A stretch of 64,000 nt of DNA from an uncultured delta proteobacterium (GTDB lineage Bacteria > Desulfobacterota > Binatia > Binatales > Binataceae): positions 70,192 to 134,191 of the forward strand of contig CAWHNS010000001.1 of assembly GCA_963830715.1 (NCBI GenBank). Reading direction: 5' to 3'. The translations under genes and the position numbers were made by a program. Below are positions 1-64,000 of the stretch, piece by piece. Within the stretch, counting starts at the first letter, position 1, and the number at the start of each line of letters is the position of its first letter. The notes beneath the pieces were generated by a model. That model had not been told where the DNA came from. It saw only the letters and a list, made by a program, of their open reading frames with translations, and did not search any database.

Positions 1-537
1 GGCTTTCATATCGATGACGCCAGATTCGCGCGGGCGCTCATGGCGATGGTCGCGGCATGGCCGGCGGCGTCGGTTCTTCTCCCGCTCGCGGCGGCCGCTT
101 CAGGCATCTATCTGCTGAGGTCGACGGCCCTGGTGGAAAAGCTCTTTGCTGGTACTCTCGTCGGATATTCCTGCGTTGTCGTCGCCGCGCACCTGGTGGT
201 CGTTCCGGCGTTAGCCAAAACGCTGACACTGAAGCCTTTCGCGCTCGAGCTTGTCCGGATCGTTGACGGCAATAGAGTCGCCAGCCTCGCGGAAGGAGCC
301 AACTTCGACGTTGCATTTTACTGCAAGCGCGACATACCGGTGGTCTCGTCCAGCGAGGCGGACGGAATCGATTACCTGCTGTGCTCGCGTCGCTCATACG
401 ATCTCCAGCCGAAGAAATTCCGAGAGCGCTTTGTAAGCGTGCTGGAGAGCGGACCGACCAACTTCAGAGGCGAAGGCCGAATGCTGCTTCTTCACCGTGT
501 CGACCCTCCGGCGAAAGACGCCGGCTTGAGCATCTGA
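1..537 (+). CDS. 3' part of a membrane protein gene (5' end lies outside the window); probably a paralogue of the following ArnT/PMT-like gene
   Basis: The frame is open from base 1 to TGA 535-537. Hydrophobic helices are followed by a soluble tail whose layout resembles the C-terminus of the next gene. The stop overlaps the next ATG (TGATG). Confidence 0.45.
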   Translation, partial: GFHIDDARFARALMAMVAAWPAASVLLPLAAAASGIYLLRSTALVEKLFAGTLVGYSCVVVAAHLVVVPALAKTLTLKPFALELVRIVDGNRVASLAEGANFDVAFYCKRDIPVVSSSEADGIDYLLCSRRSYDLQPKKFRERFVSVLESGPTNFRGEGRMLLLHRVDPPAKDAGLSI

Positions 538-2132
538 TGGCGGAAGTGCGGAGCGCGCCGTCGGAACGCACAGGCCGCGTGTGGCAACTCGCCGCGATCG
601 CCGGGATCGGTGGCCTGGTCGCGTTCCTTACTGTCAACCGGCTCGGCGCATCCGATGTGTGTGGAAGCAACGAGGCGGTCGAGGCGATCGCTCTGCGGCA
701 GATGGTCGAGCATGGGCAATGGTTATTTCCCCTCGACAATGGAGCCGAGCCCATGTACAAGCCGCCGCTTTTCCATTGGACCGCCAGCGCGCTCGACCGA
801 CTCCTCGGTATCAAGCACGTGACGCCTTTCAACCTTCGCCTCACCTCGGCGCTTTACGGCGTCGGCGGTGCGCTTCTGACAACCGGATTCGCATTCGCGC
901 GGCTCGGACTGGAGGGTGCAGTGGTGTCCGGCCTGGCCCTGGCCGCCTCCTATGAATACGTGAGTCAGGGCCGCATCGGACGGGTCAACATGACGCTGAC
1001 GTTCTTCGAGATGCTCTCGCTCGTAAGCTTTCTTGCCTGGCTCGAAGCCGCCGAATCGTTCGAGGTCCGGCGCAACGCGCTGCGCTATCTGTTGGCGGCG
1101 TCACTCGGTCTGGGCGTGCTGGCGAAAGGGCCGGTGGGACTGCTGATGCCGGGCATCGCGATCGGGGTCTTTCTTTTTCTCGAAGGGCGATGGACTGATC
1201 TTCGCCGACTATTTACGCCGCTCTCCGCCTTGGTCACGTTTTCAGTCGCGTCGAGCTGGTACCTTGCATGCCTGCTGGGGCGGCAGTTCGGCCTTTTGGC
1301 TCGACAACTGGGCAGCGAAAATCTCGGCCGCTTCTTCGGCTCGCTCGGCCGAATGTCCGCCTGGTATTATGTACAGCCGCTTTTGCTGAATGCCGGCCCG
1401 CTGAGTCTCGTGGTTCCCGTGATCGTGGGAACCGCGCTCGTCCAGTATCGAAGCCCACACAATCGGCGCGTGGGACTCGCTCGCGGCGATGCTCCCGCGG
1501 ATAGAATGGCGCGGCTTTTGGCAATCTTCTGGGTGGTGACGGTGATCTTCTTCGAACTGGCCGCTTACAAGCGCAAGTCCTATCTGCTGCCGTTGTCGCC
1601 CGCTTCAGGCCTGCTGATCGCGTGGTGGGTCTACCGCTATGGAGTCCCGCGATTCGGACGTATAGTCCCGCGCGCGACAATCGCGACGTGCGCGGCGTTG
1701 GTCGTCGCGAACTTCTTCTTTATCCCGTGGCGCGAAGTGAGGGAGTGCGGCGCCGTCCTCACGCCAGGCGAGACAATGCGATGGCCGTTCCGAGGCCGGC
1801 AGACGACTGAGCAGATCCGGTCTCGTCAGGCTGATTCATACCGGCAGTTGGCTGCGGAAACTAATCGAGCTGTGGGCAAAGATGGCTCGCTGTTCGTCTA
1901 TGGCTTCGATCGATCGATCGAACCGTTGGTTTTCTATCTCGACCGCAACGTGGTAGCTCTCACCGGACCGCTCGGGAGTGCACCGCCGGGCTACATACTG
2001 GTTCCCGGCGGCGTCTGGGCTGGTTTTTCAGGCAGCCGCTCGCGATTCGCCGAACTGCTCGCAGTGCCCCACGGCGAAGGCGCCATCGTGCTCCTTCACA
2101 GCAACAGCGCGGGCGGGAAATCAGGGAGCTGA
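537..2132 (+). CDS. ArnT/PMT-like (GT-C fold, GT39/GT83-type) polytopic membrane glycosyltransferase
   Basis: ATG 537 overlaps the previous stop. There are many TM segments. The first-loop motif SNEAVEAIALRQMVEHGQW..FP...YKPPLFHW matches my recall of the ArnT/PMT_2 pattern (DE..a..M...g.w..P....KPPL.yW), with Asn where Asp is usual. Confidence 0.7.
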   Translation: MAEVRSAPSERTGRVWQLAAIAGIGGLVAFLTVNRLGASDVCGSNEAVEAIALRQMVEHGQWLFPLDNGAEPMYKPPLFHWTASALDRLLGIKHVTPFNLRLTSALYGVGGALLTTGFAFARLGLEGAVVSGLALAASYEYVSQGRIGRVNMTLTFFEMLSLVSFLAWLEAAESFEVRRNALRYLLAASLGLGVLAKGPVGLLMPGIAIGVFLFLEGRWTDLRRLFTPLSALVTFSVASSWYLACLLGRQFGLLARQLGSENLGRFFGSLGRMSAWYYVQPLLLNAGPLSLVVPVIVGTALVQYRSPHNRRVGLARGDAPADRMARLLAIFWVVTVIFFELAAYKRKSYLLPLSPASGLLIAWWVYRYGVPRFGRIVPRATIATCAALVVANFFFIPWREVRECGAVLTPGETMRWPFRGRQTTEQIRSRQADSYRQLAAETNRAVGKDGSLFVYGFDRSIEPLVFYLDRNVVALTGPLGSAPPGYILVPGGVWAGFSGSRSRFAELLAVPHGEGAIVLLHSNSAGGKSGS

Positions 2133-2163
2133 CTCCCGCGTTCGGGGAAGAGGTACTCGATCC

Positions 2164-4089
2164 ATGTGCGGCATTTGCGGCGTAGTAAGCGTCACAGCGG
2201 CGGAGAGGATCGATTCGCTGGTCATCGAGCGCATGCGGGACACGATGCTGCATCGGGGACCCAATGACTGCGGATGCTATGTCGGGCCGGGGGTTGGGCT
2301 TGGTCATCGCCGGCTGTCGATCATCGACTTGCGTCCTGAAGGACGCCAGCCGATGGCGAACGAGGCAGGCAGCCATCGGATCGTTTTCAACGGCGAGATC
2401 TATAATTTTGCCGAGCATAGGCGATGGCTGATTGACCGCGGCCACGTGTTCCGATCGCTCACCGACACCGAAGTGGTGCTGCACTTGTACGAGGAAGTCG
2501 GCGCAGAATGCCTCGAACGGCTGCGCGGAATGTTTGCCTTCGCGATCTGGGATGAGCGCCGCCGCGTGTTGTTTATGGCGCGCGACCGTGTCGGCAAGAA
2601 ACCGCTCTTCTACTTCTGGGACGGGCGCCGGCTAATCTTCGGCTCCGAGCCCAAAGCGATCCTCGCTTTTCCCGGAATCTCCGCAGAGCCCGATCCCGAG
2701 GCCATCAACCTGTACGCGGCGCTCGGTTACGTGCCGAGTCCGCTCAGCGCTTTCAAGGGAATTCGCAAGCTGCCGCCGGCGCACTTTCTTGAATTCCGGG
2801 ACGGTCGAATCGAAGTCAAGCGGTACTGGGAACTCAGCTATCTTCCCAAGCTCCGGATTGGCGCGCGCGAGGCCCGGGAGGAGCTCGTCCAAAGACTGAC
2901 CGAATCGGTGAAGCTCAGGATGGTGAGCGATGTCCCGATCGGCGTGCTGCTGAGCGGTGGCATCGATTCGAGCGCGGTGGTCGCGCTGATGAGCCGGCTG
3001 ACTCCAGGCCGCGTTAAGACTTTTTCGATCGGGTTCAAGGAAAAGGATTACGACGAGACCGGCTATGCCAGACTGGTGGCCCGCAAGTTCGGCACCGAAC
3101 ATCATGAGTTCCAGGTCGAACCCGATGCGCTCGAAGTGATCGATCGGCTCGTATGGCATTACAACGAGCCCTATGGAGATGTGTCTGCGCTTCCCACTTA
3201 TTACTTGTGCAAGCTGGCGCGCGATAGCGTAACCGTGGCGCTGAACGGCGATGGCGGTGACGAAAATTTCGCCGGCTATGTCCGGCATTCGGTCAGCCTG
3301 CTCGCCAGTTATGTCGGCTGGATGCCACGCGTGGCGCGCCATTCATTGGGCCGCGCGCTGGCCGTCGCGTTCCGCATCCTCGGTCCCGAGGGGCGGCTCA
3401 AGCGTCATAGCTCGGTGCTTCCTGAAACCTTCCGGCTCGAACCCGGCGAGGTCTATCCGGCTCTGCTCTCGCAGTTCAACCGGGCGCATCGCCAGGCCCT
3501 CTACAGTTCGGATTTCGCCGCTCACGTGCGGTCGTTCGAGGGCGAGGAGCTGATCGCCAGATTGCAGTACCAGAGTGACGCGGATAACACCGTGGATCGG
3601 ATGCTCGCCGCGGACGTGGCTCTCTACCTCCCCGACGACCTTCTGGTCAAGTTCGACATCGCCGCCATGGCAGTATCGCTGGAGACGCGATCCCCGATGC
3701 TCGACCACAAGTTCATGGAATTCGTTGCGCGCCTTCCAGCCCGGTGGAAGATGAACTCGATCACACGCAAGGTGATCCTCAAGAAGGCGTTCAGAGGCAT
3801 CCTGCCAGATGAAATACTCCATCGGCGAAAGATGGGGTTCGGGGTTCCGATCGACCATTGGTTCAGAGGCGCGTTGAGCGACTTCCTGCGCGATACGCTA
3901 TTGAGCCGTCGTTCACTTGACCGGGGGTACTTCGATCGAAAGTACATCGAGAAGCTGGTCGAGGAGCACACCTGCGGCCGCAAGCAGTGGCAATACCTGC
4001 TATGGAACCTGCTGATGCTCGAACTGTGGCACCGCGTCTTCATCGACTCGGCGGTGCAAGCCGCTCCTCTGGCGGCCAGCGCCATCTGA
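2164..4089 (+). CDS. asnB: asparagine synthase (glutamine-hydrolysing)
   Basis: N-terminal MCGICG (Ntn Cys2), PP-loop LLSGGIDSS, and full-length AsnB-like sequence. Start chosen at ATG 2164 within ORF 1978..4089. Confidence 0.9.
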   Translation: MCGICGVVSVTAAERIDSLVIERMRDTMLHRGPNDCGCYVGPGVGLGHRRLSIIDLRPEGRQPMANEAGSHRIVFNGEIYNFAEHRRWLIDRGHVFRSLTDTEVVLHLYEEVGAECLERLRGMFAFAIWDERRRVLFMARDRVGKKPLFYFWDGRRLIFGSEPKAILAFPGISAEPDPEAINLYAALGYVPSPLSAFKGIRKLPPAHFLEFRDGRIEVKRYWELSYLPKLRIGAREAREELVQRLTESVKLRMVSDVPIGVLLSGGIDSSAVVALMSRLTPGRVKTFSIGFKEKDYDETGYARLVARKFGTEHHEFQVEPDALEVIDRLVWHYNEPYGDVSALPTYYLCKLARDSVTVALNGDGGDENFAGYVRHSVSLLASYVGWMPRVARHSLGRALAVAFRILGPEGRLKRHSSVLPETFRLEPGEVYPALLSQFNRAHRQALYSSDFAAHVRSFEGEELIARLQYQSDADNTVDRMLAADVALYLPDDLLVKFDIAAMAVSLETRSPMLDHKFMEFVARLPARWKMNSITRKVILKKAFRGILPDEILHRRKMGFGVPIDHWFRGALSDFLRDTLLSRRSLDRGYFDRKYIEKLVEEHTCGRKQWQYLLWNLLMLELWHRVFIDSAVQAAPLAASAI

Positions 4090-4320
4090 ACGGCGCTGGG
4101 GTTCGGCGGCAACCGGCGGTCGATCCCCGTTTCCCGCCAATGAGCGCAACATCTGCACCAGGTGCGCCAGGTTCCGGGCCGCCGCCGCGTACCCGGTCCG
4201 TACTTCCATTTTCCTCGCCCCTTCGGGCGCAACGGACGCCATCTTTTCTTTGGCGCCGGGAACGGCTAATTCTCATCGTGCGGCATCCGACGCCGTTCGA
4301 ATACCAGCCAGGGAAGCCTG

Positions 4321-5253
4321 ATGTCACTACAGCTCATTAAGCCCGATATCAATCTCGATTTCGTCGGCAAGCGATACTTTTTCGTCGCGGTTTCGACCGC
4401 GATCAACATCGCGGCAATTCTGTTGCTGATCTTCGTCGGCCTGAACTACGGGGTCGACTTCGCCGGCGGCAGCGTCGTCCAGGTGCGCTTCAGTAAAGAT
4501 ACCACGGGCGACGTGATCCGCAGGTCGCTCGCGCCGCTCGACTTGGGCGAGATTACGGTGCAGGACTTCGGCAAGGCCGGACGCGAATTCCTGATCCGCT
4601 TCGAGAAGGTCAAGAACATCGCCGGCTTGTCCAGGAAACTGGAGGGCGCGCTGAACCAGGCTTACGGCAGCAAGGTTGCCGAAGTGGTGCGGGTCGAGAC
4701 GGTCGGCGCGAAGGTCGGCAAGGATCTTCGCGAAGACGCGATTCTTGCGATCGTCGCCGCGACCATCTTCATGGGCGTGTTCATCGCCTTGCAGTTTCGC
4801 AACGTCAGTTGGAGTTTCGGCGCGGGTGCGGTGATCGCGCTGATCCATGACGTGCTGGTGGTGGTCGGCGCGCTGGTGGTCTCGCAGCTCCAGTTCGATC
4901 TGACCACGCTGGCCGCGCTGCTCACCGTGATCGGCTATTCGGTCCACGATACGATTATCGTGTCCGACCGGATCCGCGAGGACGCCGCCAAGCGCCGCCG
5001 CGAGCCGATCGGCGAAATCATGAACCGCGCCATCAACGAGACCCTCTCCCGGACGATCCTTACCTCCGGGACCGCGATGACGGTGCTGATCGCGCTGCTG
5101 GCGCTGGGCGGGCCGATCCTGAGGCCGTCGGCGTTCACGCTTCTGGTCGGCGTCATCACCGGCACTTATTCGTCGATCTATATCGCCGGCCCGGTGGTGC
5201 TGTTCTGGGAAGGCAGGGGCACGGGCCGTCGTCCCGTCTCTCGCGCCGCGTAA
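4321..5253 (+). CDS. secF: protein-export membrane protein SecF
   Basis: 310 aa with a typical SecF N-terminus (..IDFVGKRYFF...GLNYGVDFAGG) and C-terminal TM bundle. No secD is adjacent. Confidence 0.9.
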   Translation: MSLQLIKPDINLDFVGKRYFFVAVSTAINIAAILLLIFVGLNYGVDFAGGSVVQVRFSKDTTGDVIRRSLAPLDLGEITVQDFGKAGREFLIRFEKVKNIAGLSRKLEGALNQAYGSKVAEVVRVETVGAKVGKDLREDAILAIVAATIFMGVFIALQFRNVSWSFGAGAVIALIHDVLVVVGALVVSQLQFDLTTLAALLTVIGYSVHDTIIVSDRIREDAAKRRREPIGEIMNRAINETLSRTILTSGTAMTVLIALLALGGPILRPSAFTLLVGVITGTYSSIYIAGPVVLFWEGRGTGRRPVSRAA

Positions 5254-5277
5254 CCGGATTGCCAAGGCGGGCGGGCT

Positions 5278-5631
5278 TTGGCGCGCGCAGAAGACCTCTC
5301 CCCCGGCCCCTCTCCTAAGGACGGAGAGGGAAGAAGAGTCCGGTTGCGGACGGCGCGTGGGACGTACGTTCTGAGCGCGGACGGGGAGCCTCTGCGATCG
5401 GAGTCGAGTGTCGTCGTCACGCTGACTCTTGAACACGCCGACGGGATCGAGCGAATTGCGTTTCGATGCGCGATCGCCGATCGGGGCGATCGCACCGGCG
5501 CGATACTTGAAATGCTCGCGCCGTGGATCGAGCGCCAATTCGAGCAGCTCCGCGAGGCGGCGCTCAAGTCGATACGCTCGGAAGGCAAGCTCTTGCAGGT
5601 AGAATTTCTACCCAACGACGATCCCGCATAG
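5278..5631 (+). CDS. hypothetical protein (start uncertain; the N-terminal ~20 codons run over a palindromic repeat)
   Basis: ORF of 117 aa ending 4 nt before the next gene. I recognise no motif. Confidence 0.3.
   Translation: MARAEDLSPGPSPKDGEGRRVRLRTARGTYVLSADGEPLRSESSVVVTLTLEHADGIERIAFRCAIADRGDRTGAILEMLAPWIERQFEQLREAALKSIRSEGKLLQVEFLPNDDPA
5309..5329. repeat. perfect 7-bp stem hairpin (CCTCTCC-taaggac-GGAGAGG) preceded by a direct copy CCTCTCCC; small GC-rich palindromic element downstream of secF
   Basis: Read directly from the sequence. It translates as ..SPGPSPKDGEG.., a peptide signature typical of spurious ORFs over such elements (recall). Confidence 0.5.
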
Positions 5632-5635
5632 GCCA

Positions 5636-6124
5636 ATGGACGTTCAAGTGAGGCCGGCGCGCGAGAGCGACATACCGGAGCTCGCGCGACTGATCGGCGC
5701 GATCGGCGCCTATCACGAGACGATCGACGATCGGGTGCGCGTCGATTGGGAAGAGATTCGCGACGCTCCCAACTGGCTGAAGCTCATCCTGAACCGGGAC
5801 CATCACGCGATATGGGTCGCCGACCACGGCGACGGCAAACTGGTCGGCTATCTCTGGGTGAGGCTCCATCGCCAGCGCCAGGGGTACCTGCCCAAGGTCA
5901 CCGGCTACATCAGCAACGCTTTCATGCAGGAAGCCTGGCGAGGGAAGGGCCTGATGAAACCGATGCTGGAGCTCGCCTACGACTGGTTCCGGGACAAGGG
6001 CATCACGGTGGTGACGCTCGGCGTGCTCCATCGCAACTGGATTGGCTCGTCGGCATGGTACAAGCTGGGCTTCGAAGCGTGGAACGAGGAGCGCCGGATG
6101 GTCCTCAAGCCGCGCGCGAAATAG
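5636..6124 (+). CDS. GNAT family N-acetyltransferase
   Basis: 162 aa with the acetyl-CoA loop ..QEAWRGKGLMKPML.. (R/Q-x-x-G-x-G/A). Confidence 0.8.
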   Translation: MDVQVRPARESDIPELARLIGAIGAYHETIDDRVRVDWEEIRDAPNWLKLILNRDHHAIWVADHGDGKLVGYLWVRLHRQRQGYLPKVTGYISNAFMQEAWRGKGLMKPMLELAYDWFRDKGITVVTLGVLHRNWIGSSAWYKLGFEAWNEERRMVLKPRAK

Positions 6125-6190
6125 CTCTGGAGAGCGCAGAATCGGGCGCCTCGAACCGCCCTGACCATCCGGTTCGCGCCCCTCCGTTTC

Positions 6191-6207
6191 CCCTTGACAA
6201 TCAAGGG
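6191..6207. promoter_or_regulatory. perfect palindrome CCCTTGA-caa-TCAAGGG containing a TTGACA hexamer
   Basis: Read directly. It lies about 150 bp upstream of iscS in the only sizeable AT-richer gap of this region. Confidence 0.35.
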
Positions 6208-6215
6208 AAATCGCC

Positions 6216-6240
6216 TTACTTGACTTGATGAGTCTGCTAT
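6216..6240 (+). promoter_or_regulatory. candidate IscR (Rrf2) type-1-like operator upstream of iscS
   Basis: TTACTTGACTTGATGAGTCTGCTAT matches 20 of 25 positions of the recalled E. coli type-1 consensus ATASYYGACTRWWWYAGTCRRSTAT, including the GACT-N5-AGTC core. Confidence 0.4.
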
Positions 6241-6263
6241 TGTGGACGCGGCGTTTCCAAGGT

Positions 6264-6294
6264 TTGACAACCACGGTTGGATGAGCAATAGTAT
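6264..6294 (+). promoter_or_regulatory. possible sigma70-type promoter for the isc operon
   Basis: TTGACA at 6264-6269, followed by AATAGT (17-nt spacer) or TAGTAT (19-nt spacer), about 60 nt upstream of iscS. Confidence 0.3.
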
Positions 6295-6353
6295 ACCCAG
6301 CCGGTCCACTAATATGGCGATGGGGAAAAGGGGACGTGGGTTAGAGGGCTGTA

Positions 6354-7574
6354 ATGGTTAAGTTGCCGATATACATGGACAATCACGCGACGACCCCGAT
6401 GGATCGCCGCGTACTTGATGCGATGCTCCCGTACTTCACGGAGAAGTTCGGCAATGCTGCCAGCCGCAATCACGGTTTTGGATGGGAAGCTGAGGAGGCG
6501 GTCGACAAGGCGCGAAATCAAATCGCCACGCTGATCGGCGCGAAGGCCAAAGAGATCATCTTTACCAGCGGCGCGACCGAATCGGACAATCTGGCGATCA
6601 AGGGAATCGTCGAGTTCTACAAGGACAAGGGCAATCACGTAATCACCTGCGTCACCGAGCATAAGGCGGTGCTCGACAGTTGCAGAGCGCTCGAACGTCA
6701 GGGCAAGGCGACCGTCACCTACTTGCCGGTGGATAAGTACGGGATGGTCGATCCGGATCAGGTGCGCAAGGCGATTACTGACAAGACCGTGCTGATCACG
6801 ATCATGTATGCCAATAACGAGATCGGCACGATTCATCCGATCGCCGAGATCGGCCGGATCGCCAAGGAGAAGCAGATCGTCTTCCATTGCGATGCAACTC
6901 AGGGCGTCGGCAAGGTCCCGGTCGATGTCGAGAAGACCGGTATCGATCTCCTCTCGATGAGCGCGCACAAGATTTACGGTCCCAAGGGTATCGGCGCGCT
7001 GTACGTGCGCTCCAAGGGTCCGCGCGTGCGGCTGACGCCCGCGATGGACGGCGGAGGGCATGAGCGCGGGATGCGCTCGGGCACGCTGAACGTCACCGGT
7101 ATCGTCGGGTTCGGCGCGGCCTGCGAACTCGCCGGGATGGAGATGCCCGAAGAGGGCAGGCGGCTTATCGAGCTGCGCGACAAGCTCCAGGCGGGAATCT
7201 TCGAGCGGCTGGACGAGGTGTACTTGAACGGCCATCCGACCGAACGGCTGCCCGGTAACCTCAACGTGAGTTTCGCCTATGTCGAGGGTGAGTCGCTGCT
7301 GATGGGTATCAACGATATCGCGGTGAGCTCGGGGTCGGCGTGTACCTCGGCCACCCTGGAACCGTCATACGTAATTCGCGCGCTGGGCGTAAACGAAGAG
7401 CTCGCGCACAGTTCGATCCGGTTCGGGCTGGGGCGTTTCAACACCGAAGAGGAAGTCGATTTCGTGACCGATCGGGTCTCGAAGGAAGTGAAGCGGCTGC
7501 GCGAGATGTCGCCGCTTTACGAGATGGCCCGCGAGGGTATCGACCTAAAGTCGGTCCAGTGGAAGGCAGAGTAG
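6354..7574 (+). CDS. iscS: cysteine desulfurase IscS
   Basis: [15 protein letters not shown].. N-terminus, PLP-lysine motif [10 protein letters not shown], and active-site loop SSGSACTS. Confidence 0.95.
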
Positions 7575-7601
7575 GGAAGCATTAATCGCGCGGAGGGGAT
7601 C

Positions 7602-8018
7602 ATGGCTTATTCGAGCAAGGTTCTCGATCACTACAACAATCCTCGCAACGTCGGCAGCTTTGCGAAGGACGAGCCCAACGTCGGCACCGGCGTGGTGGGC
7701 GCGCCCGAGTGCGGCGACGTGATGAAGCTGCAGCTCAAGATCAGCGACCAGGGCGTGATCGAGGACGCGCGCTTCAAGACCTTCGGATGCGGCAGCGCGA
7801 TTGCCAGCTCGAGCTACGTGACCGAGCTGGTCAAGGGCAAGCGAATCGACGAGGCGATCGCGATCAAGAATACCGTGATCGTCAAGGAGCTGAGCCTGCC
7901 GCCGGTCAAGATTCACTGCTCGGTGCTCGCCGAGGACGCGATCAAGGCGGCGATTACCGACTGGAAGAAGCGCAGGGGCGCCGTCAGCAGCGAGCCGGAC
8001 AAGGCGGCCGAAGGCTGA
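7602..8018 (+). CDS. iscU: Fe-S cluster assembly scaffold IscU
   Basis: Three ligand cysteines in GAPECGDV, FGCGSAIASS and HCSVLAEDA. Confidence 0.95.
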   Translation: MAYSSKVLDHYNNPRNVGSFAKDEPNVGTGVVGAPECGDVMKLQLKISDQGVIEDARFKTFGCGSAIASSSYVTELVKGKRIDEAIAIKNTVIVKELSLPPVKIHCSVLAEDAIKAAITDWKKRRGAVSSEPDKAAEG

Positions 8019-8025
8019 GCACAAC

Positions 8026-8346
8026 GTGGCAAGCCTTTCGCTATCGGAGCGCGCGGCGAGCAGGATCAAGCAGCTCGTCGCCGATCAGCCCGGGGCAGGC
8101 CTGCGGGTGAAAGTCGTGGGCGGCGGATGCTCGGGATTGCAGTACCGGATGGAGATCGACGCGGCCAAGGATCGCGACAAAGTCTTCGAGCGCGACGGCG
8201 CGCGCCTGATCGTGGACAAGAAGAGCTTTTTGTACTTGAACGGCTCCGAACTGGACTACGCCGAGGAACTGATGTCGGCCGGGTTCAAGCTCGTGAACCC
8301 TAACGTCAAGCGCGCGTGCGGATGCGGGGAATCGTTCACCGTATGA
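8026..8346 (+). CDS. iscA: A-type Fe-S carrier IscA
   Basis: GTG start. Contains GGGCSG and the C-terminal CGCGESF motif. Confidence 0.9.
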   Translation: MASLSLSERAASRIKQLVADQPGAGLRVKVVGGGCSGLQYRMEIDAAKDRDKVFERDGARLIVDKKSFLYLNGSELDYAEELMSAGFKLVNPNVKRACGCGESFTV

Positions 8347-8373
8347 ACGATCGGATGCGGGAGCAGCGCAACC

Positions 8374-9020
8374 ATGGTGCAATGTCCCTCGTGCGCACGG
8401 CCGTGCGAGCCGTGCCTGATCTGTCCCGATTGCGGATCGCCGATCGGGGCTGAGCTGGATTGCTTCGCCGCGCTGGGTTTGCCGCGCCGGCTCGTGATCG
8501 ATCCTGGTTCGCTCGAACAGATCTACCACGACCTGGGGCGCCGCGTTCATCCGGACCGCTTCGCCGCGAGTCCCCCGGCGCTCCGCGACGCAAGCCTCAA
8601 GAGCACCGCGCTTCTCACCCGCAGCTATCGCGCGTTGCGCGACCCGGTGAGCCGCGGGCGCTACTGGCTGGAATTGAACGGAGAAAAGCTGGCCGAGGAC
8701 AACAAGCAGGTGCCGCCCGAAATCGCGATGCTGGTGTTCGAGGTGCAGGAGCAGATTGGTGAGTTGCGCGAGGCGGCCGATCGGACCGGCGCGCGCGATT
8801 TCGCCGCGGCGATCGGGCAGCGGCGCGCGGAGCTTCATGAATTGATGGAACAGGCCAATGAGGAACTGGCCGCCAATTTCGCCCGATGGGATGAAGCCGA
8901 TCCGGATCGCGACAAACGCGCCGCTCTCATCGGCGATCTGAAGCGCATCCTCTCCCGGATCGCCTATCTTCGCACTCTGATTCGCGACGTCGATCGGGGA
9001 CTGGAGGCGGCCGGAACGGC

Positions 9021-9024
<4 letters not shown>
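8374..9024 (+). CDS. hscB: co-chaperone HscB (J-domain) with an N-terminal Cys-rich extension
   Basis: HPD motif (RRVHPDRF), HscB-like C-terminal helical region, and N-terminal CPSC..C..C..CPDC. Confidence 0.85.
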
Positions 9025-10928
<1,904 letters not shown>

Positions 10929-11000
10929 AGGACCTGTTGAGAAACGATCACTGAGTGCTAGCCTCAGTATTGACAAAGGACTATACGGAGGGCAGAGCCG

Positions 11001-11222
11001 ATGGGACTCAAATGGGATCAGGCCGAGGATCTCGCCGAAGTGCTGGCCGAGAACCATCCCGGGCTTAATCCGCTCGATGTCCGCTTTACGGATCTGCGCC
11101 AGTGGGTAGTCGATCTTGATGAATTCGACGATGATCCGGGGGCGTCAAGTGAGGCGAAGCTGGAAGCCATCCAGATGGCGTGGAACGAGTTGTACGAGGA
11201 GCAGAGCGAGGATGATGAATAG
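11001..11222 (+). CDS. iscX: Fe-S assembly protein IscX (YfhJ)
   Basis: 73 aa: MGLKWDQAEDLAE...VRFTDLRQWV.DL.EFDDDP closely follows my recall of E. coli IscX. Confidence 0.85.
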   Translation: MGLKWDQAEDLAEVLAENHPGLNPLDVRFTDLRQWVVDLDEFDDDPGASSEAKLEAIQMAWNELYEEQSEDDE

Positions 11223-11238
11223 CCGGCAAAAGGCCGGC
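11222..11238 (+). terminator. short GC hairpin (GCCGGC-aaaag-GCCGGC) at the iscX stop; weak terminator candidate
   Basis: Read directly. No U-tract follows. Confidence 0.3.
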
Positions 11239-11302
11239 GTCTAGCAATAAGGAGGATGGGGCGGTGGAGAATGAGGTGGTAAGAACGGATCAGGGAGCTA
11301 AA

Positions 11303-11854
11303 ATGCAGGAGAAAGAAACATTGGACGAAAGGCTGCCGGCGCTTTTTGAGCCCGACACCCTTTTGCCAATCCAATACTTCGAGGCGATGCGCCGCAAGCA
11401 TCTGCTCGAAGGTGAAAAACGCCTGATCCTGAGCGTCCTGGAGGATGCGGTCGAATGCTTCATGAAGTGTATCGACTCGCCTACCAATAAGGGCCAGAGA
11501 CTTTTCCGCGAGGCCGAGGAGTGGATCAACCTCGAGGACAAGCATTGGGTGTTTTCCTTCGACAACGTTTGCGACATGCTCGACATCAACCCCGAGTACA
11601 TGCGCCGCGGATTGCGCGAATGGAAGCAGCGCAAGATCGAGGCGATGGCGCGCGCGGCCGAAGCCGCGGCGCAGGCTGCCGCGATGCCGCAGCCGCAGGT
11701 CGAGGTCGAGGCTCCGAAGCCTGAGCCGCAGAGCACTGCCGTCAAGTCCAAGTCGCACGAGGAGAAGGCGCGCTCGCGGACGCAGCAGAAGCGGCTCAAG
11801 AGGCGCAACGTCGCGGACTCGCGCCGCTCCGCCCTGCGCAAGGCCCGCGCGTAA
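11303..11854 (+). CDS. hypothetical protein with a conserved-looking N-domain and a highly basic Ala/Gln/Pro-rich tail
   Basis: ATG 11303 is preceded by GGGAG. The ORF track starts at GTG 11264. I recognise no family. Confidence 0.5.
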   Translation: MQEKETLDERLPALFEPDTLLPIQYFEAMRRKHLLEGEKRLILSVLEDAVECFMKCIDSPTNKGQRLFREAEEWINLEDKHWVFSFDNVCDMLDINPEYMRRGLREWKQRKIEAMARAAEAAAQAAAMPQPQVEVEAPKPEPQSTAVKSKSHEEKARSRTQQKRLKRRNVADSRRSALRKARA

Positions 11855-11974
11855 ATCCGGCTGCTCCGGACTCTCTCATCGACCGGCGAGCCGCCGGAGT
11901 CTTACTTCCAGCTTTCGCCGCAATCGGCGCCGTCGTGGTCTGCCTTGACCGCACAAATTCCCCGCGCGCGAACG

Positions 11975-12253
11975 ATGCCAATCCGCACCAAGATCGAATG
12001 CCCTCACTGCGAGACTGATCTGGTCGTCAAGCGCGGCGGCGTATGCCCCAATTGCGGGGCGCAAATCGCAGAACATGTCGCCCGCATGCGCGCCCGCGAA
12101 CGCCGAATCGAACAGGTAGTCGCGGTCGTCGCGACGGCGCTGGTGCTGGCGCTGTTCCTGGTCACCAGCGGAGTCAGCCTCCTTGAAGGAGTCGCGGTCT
12201 ACGCCGCAGTCGGCGCCGCGATCTTTTTCCTCGCCCGCCGGACTTTTTTCTGA
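11975..12253 (+). CDS. small zinc-ribbon protein with a C-terminal membrane anchor
   Basis: CPHC..(13)..CPNC followed by a hydrophobic stretch. ATG 11975 lies within ORF 11945..12253. Confidence 0.4.
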   Translation: MPIRTKIECPHCETDLVVKRGGVCPNCGAQIAEHVARMRARERRIEQVVAVVATALVLALFLVTSGVSLLEGVAVYAAVGAAIFFLARRTFF

Positions 12254-12255
12254 GT

Positions 12256-13254
12256 TCAGCCCGTGACGAGCCGTTCCATCGAGCGCAGGATCTTTGCGCG
12301 GCGTTCTTCGGGCGAGCCGGCGAGCGAGTTGAATTGCAGCGCGGTGGTCGTGACTCCCGCCTTTTCGTACTCGTTCAGGCGCCGCCGGCATTTCTCCGCG
12401 CTCCCGAAGACGAAGATCGATTCGACCATCTCGTCCGGCACTGCCGACACCGCTTTCTTGCGGTCACCCGCCTTCCACGCGTCCATCGCGAGGAGCGCTT
12501 CGTCCTCGTAGCCTATTTCCTGGAAGAACTTGTTGTACTGCGGGACGGTGAGATAGGCAGTCAGCGCGCGGCGCATCAGCGGAAGAATCAGCCCCTCGTC
12601 CTCGTCGACCGCGACCATAATCCGGCACACGACGTCGATCCGATCGGTATTCCGGCCGGCGGTTTTGGCGCCCTCGCGTACGCAGGCGAGCATCTGCGGC
12701 AGTTTCTCCGGAGTGATGAAGTTCGTGATCAATCCGTCGCCGATTTCGCCCGCCACGCGCAGCATCTTTTCCCCCTGCGCCGCGATATAGATCGGCGGCG
12801 GCGCGTCCACAGGCAAATCCATGCGGAAGCCATCGATCCTGACGGCCTTGCCGGCGAGGGTGACCTTCTCGCCACGGAAGATCGCGCGCAGCGCCGCCAC
12901 CGTCTCGCGCAACAGCGTCAGCGGCTTGCGATAAGGGACGCCCATCCATCGCTCGACGATCGGCGGCGTCGAGATCCCGAGTCCGAGCACGAATCTGCCG
13001 CCCGAGATTTGCTGGACGGTAGCCGCCGACATCGCGATCAGCGCCGGCGGGCGCGTGAACACCGGCACAATCGCAGTGCCGAGCCGCATCTTCGCCGTCG
13101 CGACCGCCGCCGCGGCAATCGGCGCGAACGCGTCGGGTCCGAAGGATTCGTAGGACCACGCGTCGGTGTATCCCAGGCGCTCCGCATGCTGCGCCAGCTC
13201 GATCATGTGCCGGTTGATGAAGGGATCGAACGAAAATGTAATTCCAAGTCGCAT
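12256..13254 (-). CDS. LLM-class (luciferase-like) flavin/F420-dependent oxidoreductase
   Basis: 332 aa with a typical LLM pattern: MRLG..F......ELAQHAERLGYD..W..E; GRF.LGLG. Confidence 0.85.
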   Translation of the reverse strand: MRLGITFSFDPFINRHMIELAQHAERLGYTDAWSYESFGPDAFAPIAAAAVATAKMRLGTAIVPVFTRPPALIAMSAATVQQISGGRFVLGLGISTPPIVERWMGVPYRKPLTLLRETVAALRAIFRGEKVTLAGKAVRIDGFRMDLPVDAPPPIYIAAQGEKMLRVAGEIGDGLITNFITPEKLPQMLACVREGAKTAGRNTDRIDVVCRIMVAVDEDEGLILPLMRRALTAYLTVPQYNKFFQEIGYEDEALLAMDAWKAGDRKKAVSAVPDEMVESIFVFGSAEKCRRRLNEYEKAGVTTTALQFNSLAGSPEERRAKILRSMERLVTG

Positions 13255-13332
13255 GGCTGTGCCTTCGATTTTTCCGCAGCTTAACGCAATTGTTGCTCCC
13301 GAAGTAGTAGGGCCGGCGTCCCGCCTGCTGGG

Positions 13333-16223
13333 TCATTCCGCGCCGGAGAACTTCGCATTCAGCACTTGCGCGAGGTGCATCGGGCGGCGGCCGGGACAGA
13401 ACGCCCTGATCTGCGAGCGGCACGAGAACCCATCCGCGATCACGATCGTGTCGCGATCGCTCGCGTTGATCGCCGGTACCAGAATCCGCCCGGCGATCGC
13501 TCGCGATACGTCGAAGTGGCGCGCCTCGTATCCGAATGCGCCTGCCATCCCGCAGCATCCTGCGTCCAGCACGTCGAGGCCAAGCCCGCGTATCCTGCCG
13601 AGGATCGAAACCTCGTTGTCGAGTCCCGCGATCGCCTTCTGATGACAATGCCCCTGCAGGAGCGCGTTGCCGGCGATCGGCGGCGGCGCAAATTCCGGTG
13701 CTTCCCGCGCGATCAATTCGTCGAGCATCAGGCTCGATCGGGCGAGCGCCCCGGCCCGCGAATCGTTGGGGAACAGTCCGGGCAACTCGTCGCGGAATGT
13801 CAGGATGCAGCTCGGCTCGAGGCCGACGATGGTCGCGCCGCGCTCGGCCCGCGGACCAAGAACCTCAAGTATTTCTTTAAGTCGTCGCTTCGCCGTGGCG
13901 AGCATCCCCTGGTCGTAGAGAGGCCGGCCGCAACAAAGGTCGCGATCCGGAATCGTGACCCGGAAACCTGCGCGCTCCATCACCTCGACCGCGGCGATTG
14001 CGACCTCGGGCTCGAAGAAATTGGTGAAAGTGTCGGGGAACAGGATGACCTCGCGTCCCGAAGACGCCGCGGCGCGGCGGCTCCTGAACCAGGACCGGAA
14101 TGAGCGTGCCGCGAAGCGGGGGAACTCGCGCTCCGGATGAATTCCGATCGCGCGCTTGAAGATCGCCGCCCCGACCGAACCGTGCGAAAGCGCATTCGCG
14201 ATGCGAGGCGCAAGCTGCGCGATACGCGCCAGTTGATGGATGCGCCCGAAGAGATGGGCCGACATCGCTCGCGCATGTCGCTCGTGGTAGTGGGCGAGGA
14301 ATTCGGCCTTGTAGGTCGCCATATCGACCGTGGCCGGACATTCAGCCTTGCACGCCTTGCAGGAAAGACAGAGGTCGAGCGCCTCCGCGACCTCAGGGTC
14401 AACAAGTCCTCCCCGCAGCAGGTCTCCGCTGAGCGCCTCGAACAACAGCCGAGCGCGTCCCCGCGTCGAGTGCATCTCCTCGCGGGTCGCCATGTAGGAG
14501 GGGCACATCGTGCCGGCGTCGGTCTTTCGGCACTTGCCGATCCCCACGCATTTGAGCGCTGCGCCCGCAAGTCCGCCGTCGCCGCTGAAGTCGAAGTGAG
14601 TATCGACGGGACGGGGACGCAGAGCCGACAGGCGCAAGTGCGAGTCGAGCGGTTCGGGATCGACGATCACGCCGGGATTCATCATGCGATCCGGATCGAA
14701 GGCGCGCTTGAAGGCCACGAAGGCGTCCATCAGCTCGGAGCCGAACATTTTCGGCAGAAGTTCCGATCGCGCCAGCCCGTCGCCATGTTCGCCGGAGAGC
14801 GAGCCGCCGAATTCGACGACCAGGTCCGCGATCTCGGACATCGCAGCGCGAAAGTTCGCGATTCCCTCCGCAGTCGCAAGGTCGAAGTTGATCCGGCAAT
14901 GGACGCATCCTTCGCCGAAGTGTCCGTAGTAGGTCGCGGCTTCGAAGCTGTCGCCGCTCGAGCAGCGCGGCGAAACGTCTTAGGTACGCGCCGAGACTCT
15001 GCGGCGATACCGCCGCGTCCTCTGCGCCCGGCCATGTGCGCGGGTAGCCTCGAATTACCGCGCCGGCGCCGAGGCCGGATTCGCGCAAACGCCAGACCGC
15101 CTGCTGGTCGGCGGGATCGGCGACCAACACCGCGCCGGTGCACTCGCGAACCCTACGGGCTTGATCGACCAGCGCCTCGCCGCGATCGCGAAGTTCGTTA
15201 TCGCGATCGGCGCCGAGCTCTACGATCAGAAACGCGTGACCCGCGGGCATCAGCCGCATCGCCGCGCCCTGACCGCCCCTCGCTATTGCGAAATCGATCA
15301 GCTTGCGGTCGAAGCCTTCAAGCGCTTGCGGCCGATGCGCGAGAATCCAGGGCGTCTGGTCGGCGGCAAGGTACACGTCCTCGAAACCCATCACGACCAG
15401 GCAGAGCCGGCGCGGACGCGCGGCCAGCTTCAGCGTCGCGTTCAGAGTCACCGCGAGCGTTCCCTCCGAGCCTGCGACCGCGCGCGCCAGGTTAAAGCCG
15501 TTCTCAGGCAGGAGCTGATCGAGATTGTAGCCCGGATACTCGCCGCGGAATTTTCGGATACCGCTGCCGAACGAGGTCGCCATAGCGGTCGCGCAACTCG
15601 CGCAGAGTCGAGATGATCGCACGTCGCCTGTCGCCGGTCCGAGTGCCTGCGGCCGGATCGGCTCCGGCGATGTCAGCGCCATTCACTGCGGCGAGCCTGA
15701 GCCGCGTGCCGTCGTAGAGCGCGACCTCCATCGCTTCGAGATTGTCAACCGTCTTGCCGTAAGCGGCCGAATGCGCGCCGCACGAGTTGTTGCCGATCAT
15801 TCCACCGATCGTGCACCGATCTTTGGTGGTCGGGTCGGGCGCGAAGAACAAGCCATGGCGTGCCAGGGCGGCATTCAGGTGGGCCTGCACCACGCCCGGC
15901 TCGACCACGGCCAGCTTCCGATCGGCGTCGATACTTCGGATCGCGTTCATGTACTTGGAGAAATCCAGCACGAGCGCGGTGTTGCAGGTCTGGCCGGCGA
16001 GCCCCGTTCCGCCGCCGCGTGCGAGCACCGGTATCGCGTTCTCGCGCGCCAGCGCGAGACAAGTCATCACGTCGCCCTCATGACGCGGGATGACGACTCC
16101 AACCGGCACGCGCCGGTAGTTCGACGCGTCGGTCGAGTAGATCGCCTTGGTTCCCTGATCGAAGCGCACCTCGCCGTCGATCCGGCGGCGCAATTCGTCC
16201 TCGAAGGCCTTGGTCGAACTCAT
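13333..16223 (-). CDS. FAD-binding (GlcD/PCMH-type) + Fe-S + CCG-domain oxidase fusion; reading frame broken twice in this sequence
   Basis: The N-terminal part (16223-15504) has GGGTGLAG. The middle is in the frame of ORF 14399..15682. The C-terminal part (14841-13333) has CLSCKACKAECP and GCCGMAG. Junctions read ..RRVSG|YNLDQLLPENG.. near 15527-15533 and ..ALLER|GDSFEAATYYGHFGEGCVHCRINF.. near 14953-14962. Confidence 0.85.
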
Positions 16224-16420
16224 CTGAATGCGATCTTAATCGATGAGCGGCCCGCGCGCCCATCACGTCGCACAGATCGCGGGCAGGCCCTCGATCAGGG
16301 CGCCACTGACCCCGACGCTGCACTGGGACAGTTTTTATCGCGAGTTGACGGCCTTGACCCTGTTCGCGACGCCCACTAAACAGGAGTTCGCCCGATTGAT
16401 ACGGTGTCCGGAGGACTTCT

Positions 16421-17581
16421 ATGCCCCGTGCCTACACGATCACCGCTGATGCTATCGCGTCGGAGCGCCGCCGCGTTAACGATGACCTGTCGAAGTTCGA
16501 CATTTCCCGGGTCCTCAGGATGGACCGGCTCGAGTTGCGCCCGATGGATCTCCACGACGTTCATCTCAGGATTCTCGCGGTCTCGGCGGAACACAACGTC
16601 GATCATGCAGCGCTCGCCGACACGGTGAACATCGTCCAGTTGCGCGGCGGAAAAATTTATCCGGGCAATAGCGCGGTCGGCGAGGTCCTGGCCGTGGGCG
16701 CCGATGTGCGCACGTTCAAGCCGGGCGACATCGTGATAACGCACTGCAACGGTGAGCCGGACATCTACGGATACCCGCTGCGCATCTGGGCCTACGATCA
16801 GCCGGATTCCGTCGGCTGGTATGGAGAAGAGGCGATCGTCGGCGACTGGCAGATCATCCCGGCGCCGCTCAAGTGCGGCCTGAATCTGTGGCAGATCGCG
16901 GCGCTGCCGCTGCGCGCGCCGACCGCGTACCATCTATGGCGCCGCGGCCACGATATCTTCCGCCTCAAGGTGCAACGGGAGAAGCTCGCGCGATTGAATG
17001 TGCTGGCGTTTGGTGGCGGGGTTTCGGAGTTCTTCCTGATGCTCGCGAAGGCCGAGGGACATAGTGGCTTCTTCTGCTCCGGCAGCCCGGCTCGCCGCGA
17101 GTAGCTCGAACGGATCGGAATCGCGTCGATCGACCAGAACGTTTTCAACCGCTTTGCCACTCCCGACGATGTAAAGAATTTCAGCAAGGAGGTGAAGCGG
17201 CTCACCGGCGGCGAAGGGATGCACATCGTATGCGACATGCTGCGGGGCCTGGTGTTCCCGGCGGGCGTCGCCGCGCTGGCGCGGGCGGGTGTCAACGTGA
17301 GCGCGGGCTGGCAGCTCGAGAAAAAGATCAGCTATGACTCGGCGGGACTCGCGGTGCGCCAGATCACGCTCGACCACACGCACTACGAGACGATTGACGG
17401 CTGCCGCGCGGCGACCGAGTTGTACGGGACCGTGTTCCGCCCGACCGTCCATCGGGAGATCTACGCCTTCGACGACCTCCCGCGATGCATGCAGGAGATG
17501 CTGGACAATCAGCAGACGGGCATCCCCGTGGTTCGCGTGGCGTCCGAGATGCCCCGGTCTGTCCAGCCCCTGATAGCATAG
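16421..17581 (+). CDS. medium-chain dehydrogenase/reductase, enoyl-CoA carboxylase/reductase (Ccr/ECR)-like; interrupted by one in-frame TAG
   Basis: ORFs 16421..17104 and 17192..17581 are in the same frame, and homology continues straight across TAG 17102-17104 (..SPARRE*LERIGIASIDQ..). The segment RIWAYDQP.SVGWYGEEAIV....P......W.IAALPLRAPTAYHLW recalls the ECR block IWGYETN.GS.AE....P..L.WEEAA......TAYR.L. Confidence 0.65.
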
Positions 17582-17652
17582 GCGCGTCGGGGGTTCGCGG
17601 CGCGGCGCCTTCGGAGCTAGAATCGGGGACCACAAGCGACGGCAGCAAAATT

Positions 17653-18120
17653 ATGGCAGTGCGAAAAATCGAGCGCGGACACTACTTCGAGGATTTCGAG
17701 GTAGGCCACGTGTTCAAGCATCACTGGGGCCGGACCGTCAACGAGGGCGATAACAGCCTGTTCACCAGCGTGACGATGAACTTCAACCCGATCTATTTCA
17801 ATCGCGAGTACGCGCGGAAGATGGGCTTCCGCGACGTGGTGGTCAATCACATGCTGGTGCTCAACGTGGTGTTCGGCCTTTCGGTCGAGGACCTCAGCGA
17901 ACGCGCAATCGCGCATCTCGGCTACGAGAAACTCAAGTTCCTCGAGACCGTATATCCGGGCGACACGCTGACCTCGCAATCCGAGGTGCTCTCCAGGCGC
18001 GACACCTCGCGGCCGGACCGCGGCGTGGTCAAATTCCGAACCACCGGCTTCAACCAGAACGGCCGCAAGGTGCTCGAATACGAGCGGCCCGTGCTGGTCC
18101 GCAAGCGAACCGTGGAGTAG
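17653..18120 (+). CDS. MaoC-family (hot-dog) enoyl-CoA hydratase/dehydratase
   Basis: 155 aa with a typical MaoC N-terminus (YFEDFEVGHVF..H.WGRTV.EGDN.LF). ATG 17653 lies within ORF 17485..18120. Confidence 0.85.
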   Translation: MAVRKIERGHYFEDFEVGHVFKHHWGRTVNEGDNSLFTSVTMNFNPIYFNREYARKMGFRDVVVNHMLVLNVVFGLSVEDLSERAIAHLGYEKLKFLETVYPGDTLTSQSEVLSRRDTSRPDRGVVKFRTTGFNQNGRKVLEYERPVLVRKRTVE

Positions 18121-18127
18121 ATGCGCG

Positions 18128-19296
18128 ATGCCTTTTGTTACGCCGGAGCATGAGGAAATCCGCCGCTCGGTGCGCGAGTTCGTCGAGCGCGAGGTCAAGC
18201 CGATCGCCAACGGTCTCGACCGTCGCAACGAGGAGATTCCGGAGGCTGTGCTCAGGAAGATGGCGGAACTGGGCTACTTCGGAATCATTTTTCCCGCCGA
18301 GGACGGCGGTCTCGGCCTCGATTACATTGCGATGGCGATCGTGACCGAGGAACTGTCACGCGGATGGCTCTCGGTGGGGTCCGTGATGACCCGCAATCTG
18401 ATCACGGGCACGCTGATCACCGCCAACGGCACCGCCGAGCAGAAGAAGCATTTTCTGCCGCGGATCGCGCGCGGCGAGTTGATGACGGCGGCGGCCTTCA
18501 CCAGACCGACGTCGGCTCCGACACCGCCTCGATCAAGACCCGCGCGGTCAGGAAGGGCGACGGCTACCTGCTCAAGGGCTCCAAGATGTGGTGCACGTTC
18601 GCCAATCGCGCGCACGTGCTGACCGTGATGTGCCGCACGGACCCGGACCCGCAGAAGCGCCATCGCGGGCTCTCGCTGCTGCTTTTCGAGAAAAAGCCCG
18701 GCAACGATTTCATGCCGCCCCAGCTCACCGGCGAGCCGATTCCCACGATCGGTTATCACGGAATGAAGAGCTTCGGTCTCGCCTTCGACGACGCCTACGC
18801 GCCGGCCGCGAACCTGATCGGCGGCGTCGAGGGGCGCGGCTTCTACCAGCTGATGGCGACCTACGAGTCGGCGCGAATCCAGACCGCGGCGCGCGGCGTG
18901 GGCGTTGCGCAAGCGGCTTATGAATGCGCGGTCAAGTACGCGCGCGAGCGGACCCAGTTCGGGCAACCGATCGGCAACTTCCAGGTCATCAAGCACAAGC
19001 TCGCGCACATGGCCGTCGAGATCGAGGCGGCGCGCCAGCTCGCCTATTTCGCGGCCTCGCAGAAGGACACCGGCAAGCGATGCGACTACGAGGCCGGGAT
19101 GGCCAAGGTGTTCGCGGCCGAGATGGCCGAGCGGGTGACGCGCGAGGCGATGCAAATCCACGGCGGGTATGGCTATTCGATGGAATTCGATGCGCAGCGC
19201 TATTGGCGCGACGCGCGCGTGCTCTCGATCTTCGAGGGGACCAGCGAGATCCAGCTCGAGGTGATCGGCCGCCGGATCATGGAACAGACCGAATAG
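18128..19296 (+). CDS. acyl-CoA dehydrogenase; one frame break in this sequence
   Basis: The N-terminal half is in ORF 18128..18622 and the rest in ORF 18364..19296. The junction ..AAAFT|(E)TDVGSDTASIKT.. lies near 18498-18506. The C-terminal FEGTSEIQ motif is present. Confidence 0.85.
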
Positions 19297-19369
19297 ACAG
19301 AAGTTACCACAGATGAACACAGACAAATATTTGGTGTCCATCTGTGTTCATCAGTGGTTACTGCTGTCT
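19296..19369. repeat. ~74-bp imperfect palindromic intergenic element (..GTTACCACAGATGAACACAGAC..loop..GTCCATCTGTGTTCATCAGTGGTTAC..)
   Basis: The arms are reverse complements with a few mismatches. It is AT-richer than its surroundings and sits between the ACAD stop and the next MaoC gene. It resembles the CACAGATGAACACAGA-type REP-like repeats I recall from other GC-rich genomes. Confidence 0.6.
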
Positions 19370-19384
19370 CTGTGAAAGGGCGCA

Positions 19385-19864
19385 ATGGCTATTACCAGCG
19401 AAGGCAGCTATTTTGAGGACTTCACGGTCGGCGACACGCTCGTCCATGCGCGCGGGCGGACGATCACCGAGGCTGACAATCACATCTTCACCTCGCTGGT
19501 GATGAACACCGCGCAATTGCATTTCAACCAGGACATGGTGGACAAGGACCCAAAGAATTACTACGACGGACGCCGCGTGGTGTACGGCGGCGTGGTGCTG
19601 GCTTTCGTGGTCGGCCTCGCCTCGGAGGACACCAGCGAAAATGCGCTGGCCGAGTTGGAGATGGACCACGGACGGCATACCAATCCGGTATTTCACGGCG
19701 ACACGATTTTCGCGGAATCGACCGTGATCGAGAAGCGCGACTCCGATCGCGCCGACGCGGGAATCGTCAAGTTCAAGCTGGTCGGCAAGAACGCCACCGG
19801 CCAACCCGTGGTCGAGATCGAGCGCAGCGTCCTCGTCAAGCGGCGATCGCATTTCAGGGAGTAG
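19385..19864 (+). CDS. MaoC-family (hot-dog) enoyl-CoA hydratase/dehydratase, second copy
   Basis: 159 aa: YFEDFTVGDTLVHARGRTITEADNHIFT.. A paralogue of 17653..18120. Confidence 0.85.
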   Translation: MAITSEGSYFEDFTVGDTLVHARGRTITEADNHIFTSLVMNTAQLHFNQDMVDKDPKNYYDGRRVVYGGVVLAFVVGLASEDTSENALAELEMDHGRHTNPVFHGDTIFAESTVIEKRDSDRADAGIVKFKLVGKNATGQPVVEIERSVLVKRRSHFRE

Positions 19865-19926
19865 GAACATCCGGGGCCGTCGCGCGGTCGCATTGTAGCT
19901 ATAGTCAATCGGGAGAACACTTCATC

Positions 19927-20964
19927 ATGTACGTATTGGACAACGGCAACCGTTTCGTAATCCCGCGCACCGAGCTGACCTATCCCGGCCACAGCGCGAA
20001 GCTCCATCAGAATGCCGCCGACGCGATCAAATCGCCGGTCGATCATGTGATGGCGGATTTCGAGGACGCCTGCCCCTATGAGTTCAAGGGCGAGAAGAGC
20101 CGCAAGGCGATGGTCGAGGCGTTCAACACGCTCGACTTCGGCAAGAAGATCGTAACGGTGCGGCCCAACAACATCCACTCGCCGTTTTTCAAGGGCGACA
20201 TGGAGGCGGTGGTGCTGGGCGCCCCCAATCGCTTTCACGGCATCGTGCTTCCGAAGGCCCGCGGCGCCGAGGACATCAGGAAGCTCGCGAGCGTGCTGGA
20301 CGAGCTCGAGCGGCGCGGCGGATGGAAATACAAGATTCAGATCGAGGCCCTGATCGAGACTCCCCAGGCGCTGGTCCACGCCTACGACATCGCGACCGCA
20401 TCGGACCGGATGTGCGGCCTCATCTTCGGCATCGCCGATTTCGCCGCCGGCATCGGAGTTCGCGAGATCGTCGAGAACCAGAACCAGAATTTCCACTACG
20501 CCAAGCAGGCAACGGTGGTCGCAGCCAAGGCCGCCGGCCTCCATGCCGTAGATAATGTCTACTTGCGGTTATGGCGGGCCGAGGACGCGCCGGATCGGAT
20601 TGCCGAATTGCAGCGCGGACTTCGCGAGAAAAACACCGGCGCCGCCAATCTGGGCATGGACGGCACCTGGGTGATCCATCCGCAGCAGGCCGAAATCGCC
20701 AACGCCTGCTTTACCCCGACCCGCGAGCAGGTCGATGAAGCCCGTCGCGTCGTCAGGCTCTACCACGAGAAGGGCGGCGGCTCGATGGCCGACCCGAAGT
20801 CCGGCGAAATGATCGACGAAGCGACCATCAAAATGGCGCTGATGGATCTCGCCAAGGGCGCGCAGGCAGGTATCGTAAGCGACGAGGAACTGAAGGAGTG
20901 GTCCGCGAAGAGCCGCGCCGTCACCGGCTATGACATTCTGGAACTGATGCGCCGCGTGGCGTGA
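19927..20964 (+). CDS. HpcH/HpaI-CitE family acyl-CoA lyase (malyl-/beta-methylmalyl-/citramalyl-CoA lyase-like)
   Basis: 345 aa. Size and block order resemble recalled Mcl-type lyases (..DFEDA......K...R..V......FG...V.VR.N...; C-terminal ..G.MID.AT.K.A..). Confidence 0.7.
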   Translation: MYVLDNGNRFVIPRTELTYPGHSAKLHQNAADAIKSPVDHVMADFEDACPYEFKGEKSRKAMVEAFNTLDFGKKIVTVRPNNIHSPFFKGDMEAVVLGAPNRFHGIVLPKARGAEDIRKLASVLDELERRGGWKYKIQIEALIETPQALVHAYDIATASDRMCGLIFGIADFAAGIGVREIVENQNQNFHYAKQATVVAAKAAGLHAVDNVYLRLWRAEDAPDRIAELQRGLREKNTGAANLGMDGTWVIHPQQAEIANACFTPTREQVDEARRVVRLYHEKGGGSMADPKSGEMIDEATIKMALMDLAKGAQAGIVSDEELKEWSAKSRAVTGYDILELMRRVA

Positions 20965-21070
20965 CGCCGGTTAGTTCGGATATCGAGCGGCCTAGCCGTG
21001 TGCCGCAGCCTTGGCTTCAAGAGCCGCCAGGCGCTCCCGGATGTCCAGCACGAGACTCGCGTAGCGAGCG

Positions 21071-21670
21071 CTACTTCCCGCCGTTCTGGATGTACTGGCC
21101 GACGGTGCGCAGATTTCGCATCATGGCATCGACGGCGCCCTGTCGGCGTAGAAACTCGGGCGCGTCCATTCCCAACAGTTTGCCGGGGTTGGTCGACACG
21201 CTGGTGTAGTGGATCTCTGTCGACTTGCCGTCCTTTGACGGCGTGAGCGTGTATTCGGCGTGGAACTGGATGACTGCCTTGCCGACGCTCTCCGCGGTCA
21301 CGGCGTTCTTGCCCGGATCGAATGTGTACTTCACTTGCAGCGACGGCGGCGCGTTCGGAATCGGCAGGGTTTGCCCCTTGTACTCGACCACTTTGCCGGT
21401 CGCGCTCTGCGAGATTACCTTGATGGCGGTAATCTGCGGGTTGTACTTGGCCGCCTTGTCTGGATTGCTGAGCGCGTCGTAAACCTGCGCCACGGGGGCG
21501 TTGAGGCTCGCGCTGGCTTCCAGGTGAAGCCGGTCCTGTTTGTCGATCGAACTTTTCTGATCCTCGAAGGACGGTTCGATGTTGACGGCTCCGGCGCGCG
21601 CGGCGGCGGAAAGGGCGATCGCCAGTGCGAGTATCGCAGTAGCTATTGAGTAGCCGGCCTTGTGAGACAT
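21071..21670 (-). CDS. secreted protein, possibly SRPBCC/START-like
   Basis: Signal peptide (..ALAIALSAAARAGA). The fold assignment is only a weak recollection. Confidence 0.4.
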   Translation of the reverse strand: MSHKAGYSIATAILALAIALSAAARAGAVNIEPSFEDQKSSIDKQDRLHLEASASLNAPVAQVYDALSNPDKAAKYNPQITAIKVISQSATGKVVEYKGQTLPIPNAPPSLQVKYTFDPGKNAVTAESVGKAVIQFHAEYTLTPSKDGKSTEIHYTSVSTNPGKLLGMDAPEFLRRQGAVDAMMRNLRTVGQYIQNGGK

Positions 21671-21743
21671 TCTATTCCTCTCGGTAGTAAGTTCGCGCCG
21701 GTTGTGAACGCAAGATTGGACTCTGAAGAGCGGTTGCGCGGGG

Positions 21744-22796
21744 TCAGGGAACGGGGGCGGTGGCCAGCAGGCCGGCGGCCTCGTCGTATCCGAGCATCAG
21801 GTTCAGGTTCTGGACCGCCTGCCCGGCGGCGCCCTTGCCGAGGTTGTCGATCGCGGTCAGCACGCACAGCGTCTGAGAGCGCCGATCGAGCAGCAATGAC
21901 AGCTCGCAGATGTTGGTGGCGCGCACGTTGCGCAGCTCGGGCAGCTCGCCGGCCTTGAGGACCCGCACGAAGCGCGCCTTGGCGAAGCTCGCCTCGAAGG
22001 CTGCGCGGACATCGTGCTCGGTCGTTCCGGTGCGCGGGCGCATGAAGATCGAGGTGAGGATGCCGCGCGTGACCGGCAGCAAGTGCGGCACGAACATCAC
22101 CGCCACCTCGCGGCCCAGCGCGGCGCCGATCTCCTGCTCGATTTCGGGAGTATGGCGATGGGTCCCGACGCTGTAGGCGCGGAAATTCTCGTTGACTTCG
22201 GCGAAAAGCTGCTCGACGCTTGCCTTGCGCCGCGCGCCGGTAGTGCCCGACTTGGAATCGATTACGATCGACGCCGGATCGATCAGATCGCGCCGGATCA
22301 GCGGCAGCAGACCCAGCAAGACGCCGGTCGGATAGCATCCGGGATTCGCGACGATCCGCGCCTCGCGCAGTTCGTGACGATGGAACTCGCTCAGTCCGTA
22401 AACCGCTTCCTTCAGGAGCGAGGGCGCCGGATGATCCACGCCGTAAACGGCGCGGTACGCAGCGGGATCCTTCAAGCGGAAGTCCGCCGAGACATCCACC
22501 ACCCTGGTGCCGCCCGAGGCCAGATCGGCGAGCATCTTGGTGCCGGTCGTCTCCGGCAAGCACGAAACCACGGCTTCGGCGCGCCCCCGCAGGAAGTCGG
22601 GCCGCATCTCCTCGAACGCGGGCAGATCGATTCCCGCCAGGTGGCGATACACGTCCGCCACCTCGCGCCCGGCGTAGTGCTCCGAGGTGAGGACGCTCAA
22701 CTCGACGAAAGGATGGCCGGCCAGAATGCGTACGGCTTCGATTCCGGAGTACCCGGACGCACCCAACACAGCTACTTTGACCCTGTTGTTAGCCAT
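21744..22796 (-). CDS. argC: N-acetyl-gamma-glutamyl-phosphate reductase
   Basis: GASGYSG NAD(P) motif and catalytic NPGCYPT. Confidence 0.9.
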   Translation of the reverse strand: MANNRVKVAVLGASGYSGIEAVRILAGHPFVELSVLTSEHYAGREVADVYRHLAGIDLPAFEEMRPDFLRGRAEAVVSCLPETTGTKMLADLASGGTRVVDVSADFRLKDPAAYRAVYGVDHPAPSLLKEAVYGLSEFHRHELREARIVANPGCYPTGVLLGLLPLIRRDLIDPASIVIDSKSGTTGARRKASVEQLFAEVNENFRAYSVGTHRHTPEIEQEIGAALGREVAVMFVPHLLPVTRGILTSIFMRPRTGTTEHDVRAAFEASFAKARFVRVLKAGELPELRNVRATNICELSLLLDRRSQTLCVLTAIDNLGKGAAGQAVQNLNLMLGYDEAAGLLATAPVP

Positions 22797-22914
22797 TGGG
22801 GTTCTCTGGTCGCTTCCTGGAGTTCACGGTTCGATCACCACCGAGTAACACGAATCGCCCGCCCATGCCAGTTGGGGCGCGACTGACGCCGGTCCGCCTT
22901 TTAGTGCCGGCGCA

Positions 22915-25168
22915 TCACTTGGTGTCGAATTCGAAGACCATCTCGGTGAGTTTCTCGCCGTTTCCGCTGGCCAGATAGAGGTTCAGGCTGTCGAGGTACA
23001 TTTCTATCAGCCGGTCCTCGCTCCCGCGTTCCTTCATCCGGAGTTCCTTCAGCACCAGCAGTTCCTCGACCGCGCGCCGATGTTCTTCCCGCGCTATCAA
23101 CTCACGAACGCCGGCGAAGCGGCGATAGAAAGCCGGATCGACGCCGTCGCTCGTATGTCCGACGACTTCCACGACCGGCAACTTCTCGTCCTTGCCCTTC
23201 ACTTTCACCAGTCCTATTTCGCGGACGATGTAGCCGTCGGCGCCGGCCTCTTGCAGGGTGTTCTTGCTGGCCAGCAGATGGACATCGAATTTGCGCGTGA
23301 GGCCTTCGAGCCGCGAGGCGAAGTTCACGCAGTCACCGATCACCGAATAGTCGAAGCGCGATTCTCCGCCGAGATTCCCCACCACCGGGTCGCCGGTGGC
23401 GATTCCGACCCCGATGTCGAAGTCGGCGAAGCGCAGATCTTCCTTCCTCAGGCGGGCCAGTTCGGCGAACATCGCCAGCGCCGTATCGATCGCGTGCCTG
23501 GCGGGATTCTGAACTGCGGCGGGCGCCCCCCAGAACGCCATGATGGCGTCGCCCATCAGCTTGTCCACCACCCCATCGGCTTCCAGAATCAGGTCGAGCA
23601 TGCGGGTGAAATAGACGTTCAACTCCGTGATCAACGCCTCCGGAGACTCGGCCTTCTCGGCGCGCGAGGTGAAACCCTGGATGTCGGCGAACATGACGCT
23701 CATGTGACGGCGATCGCCGCCCAGCTTGAGGCCCTCGGGATTGTCCACGACACTCGCGATGACCTCGGGATTCATGTAGTGCTCGAACGCGTGGCGCAGA
23801 TGGCGCTTCTCGCGGATCTCGGTGAAGTAACGAAAGCTGGCGACCGCCACGTACACCGCGAGTTGGACCGTCAAGGGGAAAACGATGCCCAGCACGGCGC
23901 CGCCGTCCGCCAGCCGATACCTCGCATACCCGATGTAACCTCCGGCGGTCACGAGGAAGGCGAGCGCGGCCATCGCCGGGGGCAGATGCGCGACAGCAAA
24001 GCCGAGCGCGAGAGCCAACAGCAGCGAAACAATCCACTGCTCGGACTCGGTCGCCTTGGTGCGGCGGATGAAATCGCCGCGCAGGATATTGTCGATGGTG
24101 TTGGCGTGCACTTCGACGCCGGGAAAATCAGCGCCTACCGGCGTCACAACGCGGTCGCCAAGGCCGGTCGCCTCCAGGCCGACCAGGACGATCTTTCCGG
24201 CGAGGTCCGCAGCCGGCACGCGATGCGCGATCACGTCGGACGCGGAGTAGGTGCGAAAGGTATGCTTGGGGCCGCGGTAGTTCAGCAGCATCCTGCCCAG
24301 TTCGTCGACCGGAATGTCCTGATCGCCGACAGCCACGCCGACGACCCCGGTTTGGTTCATCAAAAGCGACATCGGAGCCTGACCGCGATAGGCGCTCACC
24401 AGCGCGAGGCTTAACGGAACCCAGTAGTGGCCGTGGAACTGCACGACCATCAGTTCGGTGCGCAACTCCCCGTCGCTGTCCTCATCGACAACGACATGAC
24501 CCGTTCCGCTCGCGGCAGACGCGATCAAATCGCGAGTCGGCAGATAGGCGTCGGCCGTCACCAGTTCGGGAGGCGGCCCGTCCGATCGCACCAGGTTATA
24601 AGCGAGTGGCGCCGGCTTGCGGATGGCGGTGGTGAATCCGTTGAGGGTCTCGACGCTCCTGCGGCCGCTGAGATGATGACTCGCGAATGCATAGCCGATA
24701 TAGGTCGAGCACCTGTTCGCGCAGCGCGCGCGCGAAAGCCTCATCGTTGTCGGGGCCAAGGCTGTCCTGCACCGCGGCGTCGCTTACGCCGGCGGTCTTC
24801 AAGCGGACCGCGATCGCATGGCGCTGGACATCCTGGTCGTCGGCTTCGCTGAAGATCAGGTCGAGGCCAACCACCGATACCTTGTAGTCCCTTAACGCGT
24901 CGATAAGCCTGGCGTAGACGCTTCGCGGCCAAGGGTAATGGCCGAGTTCCTTGATGCTGGCGTCATCGATCGCGACGACCACTACTTTCCCGGTTGTCGG
25001 CAGACTGCCCCGCGCCTGCATCCTTAAGTCATAGCCCTTCAGTTCCGCCAGCTCGACGCCTTGCCGATAACGCGATCCGATGGCGAACATCACGATCACC
25101 GCCATGACGCCCAGGATGGAAGCTCTCCAGCCTCCGCTGAGCCGCACTTTGCGTTTGGTAGCCGCCAT
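22915..25168 (-). CDS. CHASE2 sensor domain / class III adenylate-guanylate cyclase; one frame break in this sequence
   Basis: The N-terminal TM plus CHASE2 start is in ORF 24596..25168 and the rest in ORF 22915..24759. The junction ..ALREQ(V)|STYIGYAF.. lies near 24703-24716. Cyclase motifs VMFADIQGFTS and GDAIMAFWGAP are present. Confidence 0.85.
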
Positions 25169-25219
25169 CGGGGACTCCGGGATTAGGAGTCTAGCGTGCG
25201 GGAAGGACTCGCGCTAATC

Positions 25220-25280
25220 AGATCGGAAACGCGCTTTAGAACCGATCCGGGAACGCGCTGAAAGACCGATCCGGGAACGA
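25220..25280. repeat. three tandem ~23-24-bp direct repeats (core GATC(C)GG(G/A)AACG(C/A)) in the gap between the beta-barrel-like gene and the cyclase gene
   Basis: agatcggaaacgcg (25220), ccgatccgggaacgcg (25242), ccgatccgggaacga (25266). Confidence 0.6.
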
Positions 25281-25283
25281 TAG

Positions 25284-26049
25284 CTACTCGGTCCAGCCGA
25301 ACTGCTTGAAGATAGTTACCTGGCCGTACTGATGGGCGTCGCCGTAGCCCGCTTGTGCGGTGAACCCGATCGACCACGGGCGGTAGTAGAACGTCAGATC
25401 GGGACCGCCTTGGCCCTCGACGCTGGTGAGGAAGCCGCCGCCGTAGATCGCGCCTCCCGCGCCTGCCAGCACCAGGTATCTCTCGCGCGACAGCACCACG
25501 GCCTGCAGGTCAACCTCCCCGCTGGTGACGCCATTCTGATAATCGTGCAGCGCGCTGAAGGAAAAGCTGAGCGGATGGAGCGTGCGGACCAGAAGCCAAC
25601 TGCTGAAATCGCCTTCGATAACCGAGGCGTCGCTGTCGCCTACGTCATGCCCGCCCGAGATGAACAGATGAACATTTCTGAGCGGCGCGAAATCGATCCC
25701 GCCCTGGAACCGGCCGAAGTTCAGACGGGGGAACGATCCTGCGGTGGGATCCAGCGGACTTTCGAAATCCCTGACCGATCCAGAGTTGATAGCCGGTAAC
25801 CCGGCCGAAGACGCCGACATATCGGGTGAGGCTCTGCTCGAACTGCACGCCCTCCTGCGCGGTCCCGTATTTGTCGCTGGCGAAACCGCCCCCGAACATC
25901 GTGGCCTCGGCGTGGCCGGGGCTCTCGAGCTGGAAGAAGTCGGAGTAGGTACCGGTGGCCTGCGCGTGAGCGGTTCCGGCGGCCATCAGAGCGGCAAGCA
26001 CGATCGCGACCGCACCCGGCGTCCTGAAATCACGAATAACACTCGCCAA
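25284..26049 (-). CDS. small signal-peptide protein with beta-strand-like alternation (putative outer-membrane beta-barrel); one frame break
   Basis: ORF 25645..26049 (signal peptide ..LMAAGTAHA) continues in ORF 25284..25820 after the junction ..GYQLWIG|(S)VRDFESPLDP.. near 25770-25778. The protein ends ..FKQFGWTE. Confidence 0.45.
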
Positions 26050-26063
26050 GGGCTACACCTCCG

Positions 26064-26873
26064 CTACGGCGGGCAGGGCGGACACGATGGTGGCGGCGCG
26101 CCTACTGTCGGTGGCGATGTCACGCCAATCGGGCCGCCTCCGGCTCCGCCGCCTCCTCCGCCGCCTGCACCGCCTCCACCGGCGGCATGGCCTCCAGACG
26201 ATGTGGTGCTCGCGCCGGTAAAGCCCAGCGGGCCGGGAGACAGAGGCGACAACCCGCACGGGACGCTGGTCTCGTAGCCGGCGGTAATCGACACCTCCGG
26301 CGCGTTGGGAACTCCAGGCTGAGATAGTCCGACTACGCCGTCGTACACAGCCACGTCAGTGAACCGGTTGCATCCGGTGAGGCCCGGGCGCGTGCTTCCC
26401 TCCTCGTAGCCGGTTGCGAAGTCGGTGCCACGCGCCGCGGCGACCGCGTTGGGGGTATGAACCTCGAAGTTGGGCGATCCGCCCGCGGTCAGATTGACGA
26501 ACGAGCGCACGAAGCCCGTGAAGAGGCTGACCTGGGTGCGTGCCCGCCCGCCGCCGGCTCCCAGCACGTGCTCGTCGATTACCAACACGCTCGACTCGCC
26601 CATTTGAAGCTTGCTCGCGTCCGTCAGCGTGATCGTCAGGAAAGAGTTGGAGTCGGTATTGAGCCGGTCTCCGGTCTGCACCAGCATGTTCAGCGTCACG
26701 CCCGACCTCGCGGTTCCGCGCTGGAGGTAGGCGGTGCCGGTAAGTTCGGTTACCGATCCGGCGACGGTCTGCGCCGAGGCGTGAGCGGCCGTGAGCGCGA
26801 TCAGGAGCGCAACCACGGCGAGCAAGTGCAGCGCCTTCGCGGCATCTCGCGTGACAGCGGTATCGAATTTCAC
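26064..26873 (-). CDS. FecR-domain secreted protein with a Gly-rich, Pro/Cys-rich tail
   Basis: Signal peptide. FecR-like pattern ..TGDRL.T..NSFLTITL.D.S.L.M.E.S.L.. ..V.TP.AVAAARGTDF.. The tail reads GGGGAGGGGGGGAGGG...PPPSCPPCPP. Confidence 0.65.
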   Translation of the reverse strand: MKFDTAVTRDAAKALHLLAVVALLIALTAAHASAQTVAGSVTELTGTAYLQRGTARSGVTLNMLVQTGDRLNTDSNSFLTITLTDASKLQMGESSVLVIDEHVLGAGGGRARTQVSLFTGFVRSFVNLTAGGSPNFEVHTPNAVAAARGTDFATGYEEGSTRPGLTGCNRFTDVAVYDGVVGLSQPGVPNAPEVSITAGYETSVPCGLSPLSPGPLGFTGASTTSSGGHAAGGGGAGGGGGGGAGGGPIGVTSPPTVGAPPPSCPPCPP

Positions 26874-26995
26874 CAGGGCTAAGGCCTCCCCCGCAACTCT
26901 TCCGCAGCTTTAGTGATTTGTCACGCGACTGTCAAATCTTGACCACGCGTGCTCGGCCGATGGAGAAGACATTCCCAAGGGGATTCGATTTTGCC

Positions 26996-27394
26996 TCAGC
27001 GCTTCGAGTATTGAGGCCGTTTGCGCGCCTTATGGTGCCCGTACTTCTTGCGTTCCACTTCGCGAGGATCGCGGGTGAGCATCCCGGCCTTCCTCAATGT
27101 CGGCCGCAAAGCCTCCGAGGCAGTGACCAACGCCCGCGATATCCCGTGGCGGACCGCGTCGGCCTGCGCGGAGATTCCTCCGCCGGTTACCCGCACCAGC
27201 ACGTCGAACTGCCCCTTGGTCTCGGTGAGCTCGAACGGCTCCAGAATACGCATCCGTGCGGTGTCGCGCGGGAAGTAGTCTTCGAGCGCGCGTTCGTTGA
27301 TCGTGATCGCGCCGCCGCCCGGCAGCATGCGCACTCGCGCCACGGCGGTCTTGCGCTTGCCGGTAGTCCAAATCGTTTGCTTTCTTTCAGGCAT
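26996..27394 (-). CDS. rpsI: 30S ribosomal protein S9
   Basis: [19 protein letters not shown] and the C-terminal ..[11 protein letters not shown]. Confidence 0.95.
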
Positions 27395-27860
27395 CGGTAG
27401 TCGAAGTCCTCGATTGGAGCTTGTCAGGTTCCGGCTTTTGCGCGACGTGCGGATGCTCCGCGCCGCGGTACACCTTCAGTTTGGTGAACAGACGCCGACC
27501 GAGCCGGTTCTTCGGGAGCATCCCCCGCACCGCCATCTCGATCAGCCGCTCGGGCTTGCTCGCCAGGATCTTGCCCGCGGTCGTGGTGCGGACGCCGCCC
27601 GGGTACCCGGTATGGCGACGGTAATCCTTGGTGTCGAGCTTCGACCCGGTCAGGCGGACTTTCGCGGCGTTGATCACCACTACGAAGTCACCCATGTCCT
27701 GATGAGGAGTGAAATCGGGCCGATGCTTTCCGCGCAGGATACTCGCAGCGCGCGACGCGACGCGGCCCAGCGCGCGCCCGTCCGCGTCGATGACCAGCCA
27801 GTGGCGGGATTGCAGGCCGCTCTCACGCGATACGCTTTTGGTTTGTTCGGTCAGCTTCAA
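27387..27860 (-). CDS. rplM: 50S ribosomal protein L13
   Basis: [34 protein letters not shown]; overlaps rpsI by 8 nt. Confidence 0.95.
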
Positions 27861-27914
27861 TGTTCCACACCATTGCGCCCGGCCGGATGCGTCCCCGCCG
27901 CGGGCGCTGAATCG

Positions 27915-27992
27915 TGGCGGGGCCGATGGGATTTGAACCCACGACTTCCGACGTGACAGGCCGGCGTTCTAACCGGGCTGAACTACGACCCC
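27915..27992 (-). tRNA. tRNA-Asp(GTC): tRNA-Asp (anticodon GTC), CCA encoded
   Basis: Hand-folded cloverleaf: acceptor GGGGTCG/CGGCCCC; anticodon stem CCGGC/GTCGG with loop CTGTCAC; T-arm GTGGG-TTCAAAT-CCCAT; discriminator G plus CCA. Closely parallels E. coli tRNA-Asp. Confidence 0.9.
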
Positions 27993-28084
27993 GCCGAACC
28001 ATCCTTTGTTACATTTTCCCCCAGTCGGAGCAACCAAGCATCCGGGAGAGGAATGGCGGGCGGGACGCCGGCCACTGCGCGAAA

Positions 28085-28137
28085 GGGCCGTTTTCACGAA
28101 CGGCCCCCACAAGGCGGCACACGCTGAAACGTGTGCC
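28085..28137. repeat. two adjacent perfect 8-bp GC-rich hairpins (GGGCCGTT-ttcacg-AACGGCCC and GGCACACG-ctgaaa-CGTGTGCC)
   Basis: Read directly. They lie in the divergent gap between tRNA-Asp and phoH. Confidence 0.6.
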
Positions 28138-28190
28138 AATCGAGAGATCCGCTTCATTGGACTGGCAACCGAGAGCGCAAAACAGTTAGA

Positions 28191-29266
28191 ATGCAACCGG
28201 TATCGGACGCGGCAGCACGGATCGAATCAAGACGGCCAGAGGCGATAGCGCTATTTCCCAGCTAGCCAGCGACGACTCGCTCGAACTCCATTTCGACGAC
28301 CCTCGACATTTCACGAGTCTGGTAGGGCAGCACGACGCCCATATCCGGACGATCGAGAACGCACTCGGGGTCCGAATCGGGGTTAGCGGCGCCTCGCTCA
28401 AGATAACCGGCGGCCACAGTCAGCAGGCGCTGGCCGGAAAGCTGCTGAGCGAACTCTACGAGATGCTCAAGCGGGGCTATCCGATCTATCCGAGCGACGT
28501 GGAGTATTCGATTCGAATTCTGCGCGGCGATCGCAATATCGATCTGAAGGAGATTTTTCTCGACACGGTATACGTGTCCGCCCACAAGCGGGTCATCTCG
28601 CCCAAGAGCGTAAACCAGAAGCTCTACATCGACGCGATCCGCAATCACGATATCGTGTTCGGAATCGGCCCGGCGGGCACCGGCAAGACCTATCTCGCGA
28701 TGGCGATGGCGCTGGCGGCGCTGATGAAGAATCAGGTCACGCGGATGGTGCTGTGCCGACCGGCGGTCGAGGCCGGAGAGCGGCTCGGCTTCCTGCCCGG
28801 CGACCTGGCGGAAAAAGTCAATCCGTATCTGAGGCCCCTGTACGACGCGCTGCACGACATGGTGGACTTTGACCGCGCGCGGCGGATGCTCGAGCGGGGA
28901 ACGATCGAAGTGGCGCCGCTCGCGTTCATGCGCGGCCGGACGCTGAACGATTCGTTCATCATCCTGGACGAGGCCCAGAACAGCACCTCCGAGCAGATGA
29001 AAATGTTCCTCACCCGGCTCGGCTACAACTCCAAGGCCGTGATCACCGGCGACATCACGCAGATCGATTTGCCGAGCGGCAAGCTTTCGGGGCTCAAGGA
29101 AGCGCGCACCGTGCTGAAAAACACGCCCGGGATCGCGTTCGTGTTCTTCGACGAGCGCGACGTGGTCCGCCATCGGCTGGTCCAGGCGATCATAACCGCG
29201 TACGAATCGGCCAGCGGCGAGCGCTCGAGGCCTGAGGCCGGAAGCGACGGCACAACCGGAAGCTAG
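28191..29266 (+). CDS. phoH: PhoH-like ATPase (PhoH/YbeZ); the N-terminal region lacks an in-frame start, so a frame break is probable
   Basis: Walker A GPAGTGKT and Walker B IILDEAQN. The PhoH N-domain homology (..LELHFDD...LVGQHD.HIRTIE.ALGVRI..) is in frame from 28262 but has no start codon back to the stop at 28187. ATG 28191 is in another frame, implying an indel near 28250-28262. The first in-frame ATG is 28463. Confidence 0.8.
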
Positions 29267-29289
29267 GCTGGCGGCGGGTCGGGCGGGCG

Positions 29290-29863
29290 GTGGCGGTCGA
29301 GGCTCAGATGCGAGAGCGCGTGCGGCCGGCGCTTTGCGCGCCGGTTGCGATCGGACGCGCGGGCGCTGATGCGCCTGCTCGGGCTCGAGTCGGCGGACCT
29401 GTCTATCATGATCGTCGGCGATCGCGCGATACGCACCCTCAATCGCGATTACCGGAAGACGGATCGCGCGACCGACGTCCTGTCGTTCGCGCAGTTGGAG
29501 GATCGCGATGCGGACGGGCCGGCAGATAGCGGTGGCACAGGCTTCCAGGGTGTGAATGGCGCGCCGCACGCAGGGACGGCGGGCCGTCCGGGTCTGATTC
29601 TGGGCGACGTGGTGATTTCCGTCGAGACGGCGCTGCGGCAGGCGCGCGCACGGCGCGTTGCGCCGGCGGCGCGTCTGCGCGCGCTCTTGATTCACGGCCT
29701 GCTCCATCTGCTCGGCTACGACCACGAGCGATCGCCGGCGGAGGCCCGGCTGATGTTCGCGCGCGAGCGCGAACTGGCCGCAAGGCTGGCCGCGAGGGAT
29801 CGCACCACCGGCATCCGTCGTGGCGCCGGCAAGATGCCGGCGCCACGCAAAGAGACCCGATGA
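29290..29863 (+). CDS. ybeY: endoribonuclease YbeY (rRNA maturation); probable frame break near the 5' end
   Basis: Zinc motif HGLLHLLGYDH and ..TDVLSF.. The single-frame part begins at TTG 29345, leaving too short an N-terminus. GTG 29290 (VAVEAQMRERV..) would supply it if one indel lies near 29325-29345. Confidence 0.8.
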
Positions 29864-30417
29864 ATCGCGGCGTGCGCGCCATCCCGCGGGCCGCGATGCT
29901 GACGCATTTCACGCGCGGCGCCGTCGTCTCGTCCGCGCTTGACAACCTCGCTGCCATCCTGCGCGAAGGCGTCATCCGCGGCTCCTCCCGGATGATCCGC
30001 GGCAAGCGCGACGCGGTGTGCCTGTTCGACGCGCCGCTGTCGGAACTCGACCAGCTACTTGACCGTCGCAATCGCCGCCGATACCAGCCATTCGGGATCG
30101 CGCTCGACAAACGGTATGCTTTCAGGATGGGAGCACGGCCGGTCTTCTACATGCCGTGGCTAGAGGCGCAGCGCCTGCTTCCGGCCGGCGAATTGTGGCG
30201 GGTCGTGGCGATCGACATGGACCGGGCGCAGCCGATTGACTGGAGCTTCGAGCGCGAATGGCGCATCGCGGGCGATCTGCCGATCGAGCCCCGGCGGTCG
30301 GTGGCGCTGGTCGAGACCTGGCGTGACGCAGACGAGATCTTCGATCGGTTCGGGGGCCATCCGCCATGCGGCGGTGTCATCCCGTTAAGCGATCTTTTCG
30401 GATCACATCGGCGATGA
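29860..30417 (+). CDS. hypothetical protein occupying the position where corC/ybeX usually sits
   Basis: 185 aa with ATGA overlaps to both ybeY and lnt. Motifs THFT....L..IL..G.I, ..PFGIALDK...F..GARPVFY and ..DWSFEREWR are faintly reminiscent of AbiGi/DUF2971-type proteins (weak recall only). Confidence 0.5.
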   Translation: MNRGVRAIPRAAMLTHFTRGAVVSSALDNLAAILREGVIRGSSRMIRGKRDAVCLFDAPLSELDQLLDRRNRRRYQPFGIALDKRYAFRMGARPVFYMPWLEAQRLLPAGELWRVVAIDMDRAQPIDWSFEREWRIAGDLPIEPRRSVALVETWRDADEIFDRFGGHPPCGGVIPLSDLFGSHRR

Positions 30418-32086
30418 AATCTCACGTAGGACCCAAAGCTGGACTGGCGATCGCGAGCGGTGTCGCCCTCGCGCTTGCCTTTCCGAAGTTCGATCTGAAT
30501 CTGCTCGCATGGGTGGCGTTCATTCCGCTTTTCTATGCGGTCGAGGACGAACCGCTGAATTGGGTTTTCGCGTACGCCTGGCTTCAGGGCCTCGCCTGCT
30601 ACGTCGTTTCGCTCTACTGGGTGACGATCACGCTGCACGATTTCGCTCGCGTGTCATTGGTGGTTTCGGCTCTGCCGCTGATCCTGCTGTCGGCCGTGGT
30701 CGCGATTTACACCGCGGTCGGGATATGGGCGGGCGAATACGCCGCACGGCGCCTACGAATCCCGCTGTTCGTTACCGCGCCGATAGCGTGGACCGCGGTC
30801 GAATGGCTTCGAACCTTCTTCCCGCTCGGCTTTCCCTGGAACCTGCTGGGCGTCGCGGCCTATCGCAACCTTCAGCTGATCCAGTTCGCCGAGTTCACCG
30901 GGACGCTCGGCGTCTCGGCGCAGATCATGCTCTTCAACGCCGTCATCTATTGCGTGCTCACGTCGCGATACAGCCCGCGCGCGAGGGTCTGGAGCCTTGG
31001 ATCGCTGACCGGAATCATGCTGGCCGCCCTGATCTTCGGGACGATCCGCATCGGGCAGCTCGATTCCGCGCCGGCCGAGGGCGGACTCAGAGTCGCGATG
31101 GTGCAGGGGAACATCCCGCAGGGCCTCAAGTGGAAGCCCGAGAACCTGGCCAACAGCTTCCGCATCTATGTGGAGCAGAGCCAGCTCGCGGCGCGGGAGG
31201 GCGCGGACCTGATCGTATGGCCGGAAGCCGCCGCCGAGTTTTTCTTCCAGCCCGACGACACCTACCCCGCGATGTTTGCCGATGACGCGGAGTATCGCAA
31301 TCGGTTGATCGAACTGGCGCGAAAAAGCGGCGACGACTTTCTTTTCGGTGCGCCCGCGATCGGATACAGGGACGGAAGAGTCGGCGCGTACAATCGCGCC
31401 GATTTCGTTTCGGGCAGCGGCGGCTTGCGGGCTACTACGACAAGATTCAGCTCGTGCCGTTTGGCGAGTACGTGCCCCTGCGGCGCGTTCTTGGCGTCTT
31501 CGTCAACCGGATCGTGGCCGGCTTCGGCGACATGATTCCCGGCACGCAGCCGACCCTGTTCGATGTCAAAGGCGCCAGACTCGGCGTGCTGATTTGCTAC
31601 GAGAGCATCTTCCCGGATCTCGCGCGGATCGAGGTCAAGCGCGGCGCCGACATCCTGGTGAACATCACCAATGACGCATGGTACGGCCGGAACTCCGCGC
31701 CCTACCAGTTGCTCGCGATGGCCGCGATGAGATCGGTCGAGAACAAGGTCCCGATGGTCCGCGTGGCCAATACCGGGATCAGCGCGGTAATTTCGCCGAC
31801 CGGCAGGATCACCGCGCCCACCGATCTTTTCGTTCGCGACATGGAGATCGAAAAAGTCGGCTGGCGAAAGAGCGGCACGCTGTACAGCGCCGTGGGAGAC
31901 CTGTTTGCGGAGATCTGCTTCGTGCTGACGGCAGCCGCGATCCTCGGCTCATGGCTCCGGCCGCGCCGACTCAAGCCGCTCGACCAATTCACCTCGGAGC
32001 TGTTCGCCCGCAACGGCAGACAGCGGATCGCGAGCGGCTCATCCAGCCCCGGCCCGTCGCAGGGCAACCACGAGCGCGCGCCGTAA
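30414..32086 (+). CDS. lnt: apolipoprotein N-acyltransferase; one frame break in this sequence
   Basis: N-terminal TM domain plus CN-hydrolase domain (..LIVWPE.., ..GVLICYESIFP..). The junction ..SGSGGL|(A)GYYDKIQLVPFGEYVP.. lies near 31425-31432 and joins ORFs 30366..31535 and 31454..32086. Confidence 0.85.
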
Positions 32087-32161
32087 GTCAGGGCTCGACA
32101 TGCTGCTCGGAAGCGTGCTCGAAGCTATGTGGGCCACCTTGCGCGCCGCGTGCATTTTCGA

Positions 32162-32935
32162 TCAGTGCTCGCCGTAGTTGAGCGCGGATCCCTTACGCTG
32201 CGCCAGAATGTAGGCTTCCAGCGCGCGCATTTTGGGATCGTTCGGGTCGAGGGTTTTCCCCTTTACGGGATTCTCGATGCACCAGTTGATCATGTCGCGC
32301 AGCAGCGCGACGCGCTGAAGCTGTACCTGATATTTGGGATAGGTCTCCGGATGAGTATTCGCGGCATTCGGATGGCACATGTCGCAGCTCACGCCGATAG
32401 TGCCGCCGAGCAGCTTGACCGAGTGAAAAATCTTGTTGCCCTCGTCCACGAAAGCGTCGGTCTGTGCTTTCCAGATCAAGGGATCGCGCGAGCCAAAGCT
32501 GGCGTACGTGTCGCCCTGCTGGCTCGTAAGCCTGGCTGCACCCGACGCGCCGGGTCCGGCGATACTTTCGTTGCCGTGCGCCGCTCCGCTGGTTTGCGCC
32601 GGCGATGAAGGAGTCGCGCTGCCGGTGTCGGCCTGCGCAGTCACCCAATGCTTGTCGGGATGCTGACGCTGCCATTCGTCCATCAGCTCGCTGGTGACTG
32701 CCAGAGCCTGCTTTCGGCTCATCGCTTGGTCCGGCTTGAGTCCTTTTACTTCCATGCTGGTCACGCCGTCGCAAAGCTGAATGACGACGCCGCCATCTTT
32801 GGCCTGCGAAACCTGATGGGTCGGCATCGGCTGGGCGAATGCGCCGGTGCGATTGCCGAGGCCGAGATAAATGGCCATTGCTCCAGCGAAGGCACCCAAC
32901 AGCGCTGTCGCAATCAATTTCCTTTCAGGGTTCAT
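32162..32935 (-). CDS. membrane-anchored/periplasmic mono-haem c-type cytochrome (SoxAX-like C-terminal domain)
   Basis: Single CDMCH haem site followed by ..LLRDMINWCIENP..G..L......M.ALEAYI.., which recalls SoxA/SoxX-type domains. N-terminal signal anchor. Confidence 0.65.
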   Translation of the reverse strand: MNPERKLIATALLGAFAGAMAIYLGLGNRTGAFAQPMPTHQVSQAKDGGVVIQLCDGVTSMEVKGLKPDQAMSRKQALAVTSELMDEWQRQHPDKHWVTAQADTGSATPSSPAQTSGAAHGNESIAGPGASGAARLTSQQGDTYASFGSRDPLIWKAQTDAFVDEGNKIFHSVKLLGGTIGVSCDMCHPNAANTHPETYPKYQVQLQRVALLRDMINWCIENPVKGKTLDPNDPKMRALEAYILAQRKGSALNYGEH

Positions 32936-32990
32936 TTCGCCTCGTCAACCGCATCGGATAAGCAACGAAAACCGCCGCGCCTGAGCCCCA

Positions 32991-34139
32991 CTAGTAACTC
33001 GCGAATTGCGGCGCGGGAGGGCGATCGACTTTTCCTTGGCTGACCAGGTAGTCCGCCTTTACCGTCACGGGATTGCGATCCCAGAGGTTGTAGACAGTAT
33101 CGACGAGACCATCGGTCCGCGCGGTGAACTGTCCATCGCCGCATCCGTCGAGTTGATCGAACGGGTCGGCGCGGTTCATCTGAATGGTCAGTGGCGGCAG
33201 TCCTTCCGGAGCGTACGGCCACGGCCACGCCGTCGAGAGCATTCCGTAAAAGCTGATGTTCCCGATCTGATTTTGCAGCATCTGATGGGTATGCCCATGG
33301 ACGACGGTGACTTTGTCGTATGGCTTCAGAATAGCCTGTACCTCGTCGGCATCCTCGGTCCAGAAATTCCAGTTACGGTAGTATTTGTAGAGCGGCGAAT
33401 GTGAGAAAACCAGAATCGGGGTCGCAGCCGGAACCTTGGCCAAGTCCTGCTTGAGCCAGTCGCGCTGCTGATCGCCGACCTCGAACCGCGACTGGATGCC
33501 GTTGTCGAGACCGGCGACCGTCTGCATCCGCTCCTCGGGCGTCATCCTGCGCGCGGTCCAGAAATCCTTCTCATGGACGCTCTGCAGCACGATCATGTGC
33601 ACGCCCTTCCAGTCGAACGAGTATGTCGGATGACCGAACAATTCCTGCCACTTGTCGCCCAGGTCGAGAAACCAATCGTGCTCGCCGACCATCATTTTCA
33701 CCGGCGCCTTCAGGCCGCTGAGTATCTGCCGGCCAAGTTCGAGCTGTGTCGCGCTGCCAAGCTGGGCAAGGTCGCCGCCGTAGAGCACGAAGTCGGGCTG
33801 CGGCTCCAGCGCGTTCACGTCGTTGACCGCCTTGACGATGCTTCGCACAAAGCGCTGGTTGAGCGCACGGTCGTACAGATGGGCGTCCGAGATATAGGCG
33901 AAGGTGAAGGGGCGGATACCCTGCGCGCCCTGGCCCGAAAAATCCTTGTTGACCGCCGCGTTCGCAATCGTGACGAGCTGGAAGGTATGCGGCGGCATCA
34001 GGCCCTTGGCGGCGACGGCACTCATCGTGGCCCCCGCGATCTTGAGGAATGTCCGGCGGTCGCAATTGCGCAGCGCCTTGAGCACGCGATCGCGATCTTC
34101 GTAAAATTTCGTTTCGATACTCTTGTGACGAGCCGCCAT
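32991..34139 (-). CDS. Tat-exported calcineurin-like metallophosphoesterase
   Basis: Twin-arginine motif DRRTFLKIAG. MPE motifs ISDAH, GGDLAQ, VGEHD, FSHSP and HGHTH. GTG 34085 is an alternative start. Confidence 0.8.
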   Translation of the reverse strand: MAARHKSIETKFYEDRDRVLKALRNCDRRTFLKIAGATMSAVAAKGLMPPHTFQLVTIANAAVNKDFSGQGAQGIRPFTFAYISDAHLYDRALNQRFVRSIVKAVNDVNALEPQPDFVLYGGDLAQLGSATQLELGRQILSGLKAPVKMMVGEHDWFLDLGDKWQELFGHPTYSFDWKGVHMIVLQSVHEKDFWTARRMTPEERMQTVAGLDNGIQSRFEVGDQQRDWLKQDLAKVPAATPILVFSHSPLYKYYRNWNFWTEDADEVQAILKPYDKVTVVHGHTHQMLQNQIGNISFYGMLSTAWPWPYAPEGLPPLTIQMNRADPFDQLDGCGDGQFTARTDGLVDTVYNLWDRNPVTVKADYLVSQGKVDRPPAPQFASY

Positions 34140-34170
34140 CGGATTATCCTCCCTCGAGTCACCGCGAGTA

Positions 34171-35493
34171 TCAGTCGCCCCCCAGCAGCGCGGGATTTTC
34201 TTTCATCTGGGCCTGTCCCGGCCCGATGTCACCGAAGGGTCCCGCGAATCCGGGACCGTTGCGCCCCGCGAGTCCCATCGCGGCCGCGGTGTCGCGTTGC
34301 GGGCGGGTGGTCCGCGAAAGCTTGAACTGACGCTCGTACTCCGCTCGCGCTTGCTCCACGTATGGCGGGCTGGTCAGCGCGAGCAGGAACGCCGCGAGGT
34401 CGTCTTCCTGCCGCTCGCTCAGTCCCAGCGGCACGATTCCGCCGTCGAGGAAGGCGTTCTGCACGCCGCCCTTGTTGTAGTGGTCGAGGGTATCCCAGAT
34501 CGTCGCCTGGGAGCCGTCGTGAAAGTACGGCTGCGTGACGTAGAGGTTGCGCAGGTCCATGGTTCGGAACGCCCCGATATCGTGCGGCTGCTTGGTGACC
34601 AGGAAGCGGCCCAGTCCGCTCATGTCGGTCTGGATCGCCAACCGATCGATGTCGAGCGCACTTGCTCCCTTGCTCAACTCGGCGAGCGCCTGACGGGCGA
34701 GCGGTACGAAGTCCGACTTGTGAGCCGACACCCCGATATTATGGAAGCGATCGTCAGTGAAGAGCGGGCGCGTCGGGTTCCATCCGTGGCACGACATGCA
34801 GCGGCCCTGACCGTTGAAGATCGCCCATCCGCGCTTCTGTTGCGCCGTCAGCGCGTTTTCGTCACCCGCCATATAGTGGTCGAAGGCCGAGTCGAACGCG
34901 ACCTGCGTACGTTCGTAGGCCGCGATCGCTTTGGTCATGTCGTCGTAGTCGGGCGCGCTTCCAAAGACATCCTTGAACTGATTCTGATATTCGGTGATCG
35001 AATTAAGCTTGTTAACCACGGTCTGGCGGTCCGGCATTCCCATCTCGATCGGATTCAGAATGGGGTCGCGGGCCTGTGCCTCGAGCGTTGGCTCGCGGCC
35101 GTCCCAGAACTGCTCGACATTGAACATCGCGTCCAGGATGGTCGGCGCGTTGCGCTCTCCGGTCTTCATGCCGACTCCGTCCGACGTTGTCTGCTGGTCG
35201 GTGAAACCTTTGTGCGGGTCGTGGCAGTTCGCGCACGAGATCGTGTTGTCGGACGAAAGCCGCGGGTCGAAAAAGAGCGCCTTGCCCAGGGAGACTTTGG
35301 CCGCGCTCTGCGGGTTGTCGGGCGGGAGGACCAATTCGCAAAGTTGGGCGGGAAATCCCGCCTGATGGCTACTCTTGGGCTCGGCCAGCGCGTCCGGCTT
35401 TGGCCCCGGCATCGTGGCGATGGCCGCCCGATCTGCCGCAATCGAGACCGCCACGGTTACGAGAATCACAGCTGCTACTAGCTTGGCAGTCAC
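34171..35493 (-). CDS. di-haem cytochrome c peroxidase (CCP/MauG family)
   Basis: CANCH and CMSCH sites. GTG 35493 is preceded by GGAAGGAAAG and gives a signal anchor; the ORF track extends to 35634. Confidence 0.85.
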   Translation of the reverse strand: MTAKLVAAVILVTVAVSIAADRAAIATMPGPKPDALAEPKSSHQAGFPAQLCELVLPPDNPQSAAKVSLGKALFFDPRLSSDNTISCANCHDPHKGFTDQQTTSDGVGMKTGERNAPTILDAMFNVEQFWDGREPTLEAQARDPILNPIEMGMPDRQTVVNKLNSITEYQNQFKDVFGSAPDYDDMTKAIAAYERTQVAFDSAFDHYMAGDENALTAQQKRGWAIFNGQGRCMSCHGWNPTRPLFTDDRFHNIGVSAHKSDFVPLARQALAELSKGASALDIDRLAIQTDMSGLGRFLVTKQPHDIGAFRTMDLRNLYVTQPYFHDGSQATIWDTLDHYNKGGVQNAFLDGGIVPLGLSERQEDDLAAFLLALTSPPYVEQARAEYERQFKLSRTTRPQRDTAAAMGLAGRNGPGFAGPFGDIGPGQAQMKENPALLGGD

Positions 35494-35664
35494 CGCTTTC
35501 CTTCCGGCGCGAGCTTCCTCTAATCGTTCATCTGAATGATAGAACCATGCCACATTCCGCGTTCCGCTTGAAGGGAACTTGCTTGCAAGATTTTTCCTCG
35601 GCCTCGAGCGCGGCAGGCAGTAGTGAGGCTCCACAGCCGACTGTCGGACAAACGGCGGCCTGAC

Positions 35665-36231
35665 TCAATTCGTCACGGGCGCACTTGCCGCGGACGTGTC
35701 GCCTGGTCCGGAGGGCGCCGCGGGAACCGGAGTCGGCGGCGTTTCAGAGCGCCAGAATTTCGGCCACAGATGCCATCGCTCCAGCAGCAGTTTTACCAGA
35801 TGGCGTCGCCGGCTGGGAATTTCATAGACCACCTTCACGTTGAACTTGGTCGGGTCTTCGCTGTCGGGGTAAATCGAAACGGTGTCCTGTACGCTCGCCT
35901 TGCTGAAGTTGAGGTTGTAGGCCCTGCGGGCGGGAACCTTGACATGCGGACCCAAATCGAAACCGGCTTTCGGCAGTTCGGTGTTGTAGAAGTTTATCAA
36001 AGTATCGAAGTCGCCCGGCGAGTCGAACTCGACCGCCTGCACGATACCGACCGGCGGCTTGACCGTGGAAACCGTGGAGCCGGGCGGGATAGGAATCTTC
36101 TTGTCCCAATGCTTCGGCAGGCCTTCGGGCAGCTTCTTATGGCTCAGCAGCCCGGCCCTGGAACTGCCGGCAGGAGCGAGCAGCATACCGGCCGCGAGCG
36201 CTGCAATCAGGTAGAGCTTCAGCTTCTTCAT
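35665..36231 (-). CDS. secreted hypothetical protein
   Basis: Signal peptide MKKLKLYLIAALAAGMLLAPAGSSRA. No motif recognised. Ends 13 nt... starts 13 nt after the DUF1329 gene stop. Confidence 0.5.
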   Translation of the reverse strand: MKKLKLYLIAALAAGMLLAPAGSSRAGLLSHKKLPEGLPKHWDKKIPIPPGSTVSTVKPPVGIVQAVEFDSPGDFDTLINFYNTELPKAGFDLGPHVKVPARRAYNLNFSKASVQDTVSIYPDSEDPTKFNVKVVYEIPSRRRHLVKLLLERWHLWPKFWRSETPPTPVPAAPSGPGDTSAASAPVTN

Positions 36232-36244
36232 GGCCCTTGCCCTC

Positions 36245-37513
36245 CTAGTGTGCCGCCCTTTCGAGGGCCTTGGTCGTGAAAAAATCCTTATCGACCGTGC
36301 CCATGTTGATATACCAGCCTTCGGTGTCCTGGGCGTCGGCGCCGGGGAAGTAGCACTTGGTCAGTACGCCTTCGCGCGTGTCAAATGAGACAGCCTCTGC
36401 GGCGAATATGCGTTTGACCGGATATACGGCCACGGTCGCCGATGGGTTCGATCGATCCGCGTACCCGAGCAGGTAAACGTCCTCTTCCTCCAGCTCACCG
36501 GTTGGCCTGTAGGTATCGAGATAGGGACTGAACCAGGCCTCCGAATCGATGTATACGATCGCTTTGGAACCTGAGACCCCCGGCTTGGGAGTCGCTTCGA
36601 CGGCGTAGAGATTGCGCATCTCCCAGTTTTCCGCGCAGCCCGGATCGCTGCCCGAGCAGGCCGTTTCCGGCGAATGCGCGGCATGAAAGCAGCCCAGCAT
36701 CGGCTTCTGTCCCACCAGTTTGTAGTCGAACTCTTCGATCTTCGAGTTGAAGCCCAGGTAGCGATCAGGGGCCCATCCGAGACCGCTCGGATCTCTGAGC
36801 ATGTCCTCGCCGATTTCACGTATTCGCCGCGTGCCTGGATTCCAGGCCCAGGATGCGTCCGCTTTCGCCCCATCGGCGTAGCGGAAGCGGAGCAGCGAAC
36901 CACCACGCAGCTCCGCGGGCTGGAGAATCGGATACAGTCCGAATAGCCAGTAGCGGTTGCTTTCCTTGAAGTCCGGATCGATCGGGGTCGGCTGCACCTC
37001 GGTGCGTCCGACCAGGCTGTAGCCCGCATAATGACCGAACTGGTACGACTCCAGGACCTGGCTGCCCTTGGAGACATCGCAACTGGTATAGCGCACGTCG
37101 TAATCATCGGTCAGCCCGGGACGGAATTGCGAGTTCCACATCACCTTGATTGCGGCGTAAGGATCATTGGCATCAATTTTAGGGAACGGCAGCCCGGCGA
37201 CATAACCGACCAGGCTTTTGTGATCGGGGGACAGGCTGACCTGCCCGGAGTTCTTCTCGGTCGCATCTTTATATTGCGGCGGCCAATCGATTCGCTCGGT
37301 CGGCGTCACTTTGATCGATACGGCGCCGCTCGTCACCATCTGCAGAACCCCCGGGGACACGAGGTCCTTGATCTTTGACGCGTTGGCCGAGTTGATCACG
37401 TCCCCAGGGTTCACCTGGGCGGCGCTGCGCGTCGTCAAACTCCCGAAGAGTAACGCCATCGCCGCGATCAGTAGCGCTCTTGATGTCCGCAATCCGCCTT
37501 GCATGAGTGACAC
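36245..37513 (-). CDS. DUF1329-family periplasmic/outer-membrane-associated protein (LolA-like fold family)
   Basis: Signal peptide and size of about 420 aa. Blocks such as ..IDWPPQYKDATEKN.. and ..YPV.R... match my recollection of DUF1329. Confidence 0.65.
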   Translation of the reverse strand: MSLMQGGLRTSRALLIAAMALLFGSLTTRSAAQVNPGDVINSANASKIKDLVSPGVLQMVTSGAVSIKVTPTERIDWPPQYKDATEKNSGQVSLSPDHKSLVGYVAGLPFPKIDANDPYAAIKVMWNSQFRPGLTDDYDVRYTSCDVSKGSQVLESYQFGHYAGYSLVGRTEVQPTPIDPDFKESNRYWLFGLYPILQPAELRGGSLLRFRYADGAKADASWAWNPGTRRIREIGEDMLRDPSGLGWAPDRYLGFNSKIEEFDYKLVGQKPMLGCFHAAHSPETACSGSDPGCAENWEMRNLYAVEATPKPGVSGSKAIVYIDSEAWFSPYLDTYRPTGELEEEDVYLLGYADRSNPSATVAVYPVKRIFAAEAVSFDTREGVLTKCYFPGADAQDTEGWYINMGTVDKDFFTTKALERAAH

Positions 37514-37743
37514 TCCCCGCGATTACGATCGTTCGATAGTTCCAAATGCGCGTAACAGAGCCGAAGGCCCCCGCCCTTTCGGGTCAAAGTGCGCTAAGAG
37601 GTATCGCAAAGCAGGAGGAAAGTGCAACCCTGACCCGCCGCCTGAAAGTGGCGGATCGCCAACCATCCGGGCGATTCGATTCAATTCGGGGCTGTCGTCT
37701 CGGATCGAGCGGAGCGGATCTGTGCGAAGCGCGCGGGAATCAC

Positions 37744-38388
37744 TCAGAAATTCAGCAACAGCCGGCGGAAGCCTGGAGATCCGAGCGCAGCCTCGAAATC
37801 CGGGCTGCGTTTCTCGTCCACGACCGCGAATCCCGCTTTCTCGTACGCCCTCTGCGCGGGAGCATTGTCGATCAGGATCGTGATCTGCGAGAGGCGATGT
37901 GCCCGGCGACGCCCTTCCTCGAGAATCTTTGCGAGCAGAGCGTCGATCAATCCGCGTCGCCGGAACTCCGGCAGCGTCGCGACGTTCTCCACCACCCACG
38001 CGCCCTCGGCCTGGCCGGGGATACATGGCCATACGGGACTTGCGCGCTCCGCAGATTTGCGGAAGTCAGCCGGCGTCCATCCCAGGTGCTCGGCAATCCG
38101 GTCCTGATTCCGGCCCACGACCAACCATCCGCCCTGGTTCGGATCAAAGCCGCATAGCGCCGCCGCCGGACGCCCGTCGCACTCAGCGACCAGGAAGCTC
38201 GCGTAGTGGCAAAGAGAGATCGGCTCGGCCAGGGCGAGACGCAGGAGGTAATCGAGGCAGTATGCCTCATCGCCGCCGATGATCAGGTCCCAGACGCCGC
38301 GCCTGAGATGCCCCCGCGATGCGAGCAGCATCACCTGCGCCAGAAATGGCGCGTCCTCGCGTTTACCCTGTCGAATCGTGACCGCCAT
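37744..38388 (-). CDS. GNAT family N-acetyltransferase
   Basis: ..VATLPEFRRRGLIDALL.. acetyl-CoA loop. ATG 38388 (MAVTIRQGK..) is preferred over GTG 38409. Confidence 0.8.
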   Translation of the reverse strand: MAVTIRQGKREDAPFLAQVMLLASRGHLRRGVWDLIIGGDEAYCLDYLLRLALAEPISLCHYASFLVAECDGRPAAALCGFDPNQGGWLVVGRNQDRIAEHLGWTPADFRKSAERASPVWPCIPGQAEGAWVVENVATLPEFRRRGLIDALLAKILEEGRRRAHRLSQITILIDNAPAQRAYEKAGFAVVDEKRSPDFEAALGSPGFRRLLLNF

Positions 38389-38526
38389 CGCCAGCGCCGA
38401 GCGTAGCACAAGGCACGCGGCGCGCGCAGATCAGAATCCCATGCGGACTCTCGACGGAGGCTCGCATTGATGATGATGAGGGCGGATCGCTGTTGGTCGC
38501 GAGTAGTGTTTCGGTTTCGCGCTGAG

Positions 38527-39855
38527 TCAGGTGCCCGCGTCCCAGCTTGTCAGGTAATGCCGCTGCTCGTCGGTGAGCGTGTCGATCTTTATTCCCATCG
38601 CGGCGAGCTTCAGGCGCGCCACCTCTTCCTCGATCTCGCGCGGTACGTCGTGGACCCTGACCTCCAGCCGCGACCGGTTCGCGGCCCATCGCGCGCTCAG
38701 CGCCTGAGTCGCGAAGCTCATGTCCATCACCTGTGCGGGATGGCCCTCGGCGCAGGCCAGGTTGACGAGTCGGCCCTCGCCCAGCAGGAAAATCCGCCTG
38801 CCGCTGGGGAGATGGTAGGCGTCGACATTGCGCGTGACATTGCCCTCGACCTTGCGGGCCATTTTTTTCAACGCGGCGATATCGATCTCGACGTCGAAGT
38901 GACCCGAATTCGCCAGGATCGTGCCGTCCTTCATCACCGCGAAATGGTCGGCGTTGATGACCTGCTTGTCGCCGCTCACGGTGATGAAGACGTCGCCGAT
39001 CTTCGCGGCGTCATCCATCGGCATCACCTGGAAGCCGTCCATCGCGGCTTCCAGCGCGCGAATCGGATTGACTTCGGTAACGATTACATTCGCGCCGAGG
39101 CCGCGTGCGCGTGAGGCCACGCCGCGTCCGCACCATCCGTAGCCCCCGACCACGATAACCGAGCCTGCGACCAGGATACCGGTCGCGCGGATGACGCCCT
39201 CGATCGTCGACTGGCCGGTGCCGTAGCGATTGTCGAACAGGTACTTGGTCTGCGCGTCGTTGACCGAGACCACCGGAATCCTGAGCGCTTCGTCCCGCTC
39301 CATCGCGCGCAGACGGATCACGCCGGTGGTGGTCTCCTCCATGCTTGCCGCGACTTCGTGGGCCTGGTCGGCGAACTCGGTGTGGAGCAGACTCACCAGG
39401 TCGGCGCCGTCGTCCATCGTGATCGACGGGCGATGCTTCAGCGCGGCGCGAAGATGGCGGTAGTAGGTGTCGCGATCTTCGCCGCGAATCGCGTAAGCCG
39501 CGATCCCATAGTGCTTGACCAGCGCCGCCGCGACGTCGTCCTGCGTCGAGAGCGGGTTGGAAGCGCAGCAGACCACCTCTGCGCCGCCGGCCTTGAGGGC
39601 GCGCAGAAGATTGGCGGTCTCGCAGGTGACGTGCAGGCAGGCCGCGAGCCTGATGTTCTTGAGCGGCTGTTCGCGAATGAAGCTTTCGCGGATTCTCCTG
39701 AGCACCGGCATCTGCCCGTCGGCCCATTCGATTCGCCGCCGGCCGTCGTCGGCGAGGCCTAAATCGAGAACGTCATAGTCGCGATCGGCGCGCGGCGCGG
39801 CGGTTTCCTTTCGCGGCGGAACTGCTGCTTTGGGCTTGGCGGCTTTCGATGCCAT
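38527..39855 (-). CDS. ahcY: adenosylhomocysteinase
   Basis: NAD motif GYGWCGRG plus full-length SAHH similarity (..[14 protein letters not shown]..). Confidence 0.95.
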
Positions 39856-39874
39856 AAGGGTCTACTCACTCCAA

Positions 39875-41113
39875 TCAGAGATTAGCGAAATGTGACGTGC
39901 GGGGAGGGTTGCGATCGACCGCCATCAGCCGCGGCCGTTGCGTCCAAACGCGCTGCGCAGAGCGTTCGACCATGTCGATCCGCTCCCATGGGAACAGCCC
40001 ATCCCGAGCGACGCGGCCGAAGTGCCCATACGCGGCGGTGGCCCGGTAGATCGGCCGCTTGAGGTCGAGCGTCTTGATAATCCCGGCGGGTCGGAAGTCG
40101 AACAGCTCGCGCAGCGCCGCCGAGATCTTCGCGTCGGGCACGGTGCCGGTGTCGAAGGTATCGACCAGCATCGATACCGGCTCCGCAACTCCGATCGCGT
40201 ACGCGACCTGGATCTCGCACTGCCGCGCCAGTCCGGCTGCGACGATATTGCGCGCGACGTGCCGGGCCATGTAGCACGCGGAGCGATCCACCTTGGTTGG
40301 ATCCTTGCCCGAAAACGCGCCGCCGCCGTGACGGCCGTAGCCGCCGTAGGTATCAACGATGATCTTGCGGCCGGTGACGCCGCAATCCCCGTGCGGGCCG
40401 CCAATCACGAATTTGCCGGTGGGATTGACGTGATAGACGGTTGACCTGTCGAGGTACTGCGCCGGGATGGTCTTTTTGATCAGCTCCTCGATTATGAACT
40501 CGCGGATGGTGTTGTGCTTTGCGTGGGGTGCGTGCTGCGTGGAGACCACGACCGCGCTCACGGCGACCGGTTGCCCGTCCACGTAGCGCACCGTGACCTG
40601 GCTCTTGCCGTCGGGTCGCAGGAAATCGACCTTCGCCTGCTTGCGCATCGCGGAGAGATTCTGCATCAGGTGATGCGCCAGCGCGATCGGCAGCGGCATG
40701 CATTCGGGCGTCTCGTCGCAGGCGAAGCCGAACATCAGGCCCTGATCGCCGGCGCCCTGCTCCTTGTGGAGGCCCTCGCCCTCGGTGACTCCCACCGAGA
40801 TGTCCGCCGATTGCGGCTCGATAGCGGTCATCACTGCGCATCGATTTCCGTCGAAACCGATCTCTGGGTCGTCGTAGCCGATCTCGCATGCGACCTTGCG
40901 CGCGATCGCGGCGAAGTCGGGCCGCGCGTTGCTGGTGATCTCGCCGGCCAGCACGATCAGGCCGGTCTTCACCAGGGTCTCGAGCGCAACCCGCGATTGC
41001 GGGTCTTCCGCGATCAGGGAGTCGAGGACCGCGTCCGAGATCTGATCGCACATCTTGTCCGGATGGCCTTCCGAGACCGACTCCGAGGTAAAAAGGAAAT
41101 CCTTAAGCGGCAT
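39875..41113 (-). CDS. metK: S-adenosylmethionine synthase; the 3' end is probably mis-framed in this sequence
   Basis: [20 protein letters not shown] and GGGAFSGKD. After ..[10 protein letters not shown] the in-frame tail is an atypical 29 aa, whereas a shifted frame gives a canonical ..[12 protein letters not shown] ending at 39925. Confidence 0.95.
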
Positions 41114-41342
41114 TCGAGTTGGCTCCTCGCAAGCGCGTCTGACTGGCCGGCATCCCAGGGCGGTTTTGCGGCGAGCGCGGATCAGGCTGCAGGGATCTTA
41201 TTTTCGTAGCTCTCTTCAGATCGGGGTTCGATCACCCCGACGGATTGCTGTATCTGCAAGAGCTTATATTTTCCGGCTCATATAACCAACCGGTCAGGCG
41301 CGGGTCAAGTTGGCCGCCGAGCGTTGGCGGCTCAGTTCGAAA

Positions 41343-41470
41343 TCACGATATGCCGCCGAAGCCGAGAATGTAGCCCTCGGGATCCTCGACGTAAAAGTCC
41401 CTTGTTCCCCACGCGGTAGGCGAGGAACTGCGGCGCAAGCGAGGTGATACGCAGCCCAGGCGCTGGCATT
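41343..41470 (-). pseudogene. remnant of a glyoxalase/bleomycin-resistance (VOC) family gene (C-terminal ~25-45 codons only)
   Basis: The minus-strand frame reads ..AWGTRDFYVEDPEGYILGFGGIS*, the typical VOC C-terminus. There is no room for the remaining ~80 codons before the HPr gene. Confidence 0.4.
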
Positions 41471-41483
41471 GTCATGCGTCCTC

Positions 41484-41756
41484 TCATTCCTCGCCGAAGC
41501 GCTCTTCGAACAGCTTCTGCACGGTCGCCAGGGCCTCGCGCGCATCGGCGCCCTCGGCCCGGACTTTAAGCCTCGTGCCAAGGCCGGCCCCTAACATTAT
41601 CAGCGCCGTCACGCTCTTCGCGTTGGCCTGGTCTTTGCCGCGGGACAGCGTGATCGACGAGTTGAACTTTCCGGTCGCCTGCGCGAGCGTGGAGGCTGCG
41701 CGCAGATGAAGTCCGAGCTTGTTCTTCACCTCCACAGTCGCCTCCGCCACATTCAC
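41484..41756 (-). CDS. ptsH: HPr-family phosphocarrier protein
   Basis: 90 aa from GTG 41756. Active-site region ..NKLGLHLRAAS.. The remaining upstream part of ORF 41484..42089 overlaps the DHH gene and is not coding. Confidence 0.8.
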   Translation of the reverse strand: MNVAEATVEVKNKLGLHLRAASTLAQATGKFNSSITLSRGKDQANAKSVTALIMLGAGLGTRLKVRAEGADAREALATVQKLFEERFGEE

Positions 41757-41820
41757 GCGATACAAGATAGAGGTAAGCGCCGGGCAGGTAAACGATCGCG
41801 CGCACGAGGCGAGAGCGGTG

Positions 41821-42879
41821 CTACGCCGCTGATTCGCGCTTGACGGCGTTTCGGCCGTTGCCCGGCGGCTCGGCCTCGGCGTCGCCCTCGATCGCGAGAG
41901 TGAACAGCTCCTTAAGGCGCGGTTCGATCTCGCGGTCGCGCGCGCTGCCTTCCCTTTGCCGCCAGGCTCGCAACGGGATGATGGCCTTGGCCATGTTGCG
42001 ATGGCCGCCGGCGGCGCCGATATCTGCGAACAGGCGGTGCACCACTTCGCCCGCGCTGCGCTGCGCGGTCCCCTGATTGCGCACCGCAATCACGAGCTTG
42101 TTGCCGAGCTTGCCGGCCACCGCGACCCATTCGGCGCCCTCGAAATCGAGGCAGAAGTCCGCGACTTGCACGATCAGATCGTCGCGTTTGACGCGTCCCA
42201 GATTGAGCACGATGAGACCGTCGGTCACCTGCAGCCGCTTCAGCGCCCGCGACAGCATTCGCGCGAAGCTCACTGGCAATTCCGGCCGCTCTATCTGCCG
42301 CAGCAGGCTGTAGTTGGCCAGCGGATATAGATAGGTGAAGGCCTGAAGGTCGTCGTCGGTGACCCGCCGCGACAGCATCAGCGTGTCGCTCTTGATCCCA
42401 TAGAGCAGCGCGGTCGCCAGGCGCTCGCTGATGCGCTCGTCCGCAGTCACCAGGTACTCGGTCATCAGCGTGGCGGTAGCTCCGTAGCGCGTGCGGACGT
42501 CCTCGAACTGCGCCCCGCCGGGAGGGTATCCCGGATGATGGTCGATTACGATATCGGCGCGATGGAGCCGCCCGTTGAAATACGGCGGCTGCACGTCGAC
42601 CATCGCGATCTTCTCGAAGCTTCGCAGTTGCTCGGTGTCGGCCTGCTCGATATCGATTTCGAGCAAGCGCACCATGTTGCGGTTTTCGGGCCGGGTGACC
42701 GGGCCGAAGCTGAAGATCGGGGTGGTGAGCTTGTTGCGGCCCAGTAACGTCCTGAGCGCCATCGCGCTGGAGATGCCGTCGGGGTCGGGATCGTCCTGGA
42801 GCAGGATCGCGACACGATCCGAGTCGCCGACCAGCGAATGGAGTTCCTTGATTTTTTGCTTTGTCAGGCTCTGGTCCAT
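41821..42879 (-). CDS. DHH/DHHA1 family phosphoesterase (NrnA-like)
   Basis: Motifs DPDGISS, IDHHPG and AAGGHRNMA. Confidence 0.75.
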   Translation of the reverse strand: MDQSLTKQKIKELHSLVGDSDRVAILLQDDPDPDGISSAMALRTLLGRNKLTTPIFSFGPVTRPENRNMVRLLEIDIEQADTEQLRSFEKIAMVDVQPPYFNGRLHRADIVIDHHPGYPPGGAQFEDVRTRYGATATLMTEYLVTADERISERLATALLYGIKSDTLMLSRRVTDDDLQAFTYLYPLANYSLLRQIERPELPVSFARMLSRALKRLQVTDGLIVLNLGRVKRDDLIVQVADFCLDFEGAEWVAVAGKLGNKLVIAVRNQGTAQRSAGEVVHRLFADIGAAGGHRNMAKAIIPLRAWRQREGSARDREIEPRLKELFTLAIEGDAEAEPPGNGRNAVKRESAA

Positions 42880-43101
42880 AGGATGGACACTCGCGCCGGC
42901 CCACCGCGTGGGCTCGGTATGCGCGAGTATCAGGCGCGATTCAGGAAGGGGACGGCGACGGGGGTGGGGACCGGTCCCGCGTCCGAATTGCAGGAAGGAA
43001 GCGTAGGCAATTTGCGAGTGACCATGCTCAATCCTCCGATAACACGTCGCGGAACGCTAAATCAATGATATCCTGTGAGTAGCCCGATTTAGCCCGGATT
43101 T

Positions 43102-43326
43102 ATGACGATTTCCGAAGATCAGCACCAATGTGAAATTTGCCGGCGGCCCTTCACCGAGTGGCTCCTGCACCTGCGGGTGGAGGACAGCGCCGGCTTTCAG
43201 CAGGACGCCTTCATCTGCGCCAACTGCGGCGTCAAGCTCCGGCTGGCCTCGGAGAAGATGCGCGATCTTCAGATCGATCCCTGGCTGCACGAGGCGGTCG
43301 CGCGTGTCTTGAGAGGCAGGGAATAG
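43102..43326 (+). CDS. small zinc-ribbon protein (hypothetical)
   Basis: 74 aa with CEIC...(26)...CANC. Ends 5 nt before lysK. Confidence 0.35.
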   Translation: MTISEDQHQCEICRRPFTEWLLHLRVEDSAGFQQDAFICANCGVKLRLASEKMRDLQIDPWLHEAVARVLRGRE

Positions 43327-43331
43327 CGCCG

Positions 43332-44936
43332 ATGGCGACCGCGGCGGAGAGATCAGCCGAGCCGGCGCTCTGGCCGTACGAAGAGGCGCGCAGACTCAAG
43401 GATCGCGTCGCGGACTATGATCCGTCGCGGCCCGTGATCTTCGCGTGCGGCTTCGGCCCGTCCGGATTGCCTCATCTCGGCACGATGTGCGAGGTGCTCC
43501 GTCCGTCGTACGTCCGTTACGCGTTGCGCCGCCTCGAGTCGGCGCGGACCTCGCGCCTGATCGTCTTCATCGACGACCTCGACGGGCTCCGCAAGGTCCC
43601 CGAGAGCATCCCGAACCGTGAGAGCCTGGCCTCATACATCGGGAAGCCGGTCTCGAAGATCCCCGATCCCTTCGGATGCTGCACGAGCTTCGCGGATCAC
43701 ATGATCGGCTTGCTGGTGAAATTTCTCGAACCGGTCGAAGCGGATTACGAGATGATCCGTTCGAGCGAGATGTACGGGAGCGGCCGCTTCGACGAGGCGC
43801 TCAAGCTCATCCTGAGCAAGCACGCCGAGATTACCGCAATTGTCGCGCCGACGCTGCGCGAGGAGAATCGCCCCGGATGGTCGCCGCTGATGCCGCTATG
43901 CCCGTCGTGCGGGCAGGTCAACTCCAGGCGCGTGACCGCTTACCATCCCGAGCGCGGCACGATCGAATTCACATGCGAAGAGGCGTTCGGCGGAGCGCGC
44001 GGATGCGGCTTCGCCGGCGAGCAGAGCGTGCTCGGCGGACTCGCGAAGGCGCAATGGAAGGTAGATTGGGCGCTCAGATGGCACGTGCTGAAGGTCGATT
44101 ACGAGCTCTACGGCAAGGACCTGATCGAGTCGGCGCGGCTCTCAAGCCAGATCCTGCGCATCCTCGGCGGCAGGCCGCCGCTCGGCTTCGCGTTCGAGAT
44201 GTTTCTCGACGAGGAGGGGCGCAAGGTTTCGAAATCCGTCGGGCGCGGGGTGAGCACCGATCAGTGGCAGCGCTACGCGCCGATCGAAGCGCTCAAGTAC
44301 TTCCTGATGTTGAATCCGCGGCGCGCCCGCAAGCTGTTCCTCGAATCGATTCCTCAATACGTCGATGACTACCTGGACGAGTTGCGCGCCTGGGCCAAGG
44401 CCGAGCCCGCCTCGGAAGCGCGCCGCAACTCGCCGCTGGAGTTTGTCTTTCAGAGCAAGAGCCAGCGCCGATTCAACTCCGAACTGAGCTTCGGAATGAT
44501 CATGCATCTGGTCGCGGCGCTCGGAACTTCCGATCGCGGCCTGATATGGAACTATGTGAAGGTTTACGATCCGGGGGTCGAAGGCGATCCCGAGACGTGC
44601 GCCTTGGCCGACACATTGATCGATTGCGCGCTCAACTTCTACTCGGACTTCATCGAACCGGCGAAGCAGCAATACACGCCGACCGATGCCGAACGCGATC
44701 AGTTGCGCGCGCTAGTCGAATATCTGCGGGAGCATCTCGATGCGAGCGCGGAGGAGATCGAGAAAACGATCTACGAGCTCGGCCGCCTGCACTACGACAA
44801 GCCCGGCAAGATTTTCCCGCTGATGTACCGCGCGATCTTGGGCCAGGAACGCGGCCCCCGTCTCGGCGTGTTCATACGGCTGGCGACGCCGTCCCGCGTG
44901 GCGGCGATCCTCGAAGCCGGGCTGAAGTCAGAATAA
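43332..44936 (+). CDS. lysK: lysine--tRNA ligase, class I
   Basis: GFGPSGLPHLGT (HIGH-type) and KVSKSVG (KMSKS-type). DDLDGLRKVP and IPDPFG blocks match recalled bacterial class I LysRS. ATG 43332 lies within ORF 43137..44936. Confidence 0.9.
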   Translation: MATAAERSAEPALWPYEEARRLKDRVADYDPSRPVIFACGFGPSGLPHLGTMCEVLRPSYVRYALRRLESARTSRLIVFIDDLDGLRKVPESIPNRESLASYIGKPVSKIPDPFGCCTSFADHMIGLLVKFLEPVEADYEMIRSSEMYGSGRFDEALKLILSKHAEITAIVAPTLREENRPGWSPLMPLCPSCGQVNSRRVTAYHPERGTIEFTCEEAFGGARGCGFAGEQSVLGGLAKAQWKVDWALRWHVLKVDYELYGKDLIESARLSSQILRILGGRPPLGFAFEMFLDEEGRKVSKSVGRGVSTDQWQRYAPIEALKYFLMLNPRRARKLFLESIPQYVDDYLDELRAWAKAEPASEARRNSPLEFVFQSKSQRRFNSELSFGMIMHLVAALGTSDRGLIWNYVKVYDPGVEGDPETCALADTLIDCALNFYSDFIEPAKQQYTPTDAERDQLRALVEYLREHLDASAEEIEKTIYELGRLHYDKPGKIFPLMYRAILGQERGPRLGVFIRLATPSRVAAILEAGLKSE

Positions 44937-46174
44937 TCAGACGAATTCGGCGAACACCGAATCGGCGAGTTCGAGGCCCCGATCGCTGAGGAAGATTCTG
45001 CCGCCTTCGCGAAGCAGCAACTCCGACTCGAAGAGCCGCGCCGCGCGCACGCCGAAGACGTCGTCGAATTCGCGGCCGAATCGCGCATTGAAGCCCGCCA
45101 GCGCGAATCCCTCGCGCAGGCGAAGGTTGACAAAGACGAACTCGCCCGCCGCGGTGCGATCGTCGATCGCCTCGGAACCCGCCTCCGCGATTCCGTCGCG
45201 AGTCGCAAGCGCGATATATTGCGCCGGATTGCGCTCGTTCCACCATCGCCGGCCGCCCGTGGCTTGGCCCTCAATTCCGCGCGCGTCCTTATCTGTCATT
45301 CCGAGCGGAGCCTGCGGAGCGAGGAATCTCATGCCACTGAAGGTTGCTCTCGCCCCTTGAGCATGGCTGTGTGCGCCCGCGCCGAGCCCCAGGTAGCTCT
45401 CGCCACGCCAGTACGCCAGGTTATGCCTCGCCTCATGCCCCGGCGGCGCGTAGTTCGATATCTCGTACATCGGGTATCCGCGCGCGGGCAGCTCCTCGCG
45501 GACCGCGGCGTACATCCGCGCCTGCTCATCGTCGCTATGCGGCGTGATTCGCCCGCGCTTCATATCGCCGAAGAACGGCGTGCCCTCCTCGAACGTCAGG
45601 TTGTAGGCCGATATATGGTCGGGCCGAGCGCGGCCGCATTGCCGATATCGCTGCGCACGTCGTCGAGACTCTGACCCGGCACGGCGAAGATCAGATCGAG
45701 GTTGAGGCGATCGAAACCCGCCCGATGCGCCATCGCGGCGGCCTCGCGGGTCTGGCCGGCGTTATGAATCCGTCCGAGGAATTTCAGGATCGCCGGATTG
45801 AAGGATTGCGCGCCGAAGCTGATTCGATTGACGCCCGCGGCCCGCAGTCCCCGCAGCTTCGCGAGATCGACGGTGCCCGGATTCGCCTCGAGCGTTATCT
45901 CCGCGTCGCGCTCGATTCCGCACGAGCGATCGGCGGCCTCGATCATGGCCGCGACCGATCCCGGTCCGAAGAGCGAGGGCGTCCCGCCGCCGAAGAAGAT
46001 CGTCTTCAGCGATTGCCCGGCCCACGGCGGATCTTCGATCCGGCGCGCAAGCTCGGTGGTTATCGCCCGGACGTAATTCGCCTCGGGCCATATCGCCGCC
46101 GCGTATGAATTGAAGTCGCAGTACGGACACTTCGACTCGCAGTAGGGAATATGGATATATAGCGAAAAGCTCAT
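44937..46174 (-). CDS. hemW: radical SAM haem chaperone HemW (HemN-like, oxygen-independent coproporphyrinogen oxidase family); one frame break plus an embedded repeat element
   Basis: CESKCPYCDF radical-SAM triad. The junction ..AAALGP|DHISAYNLTFEEGTPFF.. lies near 45618-45624 and joins ORFs 45596..46174 and 44937..45563. Confidence 0.85.
45294..45335. repeat. copy of a short dispersed-repeat-type motif (TGTCATTCCGAGCGGAGCCTGCGGAGCGAGGAATCTCATGCC) lying in frame inside hemW
   Basis: On the coding strand it translates as ..GMRFLAPQAPLGMTDKD.., close to the RFFA.LRMT / SFRA..GI peptide signature I recall from a widespread intergenic repeat. hemW is about 25 aa longer here than usual between GAGAHS and RWWN. 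Confidence 0.45.
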
Positions 46175-46253
46175 GTCCGGCGGCTACAAGGGTAGTCCGC
46201 GGCTGCGATGTAGGGAACAAGTACTCCGCAGGCCAATCAGACAGGAGCGACAG

Positions 46254-46511
46254 ATGCAAGAAAAAATTGAAGTGGGATACCAGGCGTTCACTTCAGACGG
46301 CGGCGAAGAATTCGGCGCCGTCCGCGAGGTGGCTCCGAACGGCCGTCCTGAATTAGTCATCTATGTCGAGAACGCGGGAGACTTCACCGTCCCGATCGAC
46401 GCTGTCGAGGCGGTGCATTCGGGAAAAGTGATCTTGAAGTGCGCCAAGCTCGATCGTCGTCTTCGCCACGCGATCGGCCACGCGCACGACGACGAGAAGC
46501 CCGGCGCATAA
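46254..46511 (+). CDS. small hypothetical protein (possibly PRC-barrel/DUF2171-like)
   Basis: ATG 46254 is preceded by AGGAG. 85 aa. The family assignment is a weak recollection. Confidence 0.5.
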   Translation: MQEKIEVGYQAFTSDGGEEFGAVREVAPNGRPELVIYVENAGDFTVPIDAVEAVHSGKVILKCAKLDRRLRHAIGHAHDDEKPGA

Positions 46512-46575
46512 GCCGTGGCGAACTAGTTTGATCGCCAGAGCGAGTCTGTGTGAAACTATAGTGGGGAGAATTTGA

Positions 46576-47064
46576 ATGAGGGATCACAAGAAAGCCACCT
46601 TCGGCGGCGGATGCTTCTGGGGAATCGAGTCCGCCTTTCGCCAACTCGATGGGGTTATCGACGCGGTGTCCGGCTACATGGGCGGTTCGGTCGAAAATCC
46701 GACCTACCGGATGGTCTGCACCGACAGGACCGGCCACGCCGAAGTCGTCCAAGTGGAATACGATCCATCACGCGTCTCCTACGATCAGTTGCTGGAGCTG
46801 TTCTGGGAGATTCACGATCCGACCACCCTCAATCGCCAAGGCCCCGATATCGGCACCCAGTACCGCTCCGCGATTTTCTTTCACGACGGCGAGCAGAAGG
46901 CGGCGGCGGAAGCCTCGCTCAGCCGGCTTGCGAAGTCGCACAAGTTCGGCAGGCCGATCGTCACCCAGATCGTGCCGGCCGGCGAGTTCTATCCCGCCGA
47001 GGAATACCATCAGCGCTACTACGAGAAGGCGGGAATCGAGCCGCATTGCGGCTTGCGGCGCTGA
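46576..47064 (+). CDS. msrA: peptide-methionine (S)-S-oxide reductase
   Basis: GGGCFWG active-site motif and ..[12 protein letters not shown].. Confidence 0.95.
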
Positions 47065-47106
47065 TTGGGAACGCGATCGGCGCATGGGGAATCGCGAGGT
47101 ACCGAA

Positions 47107-48093
47107 ATGATTCTTCGGCGACTTGGGCGAAGCGAGCTTCGCGTGGCGGCGGTGGGGCTCGGATGCATGGGGATGTCCGAGTTCTACGGCCCTCGCGACG
47201 AAGCGGAATCGATCGCGACGATTAATCGCGCGCTGGAACTGGGGATCAATTTCCTCGACACCGCCGACGCGTACGGACCTTACACCAACGAGGAACTGGT
47301 CGGCCGGGCGATTCGCGGGCGGCGCGATAAATTCGTGATCGCGACCAAATTCGGGATCGTGCGCGGCCCCGATCCGGCCAGCAGGTCGATCAGCGGCAAG
47401 CCCGAATACGTGCGACAGGCCTGCGACGCGAGTCTCAAGCGATTGGGCATCGATCATATCGACCTCTACTATCAGCATCGCGTGGACCCGAACACGCCGA
47501 TCGAGGATACGGTCGGCGCGATGGCGCGGCTGGTCGAAGCCGGTAAGGTCCGCTATCTGGGACTGTCGGAGGCGGGCGCACAAACGCTCCGGCGCGCGTG
47601 CGCGATTCATCCGATCGCGGCACTGCAGAGTGAGTACTCGCTTTGGAGCCGCGATCCGGAAGACGAAATTCTCGCGGCCTGCCGCACCCTCGGTATCGGG
47701 TTCGTCGCTTACAGCCCGCTCGGGCGCGGTTTCCTGACCGGGCAGATCAGGAAGTTCGACGATCTCGCCGCCGACGATTACCGCCGTTTTTCGCCTCGCT
47801 TCCAGGGCGAGAACTTCCAGAAGAACCTCGCGCTGGTCGATCGAATCAAACAAATGGCGGCGGACAAGCGATGCACCGCGGGGCAGCTCGCGCTCGCATG
47901 GGTAATCGCGCAGGGTGATGATATCGTGACGATTCCCGGCACCAAGCGGCGCAGTTACCTGGAGGAAAATGCCGGGGCGCAGAACGTGAAACTGACTGCG
48001 GACGATCTGAGGAAGATCGACGCGATCGCCCCGCGCGGAGTCGCCGCCGGCGAGCGTTATCCGGCCGCTTTCATGCGCCTGATAAATGCCTGA
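47107..48093 (+). CDS. aldo/keto reductase
   Basis: [24 protein letters not shown]...[17 protein letters not shown] is a typical AKR11/Tas-like N-terminus. ATG 47107. Confidence 0.9.
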
Positions 48094-48216
48094 CAAATGC
48101 GTAAGCGGTCTGCGCAAATGATCTTGAACGGAAGGCAGCTATCGTTGTAGTGAAAAGCCGTAAACCCGACAGCCGAGGTTCGATTCCAGATCGGATTCTC
48201 TTTGGAGGAGCGTGAC

Positions 48217-49623
48217 ATGCCCGAATATACGATGACTATCGATGGGAAGCCGGTCAGGGGATCAAAGACCACCGGCGTGATCAATCCGGCCACCGGCAAG
48301 GTCTTTGCCGAAGTTCCCGATTGCACGAAAGCGGAACTCGATCAGGCGATGGCGGCGGCGCAGCGCGCCTTTCCCGCCTGGAGCCGCGACCTGTCTGCCC
48401 GCCGCAAGGTGCTCAATGACTGCGCGGCCGCGCTCCGGACGCCGCCGGAGGGCCTCGCGCGGACGCTCACCCTGGAGCAGGGCAAGCCGCTGGACAAAGC
48501 GACCGGCGAAATCATGGGGACCTCGTTCTGGTGCCAGTTCACCGCGAGCCTCGAGTTCCCCACCGAGGTGATCCAGGACAACCCGCAGGGCCGTATCGAG
48601 GTGCGCCGCAAGCCGCTGGGCGTAGTCGCCGCGATCACGCCGTGGAACTATCCGCTGATGCTCGCGATGTGGAAGATCGCGCCCGCGCTGCTCGCCGGCA
48701 ATACCGTGGTGCTCAAGCCCTCGCCGTTTACGCCGATCACTTCGCTGATGCTCGGCGAGATCCTTCGCGAGATCGTGCCGCCCGGCGTGCTGAACGTGAT
48801 CTCGGGCGGCGACGAGCTCGGCGCCTGGATGACCAGCCATCCGGTTCCTCGCAAGATTTCGTTCACCGGCTCGGTCGAGACCGGCAAGAAAGTCGCCGCT
48901 GCCGCATCACCCGACTTGAAGCGGATAACTCTCGAGCTCGGCGGCAACGACCCGGCGATCGTGATGGCGGATTGCGATCCCGCCGCGGTCGCGCCGAAGA
49001 TTTTCTGGGGCGCGTTCGAGAACTCCGGACAGATCTGCAGCGCGATCAAGCGCGTGTACGTCCCGGAAAAAATGTACCCCGCGATGCTCGAGAAGCTGGG
49101 CGAGCTCGCGCGCGCCGCAAAAGTCGGCAACGGCCTCGACCCGGGCACCGAGCTTGGGCCGATCAACAACAAGCCGCAATTCGAGCGCGTGACCGAGCTG
49201 GTCGAGGACGCGAAGAAGCACGGCGCGAAAATTGTCAGCGGCGGCTCGCGCGTCGGCAGCGAAGGCTACTTCTTCGCACCGACGATCGTCGGCGAAATCT
49301 CGGACGGTGTCCGGCTGGTCGATGAGGAGCAGTTCGGCCCCGCGCTCCCCGTGATTCCTTACAAGGACCTCGATGATGCGGTGCGCCGCGCCAACGCCAC
49401 CCATTTCGGGCTGAGCGGCTCGGTATGGTCGAAAGATCCCGACAAGGCTGCCGAGGTCGCCGCCCGGCTCGAGTGCGGCTCAGCGTGGGTCAATCAGCAT
49501 CTCGCGATTGCTCCCAACCTGCCGTTTGGCGGCGCCAAGTGGTCCGGAATCGGCGTCGAAAACGGCACCTGGGGCCTGCTCGGATTCACCGAGATTCAGG
49601 TGGTCAACGTCGCGAGGAATTGA
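48217..49623 (+). CDS. NAD(P)-dependent aldehyde dehydrogenase
   Basis: ELGGNDP and catalytic SGQICSA. ATG 48217 lies 6 nt after GGAGGAG. Confidence 0.9.
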   Translation: MPEYTMTIDGKPVRGSKTTGVINPATGKVFAEVPDCTKAELDQAMAAAQRAFPAWSRDLSARRKVLNDCAAALRTPPEGLARTLTLEQGKPLDKATGEIMGTSFWCQFTASLEFPTEVIQDNPQGRIEVRRKPLGVVAAITPWNYPLMLAMWKIAPALLAGNTVVLKPSPFTPITSLMLGEILREIVPPGVLNVISGGDELGAWMTSHPVPRKISFTGSVETGKKVAAAASPDLKRITLELGGNDPAIVMADCDPAAVAPKIFWGAFENSGQICSAIKRVYVPEKMYPAMLEKLGELARAAKVGNGLDPGTELGPINNKPQFERVTELVEDAKKHGAKIVSGGSRVGSEGYFFAPTIVGEISDGVRLVDEEQFGPALPVIPYKDLDDAVRRANATHFGLSGSVWSKDPDKAAEVAARLECGSAWVNQHLAIAPNLPFGGAKWSGIGVENGTWGLLGFTEIQVVNVARN

Positions 49624-49663
49624 GCCGGGCGCGATCGAATATCCGGTAGTTCCTCCTGAAGCA

Positions 49664-49701
49664 GGGGCGGGCGAACGCGCCTGCGGCGACTCGCCCGCCC
49701 C
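49664..49701. terminator. perfect 11-bp GC stem (GGGGCGGGCGA...TCGCCCGCCCC, 16-nt loop) between convergent genes; bidirectional terminator candidate
   Basis: Read directly. There is no U-tract, so it may be Rho-dependent or structural. Confidence 0.4.
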
Positions 49702-49788
49702 GAAGAGCCGAAACCGCCCGATATTCGCGAAGCCGCCCAAGGCCGGTGATCGGATCGACATAAGTCGCGACGAAACCGCGCTCGACCG

Positions 49789-51071
49789 TCACTGCGGCAG
49801 CAGCAGGAATGCGTGCTTCTGGCCCTTGATCAGTCCCTCACCGACGATCTGTCCGCTGTTGTTAATCCCGAACGCTTCGAGAAGGTAGAAACCGGAATTG
49901 GCGGGAATCATCGTGTTGAGGTCGTGCATCGTCCCGTCGAAGAGGAAGGCCCGATTGAAGCTCTGGTTGCCGGCGGCGCGCAGGTGGCGCTCGGGGCGGG
50001 CGCGCCGTAGTAGAGCTGCGAGTAGCCGACGATCTGCGGCCTCGGCGTTCCTTTGATGACGCGACCGTTCATGCATTCGCCGCCCTCGCGGTCGCTCGTG
50101 TTCACCAGCCGCTCGAGCGTGCTCACCCCGGTTACCAACCGGTTCCGGCCGGAGGGATCCTTGATCATCATAGGGAGCTTCGCGAAGGGGGTGAGGAGGT
50201 CCCGCATCTTGCCGTTCTGCCACAGGAAGGCGTGACGGATCCCCTTGCCTGAGCGGGATTTCAGATCGGACCAGCCGGCGACCTGATCGAAGTTGTTGAT
50301 GCAGGTGGCCTCGCTCTGCAGCCCGCCGAGCGTGCCGAGGTCATCGGTGCTTTGGTCGAGCTTCGAAACGCCGAGATGCAGGAAGGCGTGCGACGGCCCG
50401 CTCGCCGTGGCGGCCGTGCCGACCACGTGTCGGCTGCCGTTGATGTCGTAGGCGAAGCTCACGTCGGTGCCGAAATTGCCGAGGTCGAAAGGCGCCCCGA
50501 TGGCTGACGATGTGACGGGCTCGCCGCCGTTGAAGAGCACGGCGTGCGGATTAGGGTCGGAGGCCAAACCCGCAACGCCGACAATTATGCCGAGTCCATC
50601 ACTGTTGTATGCGATGCTGAAAACGGTCTTGCCCGTCGGATCGAGCGGGGTGTCCGGAAAGAGAGTGGCTTCCTCGACCCCCGATGGATTGATCTCGCCA
50701 ACGATGACGTTCGGCTGGTTGACGCTGAACGCGATGCTGTTCTGCCCAGGTGGCCCGAGCTTGGCCAGCATTGGGCTGGCCGTGGCGTTGCTCCAGACGA
50801 CCGCCTGGAAATTGCTGCCGGGGGCAAGAATGGCTCCGGAGACATCGCCCGAATCGTTGATCGTGAACGCCACACTCTGATCGCCTGGCGCGAGGGCGCC
50901 GAGATCGACGACCCGGAATTGGCCCCATGCCGGCGATGACGCCGTTGCGCCGGCGCTGAAGGCGCACAGCGCGACGGCGCAGAGGCGTCGAAGACGGCCG
51001 GATGGCGGAGAACCCTTCGCGTCTCGCGCAGAGACGCCGCGCTGATTGAATATCGTGAAATCGCGAAACAT
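49789..51071 (-). CDS. secreted HAF-repeat protein; one frame break in this sequence
   Basis: Signal peptide. Repeated ..HAFL(W/H/L)..G.M.DLGTLGG..S.A..IN..GQ(V/I)(A/V)G units. The junction ..SQLYYGAP|RPERHLRAAGNQSFNRAFLFDG.. lies near 49995-50008 and joins ORFs 49908..51137 and 49789..50223. Confidence 0.7.
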
Positions 51072-51273
51072 CGGTGTCCCCCTCCTCCTCGCCCGGAGCC
51101 GGACGCGCCGGTGCCATGGCTGGCGTAGTACCACCATGGACGGGCATAGGCAACACGGAACCTGGAACGGGCCTCGTCAACAGACTGACTGCGGCGGCAC
51201 CCCGAAGTTGCCGCGTCTGCTCTTTGCGATCGGGCTGTTCCCGGACGCCCGCGACAGCCAAAATCCTGATCAT

Positions 51274-52248
51274 ATGCTTGATGCACGAACCGCCGTCGCG
51301 CCTCGCGCGATTGGCCTCAACGAATTCCTTCTCACGCACAAAGGCGACCTCACGCTGGCGTTCTCGGCGTTGGTTTACGTTGCCAGCTGGACAGTCCTCA
51401 TGTTCACCCGATGGAGGGCCCCGGCCGAGATCGGAGTCTCGATGGCGGAAGCGGCGCTGATCGGCGGGCTGTGCGACTACATCGCGCTCAAGATGATCTT
51501 CGAGCGGCGCTGGTACCTGCCGAATTCGGGCGTGCTGCCGCGCAACCGGGTGAAGCTGATCGACGGAATCGCGACCACCATCGAGAACGAATGGCTGACG
51601 CCCCAGATGATCGGGCGCAAGCTCAATGAGATGGAGCTGGTCGGACGTCTCGGCGTTTTCCTGGAGGACACGAAGCTGGATCTGCTGCTGGGCGAGGCGG
51701 GAATCGACCGGCTGTTGAACCGCGCGATCGAGTACCTCGAATCGCCGGCCCAGCGCGATCGCGTCGAGGCGGCCCTCAAAAAGGCGTTGCCGAAGACCTT
51801 CACGCGCATCTATGCGCTCATCAACCGGTTCGGGGCCGAGACCTTGACCGCCCGCATCGCGGCCAATCTCCGCAAGCGCCTGCCGGAGCTTCGCAACGAC
51901 CCTGAACTAATCGAGGCGATCGAGGACGCAATCCACGAGTTGGGCCATCAGCTTCACGACCCGCAGAGCTACGCGCATCAGCTTGCGCGCAGGATGATCG
52001 ACGCGATCGTCCGCCGCGCCGTCGAGGCGAGCCGTGGCCAGATATCGCACATGGTGCGGGAAAATCTGGCGCAGTTGTCCGACGATCAGATCAGGTTCCA
52101 GATCGAATCCAAGACCCGCACTCACCTGGACTGGATTCGCGTCAACGGCGGCATCTTCGGCGCGATCTTCGGGCTGTGCTTCGCGCTGGCGCGCATACTC
52201 GCGCATCATGGGCCGGCGTTGATCGGGCGGCTTCACGCGCCGATGTAG
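51274..52248 (+). CDS. DUF445-family membrane protein
   Basis: ..GGLCDYIALKMIFERR......GVLPRNR..L...I...IE.E.L.. and C-terminal ..WIRVNGGIFGAIFG.. match recalled DUF445. ATG 51274 lies within ORF 51046..52248. Confidence 0.6.
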   Translation: MLDARTAVAPRAIGLNEFLLTHKGDLTLAFSALVYVASWTVLMFTRWRAPAEIGVSMAEAALIGGLCDYIALKMIFERRWYLPNSGVLPRNRVKLIDGIATTIENEWLTPQMIGRKLNEMELVGRLGVFLEDTKLDLLLGEAGIDRLLNRAIEYLESPAQRDRVEAALKKALPKTFTRIYALINRFGAETLTARIAANLRKRLPELRNDPELIEAIEDAIHELGHQLHDPQSYAHQLARRMIDAIVRRAVEASRGQISHMVRENLAQLSDDQIRFQIESKTRTHLDWIRVNGGIFGAIFGLCFALARILAHHGPALIGRLHAPM

Positions 52249-52260
52249 ATCGGAATCGAA

Positions 52261-54941
52261 CTAGGGGAACGCGCCCGCCTTTAGAGCCAGCGCCAGCGTT
52301 GTCCAGCCGCCGACGTTCATAGCGGCCGGATCTGCGGGTACGGTGCCGGCCGCGACCAGCGTCTTGTCGCCGGCGGCCGCGCCGTAGTTGACGCCGTTGC
52401 TATACTGCCGCACTGGAATACGCCCGGTCAGGTCTGAGGGAAGAACAAAGCCCTGGTTGGCGGCGGTGAAGAATCCCACGTAGGTGTCGCCGCTGTGCGC
52501 GGTCGTGAACGAGCACAGCGTGGGAGCGGTGCTGCTGCCCGAGTTGCCGCAGAAGCCGTCTTCGGGCGCCGCCGGATCCACTCCCCGATAGACCAGCATC
52601 CCGCCCGCTTCATAGGGCGTGCTGCCGCTGAACGACCATTTGTAGATCGATCCTGAAGCCTCATTGTTGGCGAAGCGGTACCACACTGAGATTACGCCGT
52701 CGCCGGTGCGGACCGCAGAGTTCATCAACTGCCATCCCGAGGGCGGAGTTGCTGTTGCGTATACCCAGTAAGAATAGAACGCCAGCATCAGGTCGCCGTT
52801 CTGAACGTTGGACGGGAGGGTCTGGTTGGTGTTGCTGGCACTCGAAGCGCCGACAAATGCGATCGCCCCGGCGATCGGAGTAGGGCTTGGCGTCGGCGTT
52901 GGAGTAGGAGTCGCGACCGGTGTCGGAGTGGGCGTCGGTGTCGGAATCGGAGTGGGCGTCGGCGTCGGAACCGGAGTTGGAGTCGGCGATGGGGGGGGGG
53001 GGGTTGGCGTTGGAGTTGGGGTTGATGTCGGCGTCGCAGTTGGCGTGGGAGTCAGAGTAGGTGTTGGCGTCGGCGACGGGGTCGGCGTGCTGGTCGGGCT
53101 TGGCGTGGGGGTTGATGTCGGTGCCGGCGTCGGCGTCGTTGTCGGAGTAGCGGTGGGCGTCGGAGTCGGGGTCGGCGTTGGAGTCGCCGATGGGGTCGGA
53201 GTTGGCGTCGGAGTGGGAGTTGGCGTCGGAGTCGGGGTCGGCGTTGGAGTCGCCGATGGGGTCGGCGTGCTTGTCGGGGTCGGCGTAGGAGTGGGAGCAG
53301 GTGTCGGCGTCGCAGTTGGCGTGGGAGTCAGAGTAGGTGTTGGAGTCGCCGATGGGGTCGGAGTTGGCGTCGGAGTGGGAGTTGGCGTCGGCGTTACGGC
53401 TGGCGTCGATGTAGGAGTCGGTGTCGCGGTGGGGCTGGGTGTTGCGGTCGGGGTGCCCGCGGCCTTTAGAGCCAGTGCCAGCGTTGTCCAGCCGCCGACG
53501 TTCATAGCGGCCGGATCTGCGGGTACGGTGCCGGCCGCGACCAGCGTCTTGTCGCCGGCGGCCGCGCCGTAGTTGACGCCGTTGCTATACTGCCGCACTG
53601 GAATACGCCCGGTCAGGTCTGAGGGAAGAACAAAGCCCTGGTTGGCGGCGGTGAAGAATCCCACGTAGGTGTCGCCGCTGTGCGCGGTCGTGAACGAGCA
53701 CAGCGTGGGAGCGGTGCTGCTGCCCGAGTTGCCGCAGAAGCCGTCTTCGGGCGCCGCCGGATCCACTCCCCGATAGACCAGCATCCCGCCCGCTTCATAG
53801 GGCGTGCTGCCGCTGAACGACCATTTGTAGATCGATCCTGAGGCCTCATTGTTGGCGAAGCGGTACCACACTGAGATTACGCCGTCGCCGGTGCGGACCG
53901 CAGAGTTCAGCAACTGCCATCCCGAGGGCGGAGTTGCTGTTGCGTATACCCAGTAAGAATAGAACGCCAGCATCAGGTCGCCGTTCTGAACGTTGGACGG
54001 GAGGGTCTGGTTGGTGTTGCTGGCACTCGAAGCGCCGACAAATGCGATCGCCCCGGCGATCGGAGTAGGGCTTGGCGTCGGCGTTGGAGTAGGAGTCGCG
54101 ACCGGTGTCGGAGTGGGCGTCGGTGTCGGAATCGGAGTGGGCGTCGGCGTCGGAACCGGAGTGGGCGTCGGCGTCGGAACCAGAGTTGGAGTCGGCGTCT
54201 GAGTTGGAGTCGGCGTCTGAGTTGGAGTCGGCGTTGGAGTGCGTGTCGGCGTCGGGGTTGGCGTCCGGGTGGGGGTTGGAGTCGGAGTCCCGGCCGAGGT
54301 TGGAGTCGCCGATGCCGTCGGAGTAGGGGTCGCCGCGTTCGTGTTCAACTCGGCGGTATCGAGTGCGAAGTCGGTGCAGGTTCCGACGCAATTCGTAAGG
54401 CTGAAAATCACACTGGTGATGTTGGCGCCGGTCTGGTCGCGCACGCCGGCATAGAGAGCGTCGCCGTTCGAGTCGCTGGTTGCGGTGAAAGAACCAAGCG
54501 AGCTCGCGCCATTGAAGGCTTGGATCTGGGCCGTGAATTGACCCGGTCCGTCCGCCTGAATCAGGGCCCCGCGCCCGATATGGATTTGCCGAAACTCAGA
54601 GTCAGAGGCCCGTTGCCGCCGTTTGCGGCATCTGACGTCCAGATGAGGCTATCGCCGGCGGTGAACCCCGATCCGCTCCAACTGCACGAAGCCGCCGGGC
54701 ATACCACCGAGATGATGCTGTTGGGGCCGGCCAGCGTGACGGTGGCCGCCAGGCTTGCCGATGAAGTCACGCTCGCGCTGGATCCGAGGACAGTCAGGTT
54801 GGCGCCGAGTTGTGACCAGCTTATGGAATCGTTTGCGGACTGCCCGGCCTGGCTCGTCACAAAGACCAGGGAATCCGCGCTCGCATCACCGGCCGCGAGC
54901 AGGATTGCTACGACCAGAATGTGCAGCTTGTAGCGCTGCAC
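52261..54941 (-). CDS. secreted protein of unknown function: N-terminal unknown domain, then two near-identical ~205-aa unknown domains each preceded by a long (Pro-Thr)n linker; one frame break near the N-domain
   Basis: GTG 54941 gives the signal peptide [22 protein letters not shown]|D. The junction ..SISGAGP|(L)[16 protein letters not shown].. lies near 54559-54566 and joins ORFs 54561..55070 and 52261..54444. I cannot name either globular domain type. Confidence 0.7.
52278..52977. repeat. copy 1 of a 700-bp near-identical direct repeat (offset 1185 bp)
   Basis: Aligns base for base with 53463..54162. I saw only 3 substitutions (52289 c/t, one a/g in tgaAgcctc, one t/g giving Met/Leu in GWQL(M/L)NS). 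Confidence 0.9.
52978..53462 (-). repeat. coding low-complexity tract: (ACN-CCN)n Pro-Thr linker with an internal 66-bp periodicity and a G13 run (52991-53003)
   Basis: Translates [16 protein letters not shown].. The 66-bp unit recurs at 53161 and 53227. Confidence 0.85.
53463..54162. repeat. copy 2 of the 700-bp near-identical direct repeat
   Basis: See copy 1. Confidence 0.9.
54163..54335 (-). repeat. second (N-proximal) Pro-Thr linker-coding tract
   Basis: Translates ..[49 protein letters not shown].. Confidence 0.8.
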
Positions 54942-54976
54942 CCGCAGCGAGCCAGTCGCCGCTCGAACGCGAGGGC

Positions 54977-56166
54977 CTACATGCATACGGGCCCGGCGCC
55001 GCTGGTGAAATGGCCATTGTCGGAATACCAGCCGTTGACCCCGATCGAGGGCGACTGGCGAAAGAACCACGAGAAGAAAGCCAGTTCCTGCAAGTGGTAT
55101 GAATACCCATTAGGCATCGTAACCGCGGGAAGCACCGTGCCGGTCAGCGGATCTCCAACTTCGAGGTTGCCCTGACAGCCACTGACCTGGCCGACATGGC
55201 CCCAGGCGGGCGTTGCATTGCCGCCGAGCGGGTCGTCCATCCATTCCGCCACCTCGTGGCTCATCGCGGCGGTGTCTCTGAAGAGCCGAAAATTCCGGTG
55301 GTATCGAAATCGACGGGCGCGTAGAACTGGTAGGGGTATCCGAACGCGGCGTGATAGCCAATGATGCAGCAGTTTCCGCTCAGCGACGGCGTGCCGTAGG
55401 TCATGACCACATCGTGAAGCACGAAGACGGGGAAGATGGTCGGCCCGACGCCTTGCGAGGAAAGTGCGGGAATGAGCGTGCCTTCCAGGTAGGAGTCGAA
55501 CCAGCCTATGTCGATTACCCCTATGTTGCCGCATCCTCCGTAAGGACTACTACTATTGGTGGAGCCGCTGCCCGACGGCACATTTACAGTCACCGGCGCA
55601 AGAGTAGTAATCGGACTGAGTACCGTATGATAGCTACTTCCGGCGACTGATACGTGGGTCCAGAAATTGGCGCGCTGGAAAGCATCGACGTACTGGGTGG
55701 TGCCCATGCTGGTGCCGCCGAAGGTGAAGCTGGTCGCGGTCAGCAGCGGCGATTGTTGCACCAGGGTAATTGCGCTGGAGGATGTGCAACCATCGGACAC
55801 GGTCGGGTCGAACACGCCCCCATCCGGCATGTTGATCGCCAGCGGAACGACGACCGCGCCGACGTTCGTGGTCCTGGCTCCATGGAAGAACGGGCTGCGG
55901 CCAACCATCGTGCCCGAGTAGGAATTGCCGTCCAGAGGTGAGGTAACGGTGAAATTCCACAGCGGGACGGTGCCGCTGCTCGACGCGGTGCCGAAGCTCT
56001 GTGCCATCGGAGACGTCGAAGAACCGAGATCCTCTCTCAGCGGCGCGAAGGTAAAATATCCGGGCGGCGGCTTCAGCAGGGTGGCTTGCTGGCCGAACCC
56101 CGCGGCCGCGGTGGCGCAAAGGCCGACGATAGCGCCCAAAAACGCCCACCCGGGTTTGCCGCTCAT
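54977..56166 (-). CDS. secreted protein of unknown function (about 395 aa); one frame break in this sequence
   Basis: ATG 56166 lies 6 nt after GAAGGAAG. Signal peptide MSGKPGWAFLGAIVGLCATAAAGFG. The junction ..TTGIFGSS|(E)DTAAMSHEVAEWMDDP.. lies near 55273-55287 and joins ORFs 55261..56193 and 54977..55534. Conserved-looking blocks are CCIIGYHAA, SHEVAEWMDDP and LQELAFFSWF. Confidence 0.6.
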
Positions 56167-56228
56167 CAAAAGCTTCCTTCTATTCGACCACACTGGGAGT
56201 TCCTGGGCGGGGCCAGCCTAATGGCAGG

Positions 56229-56251
56229 AATATATTACAGGCTGATATATT
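56229..56251. promoter_or_regulatory. AT-only perfect palindrome AATATAT-N9-ATATATT in the 145-nt gap upstream of the secreted-protein gene
   Basis: Read directly. It is the only AT-rich patch in this region, and on the minus strand it offers TAATAT-type -10 hexamers. Confidence 0.35.
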
Positions 56252-56338
56252 AGTTTGGGCGCGAGTTGGAAGCAATGCCAGAAATGCGTAAGAGGGCGCT
56301 TTGCGCCGCGCGGCGTCTGGGGAAAAGACCGGGGCCGA

Positions 56339-57725
56339 TCAGTGAGGGCAGACGGGAGCGATCCATGATGGCCGTGAAAGCATTTGCGGATAGCGGAGCG
56401 CGCCCGGCACGTTGATCGCGGCGCCACTCAGGAGGAAGAGCGCGAGCGCGGCACGCGTCGATCGGCCGCCGGCGTTCCATGCGACCGCAACCGCGAGAGC
56501 CATCCAGGGAAGAAACGGCACCCAGTAGCGCGGGCCATAGCAGTAACCGGGTCCAAAGCCTGGCCGCAGCTACGACGGTGGCAAAGAGGACGAGAGGAAT
56601 CACCATGTGACGCGCCAGGCCCGCGCCATTCCGGCTGTCGGGGCGCGAATGCAGCAGCGCAAGGGGCGCAAAGATCACCCACGGTGCGAAAAAAAGCAGG
56701 CCGTGCTCGGGCTCCAGGAAGGTTTCGTAGAGCGAGCTCAGGTTGTGCGCCAGCGCCGTGCCGCTCACGAGGTTGCCGGAAATGATCGGCGTGCGCGCCA
56801 ACCAATAGTTGAACCCGATCAGGCCCGCGGCACAGATGGCCAGCGCGGCGCTCATCATTCCCGCCTGACGCCAGCGGCGGTCCCATAGCGTCTCCAGCAC
56901 GAAGCCCGCGCCGACTACGGCGTAGGGCGGCTTCAAGATTGCTGCGGCTGCGGCGGCGAGGGCCGCCAGCAGGAAGCGCTCTTCCTCCATCGCCCACAGA
57001 GCGAGAATCAAGGTCAGCCCGATCACCGGCTCGGAGTAATACGATCGCGCATACGGCAGCCATGGACTGGCCAGTGCGAGGATTGCCACGCCCACGACGG
57101 AGCCGGCGCGGCTCATGCCGGCGCGACGCGCCGCCACGAAAGCCACGATGCACGTAACCCACGAAATGAGGACCATCGCCACACTTGCCTCGCCCTCCAC
57201 GTCTTCAATCGACGGGCGAAAAGGCGCGATGAGCGCCGCAAGCAGGGCGGGATAGGCCACCGGATGGGCCGACACTTCGTACAGGTCGGGTGAGGGCTTG
57301 AGCAGAGTGGCCTCCGCCGGGCTGATGAGTGCCGGGTCGCCCTTGTGCAGATCCATCCAGGTTGCGTGCGCTCCGGTCCGCCGATTGACGATGATCGTAT
57401 GATGATAAAGGTTAATCCCGCGGCAGAGGACGCCCGCTTCCAGGCCTGAATTGCCGACTCGCTCGTAGTCATCCTGCAACTCAAGATCATGGTCGAACAG
57501 GATGCTGTTCACGACCATGAGGTAGTGCGGCTCGTCGCCCTTCATTGCCATTGCCGGAACAATTCTCAAGTGCCGTCCTGGGACATGCGTGCCGTGAACA
57601 TACATTCCGCACTCCAGCCAGAGGTGGGTCACTCCCCACATCGCGGCCAACAGCAGGAGGAAGAACAGAATCAATCCCGCCCGGCGCAACGATTCGGCTA
57701 CAGCTTCCGTCAACGGCAACTCCAT
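56339..57725 (-). CDS. polytopic membrane protein, GT-C-fold glycosyltransferase-like (family not identified); one frame break near the 3' end
   Basis: About 10 or more hydrophobic segments. The first extracytoplasmic loop carries KGDEPHYLMVVNSILFDHDLELQDDY (an acidic DE..Y motif as in ArnT/PMT-type enzymes). The junction ..VVAAA|(x)FGPGYCYGPRYWVPFLPW.. lies near 56555-56566 and joins ORFs 56250..57725 and 56339..56521. Confidence 0.55.
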
Positions 57726-57804
57726 GCACTGCGGGTCGTTTCTATCAACACGGTTACGGAACTAAAATAGGCGCGCTCGCACTTGCGGAGTGGAGGATGC
57801 AGCG

Positions 57805-59016
57805 ATGTTGAGAAAGACGATTCTCGTCCTGGCGATTTCGCTGGCGCTCTCCGGCGCCCGCGCTCGTGCTGCCGACACCGAAGCGATTGGTACGCGCGTA
57901 TCGCTCTTCGATCCTCGATTCGAGGCGGCCGCCTTCCGCCATCTCGACCGGCTCTACCCGAGCCACAAAATCTCGCGGTCGGGGCCGGTGTCCGAGATTC
58001 CCCGCGCGCAGTCGCAGCTCGGCGCGGTCCGCTACCGATGGAAAGGCGGGGAGCGAACCCTCGACGACCTTCTGGCGCGCAGCAAAACCACGGGTTTCCT
58101 CGTCATCAAAGACGGACGCATCGTGATGGAGCGCTACTTCGGCGGCGCGAGCGATACTTCGACCTTCACCTCCTGGTCGGTGGGGAAGTCGTTCACCTCC
58201 ACGCTGCTGGGACTGGCGATTTCGGATGGCAGGATCGCCGGCGTCAACGATCCGGTCACGAAATACCTTCCCGAATTGAGAGGCTCCGGATACGACGGCG
58301 TGCCGATCAAGGACATCCTGCAGATGTCGTCCGGGGTCGAGTTCAACGAGGAATATACCAATACCGAATCAGACGTAAACCGGATGTGGACACAATGCAT
58401 GGCGCGAAACGCTTCCACCCTGAATGATTTTCTCAAGACGATAGGTCGCGAGGAAAAGCCGGGGACCAAGTTCGTGTATCGGAGCGCCGACACCCAGGTC
58501 CTCGGATGGCTCGTCAGGCGCGTGACCGGCGAGACGCTCGCCGACGCTCTCACGCGCCGGATATGGGGAAAACTCGGGATGGAGCACGACGCCACCTGGC
58601 TTACCGATCGGCCGGGGCCGGACGGGATGGAGGCGGCATTCTGCTGCATCAACGCGACGCTTCGCGATTACGGCCGTTTCGGCCTGCTGTTCCTCAACCG
58701 GGGCAACTGGAACGGGAAGCAGATCGTGCCCGCATCATGGATCGAGCAGGCGACAGTCCCCAGTTCGCCGCAGGTGCAGCCGGGCAAGCTCTACAAGGGA
58801 GATCCGCAAGGCTACGGGTATCAATGGTGGACGTTTCCCGGCCCGAATCGCGCTTTCTCGGCTGAGGGAATCTGCTTCCAGTTCATCTATGTCAATCCCG
58901 GCCGCAAGCTCGTGATCGTCAAGAACAGCGCATATCCGCAGCCGTGGGACGTCCAACTCGAGATCGAGCAGTTCGCCGCGTTCCAGGCGATCGCGCGGAC
59001 TCTGGAAAGTCGCTGA
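57805..59016 (+). CDS. secreted serine hydrolase of the beta-lactamase/class C-related family
   Basis: Signal peptide and SxxK motif (WSVGKS). ATG 57805 lies 8 nt after GGAGG. Confidence 0.85.
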   Translation: MLRKTILVLAISLALSGARARAADTEAIGTRVSLFDPRFEAAAFRHLDRLYPSHKISRSGPVSEIPRAQSQLGAVRYRWKGGERTLDDLLARSKTTGFLVIKDGRIVMERYFGGASDTSTFTSWSVGKSFTSTLLGLAISDGRIAGVNDPVTKYLPELRGSGYDGVPIKDILQMSSGVEFNEEYTNTESDVNRMWTQCMARNASTLNDFLKTIGREEKPGTKFVYRSADTQVLGWLVRRVTGETLADALTRRIWGKLGMEHDATWLTDRPGPDGMEAAFCCINATLRDYGRFGLLFLNRGNWNGKQIVPASWIEQATVPSSPQVQPGKLYKGDPQGYGYQWWTFPGPNRAFSAEGICFQFIYVNPGRKLVIVKNSAYPQPWDVQLEIEQFAAFQAIARTLESR

Positions 59017-59055
59017 AAAATTATCGAATTGGCGAACGATCCAGCGCGCGCGACG

Positions 59056-59627
59056 CTAGCTCGTGCGATCGGACGGGCCGATTTCCAGACTTACGCGCAT
59101 CGTGCCGGACTCATAGGAATCGCGTACTCGAAAGCCGCTGTTCGCGAATACTTCCAGCATCTGCGTGTTGCTGCCCATGACGTATGCGACGAATTCCGTG
59201 ATCCCGCCGGTTCGCGCGATCCGCGCGAGATGTTTCAGCAGCAGGGTGCCGACGCCCTGTCCCTGGTAGTCGTCGAGCACCGCGAACGCAACTTCAGCTC
59301 GATCCGGCGCGTCCCACCGCACGTAGCGTCCGACGCCGATAAATTGCTCGTCGCGCTCTCGCGCCCCGCGACCGTCGCCACCAGACCGACATGATTTACG
59401 AAGTCGAGCTCGGTGAAGCGGCGCAGATCCTGGTCGTCGAGCGACCGCTTGAGGCCGAAGAATCGATAGTAGACGGAGCGCGGGCTCAGGTGCGCGAAGT
59501 GTTCGAGCAGCCGTTGCTTGTCGTCGGGACGGATCGCGCGAATCCGTATCGGCCTGCCGTCACGCATCACTTCGCCGGCTGCATAGCTCGCCGCGGCTGG
59601 CACCGTGGTTTGTCCTGAATCCGGCAT
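59056..59627 (-). CDS. GNAT acetyltransferase (Pat-type C-terminal-domain-like); one frame break in this sequence
   Basis: ..IRIRAIRPDDKQRLLEHFAHLSPRSVYYRFF.. and ..DDYQGQGVGTLLL.. The junction ..VAGR(E)|ERDEQFIGVGRYV.. lies near 59356-59362 and joins ORFs 59235..59627 and 59056..59322. Confidence 0.75.
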
Positions 59628-59651
59628 AACGCTCGATTGAGACGCAGATCA

Positions 59652-59680
59652 GAGGATCGGCGCGCATGCACCCGATCCTC
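59652..59680. promoter_or_regulatory. perfect 9-bp inverted repeat GAGGATCGG-N11-CCGATCCTC, 25 nt upstream of the GNAT start
   Basis: Read directly. The loop contains GCATGC. Operator or hairpin candidate. Confidence 0.35.
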
Positions 59681-59734
59681 GACCAACATAGCGGGTTGAG
59701 ATTCCTGACGCAGCCGGGCCGATCGTGCTTTTGG

Positions 59735-59772
59735 AAGTTAGCGGTATTGCGGGTCAGCAAACAAAAGTTAGC
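59735..59772 (+). promoter_or_regulatory. direct repeat AAGTTAGC(G/A)G x2 exactly 30 bp apart, about 75 and 105 bp upstream of the sigma54-type element; candidate enhancer (bEBP) sites
   Basis: The 8-mer occurs at 59735-59742 and 59765-59772. The palindrome GCTAC-aataa-GTAGC follows at 59792-59806. Confidence 0.3.
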
Positions 59773-59837
59773 AGTTTCGACGGTCTCCTGAGGCTACAAT
59801 AAGTAGCAAAACTCAATGATTTGTTGACAGACTTGTC

Positions 59838-59853
59838 TGGCATCAGGTTTGCC
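59838..59853 (+). promoter_or_regulatory. sigma54 (RpoN) -24/-12 promoter candidate
   Basis: cTGGCATcaggtTTGCc has GG and GC at the canonical spacing of the TGGCAC-N5-TTGC consensus. It lies 72 nt upstream of ATG 59925 inside an AT-rich gap. Confidence 0.5.
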
Positions 59854-59924
59854 ATAGTCATTCTGCGAGAACGCGGTTCGCAGAAGAGGAATCGGAGAAA
59901 GGAAAGGACGGAGCTGAGACGACA

Positions 59925-60176
59925 ATGACGTACATCGCTTTTTTCAGAGACGGAACGACGACCCAGGTTGACGCATTCTGCTACACGGAAGCGTGTGAGC
60001 TCGTTCACCGCAGCTCGCATAAACAGGCGGTCAGCATCCGTCCCGCGGGACTGCGGGATCTTGCATATCGGAGTTCGGAGCAGGTCGCAGACGAGGCCCG
60101 GAGCGTCCTTCCACCCAGGACATTGCGCGGAATGATTTGCAAGGAAGTCGTGGAAGTGGGCCTTCAGGCGGCATAG
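59925..60176 (+). CDS. small hypothetical protein (83 aa)
   Basis: It is the only ORF downstream of the sigma54-type element. The RBS is weak (GGACGGAG, 11 nt upstream) and I recognise no motif. Confidence 0.35.
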   Translation: MTYIAFFRDGTTTQVDAFCYTEACELVHRSSHKQAVSIRPAGLRDLAYRSSEQVADEARSVLPPRTLRGMICKEVVEVGLQAA

Positions 60177-60264
60177 CCATAGCTGATTCCCACCGGTTCA
60201 ACCCTCAACCCTCGGCGTCCGCGGCTTCCGCTGCCGGACCCAATCTGCGATTTCGGACTCCAAA

Positions 60265-60352
60265 CGGCCCGACGACCGGCGCCCCGGCTCGCCGGGGGCA
60301 GGTAGTTCGGTCCCATCGCTGGGACCGGCAACCGACTATCGCGACAAGCCCC
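60265..60352 (+). repeat. degenerate copy of the phaC leader plus first ~9 codons (start codon lost)
   Basis: Hand alignment to 61540..61634 gives about 77 matches over about 100 columns, including ACGACCGGCGCCCC, GGCTCGCC, GGGACC, GGCAACCG and CTATCGCGA.AAGCCCC. Confidence 0.7.
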
Positions 60353-60391
60353 TCCAGCCGCGATCGCCGAACGGCAGCGCCGCGTGCGACA

Positions 60392-60418
60392 TTGACAAAC
60401 CTGCCGGACGTGCATAAT
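60392..60418 (+). promoter_or_regulatory. sigma70-type promoter candidate for the methyltransferase gene
   Basis: TTGACA (60392-60397), a 15-nt spacer, then CATAAT (60413-60418), followed by an A7 run, 40 nt upstream of ATG 60458. Confidence 0.4.
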
Positions 60419-60457
60419 TGAAAAAAACTGCCTGAGAAGCTGAATCAGGAGATTGCC

Positions 60458-61491
60458 ATGCGCAAGCGCGCTCGTGCGGCGCTCCGCCCCCCTAGGGCGG
60501 ATGATCGCCGGTTGTGGGACGTGATGCTCGGCATTTGGGGCTATCCCGCGGTGCTGGTCGCCGACGAGCTCAAGTTTTTCGAGATGCTCGCCGAGAAGGA
60601 GCTCGCGCTCGACGAAATCTGCAAAACCAGGCGGATTCCGGCCCGCTCGGCCCACGCGATTCTCGCGGTCTGCACATCGCTGGGCCTGATGTCGCTGCGC
60701 AACGGTCGCTACGCGCTCACGCCCATATCGCGGGAATATATGCTGCCGTCGAGTCCGTACTTCTTCGGCTGGTTCTACAGTGCCTGGCGACTCGTCATTT
60801 CGGTATGGACGCCGGACTCGCTGCGCGAGGCGGTCCTCACCGGCCGACCACAGGGCGTCTTTTCCGATCCCGGGGGCGTGTTCGCATCATGGCACTCCCG
60901 ACACGCTGAGGATTTCACGCGGGCGATGCATAGCGCGAGCATGGCGCCCGCGATGGTGTGGCCGCGCAAGCTTGACCTGTCGCGAGCCCGCGTGATGCTC
61001 GATGTCGGCGGGGGGTCGGGAGCACACTCGATTGGCGCCGTGACCGTGCGGCCGAAGCTGAGGGCGATCGTCCTCGATCAAGCGACGATCTGTGCGATCG
61101 CGCTGGAGAGCGCGGAGAAATACGGCGTCGCGGACCGGGTCTCCACGCATACCGCCGACTTCTTCAACGATCCGTATCCGCCGGCTGACCTTCACTTTTA
61201 CAGCATGATCTTTCACGATTCGCACGCCCGAGCGATGCCGGTTTTTCGCCCGCAAGAGCTTCGACAGTCTGCCCTCGGGCGGGCGAATCATCGTCCACGA
61301 GATGCTCTTCAACGACGATCGGACCGGCCCGTTCCCGGTCGCCGCTTTCAACGTAGACATGCTGATCGCGATGCCGGGGCAGCAGTATTCCGGCCGCGAA
61401 TTCCTCGATGCTGAAAGACGCGGGCTTCCGCAAAGTCCAGGTCAAGCGCACGTTCGGATACTGGAGCATCGTGACCGGCCTGAAGCCGTAA
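60458..61491 (+). CDS. class I SAM-dependent O-methyltransferase (family 2, with N-terminal dimerisation/wHTH domain); two frame breaks in this sequence
   Basis: SAM motif LDVGGGSG. After ..YSMIFHD the homology (..PERCRFFARKSFDSLPSGGRIIVHEMLFNDD..) continues in the frame of ORF 61302.., and the last part (MLKDAGFRKVQVKRTFGYWSIVTGLKP*) is in the third frame. The breaks lie near 61217-61226 and 61405-61414. Confidence 0.75.
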
Positions 61492-61539
61492 CTCGGCCGT
61501 CGAATCAACACCGCCAGTGCTTGAGGGCAGGGGCCGTGG

Positions 61540-61634
61540 CGGCCCACGACCGGCGCCCCCGGCTCGCCAGAGGCCGGTGGTTTTTGGTATCCCTCACAGG
61601 GACCACCATGGCAACCGCCTATCGCGAAAGCCCC
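61540..61634 (+). repeat. phaC leader and first codons; intact partner of the 60265..60352 repeat
   Basis: See 60265..60352. Confidence 0.7.
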
Positions 61635-63305
61635 GAACCGGAGGCTGCGAATGACGCCGTCAACGCTATCCTGGGCGCGAATCCGTTCGTCGGATTCGAC
61701 GCGTTGAGACTCGCGCAGGCTCTCGGCCGTTTCCTCAAGCGACTGGCGATCCGGCCGGACGTGACCGGTCCGCGCCTCGCGCAACTGTCGCTGGAGCTGA
61801 TGCGAATAGCCGGCGGCGAATCGACGCTCAAGCCGGAGCCCTCGGACCGCCGCTTCGCAGACCCCGCATGGTCGGACAGTCCGATCTACAAGCCCCTGAT
61901 GCAGACCTATCTTGCCTGGCGCGGCGCGATACTTAAGCTCTGCGACGCCGACGGACTCGATTGGCGCGATGCCGAGCAGCAGCGGTTCGCCGTCACGCTG
62001 CTGACCGAGTCGCTGTCCCCGACCAACCTGCTGGCCGGCAATCCGGCCGCGCTCAAGCGCGCCTTTGAGACCGGCGGCCAGAGCCTGCTGCGCGGGCTTG
62101 CGAATTTTGTCGACGATTTCTTCCGCAACGGAGCGATGCCCTCGCAGGTGGATAAGCGCCCGTTCGATGTCGGCCGGAATATCGCCGTTACCGCCGGCGC
62201 GGTGATCTATCGCGGCGAGCTTTGCGAGGTAATCCAGTACGCGCCGAAGACCGAGCTGGTCTTCCAGCGCCCGGTTCTGCTGATACCGCCGCAAATCAAC
62301 AAATTCTACATCATGGATCTCGCGCCGGGCCGGAGCTTTGTCGAGCACGCGGTATCGCAGGGGCTCCAGTTCTTCGCGATCAGCTGGCGGAACCCGACTC
62401 CCGCCGATCGTGCCTGGGACCTCGATCGCTACGTGGCGGCGTGCCAGCAAGCGATCGACGCGGTGTGCGAAATCACCGGCAGCGAGGACTGCAATCTGGT
62501 CGGGCTGTGCGCGGGAGGCATCACCGGCGCGCTGCTGCTCGGCCATCTCGCGGCGGCTTCGGATCCCAAGGTCCATTGCGCGACGCTGCTGGTGACGATG
62601 CTCGAGAGCGGCTCGCCATCGATGACCACGATGTTCCTGACCGAGGAGATGGTGGCCGACGCGGTGCGCCGCTCCGAGGCGAAGGGCGTGCTCGAAGGCG
62701 GCGAGATGGCGCGCACGTTTGCCTGGATGCGCCCCAACGATCTGGTCTGGAATTACTGGGTGAACAACTACCTGATGGGCAACCGTCCGCCGGCGTTCGA
62801 TATTCTTTTCTGGAACTGCGATTCCACCTCGCTGCCCGCAGCGTTGCACGCCGATTTTCTCACTCTGCTGTTGAAGAACCTGCTGACCCGCGCCGGCGCG
62901 GCGACGGTGCTGGGCACGCCGATCGACCTCCGCCGCGTCAAATGCGACATCTATTTGCTCGCCGGGCTTACCGATCACATCTGCCCGTGGCGCTCGTGCT
63001 ATAGCGGTACCGCGATGTTCGGCGGGCGCGTGGAGTTTGTGCTGAGCTCGAGCGGCCACGTCCAGAGCCTGGTCAACCCGCCGGGAAATCCGAAGGCGCG
63101 CTACTTCGTCAACTCCAGTCTGCCCGCGGATCCGGAGCAATGGTTCGGCGGCGCGAAGGAGCATCCGGGGAGCTGGTGGGAGCATTGGGCTTCATGGATA
63201 TCGCAACGCTCGGGCGATCGCGCGCCGGCTCGCACGGTGCCGGGCAGCAAGCGCCATCCGGCGCTCGAGTCGGCGCCGGGACGCTACGTGCGCGAGCATC
63301 GATGA
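61608..63305 (+). CDS. phaC: class I/II poly(3-hydroxyalkanoate) synthase
   Basis: 565 aa from ATG 61608. Lipase-box GLCAGG with catalytic Cys. Blocks ..RRFADPAW.., ..LLIPPQINKFYIMDL.. and ..FWN.DST.LP... Confidence 0.9.
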   Translation: MATAYRESPEPEAANDAVNAILGANPFVGFDALRLAQALGRFLKRLAIRPDVTGPRLAQLSLELMRIAGGESTLKPEPSDRRFADPAWSDSPIYKPLMQTYLAWRGAILKLCDADGLDWRDAEQQRFAVTLLTESLSPTNLLAGNPAALKRAFETGGQSLLRGLANFVDDFFRNGAMPSQVDKRPFDVGRNIAVTAGAVIYRGELCEVIQYAPKTELVFQRPVLLIPPQINKFYIMDLAPGRSFVEHAVSQGLQFFAISWRNPTPADRAWDLDRYVAACQQAIDAVCEITGSEDCNLVGLCAGGITGALLLGHLAAASDPKVHCATLLVTMLESGSPSMTTMFLTEEMVADAVRRSEAKGVLEGGEMARTFAWMRPNDLVWNYWVNNYLMGNRPPAFDILFWNCDSTSLPAALHADFLTLLLKNLLTRAGAATVLGTPIDLRRVKCDIYLLAGLTDHICPWRSCYSGTAMFGGRVEFVLSSSGHVQSLVNPPGNPKARYFVNSSLPADPEQWFGGAKEHPGSWWEHWASWISQRSGDRAPARTVPGSKRHPALESAPGRYVREHR

Positions 63306-63330
63306 GACTGCGGCCGGGAGCAGCAACGCC

Positions 63331-64000
63331 ATGAAAACGACCAGGACCAATCCCTATCAACTGGCGCTCGACAAGAACGCCGCCAACTATGCGCCGCTGA
63401 CGCCGCTGACGTTTCTCGAGCGGGCGGCATTCGTATATCCCGATCGCATCTCGATCATACATGGCGATCTGAAATTCTCCTGGAAGGAGACTTATGCGCG
63501 CAGCCGCCGCCTCGCCTCGGCGTTGAGGCGTCGCGGGATCGGGGTCGGCGATACGGTGGCGCTGATGGCGCCGAACATCCCCGCCATGTACGAGGCGCAT
63601 TTCGGCGTGCCGATGACCGGCGCGGTGCTGAATACGCTCAACACGCGGCTCGATGCGGAAGCGATCGCCTTCATGCTCCAGCATGGCGAGGCCAAGGTCC
63701 TGATCACAGACACCGAGTTTTCGCCCACTATCGAGCGCGCGCTCAAGCTGCTGCCCAGGCGCCCGCTGGTGATCGACATCGACGATCCCGAATACGACGG
63801 CAGCGGACTGCTCGGCGAGCAGGACTACGAAAGCCTTCTGCGAGAAGGGGATCCCGAGTTCAACTGGCCGCCGCCCGCCGACGAGTGGGACGCGATCTCG
63901 CTCAACTACACCTCGGGCACGACTGGCAATCCCAAGGGCGTGGTCTATCACCATCGCGGCGCCTGCCTCAACGCGCTTTGCAACGCCGTGAGCTGGGGGA
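63331..64000 (+). CDS. AMP-dependent acyl-CoA synthetase/ligase (medium/short-chain type), 3' end outside the window
   Basis: ATG 63331. The frame is open to the window end. AMP-binding motif YTSGTTGNPKGV lies at the end. It is absent from the ORF track because no stop is reached. Confidence 0.85.
   Translation, partial: MKTTRTNPYQLALDKNAANYAPLTPLTFLERAAFVYPDRISIIHGDLKFSWKETYARSRRLASALRRRGIGVGDTVALMAPNIPAMYEAHFGVPMTGAVLNTLNTRLDAEAIAFMLQHGEAKVLITDTEFSPTIERALKLLPRRPLVIDIDDPEYDGSGLLGEQDYESLLREGDPEFNWPPPADEWDAISLNYTSGTTGNPKGVVYHHRGACLNALCNAVSWG

Follow-up and report, generated by a model that had tools for sequence, protein, structure and literature searches.

The five co-directional genes on the + strand at positions 16421-20964 of the window (i.e., the whole stretch of 64,000 nucleotides that was analysed, from a soil bacterium of the Binataceae) probably encode, as judged from sequence comparison, a lower ethylmalonyl-CoA (EMC) module whose architecture is specific to Binatia and which follows the gene for a highly divergent enoyl-CoA carboxylase/reductase-like enzyme. 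EMC genes have already been reported in Binatales on the basis of KEGG annotation, and the pathway was predicted earlier for the Binatota. For the architecture and the clade of divergent reductases, no description was found in the literature searched. The features discussed are:

12256..13254, - strand: F420-dependent LLM oxidoreductase, adjoining the FAD/Fe-S gene (TIGR03841 match of the orthologue)
13354..16232, - strand: YdiJ-like FAD/Fe-S 2-hydroxyacid dehydrogenase, divergently oriented, split over three frames (profile match of the orthologue)
16421..17581, + strand: ECR-like reductase (MDR) of a 386-aa family, with an in-frame TAG (Pfam ADH_N, ADH_zinc_N)
17653..18120, + strand: MaoC1, hot-dog counterpart of the N-terminal half of mesaconyl-CoA hydratase (Mch) (PDB matches, residues)
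18128..19296, + strand: short Mcd-like acyl-CoA dehydrogenase (ACAD), frameshifted (PDB match 6ES9, residues)
19296..19369, + strand: strong hairpin of ~74 nt, inserted between ACAD and MaoC2 (RNA fold)
19385..19864, + strand: MaoC2, hot-dog counterpart of the C-terminal half of Mch, which is the catalytic one (PDB matches, residues)
19927..20964, + strand: malyl-CoA-lyase-like CoA-ester lyase, 345 aa, lid domain at the C terminus (Pfam HpcH_HpaI)

Organization of the gene cluster

The gaps between MDR, MaoC1, ACAD, MaoC2 and lyase are 71, 7, 88 and 62 nt, in line with the 6-90 nt given in a preliminary description of this DNA, which also correctly stated that the locus holds no mutase, epimerase or CoA-transferase. 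The five-gene arrangement recognised there stands, but only three of the five ORFs are intact, MDR and ACAD being broken in the assembly, a disruption on which that description was silent. The order MaoC-ACAD-MaoC-lyase was found upstream of most of 80 related Binataceae loci, and within the genus all five genes are syntenic in four genomes and one short-read contig. This recurrence, and the synteny, which extends over many genomes, show that the genes do not lie together by chance.

The lower module

The intact orthologue of the ACAD finds its best PDB match in methylsuccinyl-CoA dehydrogenase (Mcd; 6ES9, 383 bits, residues 172-550), while other ACADs score at most 342 bits against it. The ACAD shares 49% identity with the PdMCD core and retains the Mcd residues S248, R252, A285, F287, Y375, T418, R421 and E535, and thus the Mcd-specific C2-methyl pocket (Ala285, Phe287). 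R376 and E380 of Mcd are replaced by His and Ser, respectively, leaving two of the three arginines. The protein does not have the N-terminal extension of Mcd and intact orthologues are 385-389 aa long; the normal size of ~390 aa noted before is therefore right, although in the window it holds only if the frameshift is read through.

Each MaoC protein aligns with a different half of Mch. MaoC1 (100 bits against Pfam MC_hydratase) matches residues 3-150 of 8HGN and 4-152 of 4E3E best (E about 1e-36) and retains F71, S79 and R142 of MeMeaC, whereas the best-scoring stretches for MaoC2 are residues 195-316 of 4E3E and 193-315 of 8HGN, and this protein retains the catalytic N226 and H231 plus Y248 and G249. 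The active-site residues of the two are complementary, each protein holding its own share, and the hydratase does appear as two separate single hot-dog genes, as described previously.

Among PDB entries the lyase is closest to Mcl (4L9Y, 112 bits), followed by 5UGR (108), 4L7Z (95), CLYBL (62), RipC (49) and CitE (48), so that its nearest relatives are malyl-CoA lyases and not citrate-lyase beta subunits. It retains all the catalytic residues of MCLR (E44, D45, R76, E141, D168) and D299 of the lid, and its identity is 79-90% within Binataceae and 71-79% within the class, although it is only 30% identical to characterised Mcl1. The genome encodes another lyase, at 43-46% identity to Mcl1/MclA, within a paralogous MaoC-ACAD-MaoC cluster on contig C10, and this one could instead be the true beta-methylmalyl-CoA lyase. 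Further observations that speak against the EMC reading are the Mcd features missing from the ACAD (Arg376, Glu380 and the N-terminal extension), the higher score of the MaoC pair on C10 against the Mch Pfam model, and the fact that none of the cluster proteins reaches an NCBIfam equivalog cut-off.

In relatives, the gene context is that of the EMC pathway. Canonical Ccr (550-584 bits, cut-off 378) lies divergently beside MaoC1-ACAD-MaoC2-lyase in at least eight other Binataceae genera, and in three other Binatia families the lyase has as its neighbour a fused mutase of the Ecm-like kind that shares 47-53% identity with the mutase on C10. The preliminary description held that the substrate could not be named from sequence. 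Because the Mcd and Mch signature residues are retained, and because canonical ccr and an ecm-like mutase stand beside the module in relatives, we propose with fair confidence that the predicted substrates are (2S)-methylsuccinyl-CoA, then mesaconyl-CoA and then beta-methylmalyl-CoA.

The reductase and its relation to Ccr

The MDR is most likely related, though very distantly, to Ccr, the reductase that fixes CO2. Its alignment with a canonical Binataceae Ccr by hhalign has a probability of 97.7% (E 2e-12) and pairs N81, F170, E171 and H365 of KsCcr with N59, Y125, D126 and H321, which are invariant in the MDR family; the CO2-pocket positions thus read N/Y/D/H, with Asp standing for Glu171 of Ccr. 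In a maximum-likelihood tree the family is sister to Ccr (support 91/95), apart from the other MDR paralogues of the genome, although it sits on a long branch and long-branch attraction is therefore a risk for this placement. The best 15 Foldseek matches of an AlphaFold2 model are all ECR; the confidence of this model is modest (pLDDT 66) and reaches its minimum near the motifs. The phyletic pattern complements that of canonical Ccr, which is absent from all 15 MDR-carrying Binatia genomes sampled and present in 29 of the 70 others. In this genus the MDR takes the position of ccr, of which it is a genus-specific replacement rather than a conserved part of the module.

It is possible, if doubtful, that the MDR is instead an ordinary NAD(P)H-dependent reductase lacking carboxylase activity (e.g., an enoyl-CoA reductase, an acrylyl-CoA reductase or an alcohol dehydrogenase) whose position beside the module is incidental in this genus. 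With 46-70 bits it remains far below the TIGR01751 cut-off for the Ccr family (378.55), its identity to Ccr is merely 22-24%, and the substitution of Glu171 by Asp would also fit such an enzyme. Furthermore, in many Binatia the gene occurs in unrelated contexts, and Mch is nearby in only ~30% of the well-flanked loci outside the genus. However, the invariant Asn, Tyr and His at the CO2-pocket positions, the complementary distribution and the occupied ccr position speak against an ordinary reductase, and so does the repeated linkage seen in another phylum: in Myxococcota-labelled MAGs the neighbours of the MDR include an Mch-like gene and genes for an Mcl-like lyase and a fused mutase, together with pntAB and a CoA-ligase pair resembling malate thiokinase.

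Interrupted genes

The in-frame TAG of the MDR gene (17102-17104) is CAT in four congeners, coding for a His that is nearly invariant in the family, and the loss of one base after 18502 (ACC GAG CCC in congeners, ACC-AG ACC here) shifts the frame of the ACAD gene. Both breaks are best explained as errors in the consensus of a long-read MAG and not as signs of gene decay, since sibling long-read MAGs show breaks in other genes (among them the essential asd in G003), all five genes are intact in the short-read contig of the same genus, and Ka/Ks of the window copies (0.12 for MDR, 0.07 for ACAD) is close to the values among intact copies. That both are true pseudogenes of a decaying module seems unlikely: the TAG differs from CAT by two base changes, the 1-nt deletion lies outside any homopolymer, and the neighbouring FAD/Fe-S gene carries two frameshifts relative to both the congeners and the short-read contig, but MaoC1, MaoC2 and lyase are unbroken and share 87-92% identity with those of congeners, and the completeness of the genome is only 85% despite its mere 24 contigs.

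Proposed reactions and comparison with known pathways

In the proposed EMC sequence, the MDR would reduce, and probably carboxylate, crotonyl-CoA with NADPH, after which two enzymes from other loci, an epimerase and a B12 mutase (candidate mutase, G000:C10:40356-42566), would yield (2S)-methylsuccinyl-CoA. The short ACAD is predicted to oxidise this to mesaconyl-C1-CoA. MaoC1 and MaoC2 may together form a two-subunit mesaconyl-CoA hydratase producing beta-methylmalyl-CoA, with MaoC1 providing the carboxylate-binding Ser and Arg and MaoC2 the catalytic Asn and His of a shared active site, and the lyase would split the product into glyoxylate and propionyl-CoA. The earlier view of a variant C4/C5-dicarboxyl-CoA module is supported on all three points where it might have failed, i.e., the affiliation of the reductase, that of the lyase, and synteny.

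The predicted order of reactions (enoyl-CoA carboxylase/reductase, methylsuccinyl-CoA dehydrogenase, mesaconyl-CoA hydratase, beta-methylmalyl-CoA lyase) is that of ccr, mcd, mch and mcl1 in Rhodobacter sphaeroides, Methylorubrum extorquens and Paracoccus denitrificans, with which the cluster shares the Mcd, Mch and Mcl signature residues and, in sister genera, a canonical ccr beside the module. Unlike in these organisms, Mch is encoded by two genes flanking mcd, the lyase and the reductase have diverged to the identities given above, and Mcd has His/Ser at Arg376/Glu380 and no ~170-aa N-terminal extension; in PdMCD this extension stands in for the second dimer, so the short enzyme is expected to form a tetramer.

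The mcl-mch-mct-meh genes of the 3-hydroxypropionate bi-cycle in Chloroflexus aurantiacus likewise combine an Mcl-type lyase with Mch, and both MaoC proteins have 4E3E among their best matches. However, they include neither an ACAD nor an ECR, their Mch is a fused double hot-dog protein, and the window cluster has no CoA-transferase; in the C10 cluster, a family III CoA-transferase sits where the Mct-like enzyme would be. The itaconate cluster (Ich/RipB, Ict/RipA, Ccl/RipC) and Rv2498c-Rv2500c of Mycobacterium tuberculosis (CitE, MaoC, FadE19) share the combination of MaoC hydratase, CitE-superfamily lyase and ACAD, but the window lyase is of the longer Mcl type with a lid domain and its ACAD is Mcd-like. 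Degradation of free C5-dicarboxylates (itaconate, mesaconate, methylsuccinate, citramalate) in the manner of the Ich/Ccl cluster, with the lyase splitting (S)-citramalyl-CoA into acetyl-CoA and pyruvate, is very unlikely: RipB/Ich is the top NCBIfam match of both MaoC proteins (132 and 114 bits), the lyase matches RipC_Ccl (101 bits), characterised Mcl enzymes also cleave citramalyl-CoA, and the C10 cluster carries a PrpD-like gene with its CoA-transferase, but the scores are far under the cut-offs (340 and 375 bits), neither a CoA-transferase nor a ligase is encoded in the window cluster, Mch gives the best alignment for the MaoC pair, the C2-methyl pocket of Mcd is kept, and canonical ccr and the Ecm-like mutase adjoin the module in relatives. 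A hydratase composed of two separately encoded MaoC-type chains has a precedent in ChsH1-ChsH2 of M. tuberculosis, although its substrate is a steroid side-chain enoyl-CoA and no specific sequence relationship to the window pair was found.

Neighbouring genes and an intergenic hairpin

Throughout Binataceae the FAD/Fe-S gene accompanies the lyase as a conserved neighbour. Its intact 959-aa orthologue consists of a GlcD-like and a GlpC-like half and scores 529 bits against NF049975 (YdiJ; cut-off 1350). The LLM oxidoreductase, whose orthologue exceeds the TIGR03841 cut-off (270 vs. 213.65 bits), is conserved together with it.

The hairpin at 19296..19369 has a predicted folding energy of -41.1 kcal/mol (z -4.7), whereas congeners have a gap of merely 5-9 nt at this position. 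Fragments of its arms recur at a few other sites in the genome.

A probable module of the ethylmalonyl-CoA pathway

The cluster in the window comprises the following genes:

16421-17581, + strand: MDR protein, Pfam ADH_N/ADH_zinc_N
17653-18120, + strand: MaoC1, Pfam MaoC/MC_hydratase
18128-19296, + strand: acyl-CoA dehydrogenase (ACAD), three acyl-CoA dehydrogenase Pfam domains
19385-19864, + strand: MaoC2, Pfam MaoC/MC_hydratase
19927-20964, + strand: lyase, Pfam HpcH_HpaI

The preliminary description of five co-directional genes at 16421-20964 was right about their arrangement (gaps of 71, 7, 88, and 62 nt); two of the five, which it did not mention, are disrupted as assembled. None of the five proteins exceeds the cut-off of any NCBIfam profile. 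The cluster was also scanned for promoters, terminators, and Rfam families, with no useful result; the sole Rfam match is a spurious miRNA match to a hairpin.

The order MaoC1-ACAD-MaoC2-lyase is common to most of 80 Binataceae loci, and the divergent upstream neighbours that had been noticed in the window, a YdiJ-like FAD/Fe-S dehydrogenase and an F420-dependent LLM oxidoreductase, are found in Binataceae loci also. In at least eight other Binataceae genera, the FAD/Fe-S gene and MaoC1 are separated by a divergent gene for a canonical crotonyl-CoA carboxylase/reductase (Ccr), which scores 550-584 bits against TIGR01751 (cut-off 378.55) (e.g., G008:C1:1307014-1308204 on the - strand of a related genome, where MaoC1 starts ~350 nt further on). 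In three other Binatia families, represented by loci L019, L020, and L023 of genomes G029, G031, and G038, local tblastn over the loci compared showed that the gene adjoining the orthologous lyase gene encodes an acyl-CoA mutase of the Ecm-like kind. These mutases are 47-53% identical to one encoded on another contig, C10, of the window's genome (G000), which is itself just 40% identical to the Mcm-like mutase encoded beside the propionyl-CoA carboxylase genes of that genome. Furthermore, Binatales had been credited with ccr, ecm, mcd, mch, and mcl in a published KEGG-based survey. Together with the homologies of the individual proteins, the ccr and mutase neighbours in relatives and this survey lead us to conclude that the module is most likely the part of the ethylmalonyl-CoA (EMC) pathway formed by methylsuccinyl-CoA dehydrogenase (Mcd), mesaconyl-CoA hydratase (Mch), and malyl-CoA/beta-methylmalyl-CoA lyase (Mcl). 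The initial reading as a C4/C5-dicarboxyl-CoA module holds and is sharpened by the signature residues and by these neighbours. The EMC pathway itself is well established, and its occurrence in this phylum had been predicted before.

Some further features of these neighbourhoods were observed. The FAD/Fe-S gene adjoins the lyase gene even in Binataceae genera that lack MaoC-ACAD-MaoC at that spot, and locus L020 contains, beside the lyase and mutase genes, two MaoC genes in tandem and an ACAD gene that is divergent. Upstream of the window (G000 C1:11118-15573) a two-subunit B12 acyl-CoA mutase, with a frameshifted large subunit and a small subunit of 134 aa, is encoded between two ACAD genes; this may be a separate cluster for the rearrangement of branched-chain acyl-CoAs.

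A short Mcd-like enzyme, a putative split Mch and an Mcl-like lyase

The best solved relative of an intact orthologue of the ACAD is the Mcd of Paracoccus denitrificans (6ES9; 383 bits over residues 172-550), followed by FadE3 of Mycobacterium smegmatis (342 bits), a second Mcd (8CIW, 288 bits), and other acyl-CoA dehydrogenases (≤269 bits). Identity to the core of the P. denitrificans enzyme is 49%. With the diagnostic residues defined in the Mcd structure paper, the orthologue retains the C2-methyl pocket (Ala285 and the shifted Phe287, Mcd numbering), the carboxylate-binding Arg252 and Arg421, and the catalytic Glu535, as well as Ser248, Tyr375, and Thr418. The pocket, both arginines, and Glu535 are also present in the window copy, on both sides of its frameshift. 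Arg252, Ala285, and Phe287 are all absent from FadE3. The third arginine of Mcd is not kept (Arg376 is His, and its fixing Glu380 is Ser). The normal size noted earlier for the window ACAD is borne out by orthologues of 385-389 aa, which lack the homodimer-forming N-terminal extension of Mcd (~170 residues).

The putative hydratase is indeed encoded as two separate hot-dog proteins, of 155 and 159 aa, with the ACAD gene between them, and the pair does not have the single-polypeptide double hot-dog (~350 aa) typical of Mch/MeaC (PF19315). MaoC1 matches residues 3-152 of Mch (PDB 8HGN, 4E3E), while the top-scoring stretches of MaoC2 correspond to residues 193-316 of the same structures. According to the MeMeaC structure paper, the active site lies at the interface of the N- and C-terminal halves. 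MaoC1 retains Phe71, Ser79, and Arg142 of MeMeaC, and MaoC2 the catalytic Asn226 and His231 plus Tyr248 and Gly249; the position of N85, the contact of which is described in that paper as a backbone contact, is His in the window pair. Because the two proteins match complementary halves and keep the active-site residues, the pair reads as a putative split Mch, its halves flanking the Mcd-like gene, and we infer that the two chains would form a heterodimer. Fused Mch-like genes adjoin the same MDR family in Myxococcota-labelled loci. The scores of the MaoC proteins against the RipB/Ich profile (NF038241) are 132.5 and 114.3 bits, below its cut-off of 340.

The lyase was compared with the beta subunit of citrate lyase, to which it might have belonged, and is nearer to malyl-CoA lyases: it scores 112, 108, and 95 bits with the Mcl of Rhodobacter sphaeroides, Methylorubrum extorquens, and Chloroflexus aurantiacus, respectively, and gives weaker matches to CLYBL (62 bits), RipC (49 bits), and CitE (48 bits). 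In alignments to 4L9Y, 5UGR, and 4L7Z, the catalytic MCLR residues Glu44/Asp45, Arg76, Glu141, and Asp168 and the lid Asp299 are all kept. The C-terminal lid domain is present, with Asp as lid residue instead of the Glu of the malyl-CoA thioesterase group. Identity to Mcl1 and MclA is 30% (43-46% for the C10 paralogue). The protein is itself highly conserved, at 79-90% within Binataceae and 71-79% class-wide. It does not reach the cut-offs for CitE (TIGR01588; 126.8 bits, cut-off 443.4) or RipC-Ccl (NF038242; 101.5 bits, cut-off 375), and a look-up of its exact sequence returned no record.

A second module in the same genome

At C10:20564-26301 a PrpD-like gene is divergent from a paralogous cluster encoding an N-type MaoC, an ACAD, a C-type MaoC, a family III CoA-transferase, and a lyase. 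This cluster is conserved in G008 and G016, two related genomes that both carry canonical ccr. Its lyase (302 aa) is closer to Mcl1/MclA than the window lyase and its MaoC pair outscores the window pair with the Mch Pfam model. The C10 ACAD resembles Mcd less than the window ACAD does, with 42% identity to the P. denitrificans Mcd core and Leu in place of Phe287. To us the C10 cluster looks like a pathway for free C5-dicarboxylates, with the CoA-transferase as their point of entry. It is the window cluster that we read as the EMC module, because of its linkage to ccr and to the mutase.

The MDR protein and its relation to Ccr

Judged from its sequence, the MDR protein is not a canonical Ccr: against TIGR01751 (cut-off 378.55) an intact orthologue scores 46.2 bits and the window copy 69.6, compared to 584 for canonical Binataceae Ccr, to which it is 22-24% identical. 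Nevertheless, several lines of evidence connect it to the crotonyl-/enoyl-CoA carboxylase/reductases (Ccr/ECR). In profile-profile comparison (hhalign) it matches canonical Ccr with 97.7% probability (E 2e-12), and in this alignment, made at 22-24% identity, four residues that are invariant in the family (N59, Y125, D126, and H321) fall on Asn81, Phe170, Glu171, and His365 of the CO2 pocket of KsCcr; the source paper on KsCcr found carboxylation unaffected by Tyr in place of Phe170. The possibility that the protein groups with ordinary MDR dehydrogenases was addressed with a maximum likelihood tree, in which its family, on a long stem (2.68 substitutions per site), pairs with the Ccr clade as its sister (support 91/95) and is separate from nine other MDR paralogues of the genome. 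All top 15 Foldseek hits of an AlphaFold2 model are ECR chains; the model was used for fold ranking only, because its pLDDT is 66 and lowest around the motif loops.

Among 61 Binataceae genomes from 30 genera, the MDR gene occurs in the window's genus only, and it was therefore rejected as a conserved member of the module. It holds the slot that ccr has in sister genera, in reversed orientation. No Ccr match was obtained in the window's genus even at E 1e-30, and a search for canonical Ccr elsewhere in G000 returned the window MDR itself as best match. Across the class, canonical Ccr is present in none of 11 further genomes with the MDR gene and in 9 of the 13 comparison genomes without it. 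For the class and family samples together, Ccr is found in 0 of 15 MDR carriers versus 29 of 70 other genomes (Fisher p ~0.002, with non-random comparison genomes and non-independent lineages).

The MDR family counts >2000 homologues and is conserved at ~70% into Myxococcota-labelled MAGs; some members bear the JGI label crotonyl-CoA carboxylase/reductase. In 39 well-flanked loci outside the genus, an Mch-like gene lies within 4 kb of the MDR gene in 12 and an Mcl/CitE-like lyase gene within 10 kb in 10. A Myxococcales MAG locus (L210, 1370-14058) unites an MDR of the 386-aa family, a fused Mch-like gene, and an Mcl-like lyase in one cluster. Also encoded there are a pair of succinyl-CoA-ligase-like proteins reminiscent of malate thiokinase, a B12 mutase in fused form, and the PntAB transhydrogenase; no canonical ccr occurs within the 17 kb read. 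This looks like a cluster of the serine-cycle/EMC type. On other Binatia contigs the MDR gene has pathway-unrelated neighbours.

On this evidence the MDR protein is probably a working enoyl-CoA reductase of the EMC pathway; the chances that it also carboxylates seem to us about even. The wider proposal is that it would represent an uncharacterised, deep-branching ECR clade that has functionally displaced Ccr in several Binatia lineages and, alongside an Mch of two subunits and a pared-down Mcd that is presumably a tetramer, would form an alternative EMC set; we consider this about as likely as not.

A third kind of MDR was encountered in loci L131-L134 (Binataceae genomes G012, G019, G017, and G013), where it is encoded divergently beside the lyase gene with no adjacent MaoC-ACAD-MaoC. 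It has 348 aa, 180-290 bits against TIGR01751, 35% identity to canonical Ccr, a Cys-rich CxxCxxC...C stretch like the structural-zinc motif of alcohol dehydrogenases, and an apparent Gln at the Glu171 position, as read from the motif by eye and not from a computed alignment.

Implications

ECRs outpace all other known CO2-fixing enzymes and have found wide use in synthetic cycles for carbon fixation. A distant ECR clade with the CO2-pocket signature would, if real, offer fresh sequence space for the study and engineering of carboxylation. Likewise, an Mch that is split in nature and an Mcd that does without its N-terminal extension would reveal which features of the textbook enzymes are dispensable. 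A limited literature search, which is weak evidence of novelty, yielded no description of a split Mch around a short Mcd, the MDR clade, or a lyase clade of this kind, and none of Ccr having apparently been replaced by an ECR-like clade so distant from it. Binatia are abundant uncultured soil bacteria that are predicted to be methylotrophs and alkane degraders, and for their ecology the module firms up a route of glyoxylate regeneration. A further lesson is that, where a lineage has the divergent enzyme alone, its ccr will be overlooked or wrongly named by automated annotation.

Intactness of the assembled genes

In the source MAG (4.19 Mb, 24 contigs, estimated 85% complete), of which the window is C1:70192-134191, two genes of the cluster are interrupted. 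The MDR frame is crossed by an in-frame TAG at 17102-17104, and the ACAD frame switches where one base is missing after 18502 (ACC-AG ACC in the window, ACC GAG CCC in four same-genus genomes). Recoding of the TAG, as pyrrolysine or by read-through, was rejected because congeners carry an ordinary His codon (CAT) there; in a family alignment of 23 sequences, His is nearly invariant at this position.

Fourteen genes of a same-genus short-read contig (L105), which carries the five cluster genes in unbroken form, were compared with four long-read genomes. The window has four disruptions in this set: besides the MDR stop and the ACAD frameshift, the FAD/Fe-S gene is broken twice. Its long-read congeners have one (G004), at least three, including one in the essential asd gene (G003), and none (G001). 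Congeners are frameshifted relative to one another in further genes too. For the MDR gene, Ka/Ks of the window versus its congeners is 0.12, compared with 0.12-0.19 among intact copies; the corresponding values for the ACAD gene are 0.07 and 0.04-0.06. Given the breaks in congeners, the intact short-read contig, and these ratios, a consensus error is in our opinion the likeliest cause of both the TAG and the missing base, and we hold this with good confidence; very recent inactivation of the disrupted genes is a possible alternative. Stops and frameshifts in these long-read MAGs should not be called pseudogenes without inspecting the reads.

The FAD/Fe-S gene itself (13354-16232, - strand), encoding a YdiJ-like 2-hydroxyacid dehydrogenase, is spread over three frames with breaks near 15531 and 14948; it is intact (959 aa) in the short-read contig, G001, and G004. 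A gene at 22918-25021 (- strand), of 701 aa in G001, runs here across two frames near 24710, probably another assembly frameshift. Finally, a hairpin of ~74 nt (19296-19369; -41 kcal/mol, z -4.7) is inserted in the interval from the ACAD stop to the MaoC2 start, which is only 5-9 nt in congeners. Since fragments of its arms (19-25 nt) recur at five further sites in the genome, it could represent a small repeat of the REP or MITE type.

Follow-up and report, generated by a model that had tools for sequence, protein, structure and literature searches.

A predicted GT-C-fold glycosyltransferase encoded beside a secreted Pro-Thr-linker protein in an uncultured Binataceae bacterium: two gene associations at one locus

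Introduction

What might a polytopic membrane protein do when it is encoded upstream of two secreted proteins, one of which carries long (Pro-Thr)n linkers? The question is raised by three co-directional genes, g1, g2 and g3, on the minus strand at positions 52261-57725 of the window, i.e., the 64-kb stretch of DNA that was analyzed, which originates from an uncultured soil bacterium of the Binataceae. Membrane glycosyltransferases of the PMT/ArnT type, which have the GT-C fold, carry an acidic motif in the first extracytoplasmic loop, and the actinobacterial PMT O-mannosylates Thr/Ser residues of Pro/Thr-rich linkers in secreted proteins. An earlier note on this DNA had accordingly proposed that the trio is a self-contained module, in which g1 would be such an enzyme, and the linker protein, possibly together with g2, its substrate or partner.

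Results

Structure of the locus

The earlier note described three consecutive minus-strand genes, and their coordinates, motifs and signal peptides were all recovered (Table 1). It had also assigned to g3 two Pro-Thr linkers of roughly 90-150 residues and two copies of a ~205-aa domain. The first linker, with 90 residues, agrees with that range, but the second is longer; both domain copies (g3C) are present, each slightly shorter than described, and they proved to lie in a near-identical direct DNA repeat of ~710 nt with 2 mismatches (52277-52985 versus 53462-54170), whose unit comprises one g3C copy and ~35 residues of the preceding linker. The repeat arose by duplication very recently, or else it is an assembly effect. 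The stop of g2 and the start of g3 overlap by 10 nt, the gap between g1 and g2 measures 172 nt, and a Shine-Dalgarno-like GAAGGAAG precedes the ATG of g2.

Table 1. Features of the g1-g2-g3 locus, in coordinates of the 64-kb window
Feature	Position	Strand	Description
g1	57725->56339	-	461 aa after repair; polytopic; frame break near 56558
KGDEPHYL (g1)	57519-57542	-	First extracytoplasmic loop, following TM1 (model helix 5-34)
DHDLELQDDY (g1)	57465-57494	-	First loop
g2	56166->54977	-	396 aa after repair; signal peptide; frame break near 55279
CCIIGYHAA (g2)	55345-55371	-	
SHEVAEWMDDP (g2)	55229-55261	-	HExxE...DD motif on a predicted helix
LQELAFFSWF (g2)	55064-55093	-	
g3	54986->52261	-	908 aa after repair; secreted, modular; signal peptide; frame break near 54567
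g3N	54331-54875	-	182-aa N-terminal head domain; contains the g3 frame break near 54567
(Pro-Thr)n linker 1 (g3)	54061-54330	-	90 aa: 38 Thr, 35 Pro; candidate O-glycosylation region
g3C copy 1	53461-54060	-	200-aa domain
(Pro-Thr)n linker 2 (g3)	52876-53460	-	195 aa: 82 Thr, 80 Pro; candidate O-glycosylation region
g3C copy 2	52276-52875	-	200 aa; one residue apart from copy 1

Each of the three genes contains one frame break, in the window as well as in the public record (P0001, P0121). These breaks are probably assembly indels of the long-read error type, because several unrelated neighboring genes in the window (HAF-like, GNAT and O-methyltransferase genes) are broken as well, and because the closest relative of g1, P0002 (87% identity, 94% positives), is broken at another site than the window's g1. 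In other MAGs with the same MFD naming (L046, L047, L050), g1 is split at yet other positions.

Fold and family of g1

The structural model of g1 derives from an AF2 prediction on an artificial concatenate of g1, g3N and g3C, in which residues 1-317 have a pLDDT of 85-98 and the C-terminal third of g1 is unreliable. The model consists of a helix (residues 5-34), a loop (35-156) that includes D64, and then ~13 helices, a topology that fits that of GT-C enzymes, in which TM1 precedes a long extracytoplasmic loop with a conserved acidic residue and at least ~10 TM helices follow. Structure prediction followed by a Foldseek search was the check that the earlier note had asked for, and the search against the PDB did reveal a GT-C fold: the top helical matches all have this fold, and nearly all are glycosyltransferases. 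The best are ALG9 (E 1e-4, probability 1.0) and ArnT (E 5e-3); further matches are ALG12, PimE, STT3, AglB, Pmt4, Pmt1/2, GPI-MT-I and PIG-U. The GT-C matches have probabilities of 0.9-1.0, yet TM-scores of only 0.3-0.4, as obtained with a concatenated query whose C-terminal third is poor. No transporter, WaaL or Wzy is found among the top 50 matches, and the g1 family has no match to an O-antigen ligase/polymerase (Wzy_C) or transporter profile in Pfam or NCBIfam; the result that the earlier note had named as refuting a glycosyltransferase did not arise.

None of the globular domains could be placed in a named family, as previously reported: Pfam gave 0 matches, whether for g1 (E up to 1) or for any part of g3, and NCBIfam gave two in the whole trio, both to g1 and both far below threshold. 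Weak profile matches of the g1 family are to GT87, PMT_2 and two putative glycopolymer glycosyltransferase families ('cell surface glycopolymer formation'). Among the 32 homologues in alignment A1, two match GT87 (PF09594, PimE-like; best E 7.6e-6) and two match PMT_2 weakly (PF13231, ArnT-type, GT83-like; best E 3.6e-5), with g1 itself matching neither; the close homologues P0003 and P0004 carry precomputed PF09594 matches, and one homologue is labelled 'ArnT family glycosyltransferase' by its source. Assignment of g1 to GT87 or to the ArnT-type/PMT_2 family was rejected, as neither family threshold is reached. Membership in the PMT family (GT39) is ruled out for g1, which matches neither PF02366 nor MIR domains; in Pfam, the A1 members likewise yielded 0 matches to either.

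Within alignment A1, D64 and P66 are invariant and H67 is nearly so; G397-P398-R399 is also invariant. D64, in the motif GDEPHY, is thus a candidate catalytic or metal-binding Asp. Long forms of the family have an extra N-terminal secreted domain, jelly-roll/CBM-like in type. We conclude that g1 is a GT-C-fold membrane protein of an unclassified, Binataceae-expanded glycosyltransferase family, with an enzymatic role predicted from the model. That is, the earlier assignment to the PMT/ArnT type holds for the fold, the invariant Asp in loop 1 and the ties to GT2 enzymes described below, but not for family membership.

Genomic neighbors of g1

We compared 55 g1-anchored loci from other genomes. 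Most members of the family reside in polysaccharide-type clusters, with one GT2, two GT4 and a Wzt-like ABC ATPase, so the usual acceptor of the family may be a glycan rather than a protein. Of the 55 loci, 19 contain a polyprenyl-phosphate-sugar synthase, i.e., a GT2 bearing TM helices at its C-terminus, and in ~10 it is encoded immediately downstream of g1; the best matches of the GT2 proteins beside g1 homologues are AglJ, Dol-P-hexose synthase, PpgS and ArnC. Neither a lipid-sugar donor synthase (GT2), nor YfhO, nor a flippase is encoded in the 64-kb window, and no polysaccharide genes surround g1 there. With no donor synthase in the window, the module cannot be called self-contained, as the earlier note had it.

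In a neighbor-joining tree of g1 (computed with no support values, and with L047, whose g1 is frame-broken, omitted), the window's g1 and L001 are sister to a clade formed by L002, L003, L008 and L010. In L002, L008 and L010, and in the same gene order in L047, g1 is directly upstream of a gene for a g3-like protein of 1000-1145 aa, which is composed of g3N, 200-260 Pro/Thr-rich residues, and three repeats with homology to g3C (31% identity, E 5e-6). These g3-bearing loci also include a YfhO-like gene, along with a GT2 in L002, L010 and L047 and a methyltransferase in L002, L008, L010 and L047. No g3-like gene adjoins g1 in L003, and none is a neighbor in L001, the closest species-level relative of g1 (58% identity). 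The four sister-clade loci are orthologous, and the independent events are few, about three.

Altogether, a g3-like gene adjoins g1 in 5 of the 55 loci. The 5 matches of g3N in g1 loci are all at most 3 kb from g1, with 0 in the remaining 636 kb, and away from g1 or g2 anchors g3N was found 0 times in 886 kb. At least 100 PT-rich residues are present in 6 of the 630 ORFs of at least 200 aa in the g1 loci, and 5 of these 6 are one or two genes from g1; one of the five, at L025, where the g1 homologue is of the cluster type, encodes an unrelated protein of 1100 aa with a ~500-aa Thr-rich linker. Among 112 g3N proteins, 4 have at least 100 PT-rich residues; the window's g3, analyzed separately, has 300. 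The window's g3N is up to 71% identical to g2-paired copies and 53-56% identical to those of the sister clade, and the window's g3 may therefore not be an ortholog of the g1-adjacent proteins.

The g2+g3N pair

In 32 of 80 g2-anchored loci, g3N is encoded no more than 3 kb from g2, downstream and on the same strand in ~30 of them and upstream in two; among the closest relatives it is hardly ever missing, and no other gene recurs near g2. Seven ORFs encode g3N and g2 in a single frame, along with a PEP-CTERM signal. By contrast with these pairs, g2 is near g1 in 0 of the 55 g1 loci, and g1 is near g2 in 0 of the 80 g2 loci. The co-occurrence of the three families across genomes, which the earlier note had wanted examined, thus speaks against its view of the trio as a module: there is no three-gene synteny, and a conserved three-gene operon is rejected, since only the pairs g2+g3N (32/80) and g1+g3-like (5/55) recur. 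The conserved unit is g2 + g3N. The suggestion that the linker protein is a substrate or partner of g1 is in keeping with the repeated adjacency of this g1 clade to g3-like proteins, but the middle protein belongs to the g2+g3N pair.

The g2 family comprises 2110 representative clusters and has no relatives in Pfam, NCBIfam or the PDB. Residues R165, H272, H304, E305, E308, D312, E336 and D339 are conserved to at least 95%, and the HExxE...DD motif, which falls on helix 300-311 of model m36144a56528b, is a candidate metal or active site. The best fold matches, InhA2 (M6, E 0.13) and lugdulysin (E 0.97), fall short of significance. A zincin-type metallopeptidase was considered and rejected, because the motif is HExxE (H304, E305, E308) and not HExxH, the fold matches are non-significant, and no Pfam/PDB profile matches. 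We consider g2, which is secreted, to be an enzyme-like protein that is probably metal-dependent; no link to glycosylation emerged for it. As to its partner, g3N is modeled by AF2 as an all-beta sandwich (pLDDT about 90), and its invariant residues include four Cys and many Asp/Asn/Gly; in g3C, the first half is modeled as beta strands (pLDDT about 70) and the rest is unmodeled.

Discussion

The best explanation of this locus is that two separate associations meet at one surface-type protein, g3. The locus as found is neither a compact nor a self-contained module. Its analysis shows the GT-C fold of g1, the patterns of synteny, the domain architecture and the conservation of residues; from these we infer the donor type and acceptor of g1 and all functional roles of g2, g3N and g3C. 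Our main reading, to which we assign a probability of roughly 0.4, is that g1 is the O-glycosyltransferase for the (Pro-Thr)n linkers in g3, using a lipid-linked sugar whose synthesis is encoded elsewhere in the genome, and that g2 is a separate partner of g3N. In this mechanism, g1 would reside in the inner membrane and take the sugar from a polyprenyl-phosphate carrier at the periplasmic face, as in other GT-C enzymes, with Asp64 of the GDEPHY loop acting in catalysis; the donor would be produced by a GT2 synthase encoded elsewhere in the genome. The likeliest acceptors would be Thr residues of the 90-aa and 195-aa linkers, modified during export of g3. The genes g2 and g3 form a conserved two-gene cassette, probably with translational coupling, the overlap of the two frames in the window being 10 nt, and g2 would accompany g3N-headed proteins outside the glycosylation machinery. 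A fuller version seems doubtful to us, namely that g1 is the founder of a new protein O-glycosyltransferase family acting on (Pro-Thr)n/Thr-rich linkers in Binatota, and g2 a new family of secreted metal-dependent enzymes, obligate partner of a new Ca-binding-like g3N head on anchored surface proteins.

It is rather unlikely, in our estimation, that g1 acts instead on an envelope glycan or lipid (exopolysaccharide, an O-antigen-like polymer or a lipid A-like molecule), as three-component GT-C side-chain systems do, with the adjacency to g2 and g3 reflecting a shared envelope theme, e.g., binding of that glycan by g3C or g3N. The usual setting of g1 homologues, with a Wzt-like ABC ATPase and a pair of GT4 enzymes next to a GT2 polyprenyl-phosphate synthase, points in this direction, as do the jelly-roll/CBM-like domain of the long forms, the weak NCBIfam matches to families for 'cell surface glycopolymer formation', and the fact that glycan-modifying three-component GT-C systems are common (PMC11127046, PMC5836110). 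However, polysaccharide genes are absent around g1 in the window, and in the window's g1 clade it is a Thr/Pro-linker protein, not GT4/ABC genes, that recurs beside g1; at L025, even a cluster-type homologue adjoins a protein with a ~500-aa Thr-rich linker.

Alternatively, g1 could be functionally unconnected to g2 and g3: an orphan GT-C gene would by chance have an ordinary g2+g3N cassette downstream of it, and the PT linkers would be plain spacers. We hold this to be improbable. Against it speak the distribution of g3N, which is missing from 886 kb off-anchor yet abuts g1 here as well as in 5 of the 55 loci, and an architecture of g3N, long PT linker and g3C-type repeats that is common to g1 neighbors even at only 31-56% identity. 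What speaks for chance is that g1 and g2 co-occur nowhere else (55 + 80 loci), that g1 and g2 are 172 nt apart whereas g2 and g3 overlap, that the window's g3N is more like g2-paired than g1-adjacent copies, and that the association is absent in L001. We regard it as very improbable that the locus has no current function because its three genes are pseudogenes in decay, with a frameshift inactivating each. Exactly one break per gene, which the public gene calls share with the window, would be in line with decay, but the sequence flanking each break shows neither a stop codon nor a loss of conservation, the unrelated HAF-like, GNAT and O-methyltransferase neighbors are broken too, g1 is split elsewhere in P0002 and the MFD-named MAGs (L046, L047, L050), and the 87% identity and 94% positives of P0002 are consistent with purifying selection.

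If g1 does glycosylate the PT linkers, GT-C-type O-glycosylation of Thr linkers would extend beyond Actinobacteria (PMT) and Firmicutes (Pgf, PgtC2), and the pairing of g1 and g3 as enzyme and substrate would be a first for both the phylum and the GT-C family. Direct O-glycosylation of the PMT/Pgf type, from lipid-linked monosaccharides, would then reach an uncultured phylum that is abundant in soil and, judging by its lineage, expected to be diderm, through a GT-C family that no current profile recognizes. This would bear on how PT-linker secreted or surface proteins in soil metagenomes are read, and on their heterologous expression. The analysis also exposes three sizeable unannotated families, g2, g3N and g3C, and the g2+g3N gene pair is robust and directly testable.

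Several known systems invite comparison. Three-component GT-C systems (ArnC/ArnT, GtrA/GtrB/GtrV, CsbB/YfhO), described as a mechanism of glycan modification (PMC11127046, PMC5836110), are similar in that a GtrB/ArnC/AglJ-like GT2 adjoins g1 homologues in 19 of 55 loci and that ArnT is among the best structural matches of g1; they differ in that their acceptor is a lipid or glycan, only 2 of 32 g1-family members match PMT_2, weakly, and the window has no GT2. PimE (GT87, PF09594) matches g1 with a Foldseek probability of 0.98, and P0003 and P0004 match PF09594, but g1 and 30 of the 32 family members do not. The substrates of PimE, in Actinobacteria, are phosphatidylinositol mannosides. With PMT (GT39, actinobacterial and fungal), g1 shares the GT-C fold and the acidic Asp-Glu motif in loop 1 and, in the activity proposed here, would share a polyprenyl-phosphate-sugar donor and Thr/Ser acceptors in Pro/Thr-rich secreted linkers; Pmt4 and Pmt1/2 are among its Foldseek matches (E 0.04-0.09), more weakly than ALG9 and ArnT. 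It differs from PMT in having no PF02366 match or MIR domains in Pfam and in being much shorter (461 aa). In streptococci, the Und-P-sugar synthase GtrB and the GT-C enzyme PgtC2 glucosylate extracytoplasmic Ser/Thr-rich disordered regions, which confers protection from proteolysis (PMC12041528); unlike g3, their substrates are encoded by genes scattered over the genome rather than adjoining the enzyme gene.

As a precedent, the Pgf/Cnm system of streptococci comes closest. The earlier note had not seen an enzyme-substrate operon described for Gram-negative-type bacteria; operons of this kind do have a precedent, as cnm of Streptococcus mutans shares a transcript with pgfS, pgfM1 and pgfE (PMC5856776). 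Relative to Pgf, the Binataceae host belongs to another phylum, for which its lineage suggests a diderm envelope; g1 has no sequence match to PgfM1 or PgfM2; a GT2 and an epimerase are absent from the window; and the proposed acceptor in g3 is a strict (Pro-Thr)n linker. The likeness is in the principle, in that the Pgf system (pgfS, pgfM1, pgfE, pgfM2) uses a GT2 and polytopic membrane glycosyltransferases to modify the Thr-rich region of a surface protein, Cnm, much as we propose for g1 and g3, and in the YfhO-like neighbor of g1 homologues, which weakly matches PgfM2 and PgfM1 in NCBIfam.

Organization and integrity of the locus

Three consecutive genes occupy positions 52261-57725 on the minus strand of the 64-kb window, namely g1, which encodes a polytopic membrane protein; g2, which encodes a secreted, enzyme-like protein; and g3, which encodes a secreted protein with (Pro-Thr)n linkers. 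This arrangement confirms that described in an earlier, sequence-only note, and every motif quoted there was found in the translations. Unrelated genes on the opposite strand lie on both flanks, and genes for an aldehyde dehydrogenase, an O-methyltransferase and PhaC are found farther away. A spacing of 172 nt separates g1 from g2, to which the Shine-Dalgarno-like GAAGGAAG belongs, and the stop of g2 overlaps the start of g3 by 10 nt. A scan of 51900-58100 for promoters and terminators revealed nothing beyond shuffled expectation.

In g3, a signal peptide is followed by a head domain (g3N), linker 1, a domain of about 200 aa (g3C), linker 2 and a second g3C. Both linkers and both g3C copies had been recognized before; the length of linker 2 is corrected here, and the two copies prove to be nearly identical at the DNA level. 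That is, each g3C copy, along with about 35 aa of the preceding linker, lies in a direct repeat whose copies are 1185 nt apart and differ by only 2 mismatches. The repeat may have arisen very recently by tandem duplication, or by gene conversion, or may be an artefact of assembling repetitive DNA. Over 52001-56000, the GC skew of the plus strand is +0.11 to +0.18, the values for most of the window being about 0 to 0.05; the minus-strand ACN/CCN codons that encode the (Pro-Thr)n repeats, and not replication, are the likely cause.

Features of the locus and its surroundings (window positions)
Feature	Position	Strand	Description
HAF/DUF3466-like secreted protein gene	49789-51137		neighbour with frame break
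DUF445 gene	51046-52248	opposite to trio	flank
g3	54986->52261	minus	908 aa after joining frames; break near 54567
g3N			182-aa N-domain of g3
g3 linker 1			90-aa (Pro-Thr)n; 38 Thr, 35 Pro
g3C, first copy			200-aa domain between the two linkers
g3 linker 2			195 aa; 82 Thr, 80 Pro
Direct repeat	52277-52985 and 53462-54170		about 710 nt; each g3C copy plus about 35 aa of preceding linker
g2	56166->54977	minus	396 aa after joining frames; break near 55279
g1	57725->56339	minus	461 aa after joining frames; break near 56558
Beta-lactamase-family gene	57790-59016	opposite to trio	flank
GNAT acetyltransferase gene	59056-59627		neighbour with frame break
O-methyltransferase gene	60458-61414		neighbour with frame break

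Each of the three genes carries one frame break, as would be the case if they were pseudogenes. The public gene calls have the same breaks; there, P0001 (491 aa) is the uncorrected g1 ORF, and P0121 (301 aa) the first part of g2. Single frame breaks are also found in unrelated neighbours, encoding an HAF/DUF3466-like secreted protein, a GNAT acetyltransferase and an O-methyltransferase, which suggests a high indel error rate of the assembly rather than local pseudogenization. Other MAGs that share the MFD naming have g1 homologues that are split elsewhere in the gene (L046, L047, L050), and the closest g1 relative, P0002 (87% identical, 94% positives), is truncated at a site other than that in the window. 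Taken together, these comparisons point to assembly indel errors, though they do not prove them, and make it very improbable that g1, g2 and g3 are pseudogenes.

The membrane protein as a putative GT-C-fold glycosyltransferase

MAGs assigned to Candidatus Binataceae or labelled 'uncultured delta proteobacterium' supply almost all of the named homologues, a few others being from Acidobacteriota, Myxococcota and Verrucomicrobiota. In line with the earlier note, which could place no globular domain of the trio in a named family, Pfam gave no match for either g1 or g2. NCBIfam matched g1 only below threshold, to two putative glycopolymer/glycosyltransferase families (E 7e-9 and 3e-8; 35 and 33 bits, for cut-offs of 150 and 200). 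Among 32 members of the g1 family, two weakly matched GT87 and two PMT_2, and the family profile found nothing significant among PDB sequences. In the alignment of these 32 homologues, D64 and P66 are invariant within the first-loop GDEPHY, as are G397, P398 and R399 in the GPRYWVPFLPW block; further conserved blocks are NS.LFDHDLELQDDY and ASPWL.Y.R.

To model the fold we used AF2 on g1, g3N and g3C joined artificially into one concatenate, with a block-wise alignment that included only short-form g1 homologues. Residues 1-317 of g1 are modelled with a pLDDT of 85-98, and residues 318-461 with values below 50. In a Foldseek search of the PDB with this model, every helical match is a GT-C-fold protein, and nearly all are glycosyltransferases: human ALG9 (E 1.1e-4, probability 1.0), ArnT (E 5e-3; target TM-score 0.36), STT3, ALG12, PimE, GPI-mannosyltransferase I, Pmt4, Pmt1/Pmt2, AglB and PIG-U. 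No transporter, WaaL or Wzy was among these PDB matches. A GT-C fold, as the earlier note had proposed for this protein, is thus supported, though the E-values and TM-scores are modest; the model supports a putative GT-C-fold glycosyltransferase of an unclassified family. Assignment to PMT, ArnT/PMT_2 or PimE/GT87 was rejected at the family level, while the superfamily-level tests of topology and structural similarity were positive.

A longer form, of about 700 aa, makes up about half of the g1 homologues; it has a signal peptide and a jelly-roll/CBM-like domain of about 170 aa ahead of the GT-C core. The signature of this domain is 'NLLLNGDLS.G...P..W' (P0017, P0039, P0050, P0086 and others; alignment columns 1-300), and no Pfam family matches it.

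Two recurrent gene pairs

The three families had been expected to be conserved neighbours. As a trio they are not: g2 homologues are found within 10 kb of g1 homologues in none of 55 g1-anchored loci (one genome scanned per species, with neighbouring ORFs clustered), and g1 homologues within 10 kb of g2 in none of 80 g2-anchored metagenome loci. Two pairs recur instead. In 32 of the 80 g2 loci, g3N is found no more than 3 kb from g2, about 30 times downstream on the same strand and twice upstream (L069, L072). The closest g2 relatives are nearly always accompanied by g3N, and no other gene recurs around g2 in these 80 loci. Homologues of g2 and g3N also carry adjacent-gene locus tags (VNF27_04890/04885, ACREQT_03810/03815), and in seven representative ORFs (P0386, P0387, P0388, P0401, P0411, P0443, P0446) a single frame encodes g3N, a PEP-CTERM sorting signal (TIGR02595, above cut-off in P0401), and then a signal peptide and g2. 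Whether true fusions or read-through of adjacent genes, these ORFs link g3N with g2 and would mark g3N proteins as exosortase-type surface proteins. The synteny, the locus tags and the single-frame ORFs thus make the g2-g3N pair a robust unit.

The second pair is less frequent. A g3N domain occurs within 3 kb of g1 in five of the 55 loci (L002, L008, L010, L047, L032), and is absent both from the remaining 636 kb of g1 loci and from 250 kb of off-anchor sequence in the g2 loci. In a neighbour-joining tree of g1, computed without support values and leaving out the frame-broken L047, the window's g1 groups with L001, and their sister is the clade of L003, L008, L002 and L010. The gene order in L002, L008, L010 and L047 is S53-like secreted protein, BNR/Ig secreted protein, YfhO-like protein, g1, g3-like protein, methyltransferase, GT2; the first of these genes is not seen in L008, and the GT2 gene is seen only in the other three. 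The g3-like proteins of the sister clade (1000-1145 aa) consist of a g3N head, 200-260 Pro/Thr-rich residues and three g3C-homologous repeats (31% identity, E 5e-6). Because the four sister-clade loci are orthologous, the g1/g3-like association represents about three independent events. In L001, the closest relative of the window's g1 at species level, this association is missing, and the window's g3N is up to 71% identical to g2-paired copies versus 53-56% to those of the sister clade. The link between g1 and g3 is real but narrower than that proposed for the trio.

The locus shared by these four Binataceae genomes lies at about 3000-17500 in each; its first gene is S53 (pro-kumamolisin)-like, its second encodes BNR/sortilin and Ig modules, and its GT2 is a polyprenyl-phosphate-sugar synthase. 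It is a better candidate for a protein-glycosylation island than the window itself.

Long linkers of this kind are rare in both sets compared. Only 6 of 630 ORFs of at least 200 aa in the g1 loci have at least 100 Pro/Thr-rich residues, and five of these six are one or two genes away from g1; among 112 g3N proteins only four reach this number, the window's g3, analysed separately, having 300. Genes of the g1 GT-C family thus recur beside proteins with extreme Thr-rich linkers. One of the five ORFs near g1 is an independent case: at 12524-15826 (minus strand), L025 encodes an unrelated 1100-aa secreted protein whose Thr/Ala/Pro-rich linker runs uninterrupted for about 500 aa. This gene faces, in convergent orientation, a long-form g1 homologue and a GT4 gene, within a GT2/GT4/ABC cluster.

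The g2 protein and the domains of g3

At 50% identity, the g2 family falls into 2110 representative clusters with E up to 1e-3; 733 of these reach 1e-30. No relative of g2 was found in Pfam, NCBIfam or the PDB; 33 homologues gave only noise against Pfam at E up to 5, and the family profile nothing significant against PDB sequences. Foldseek searches of PDB and BFVD with its AF2 model (pLDDT 72.8, pTM 0.77) yielded nothing below E 0.1, the best, non-significant neighbours being the M6 peptidase InhA2 (E 0.13) and lugdulysin (0.97). Among 137 diverse members, R165, H272, H304, E305, E308, D312, N317, E336, D339 and four Cys are at least 95% conserved, and the HExxE motif is on a helix following a beta-sheet in the model. 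This conservation suggests an enzyme, possibly with a metal site. The zincin motif is HExxH, and a zincin peptidase was rejected on this ground, leaving a weak resemblance. Other proteins join the g2 domain to Ig-like, FG-GAP or DUF5648 modules; P0361-P0509 are members of the family.

The g3N domain is modelled, in the concatenate, as an all-beta sandwich with a pLDDT of about 90, and its invariant residues are four Cys and many Asp, Asn and Gly. In the homologues found it is always N-terminal, behind a signal peptide. Ig-like, ASH or FG-GAP modules, or anchoring tails of the PEP-CTERM or 'lipo-invert' kind, come after it, and in some proteins nothing does; g3N is thus the head of surface-type proteins. 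NCBIfam recognized only the sorting or anchoring tails of these proteins, leaving the head unmatched, and neither the g3N nor the g3C profile found anything significant among PDB sequences. Only half of g3C was modelled in the concatenate. Tandem g3C repeats are shared by further secreted proteins, among them P0241 and the S53-like protein of L003. A Cys-containing stretch of g3C that includes YVGFF (window 53461-54060; domain residues about 104-140) is weakly fibronectin type II-like: P0241-P0243 and P0245 have precomputed PF00040 matches, and MMP-9 fn2 repeats match at E 0.13. This likeness is not significant and may be convergent.

A possible mechanism and its alternatives

The facts fit two superimposed associations, g1-g3 and g2-g3N. 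In the reading we prefer, to which we assign a probability of roughly 0.4, g1 glycosylates the linkers of g3, and g2 is a partner of the g3N head in its own right. A GT2 encoded outside the window would load a sugar onto polyprenyl phosphate; once the lipid-linked sugar is flipped, g1 would transfer it at the periplasmic face, using Asp64 of loop 1, to threonines in the (Pro-Thr)n linkers. By analogy with two precedents for glycosylation, the surface protein Cnm of S. mutans (PMC5856776) and streptococcal Ser/Thr-rich disordered regions (PMC12041528), the modification would stiffen the linkers and shield them from proteases.

The gene neighbours of the g1 family bear on this proposal. Polyprenyl-phosphate-sugar synthases are the usual donor suppliers of GT-C enzymes. 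A GT2 of about 410 aa with C-terminal TM helices is found in 19 of the 55 g1 loci, immediately downstream in about 10. NCBIfam matches this GT2 best to AglJ, dolichyl-phosphate hexose transferase, PpgS and ArnC, and this partner of g1 homologues is therefore a polyprenyl-phosphate-sugar synthase. Two GT4 families (11 and 8 loci) and a Wzt-like ABC ATPase (21 loci) also recur. Such a polysaccharide-type context, in which most members of the family reside, favors a glycan or lipid as the acceptor of g1, with the linker proteins beside g1 on the other side; we regard this alternative as possible, though doubtful. A search of the 64-kb window for homologues of the GT2 synthase, GT4, YfhO, ABC and methyltransferase partners found none, and the module is therefore not self-contained, contrary to what the earlier note had suggested. 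That g1 lies next to g2 and g3 by chance would agree with the missing trio synteny and with L001, and less well with the recurrence of g3-like genes beside g1; we consider it unlikely. On the genomic evidence, glycosylation of g3 by g1 appears coherent and testable and rests on real synteny signals, in a system that is not self-contained and with few independent events.

Relation to known systems

The most novel by-product of this analysis is the g2-g3N cassette. For the putative g1-g3 pair, the nearest functional precedents include the Pgf/Cnm locus of S. mutans, in which the substrate gene is co-transcribed with GT2 and polytopic glycosyltransferases, as well as actinobacterial PMT and GtrB/PgtC2. 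In view of these precedents, the claim that an enzyme-substrate operon of this kind had not been described goes too far as a general statement; within this phylum and the GT-C family of g1 it may hold.

Follow-up and report, generated by a model that had tools for sequence, protein, structure and literature searches.

We identified, within the 64,000-nucleotide stretch of DNA analysed here (the window), a minus-strand gene for a secreted protein rich in Pro and Thr that has two nearly identical copies of a ~200-aa domain. As inferred, the whole gene occupies positions 52261–54986 (~908 codons, with one interrupting frameshift) and ends with a stop codon at 52261–52263. In coding order it comprises a signal peptide, an N-terminal domain (~180 aa), a linker (L1), a first repeat copy (A), a second linker (L2), a second repeat copy (B) and a five-residue tail. 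Both repeat copies lie within one open reading frame of 727 codons (52261–54444). A second open reading frame, also on the minus strand and in a different frame (54561–55070), carries the start, a Sec-type signal peptide (called by visual reading, not by a predictor) and the first two thirds of the N-terminal domain.

The N-terminal copy (A) spans 53463–54162 on the minus strand (domain at 53461–54060), and the C-terminal copy (B) spans 52278–52977 on the same strand (domain at 52276–52875). Each consists of ~110 nt of Pro-Thr-coding linker (37 codons) followed by the ~200-aa domain. The Pro-Thr-coding linker L1 (54163–54345, minus strand, 183 nt) precedes copy A and is not common to L2. L2 (52978–53462, minus strand, 485 nt) is the Pro-Thr spacer between the copies. 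It contains exact internal repeats of 53, 44 and 42 nt at offsets of 162, 66 and 276, with a 66-nt period, and its internal units are only ~75% alike. L2 also includes a run of 13 cytosines on the coding strand (52991–53003, minus strand), which reads PPPP, lies ~14–22 nt upstream of the start of the copy B tract (whose edge is ragged) and is the longest homopolymer of the 4.19-Mb genome. From the end of copy B to the end of the frame there are six codons including the stop, giving the five-residue tail (GAFP after ..ALKA). No cell-wall or membrane anchor motif is visible at the C-terminus after domain B.

The N-terminal domains of three homologues (P0002, P0006 and P0007) align to the locus in two frames, with a switch at ~54567–54576. 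The coding strand at this switch reads GCGGGGCCCTGA, where homologues encode ..GAGA[LFY]IQADG.., and a run of four guanines on the coding strand (54567–54570, minus strand) is one base short relative to the homologues. This frameshift stems from either an indel error in sequencing or a genuine, pseudogenising slip. The most probable start of the gene is the ATG at 54986, which overlaps the stop of the upstream co-directional gene, and the pair therefore looks like an operon.

The upstream gene (54977–56193, minus strand) encodes a secreted protein without an assigned function. It too is split between two frames, near 55273–55288, and a 412-aa open frame in genome G006 matches residues 25–395 of the joined query. 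The two frameshifts within ~1 kb reflect either local consensus indels or a decaying locus. A third co-directional gene (56250–57725, minus strand) encodes a 491-aa protein whose matches to glycosyltransferase and cell-surface glycopolymer families are weak and fall below the cut-off. The three genes form a co-directional trio, and it is the first of them that has the glycosyltransferase-like matches.

A near-identical pair of 700-nt tracts

A reading made from the sequence alone (the sequence-only reading) had described the two tracts, 52278–52977 and 53463–54162, as aligning without gaps and differing by three substitutions, one of them a non-synonymous Leu/Met change. Scanning for direct repeats and comparing the sequence with itself base by base at a 1185-nt offset bear out each of these points, with 697 of 700 positions identical. 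The tracts are thus 99.6% identical in DNA and 99.5% identical in protein. Mismatches occur at 52291/53476, 52657/53842 and 52725/53910, and on the coding strand they read GCG/GCA (Ala, synonymous), GCT/GCC (Ala, synonymous) and ATG/CTG (Met/Leu), with Met in copy B and Leu in copy A. By Nei–Gojobori counting, dS is ~0.011 (2 changes in 185 sites) and dN is ~0.002 (1 change in 514 sites). Beyond the 700-nt tract, identity drops within a few bases to ~25–40% on both sides.

The sequence-only reading had further called the feature a 1185-bp head-to-tail duplication with nearly identical cores and differing linkers. Only 700 of the 1185 nt are repeated, and the first of these descriptions does not hold. 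The second holds for L1 (54163–54345) against L2 (52978–53462) and fails for the ~110 nt of Pro-Thr linker that lies inside the tract. In the one MAG consensus from which the copy number and the three differences derive, a third copy is absent from the genome, and the next-best DNA matches are paralogues at ~68% identity. A mobile element or other source of extra copies was ruled out, as the genome has just two.

The source MAG amounts to 4.19 Mb in 24 contigs and is 85% complete. Among named genomes, the domain is carried by long-read MAGs from Microflora Danica, which bear the label 'uncultured delta proteobacterium', and by one 'Candidatus Binataceae bacterium'. The Microflora Danica survey used Nanopore reads, Flye assembly and one round of Medaka polishing (PMC12313526), and we infer that the source MAG was made by the same route. 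On that assumption, reads several kilobases long would bridge the 1.9-kb repeat region, and some residual indels in homopolymers would be no surprise.

These features bear on whether the pair could be an artefact of assembly or polishing, the true gene having one copy or two diverged copies. The state of the MAG (24 contigs, 85% completeness) leaves room for such an error, and the frameshifts in two adjacent genes, ~1 kb apart at most, lower trust in the local consensus. The C13 run, which is hard for Nanopore calling, adjoins the repeat border, and positions 1–8797 of contig C1 repeat the end of contig C18 at 96% identity, a hint that the bin mixes strains to some extent. Several observations nonetheless make an artefact an unlikely source of the repeat pair. 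First, L2 joins the domain in frame at either end, and the whole 2.2 kb reads as one open frame. Second, a one-copy gene cannot give this layout without real reads across both the junction into L2 and the junction out of it, and the 1.9-kb region is shorter than the typical read length of such data sets. Third, consensus errors yield differences rather than identity. Finally, the 4.2-Mb assembly contains only three local repeats of at least 300 nt and at least 95% identity, with no sign of systematic duplication, and its rpoB (4 kb) is intact.

Recent copying inside the gene

The domain occurs in one to four tandem copies in secreted proteins of Binataceae-like MAGs and in metagenome proteins. 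Two paralogous genes in the same genome carry three tandem copies (contig C9) and two (contig C5). Two or three core copies are also found in 8 of the 11 entries that share the N-terminal domain (some of these entries being one gene from two sources), and single-core-copy proteins with the same N-terminal domain occur as well.

Within-gene copies are usually well diverged. For the most similar pair of copies within each of 33 multi-copy entries (some of them redundant), protein identity is 53–92% everywhere except in the present gene, which at 99.5% is alone in reaching at least 95%. Within-gene DNA identity is 65–86% in 26 loci of relatives. In a tree of 98 domain copies, copies from the same gene are often sisters, at many different depths, and other copies show position-specific orthology. 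In some relatives (such as P0017 and L032) a whole linker-plus-domain unit has clearly been duplicated, and the alignments run through the linkers. Sister copies at many depths, together with diverged pairs, indicate a family that evolves through episodic intragenic copying followed by divergence. On the sequences sampled, the present pair appears to be the youngest of many such events in the domain family.

No orthologous locus was found in four genomes of the same genus. Two genomes (G001 and G003) share just the DUF445 neighbour, with no synteny in the flanks. A look-up of the exact 727-aa product returned no other assembly of the gene, and a scan of metagenome contigs with exact 46-mers gave 0 matches. 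The homologue search found nothing closer than ~63% protein identity that would show the state before the event, which may have been a diverged two-copy gene or a single-copy gene.

The layout of the locus itself bears on its possible origins. Exact matches between L1 and L2 extend to 16 nt at most, which is at background (12–17 nt between unrelated Pro-Thr linkers of other genes), and the similarity of the two linkers is of low complexity only. Downstream of copy B lie the C-terminal tail and the 3' flank, not L2. We rejected a one-step 1185-nt tandem duplication on these grounds, as the remaining 485 nt of the unit recur neither upstream of A nor downstream of B. With neither flank carrying the rest of the unit, no single-step tandem duplication yields the observed order of repeat, L2 and repeat. 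One conversion between pre-existing copies does yield that order in one step. The pair also combines near-identity that extends to synonymous sites with sharp borders and unrelated flanks, as gene conversion would predict.

Our best reading, held with roughly even confidence, is therefore that one recent non-reciprocal copying event, a gene conversion, took place between two existing domain copies. The gene would already have had two tandem copies separated by L2. A 700-nt tract, covering the ~200-aa domain and the 37 linker codons before it, would have been copied from one copy onto the other through intragenic gene conversion by homologous recombination, with L1 and the long Pro-Thr spacer L2 left as they were. 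The three differences, two synonymous and one Leu/Met, would have arisen since then. The prevalence of multi-copy layouts among relatives with the same N-terminal domain counts in favour of this sequence of events. Against it, conversion would be inefficient between copies as diverged as those of the relatives (65–86% DNA identity), and a single-copy ancestor is possible, given that single-core-copy proteins with the same N-terminal domain exist.

The second-ranked explanation, which we regard as plausible and somewhat unlikely, is that the gene once had a single domain and that its 700-nt segment was recently duplicated, L2 having been formed or picked up at a complex junction. L2 could have arisen through rapid expansion of Pro-Thr repeats or through multi-step unequal exchange between Pro-Thr linkers, and its exact 53-, 44- and 42-nt repeats and 66-nt period are signs of recent internal expansion. 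Copy number does change within the family, as one, two or three core copies are found with the same N-terminal domain, and duplication of entire linker-plus-domain units in relatives such as P0017 and L032 provides a precedent. In its one-step form, duplication predicts that L2 or part of it should recur upstream of A or downstream of B, and it does not. A 485-nt spacer built of ~75%-alike units between domains that are 99.6% identical would moreover require either different clocks or an extra recombination step.

The sequence-only reading had proposed either a very recent event or ongoing conversion that homogenises the domain. Recent copying is supported by the near-identical synonymous sites. 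Ongoing homogenisation is not, as no other pair among the 33 multi-copy entries reaches 95% protein identity and DNA identity elsewhere is 65–86%. Continuing concerted evolution, in which conversion recurs and is possibly selected for in a length-variable ('periscope'-like) secreted protein, accordingly seems improbable to us. It would fit the observation that within-gene copies are mutually closest in many family members, and high DNA identity between tandem domains is a hallmark of length-variable surface proteins (PMC8201768). Against it, the divergence of the other entries (53–92% protein, 65–86% DNA, with only 1 of 33 at or above 95%) implies that homogenisation is episodic at best. The gene also has just two copies, with a long flexible linker between them rather than a rod.

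A single conversion, like the other readings in which the pair is real, would leave repeats 485 nt apart between which RecA-type recombination could delete a domain, leaving one, or add a domain, giving three. The suggestion in the sequence-only reading that the locus is a substrate for unequal recombination stands on the presence of two near-identical 700-nt direct repeats at this spacing. The repeat is a real but ordinary trace of recent copying inside a gene.

A widespread all-beta domain with a predicted phage-tail-like fold

Neither the core domain nor the N-terminal domain matched a Pfam or NCBIfam family above the curated cut-off, and a sequence search of the PDB with either domain gave no family assignment. 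Faint PDB matches to fn2 and MMP entries (E≥0.02) were dismissed, as they look like noise from cysteine spacing. The PHROGs collection yielded a single weak match, to phrog_36177 (unknown function, E 7e-4).

A profile built from 25 copies of the domain and searched against 1.84 billion proteins retrieved 5592 cluster representatives at E≤0.001, including 747 at E≤1e-10 and 38 at E≤1e-30. Ten distant members were scanned, and four carry a catalytic or beta-helix domain. The partner domains are Metallophos, GH39 (weak and below cut-off) with fn3, a SASA esterase and a right-handed beta-helix. The stretch matching the core domain falls outside Pfam coverage in each of these distant members.

AlphaFold2 predicts an all-beta structure for the core domain with high confidence (pLDDT 92.8, pTM 0.90). 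No PDB fold matched this model significantly (best E 0.006, TM ~0.2). A search of BFVD returned 75 predicted viral proteins at E≤0.001; the best of them reach TM scores of 0.7–0.82 over ~200 columns, above the threshold of 0.5 over the whole domain. Among the BFVD matches are Mycobacterium and Gordonia phage minor tail proteins and numerous uncharacterised proteins from phages, with sequence identity to the core domain of just 15–24%. The model of the N-terminal domain (pLDDT 55) was too poor for fold searching.

The predicted fold and the domain partners suggest that the core domain may be a beta-sandwich module that binds cell-surface or polysaccharide ligands. As a side result, these searches describe a ~200-aa all-beta domain that is widespread, lacks both a Pfam family and a solved structure, and has a predicted fold like that of domains in phage minor tail proteins.

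Relation to known repeat-containing systems

Gene conversion and concerted evolution in bacteria are familiar from tuf genes, rRNA operons and repeat-containing surface antigens. The present gene resembles such cases of gene conversion in its sharply bordered near-identity, its unrelated flanks and the extension of identity to synonymous sites. It differs from concerted evolution of the tuf and rRNA type in that it may reflect a single event rather than a sustained process. Current understanding is unchanged, and the repeat cleanly illustrates a process already known. It dates a very recent recombination in an uncultured lineage, within a domain family that evolves by repeated intragenic copying.

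RecA-dependent recombination acts between direct repeats, and repeats of 700 nt lying 485 nt apart should delete or expand appreciably. The two-copy state would on this expectation be either young or selected. Near-identical tandem domains flag genes that can change length quickly, and at such repeats the output of assemblers and gene callers, and counts of domains, can be trusted least. The by-products of the analysis may outweigh the repeat itself in usefulness. They comprise a gene with a frameshift, a family of phage-tail-like domains that has no entry in Pfam and the trio of co-directional genes.

Pro-Thr linkers (PT boxes) are known from modular secreted glycan-active proteins, such as cellulases of Cellulomonas and other actinobacteria. 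As in those cellulases, the present protein has folded modules, here predicted beta-sandwiches, joined by long (Pro-Thr)n linkers. In contrast to them, it has no catalytic domain.

The closest named class is that of periscope proteins, in which high DNA identity between tandem domains underlies length variation; examples of such length-variable surface proteins are Rib, SasG/Aap, Sgo_0707 SHIRT and Esp (PMC8201768). Like them, the present protein is secreted, with an N-terminal domain followed by near-identical tandem folded domains that provide a substrate for changes in repeat number. Its high-identity tandem array is the smallest possible (two). Unlike periscope proteins, its domains are joined by a ~160–200-aa flexible Pro-Thr linker instead of forming a contiguous rod, the protein ends five residues past domain B with no visible C-terminal anchor, and the domain family, which has no Pfam entry, is unrelated to known stalk domains. 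The hosts differ as well, periscope proteins being found in pathogens and the present gene in an uncultured soil bacterium. We do not file the gene as a periscope protein.

A bolder reading, which we consider a long shot, is that this gene of an uncultured member of the Binataceae from soil encodes a variable-length or phase-variable secreted binding protein. Recurrent conversion would keep the domains alike, domain number would switch between one, two and three, and slippage in the C13 run would toggle the second domain. If true, a 'periscope'-like device would exist beyond host-associated bacteria, and its building block would be a phage-tail-like domain that lacks a Pfam family.

Interrupted reading frames

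The repeat gene, a secreted-protein gene on the minus strand (52261-54986), carries a one-base frameshift in a G run (54567-54570) within its N-terminal domain. Homologues keep an uninterrupted open frame across this position. Either a Nanopore indel or a true pseudogenising slip accounts for the frameshift.

The co-directional gene immediately upstream (54977-56193, minus strand), which also encodes a secreted protein, is likewise broken into two frames, with the switch near 55273-55288. Its counterpart in genome G006 is a single 412-aa open frame that spans almost the entire joined query. The stop of the upstream gene overlaps the ATG of the repeat gene (54986).

The DUF445 orthologue of the same-genus genome G003 (L026/L027, contig C5, 176592-177588) is also split between two frames, and frameshifts therefore seem common in metagenome-assembled genomes of this genus. 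Elsewhere in our own assembly, two contig ends are alike over 8.8 kb at 96% identity (C1, 1-8797; C18, 24635-33423), which could reflect heterogeneous strains within the bin or a repeat that was left unresolved there.

Homopolymer and repeats in the Pro-Thr linker

We identified a G13 run at 52991-53003 (C13 on the coding minus strand, read as PPPP) that adjoins copy B, the downstream of the two near-identical tracts, and lies ~14-22 nt upstream of where the identical sequence begins. No other homopolymer in the 4.19-Mb genome is as long; the runner-up measures 10. A slip of one base at this run, in either direction, would remove the second domain of the repeat gene. The length of this run is also difficult to establish by Nanopore base calling.

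The Pro-Thr-coding spacer between the two copies, L2 (52978-53462), contains internal exact repeats of 53, 44 and 42 nt at offsets of 162, 66 and 276, respectively. The Pro-Thr linker itself is therefore expanding, by slippage or unequal exchange. A local tandem repeat of 410 nt (97.6% identity, offset 468) was also detected on contig C21 of the same genome (2928-3337 and 3396-3805), inside or next to a gene with Pro-Thr linker-coding DNA.

A possible glycosylation gene

A minus-strand gene at 56250-57725 encodes a 491-aa protein with weak matches, all below cut-off, to families of cell-surface glycopolymer formation and putative glycosyltransferases (NF046093, 2.8e-9; NF047440, 1.9e-4; GT87, E 1.7). 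A speculative role for this protein would be glycosylation of the Pro-Thr linkers in the secreted proteins encoded downstream.

The ~200-aa all-beta domain

The repeat gene encodes two copies of a ~200-aa all-beta domain (53461-54060 and 52276-52875; alignment A1). Pfam and NCBIfam searches assigned the domain to no family, and its fold had no match in the PDB; 5592 cluster representatives were retrieved at E<=0.001. We consider it a candidate new domain family. Its modelled fold resembles domains of phage minor tail proteins, with TM values of up to 0.82.
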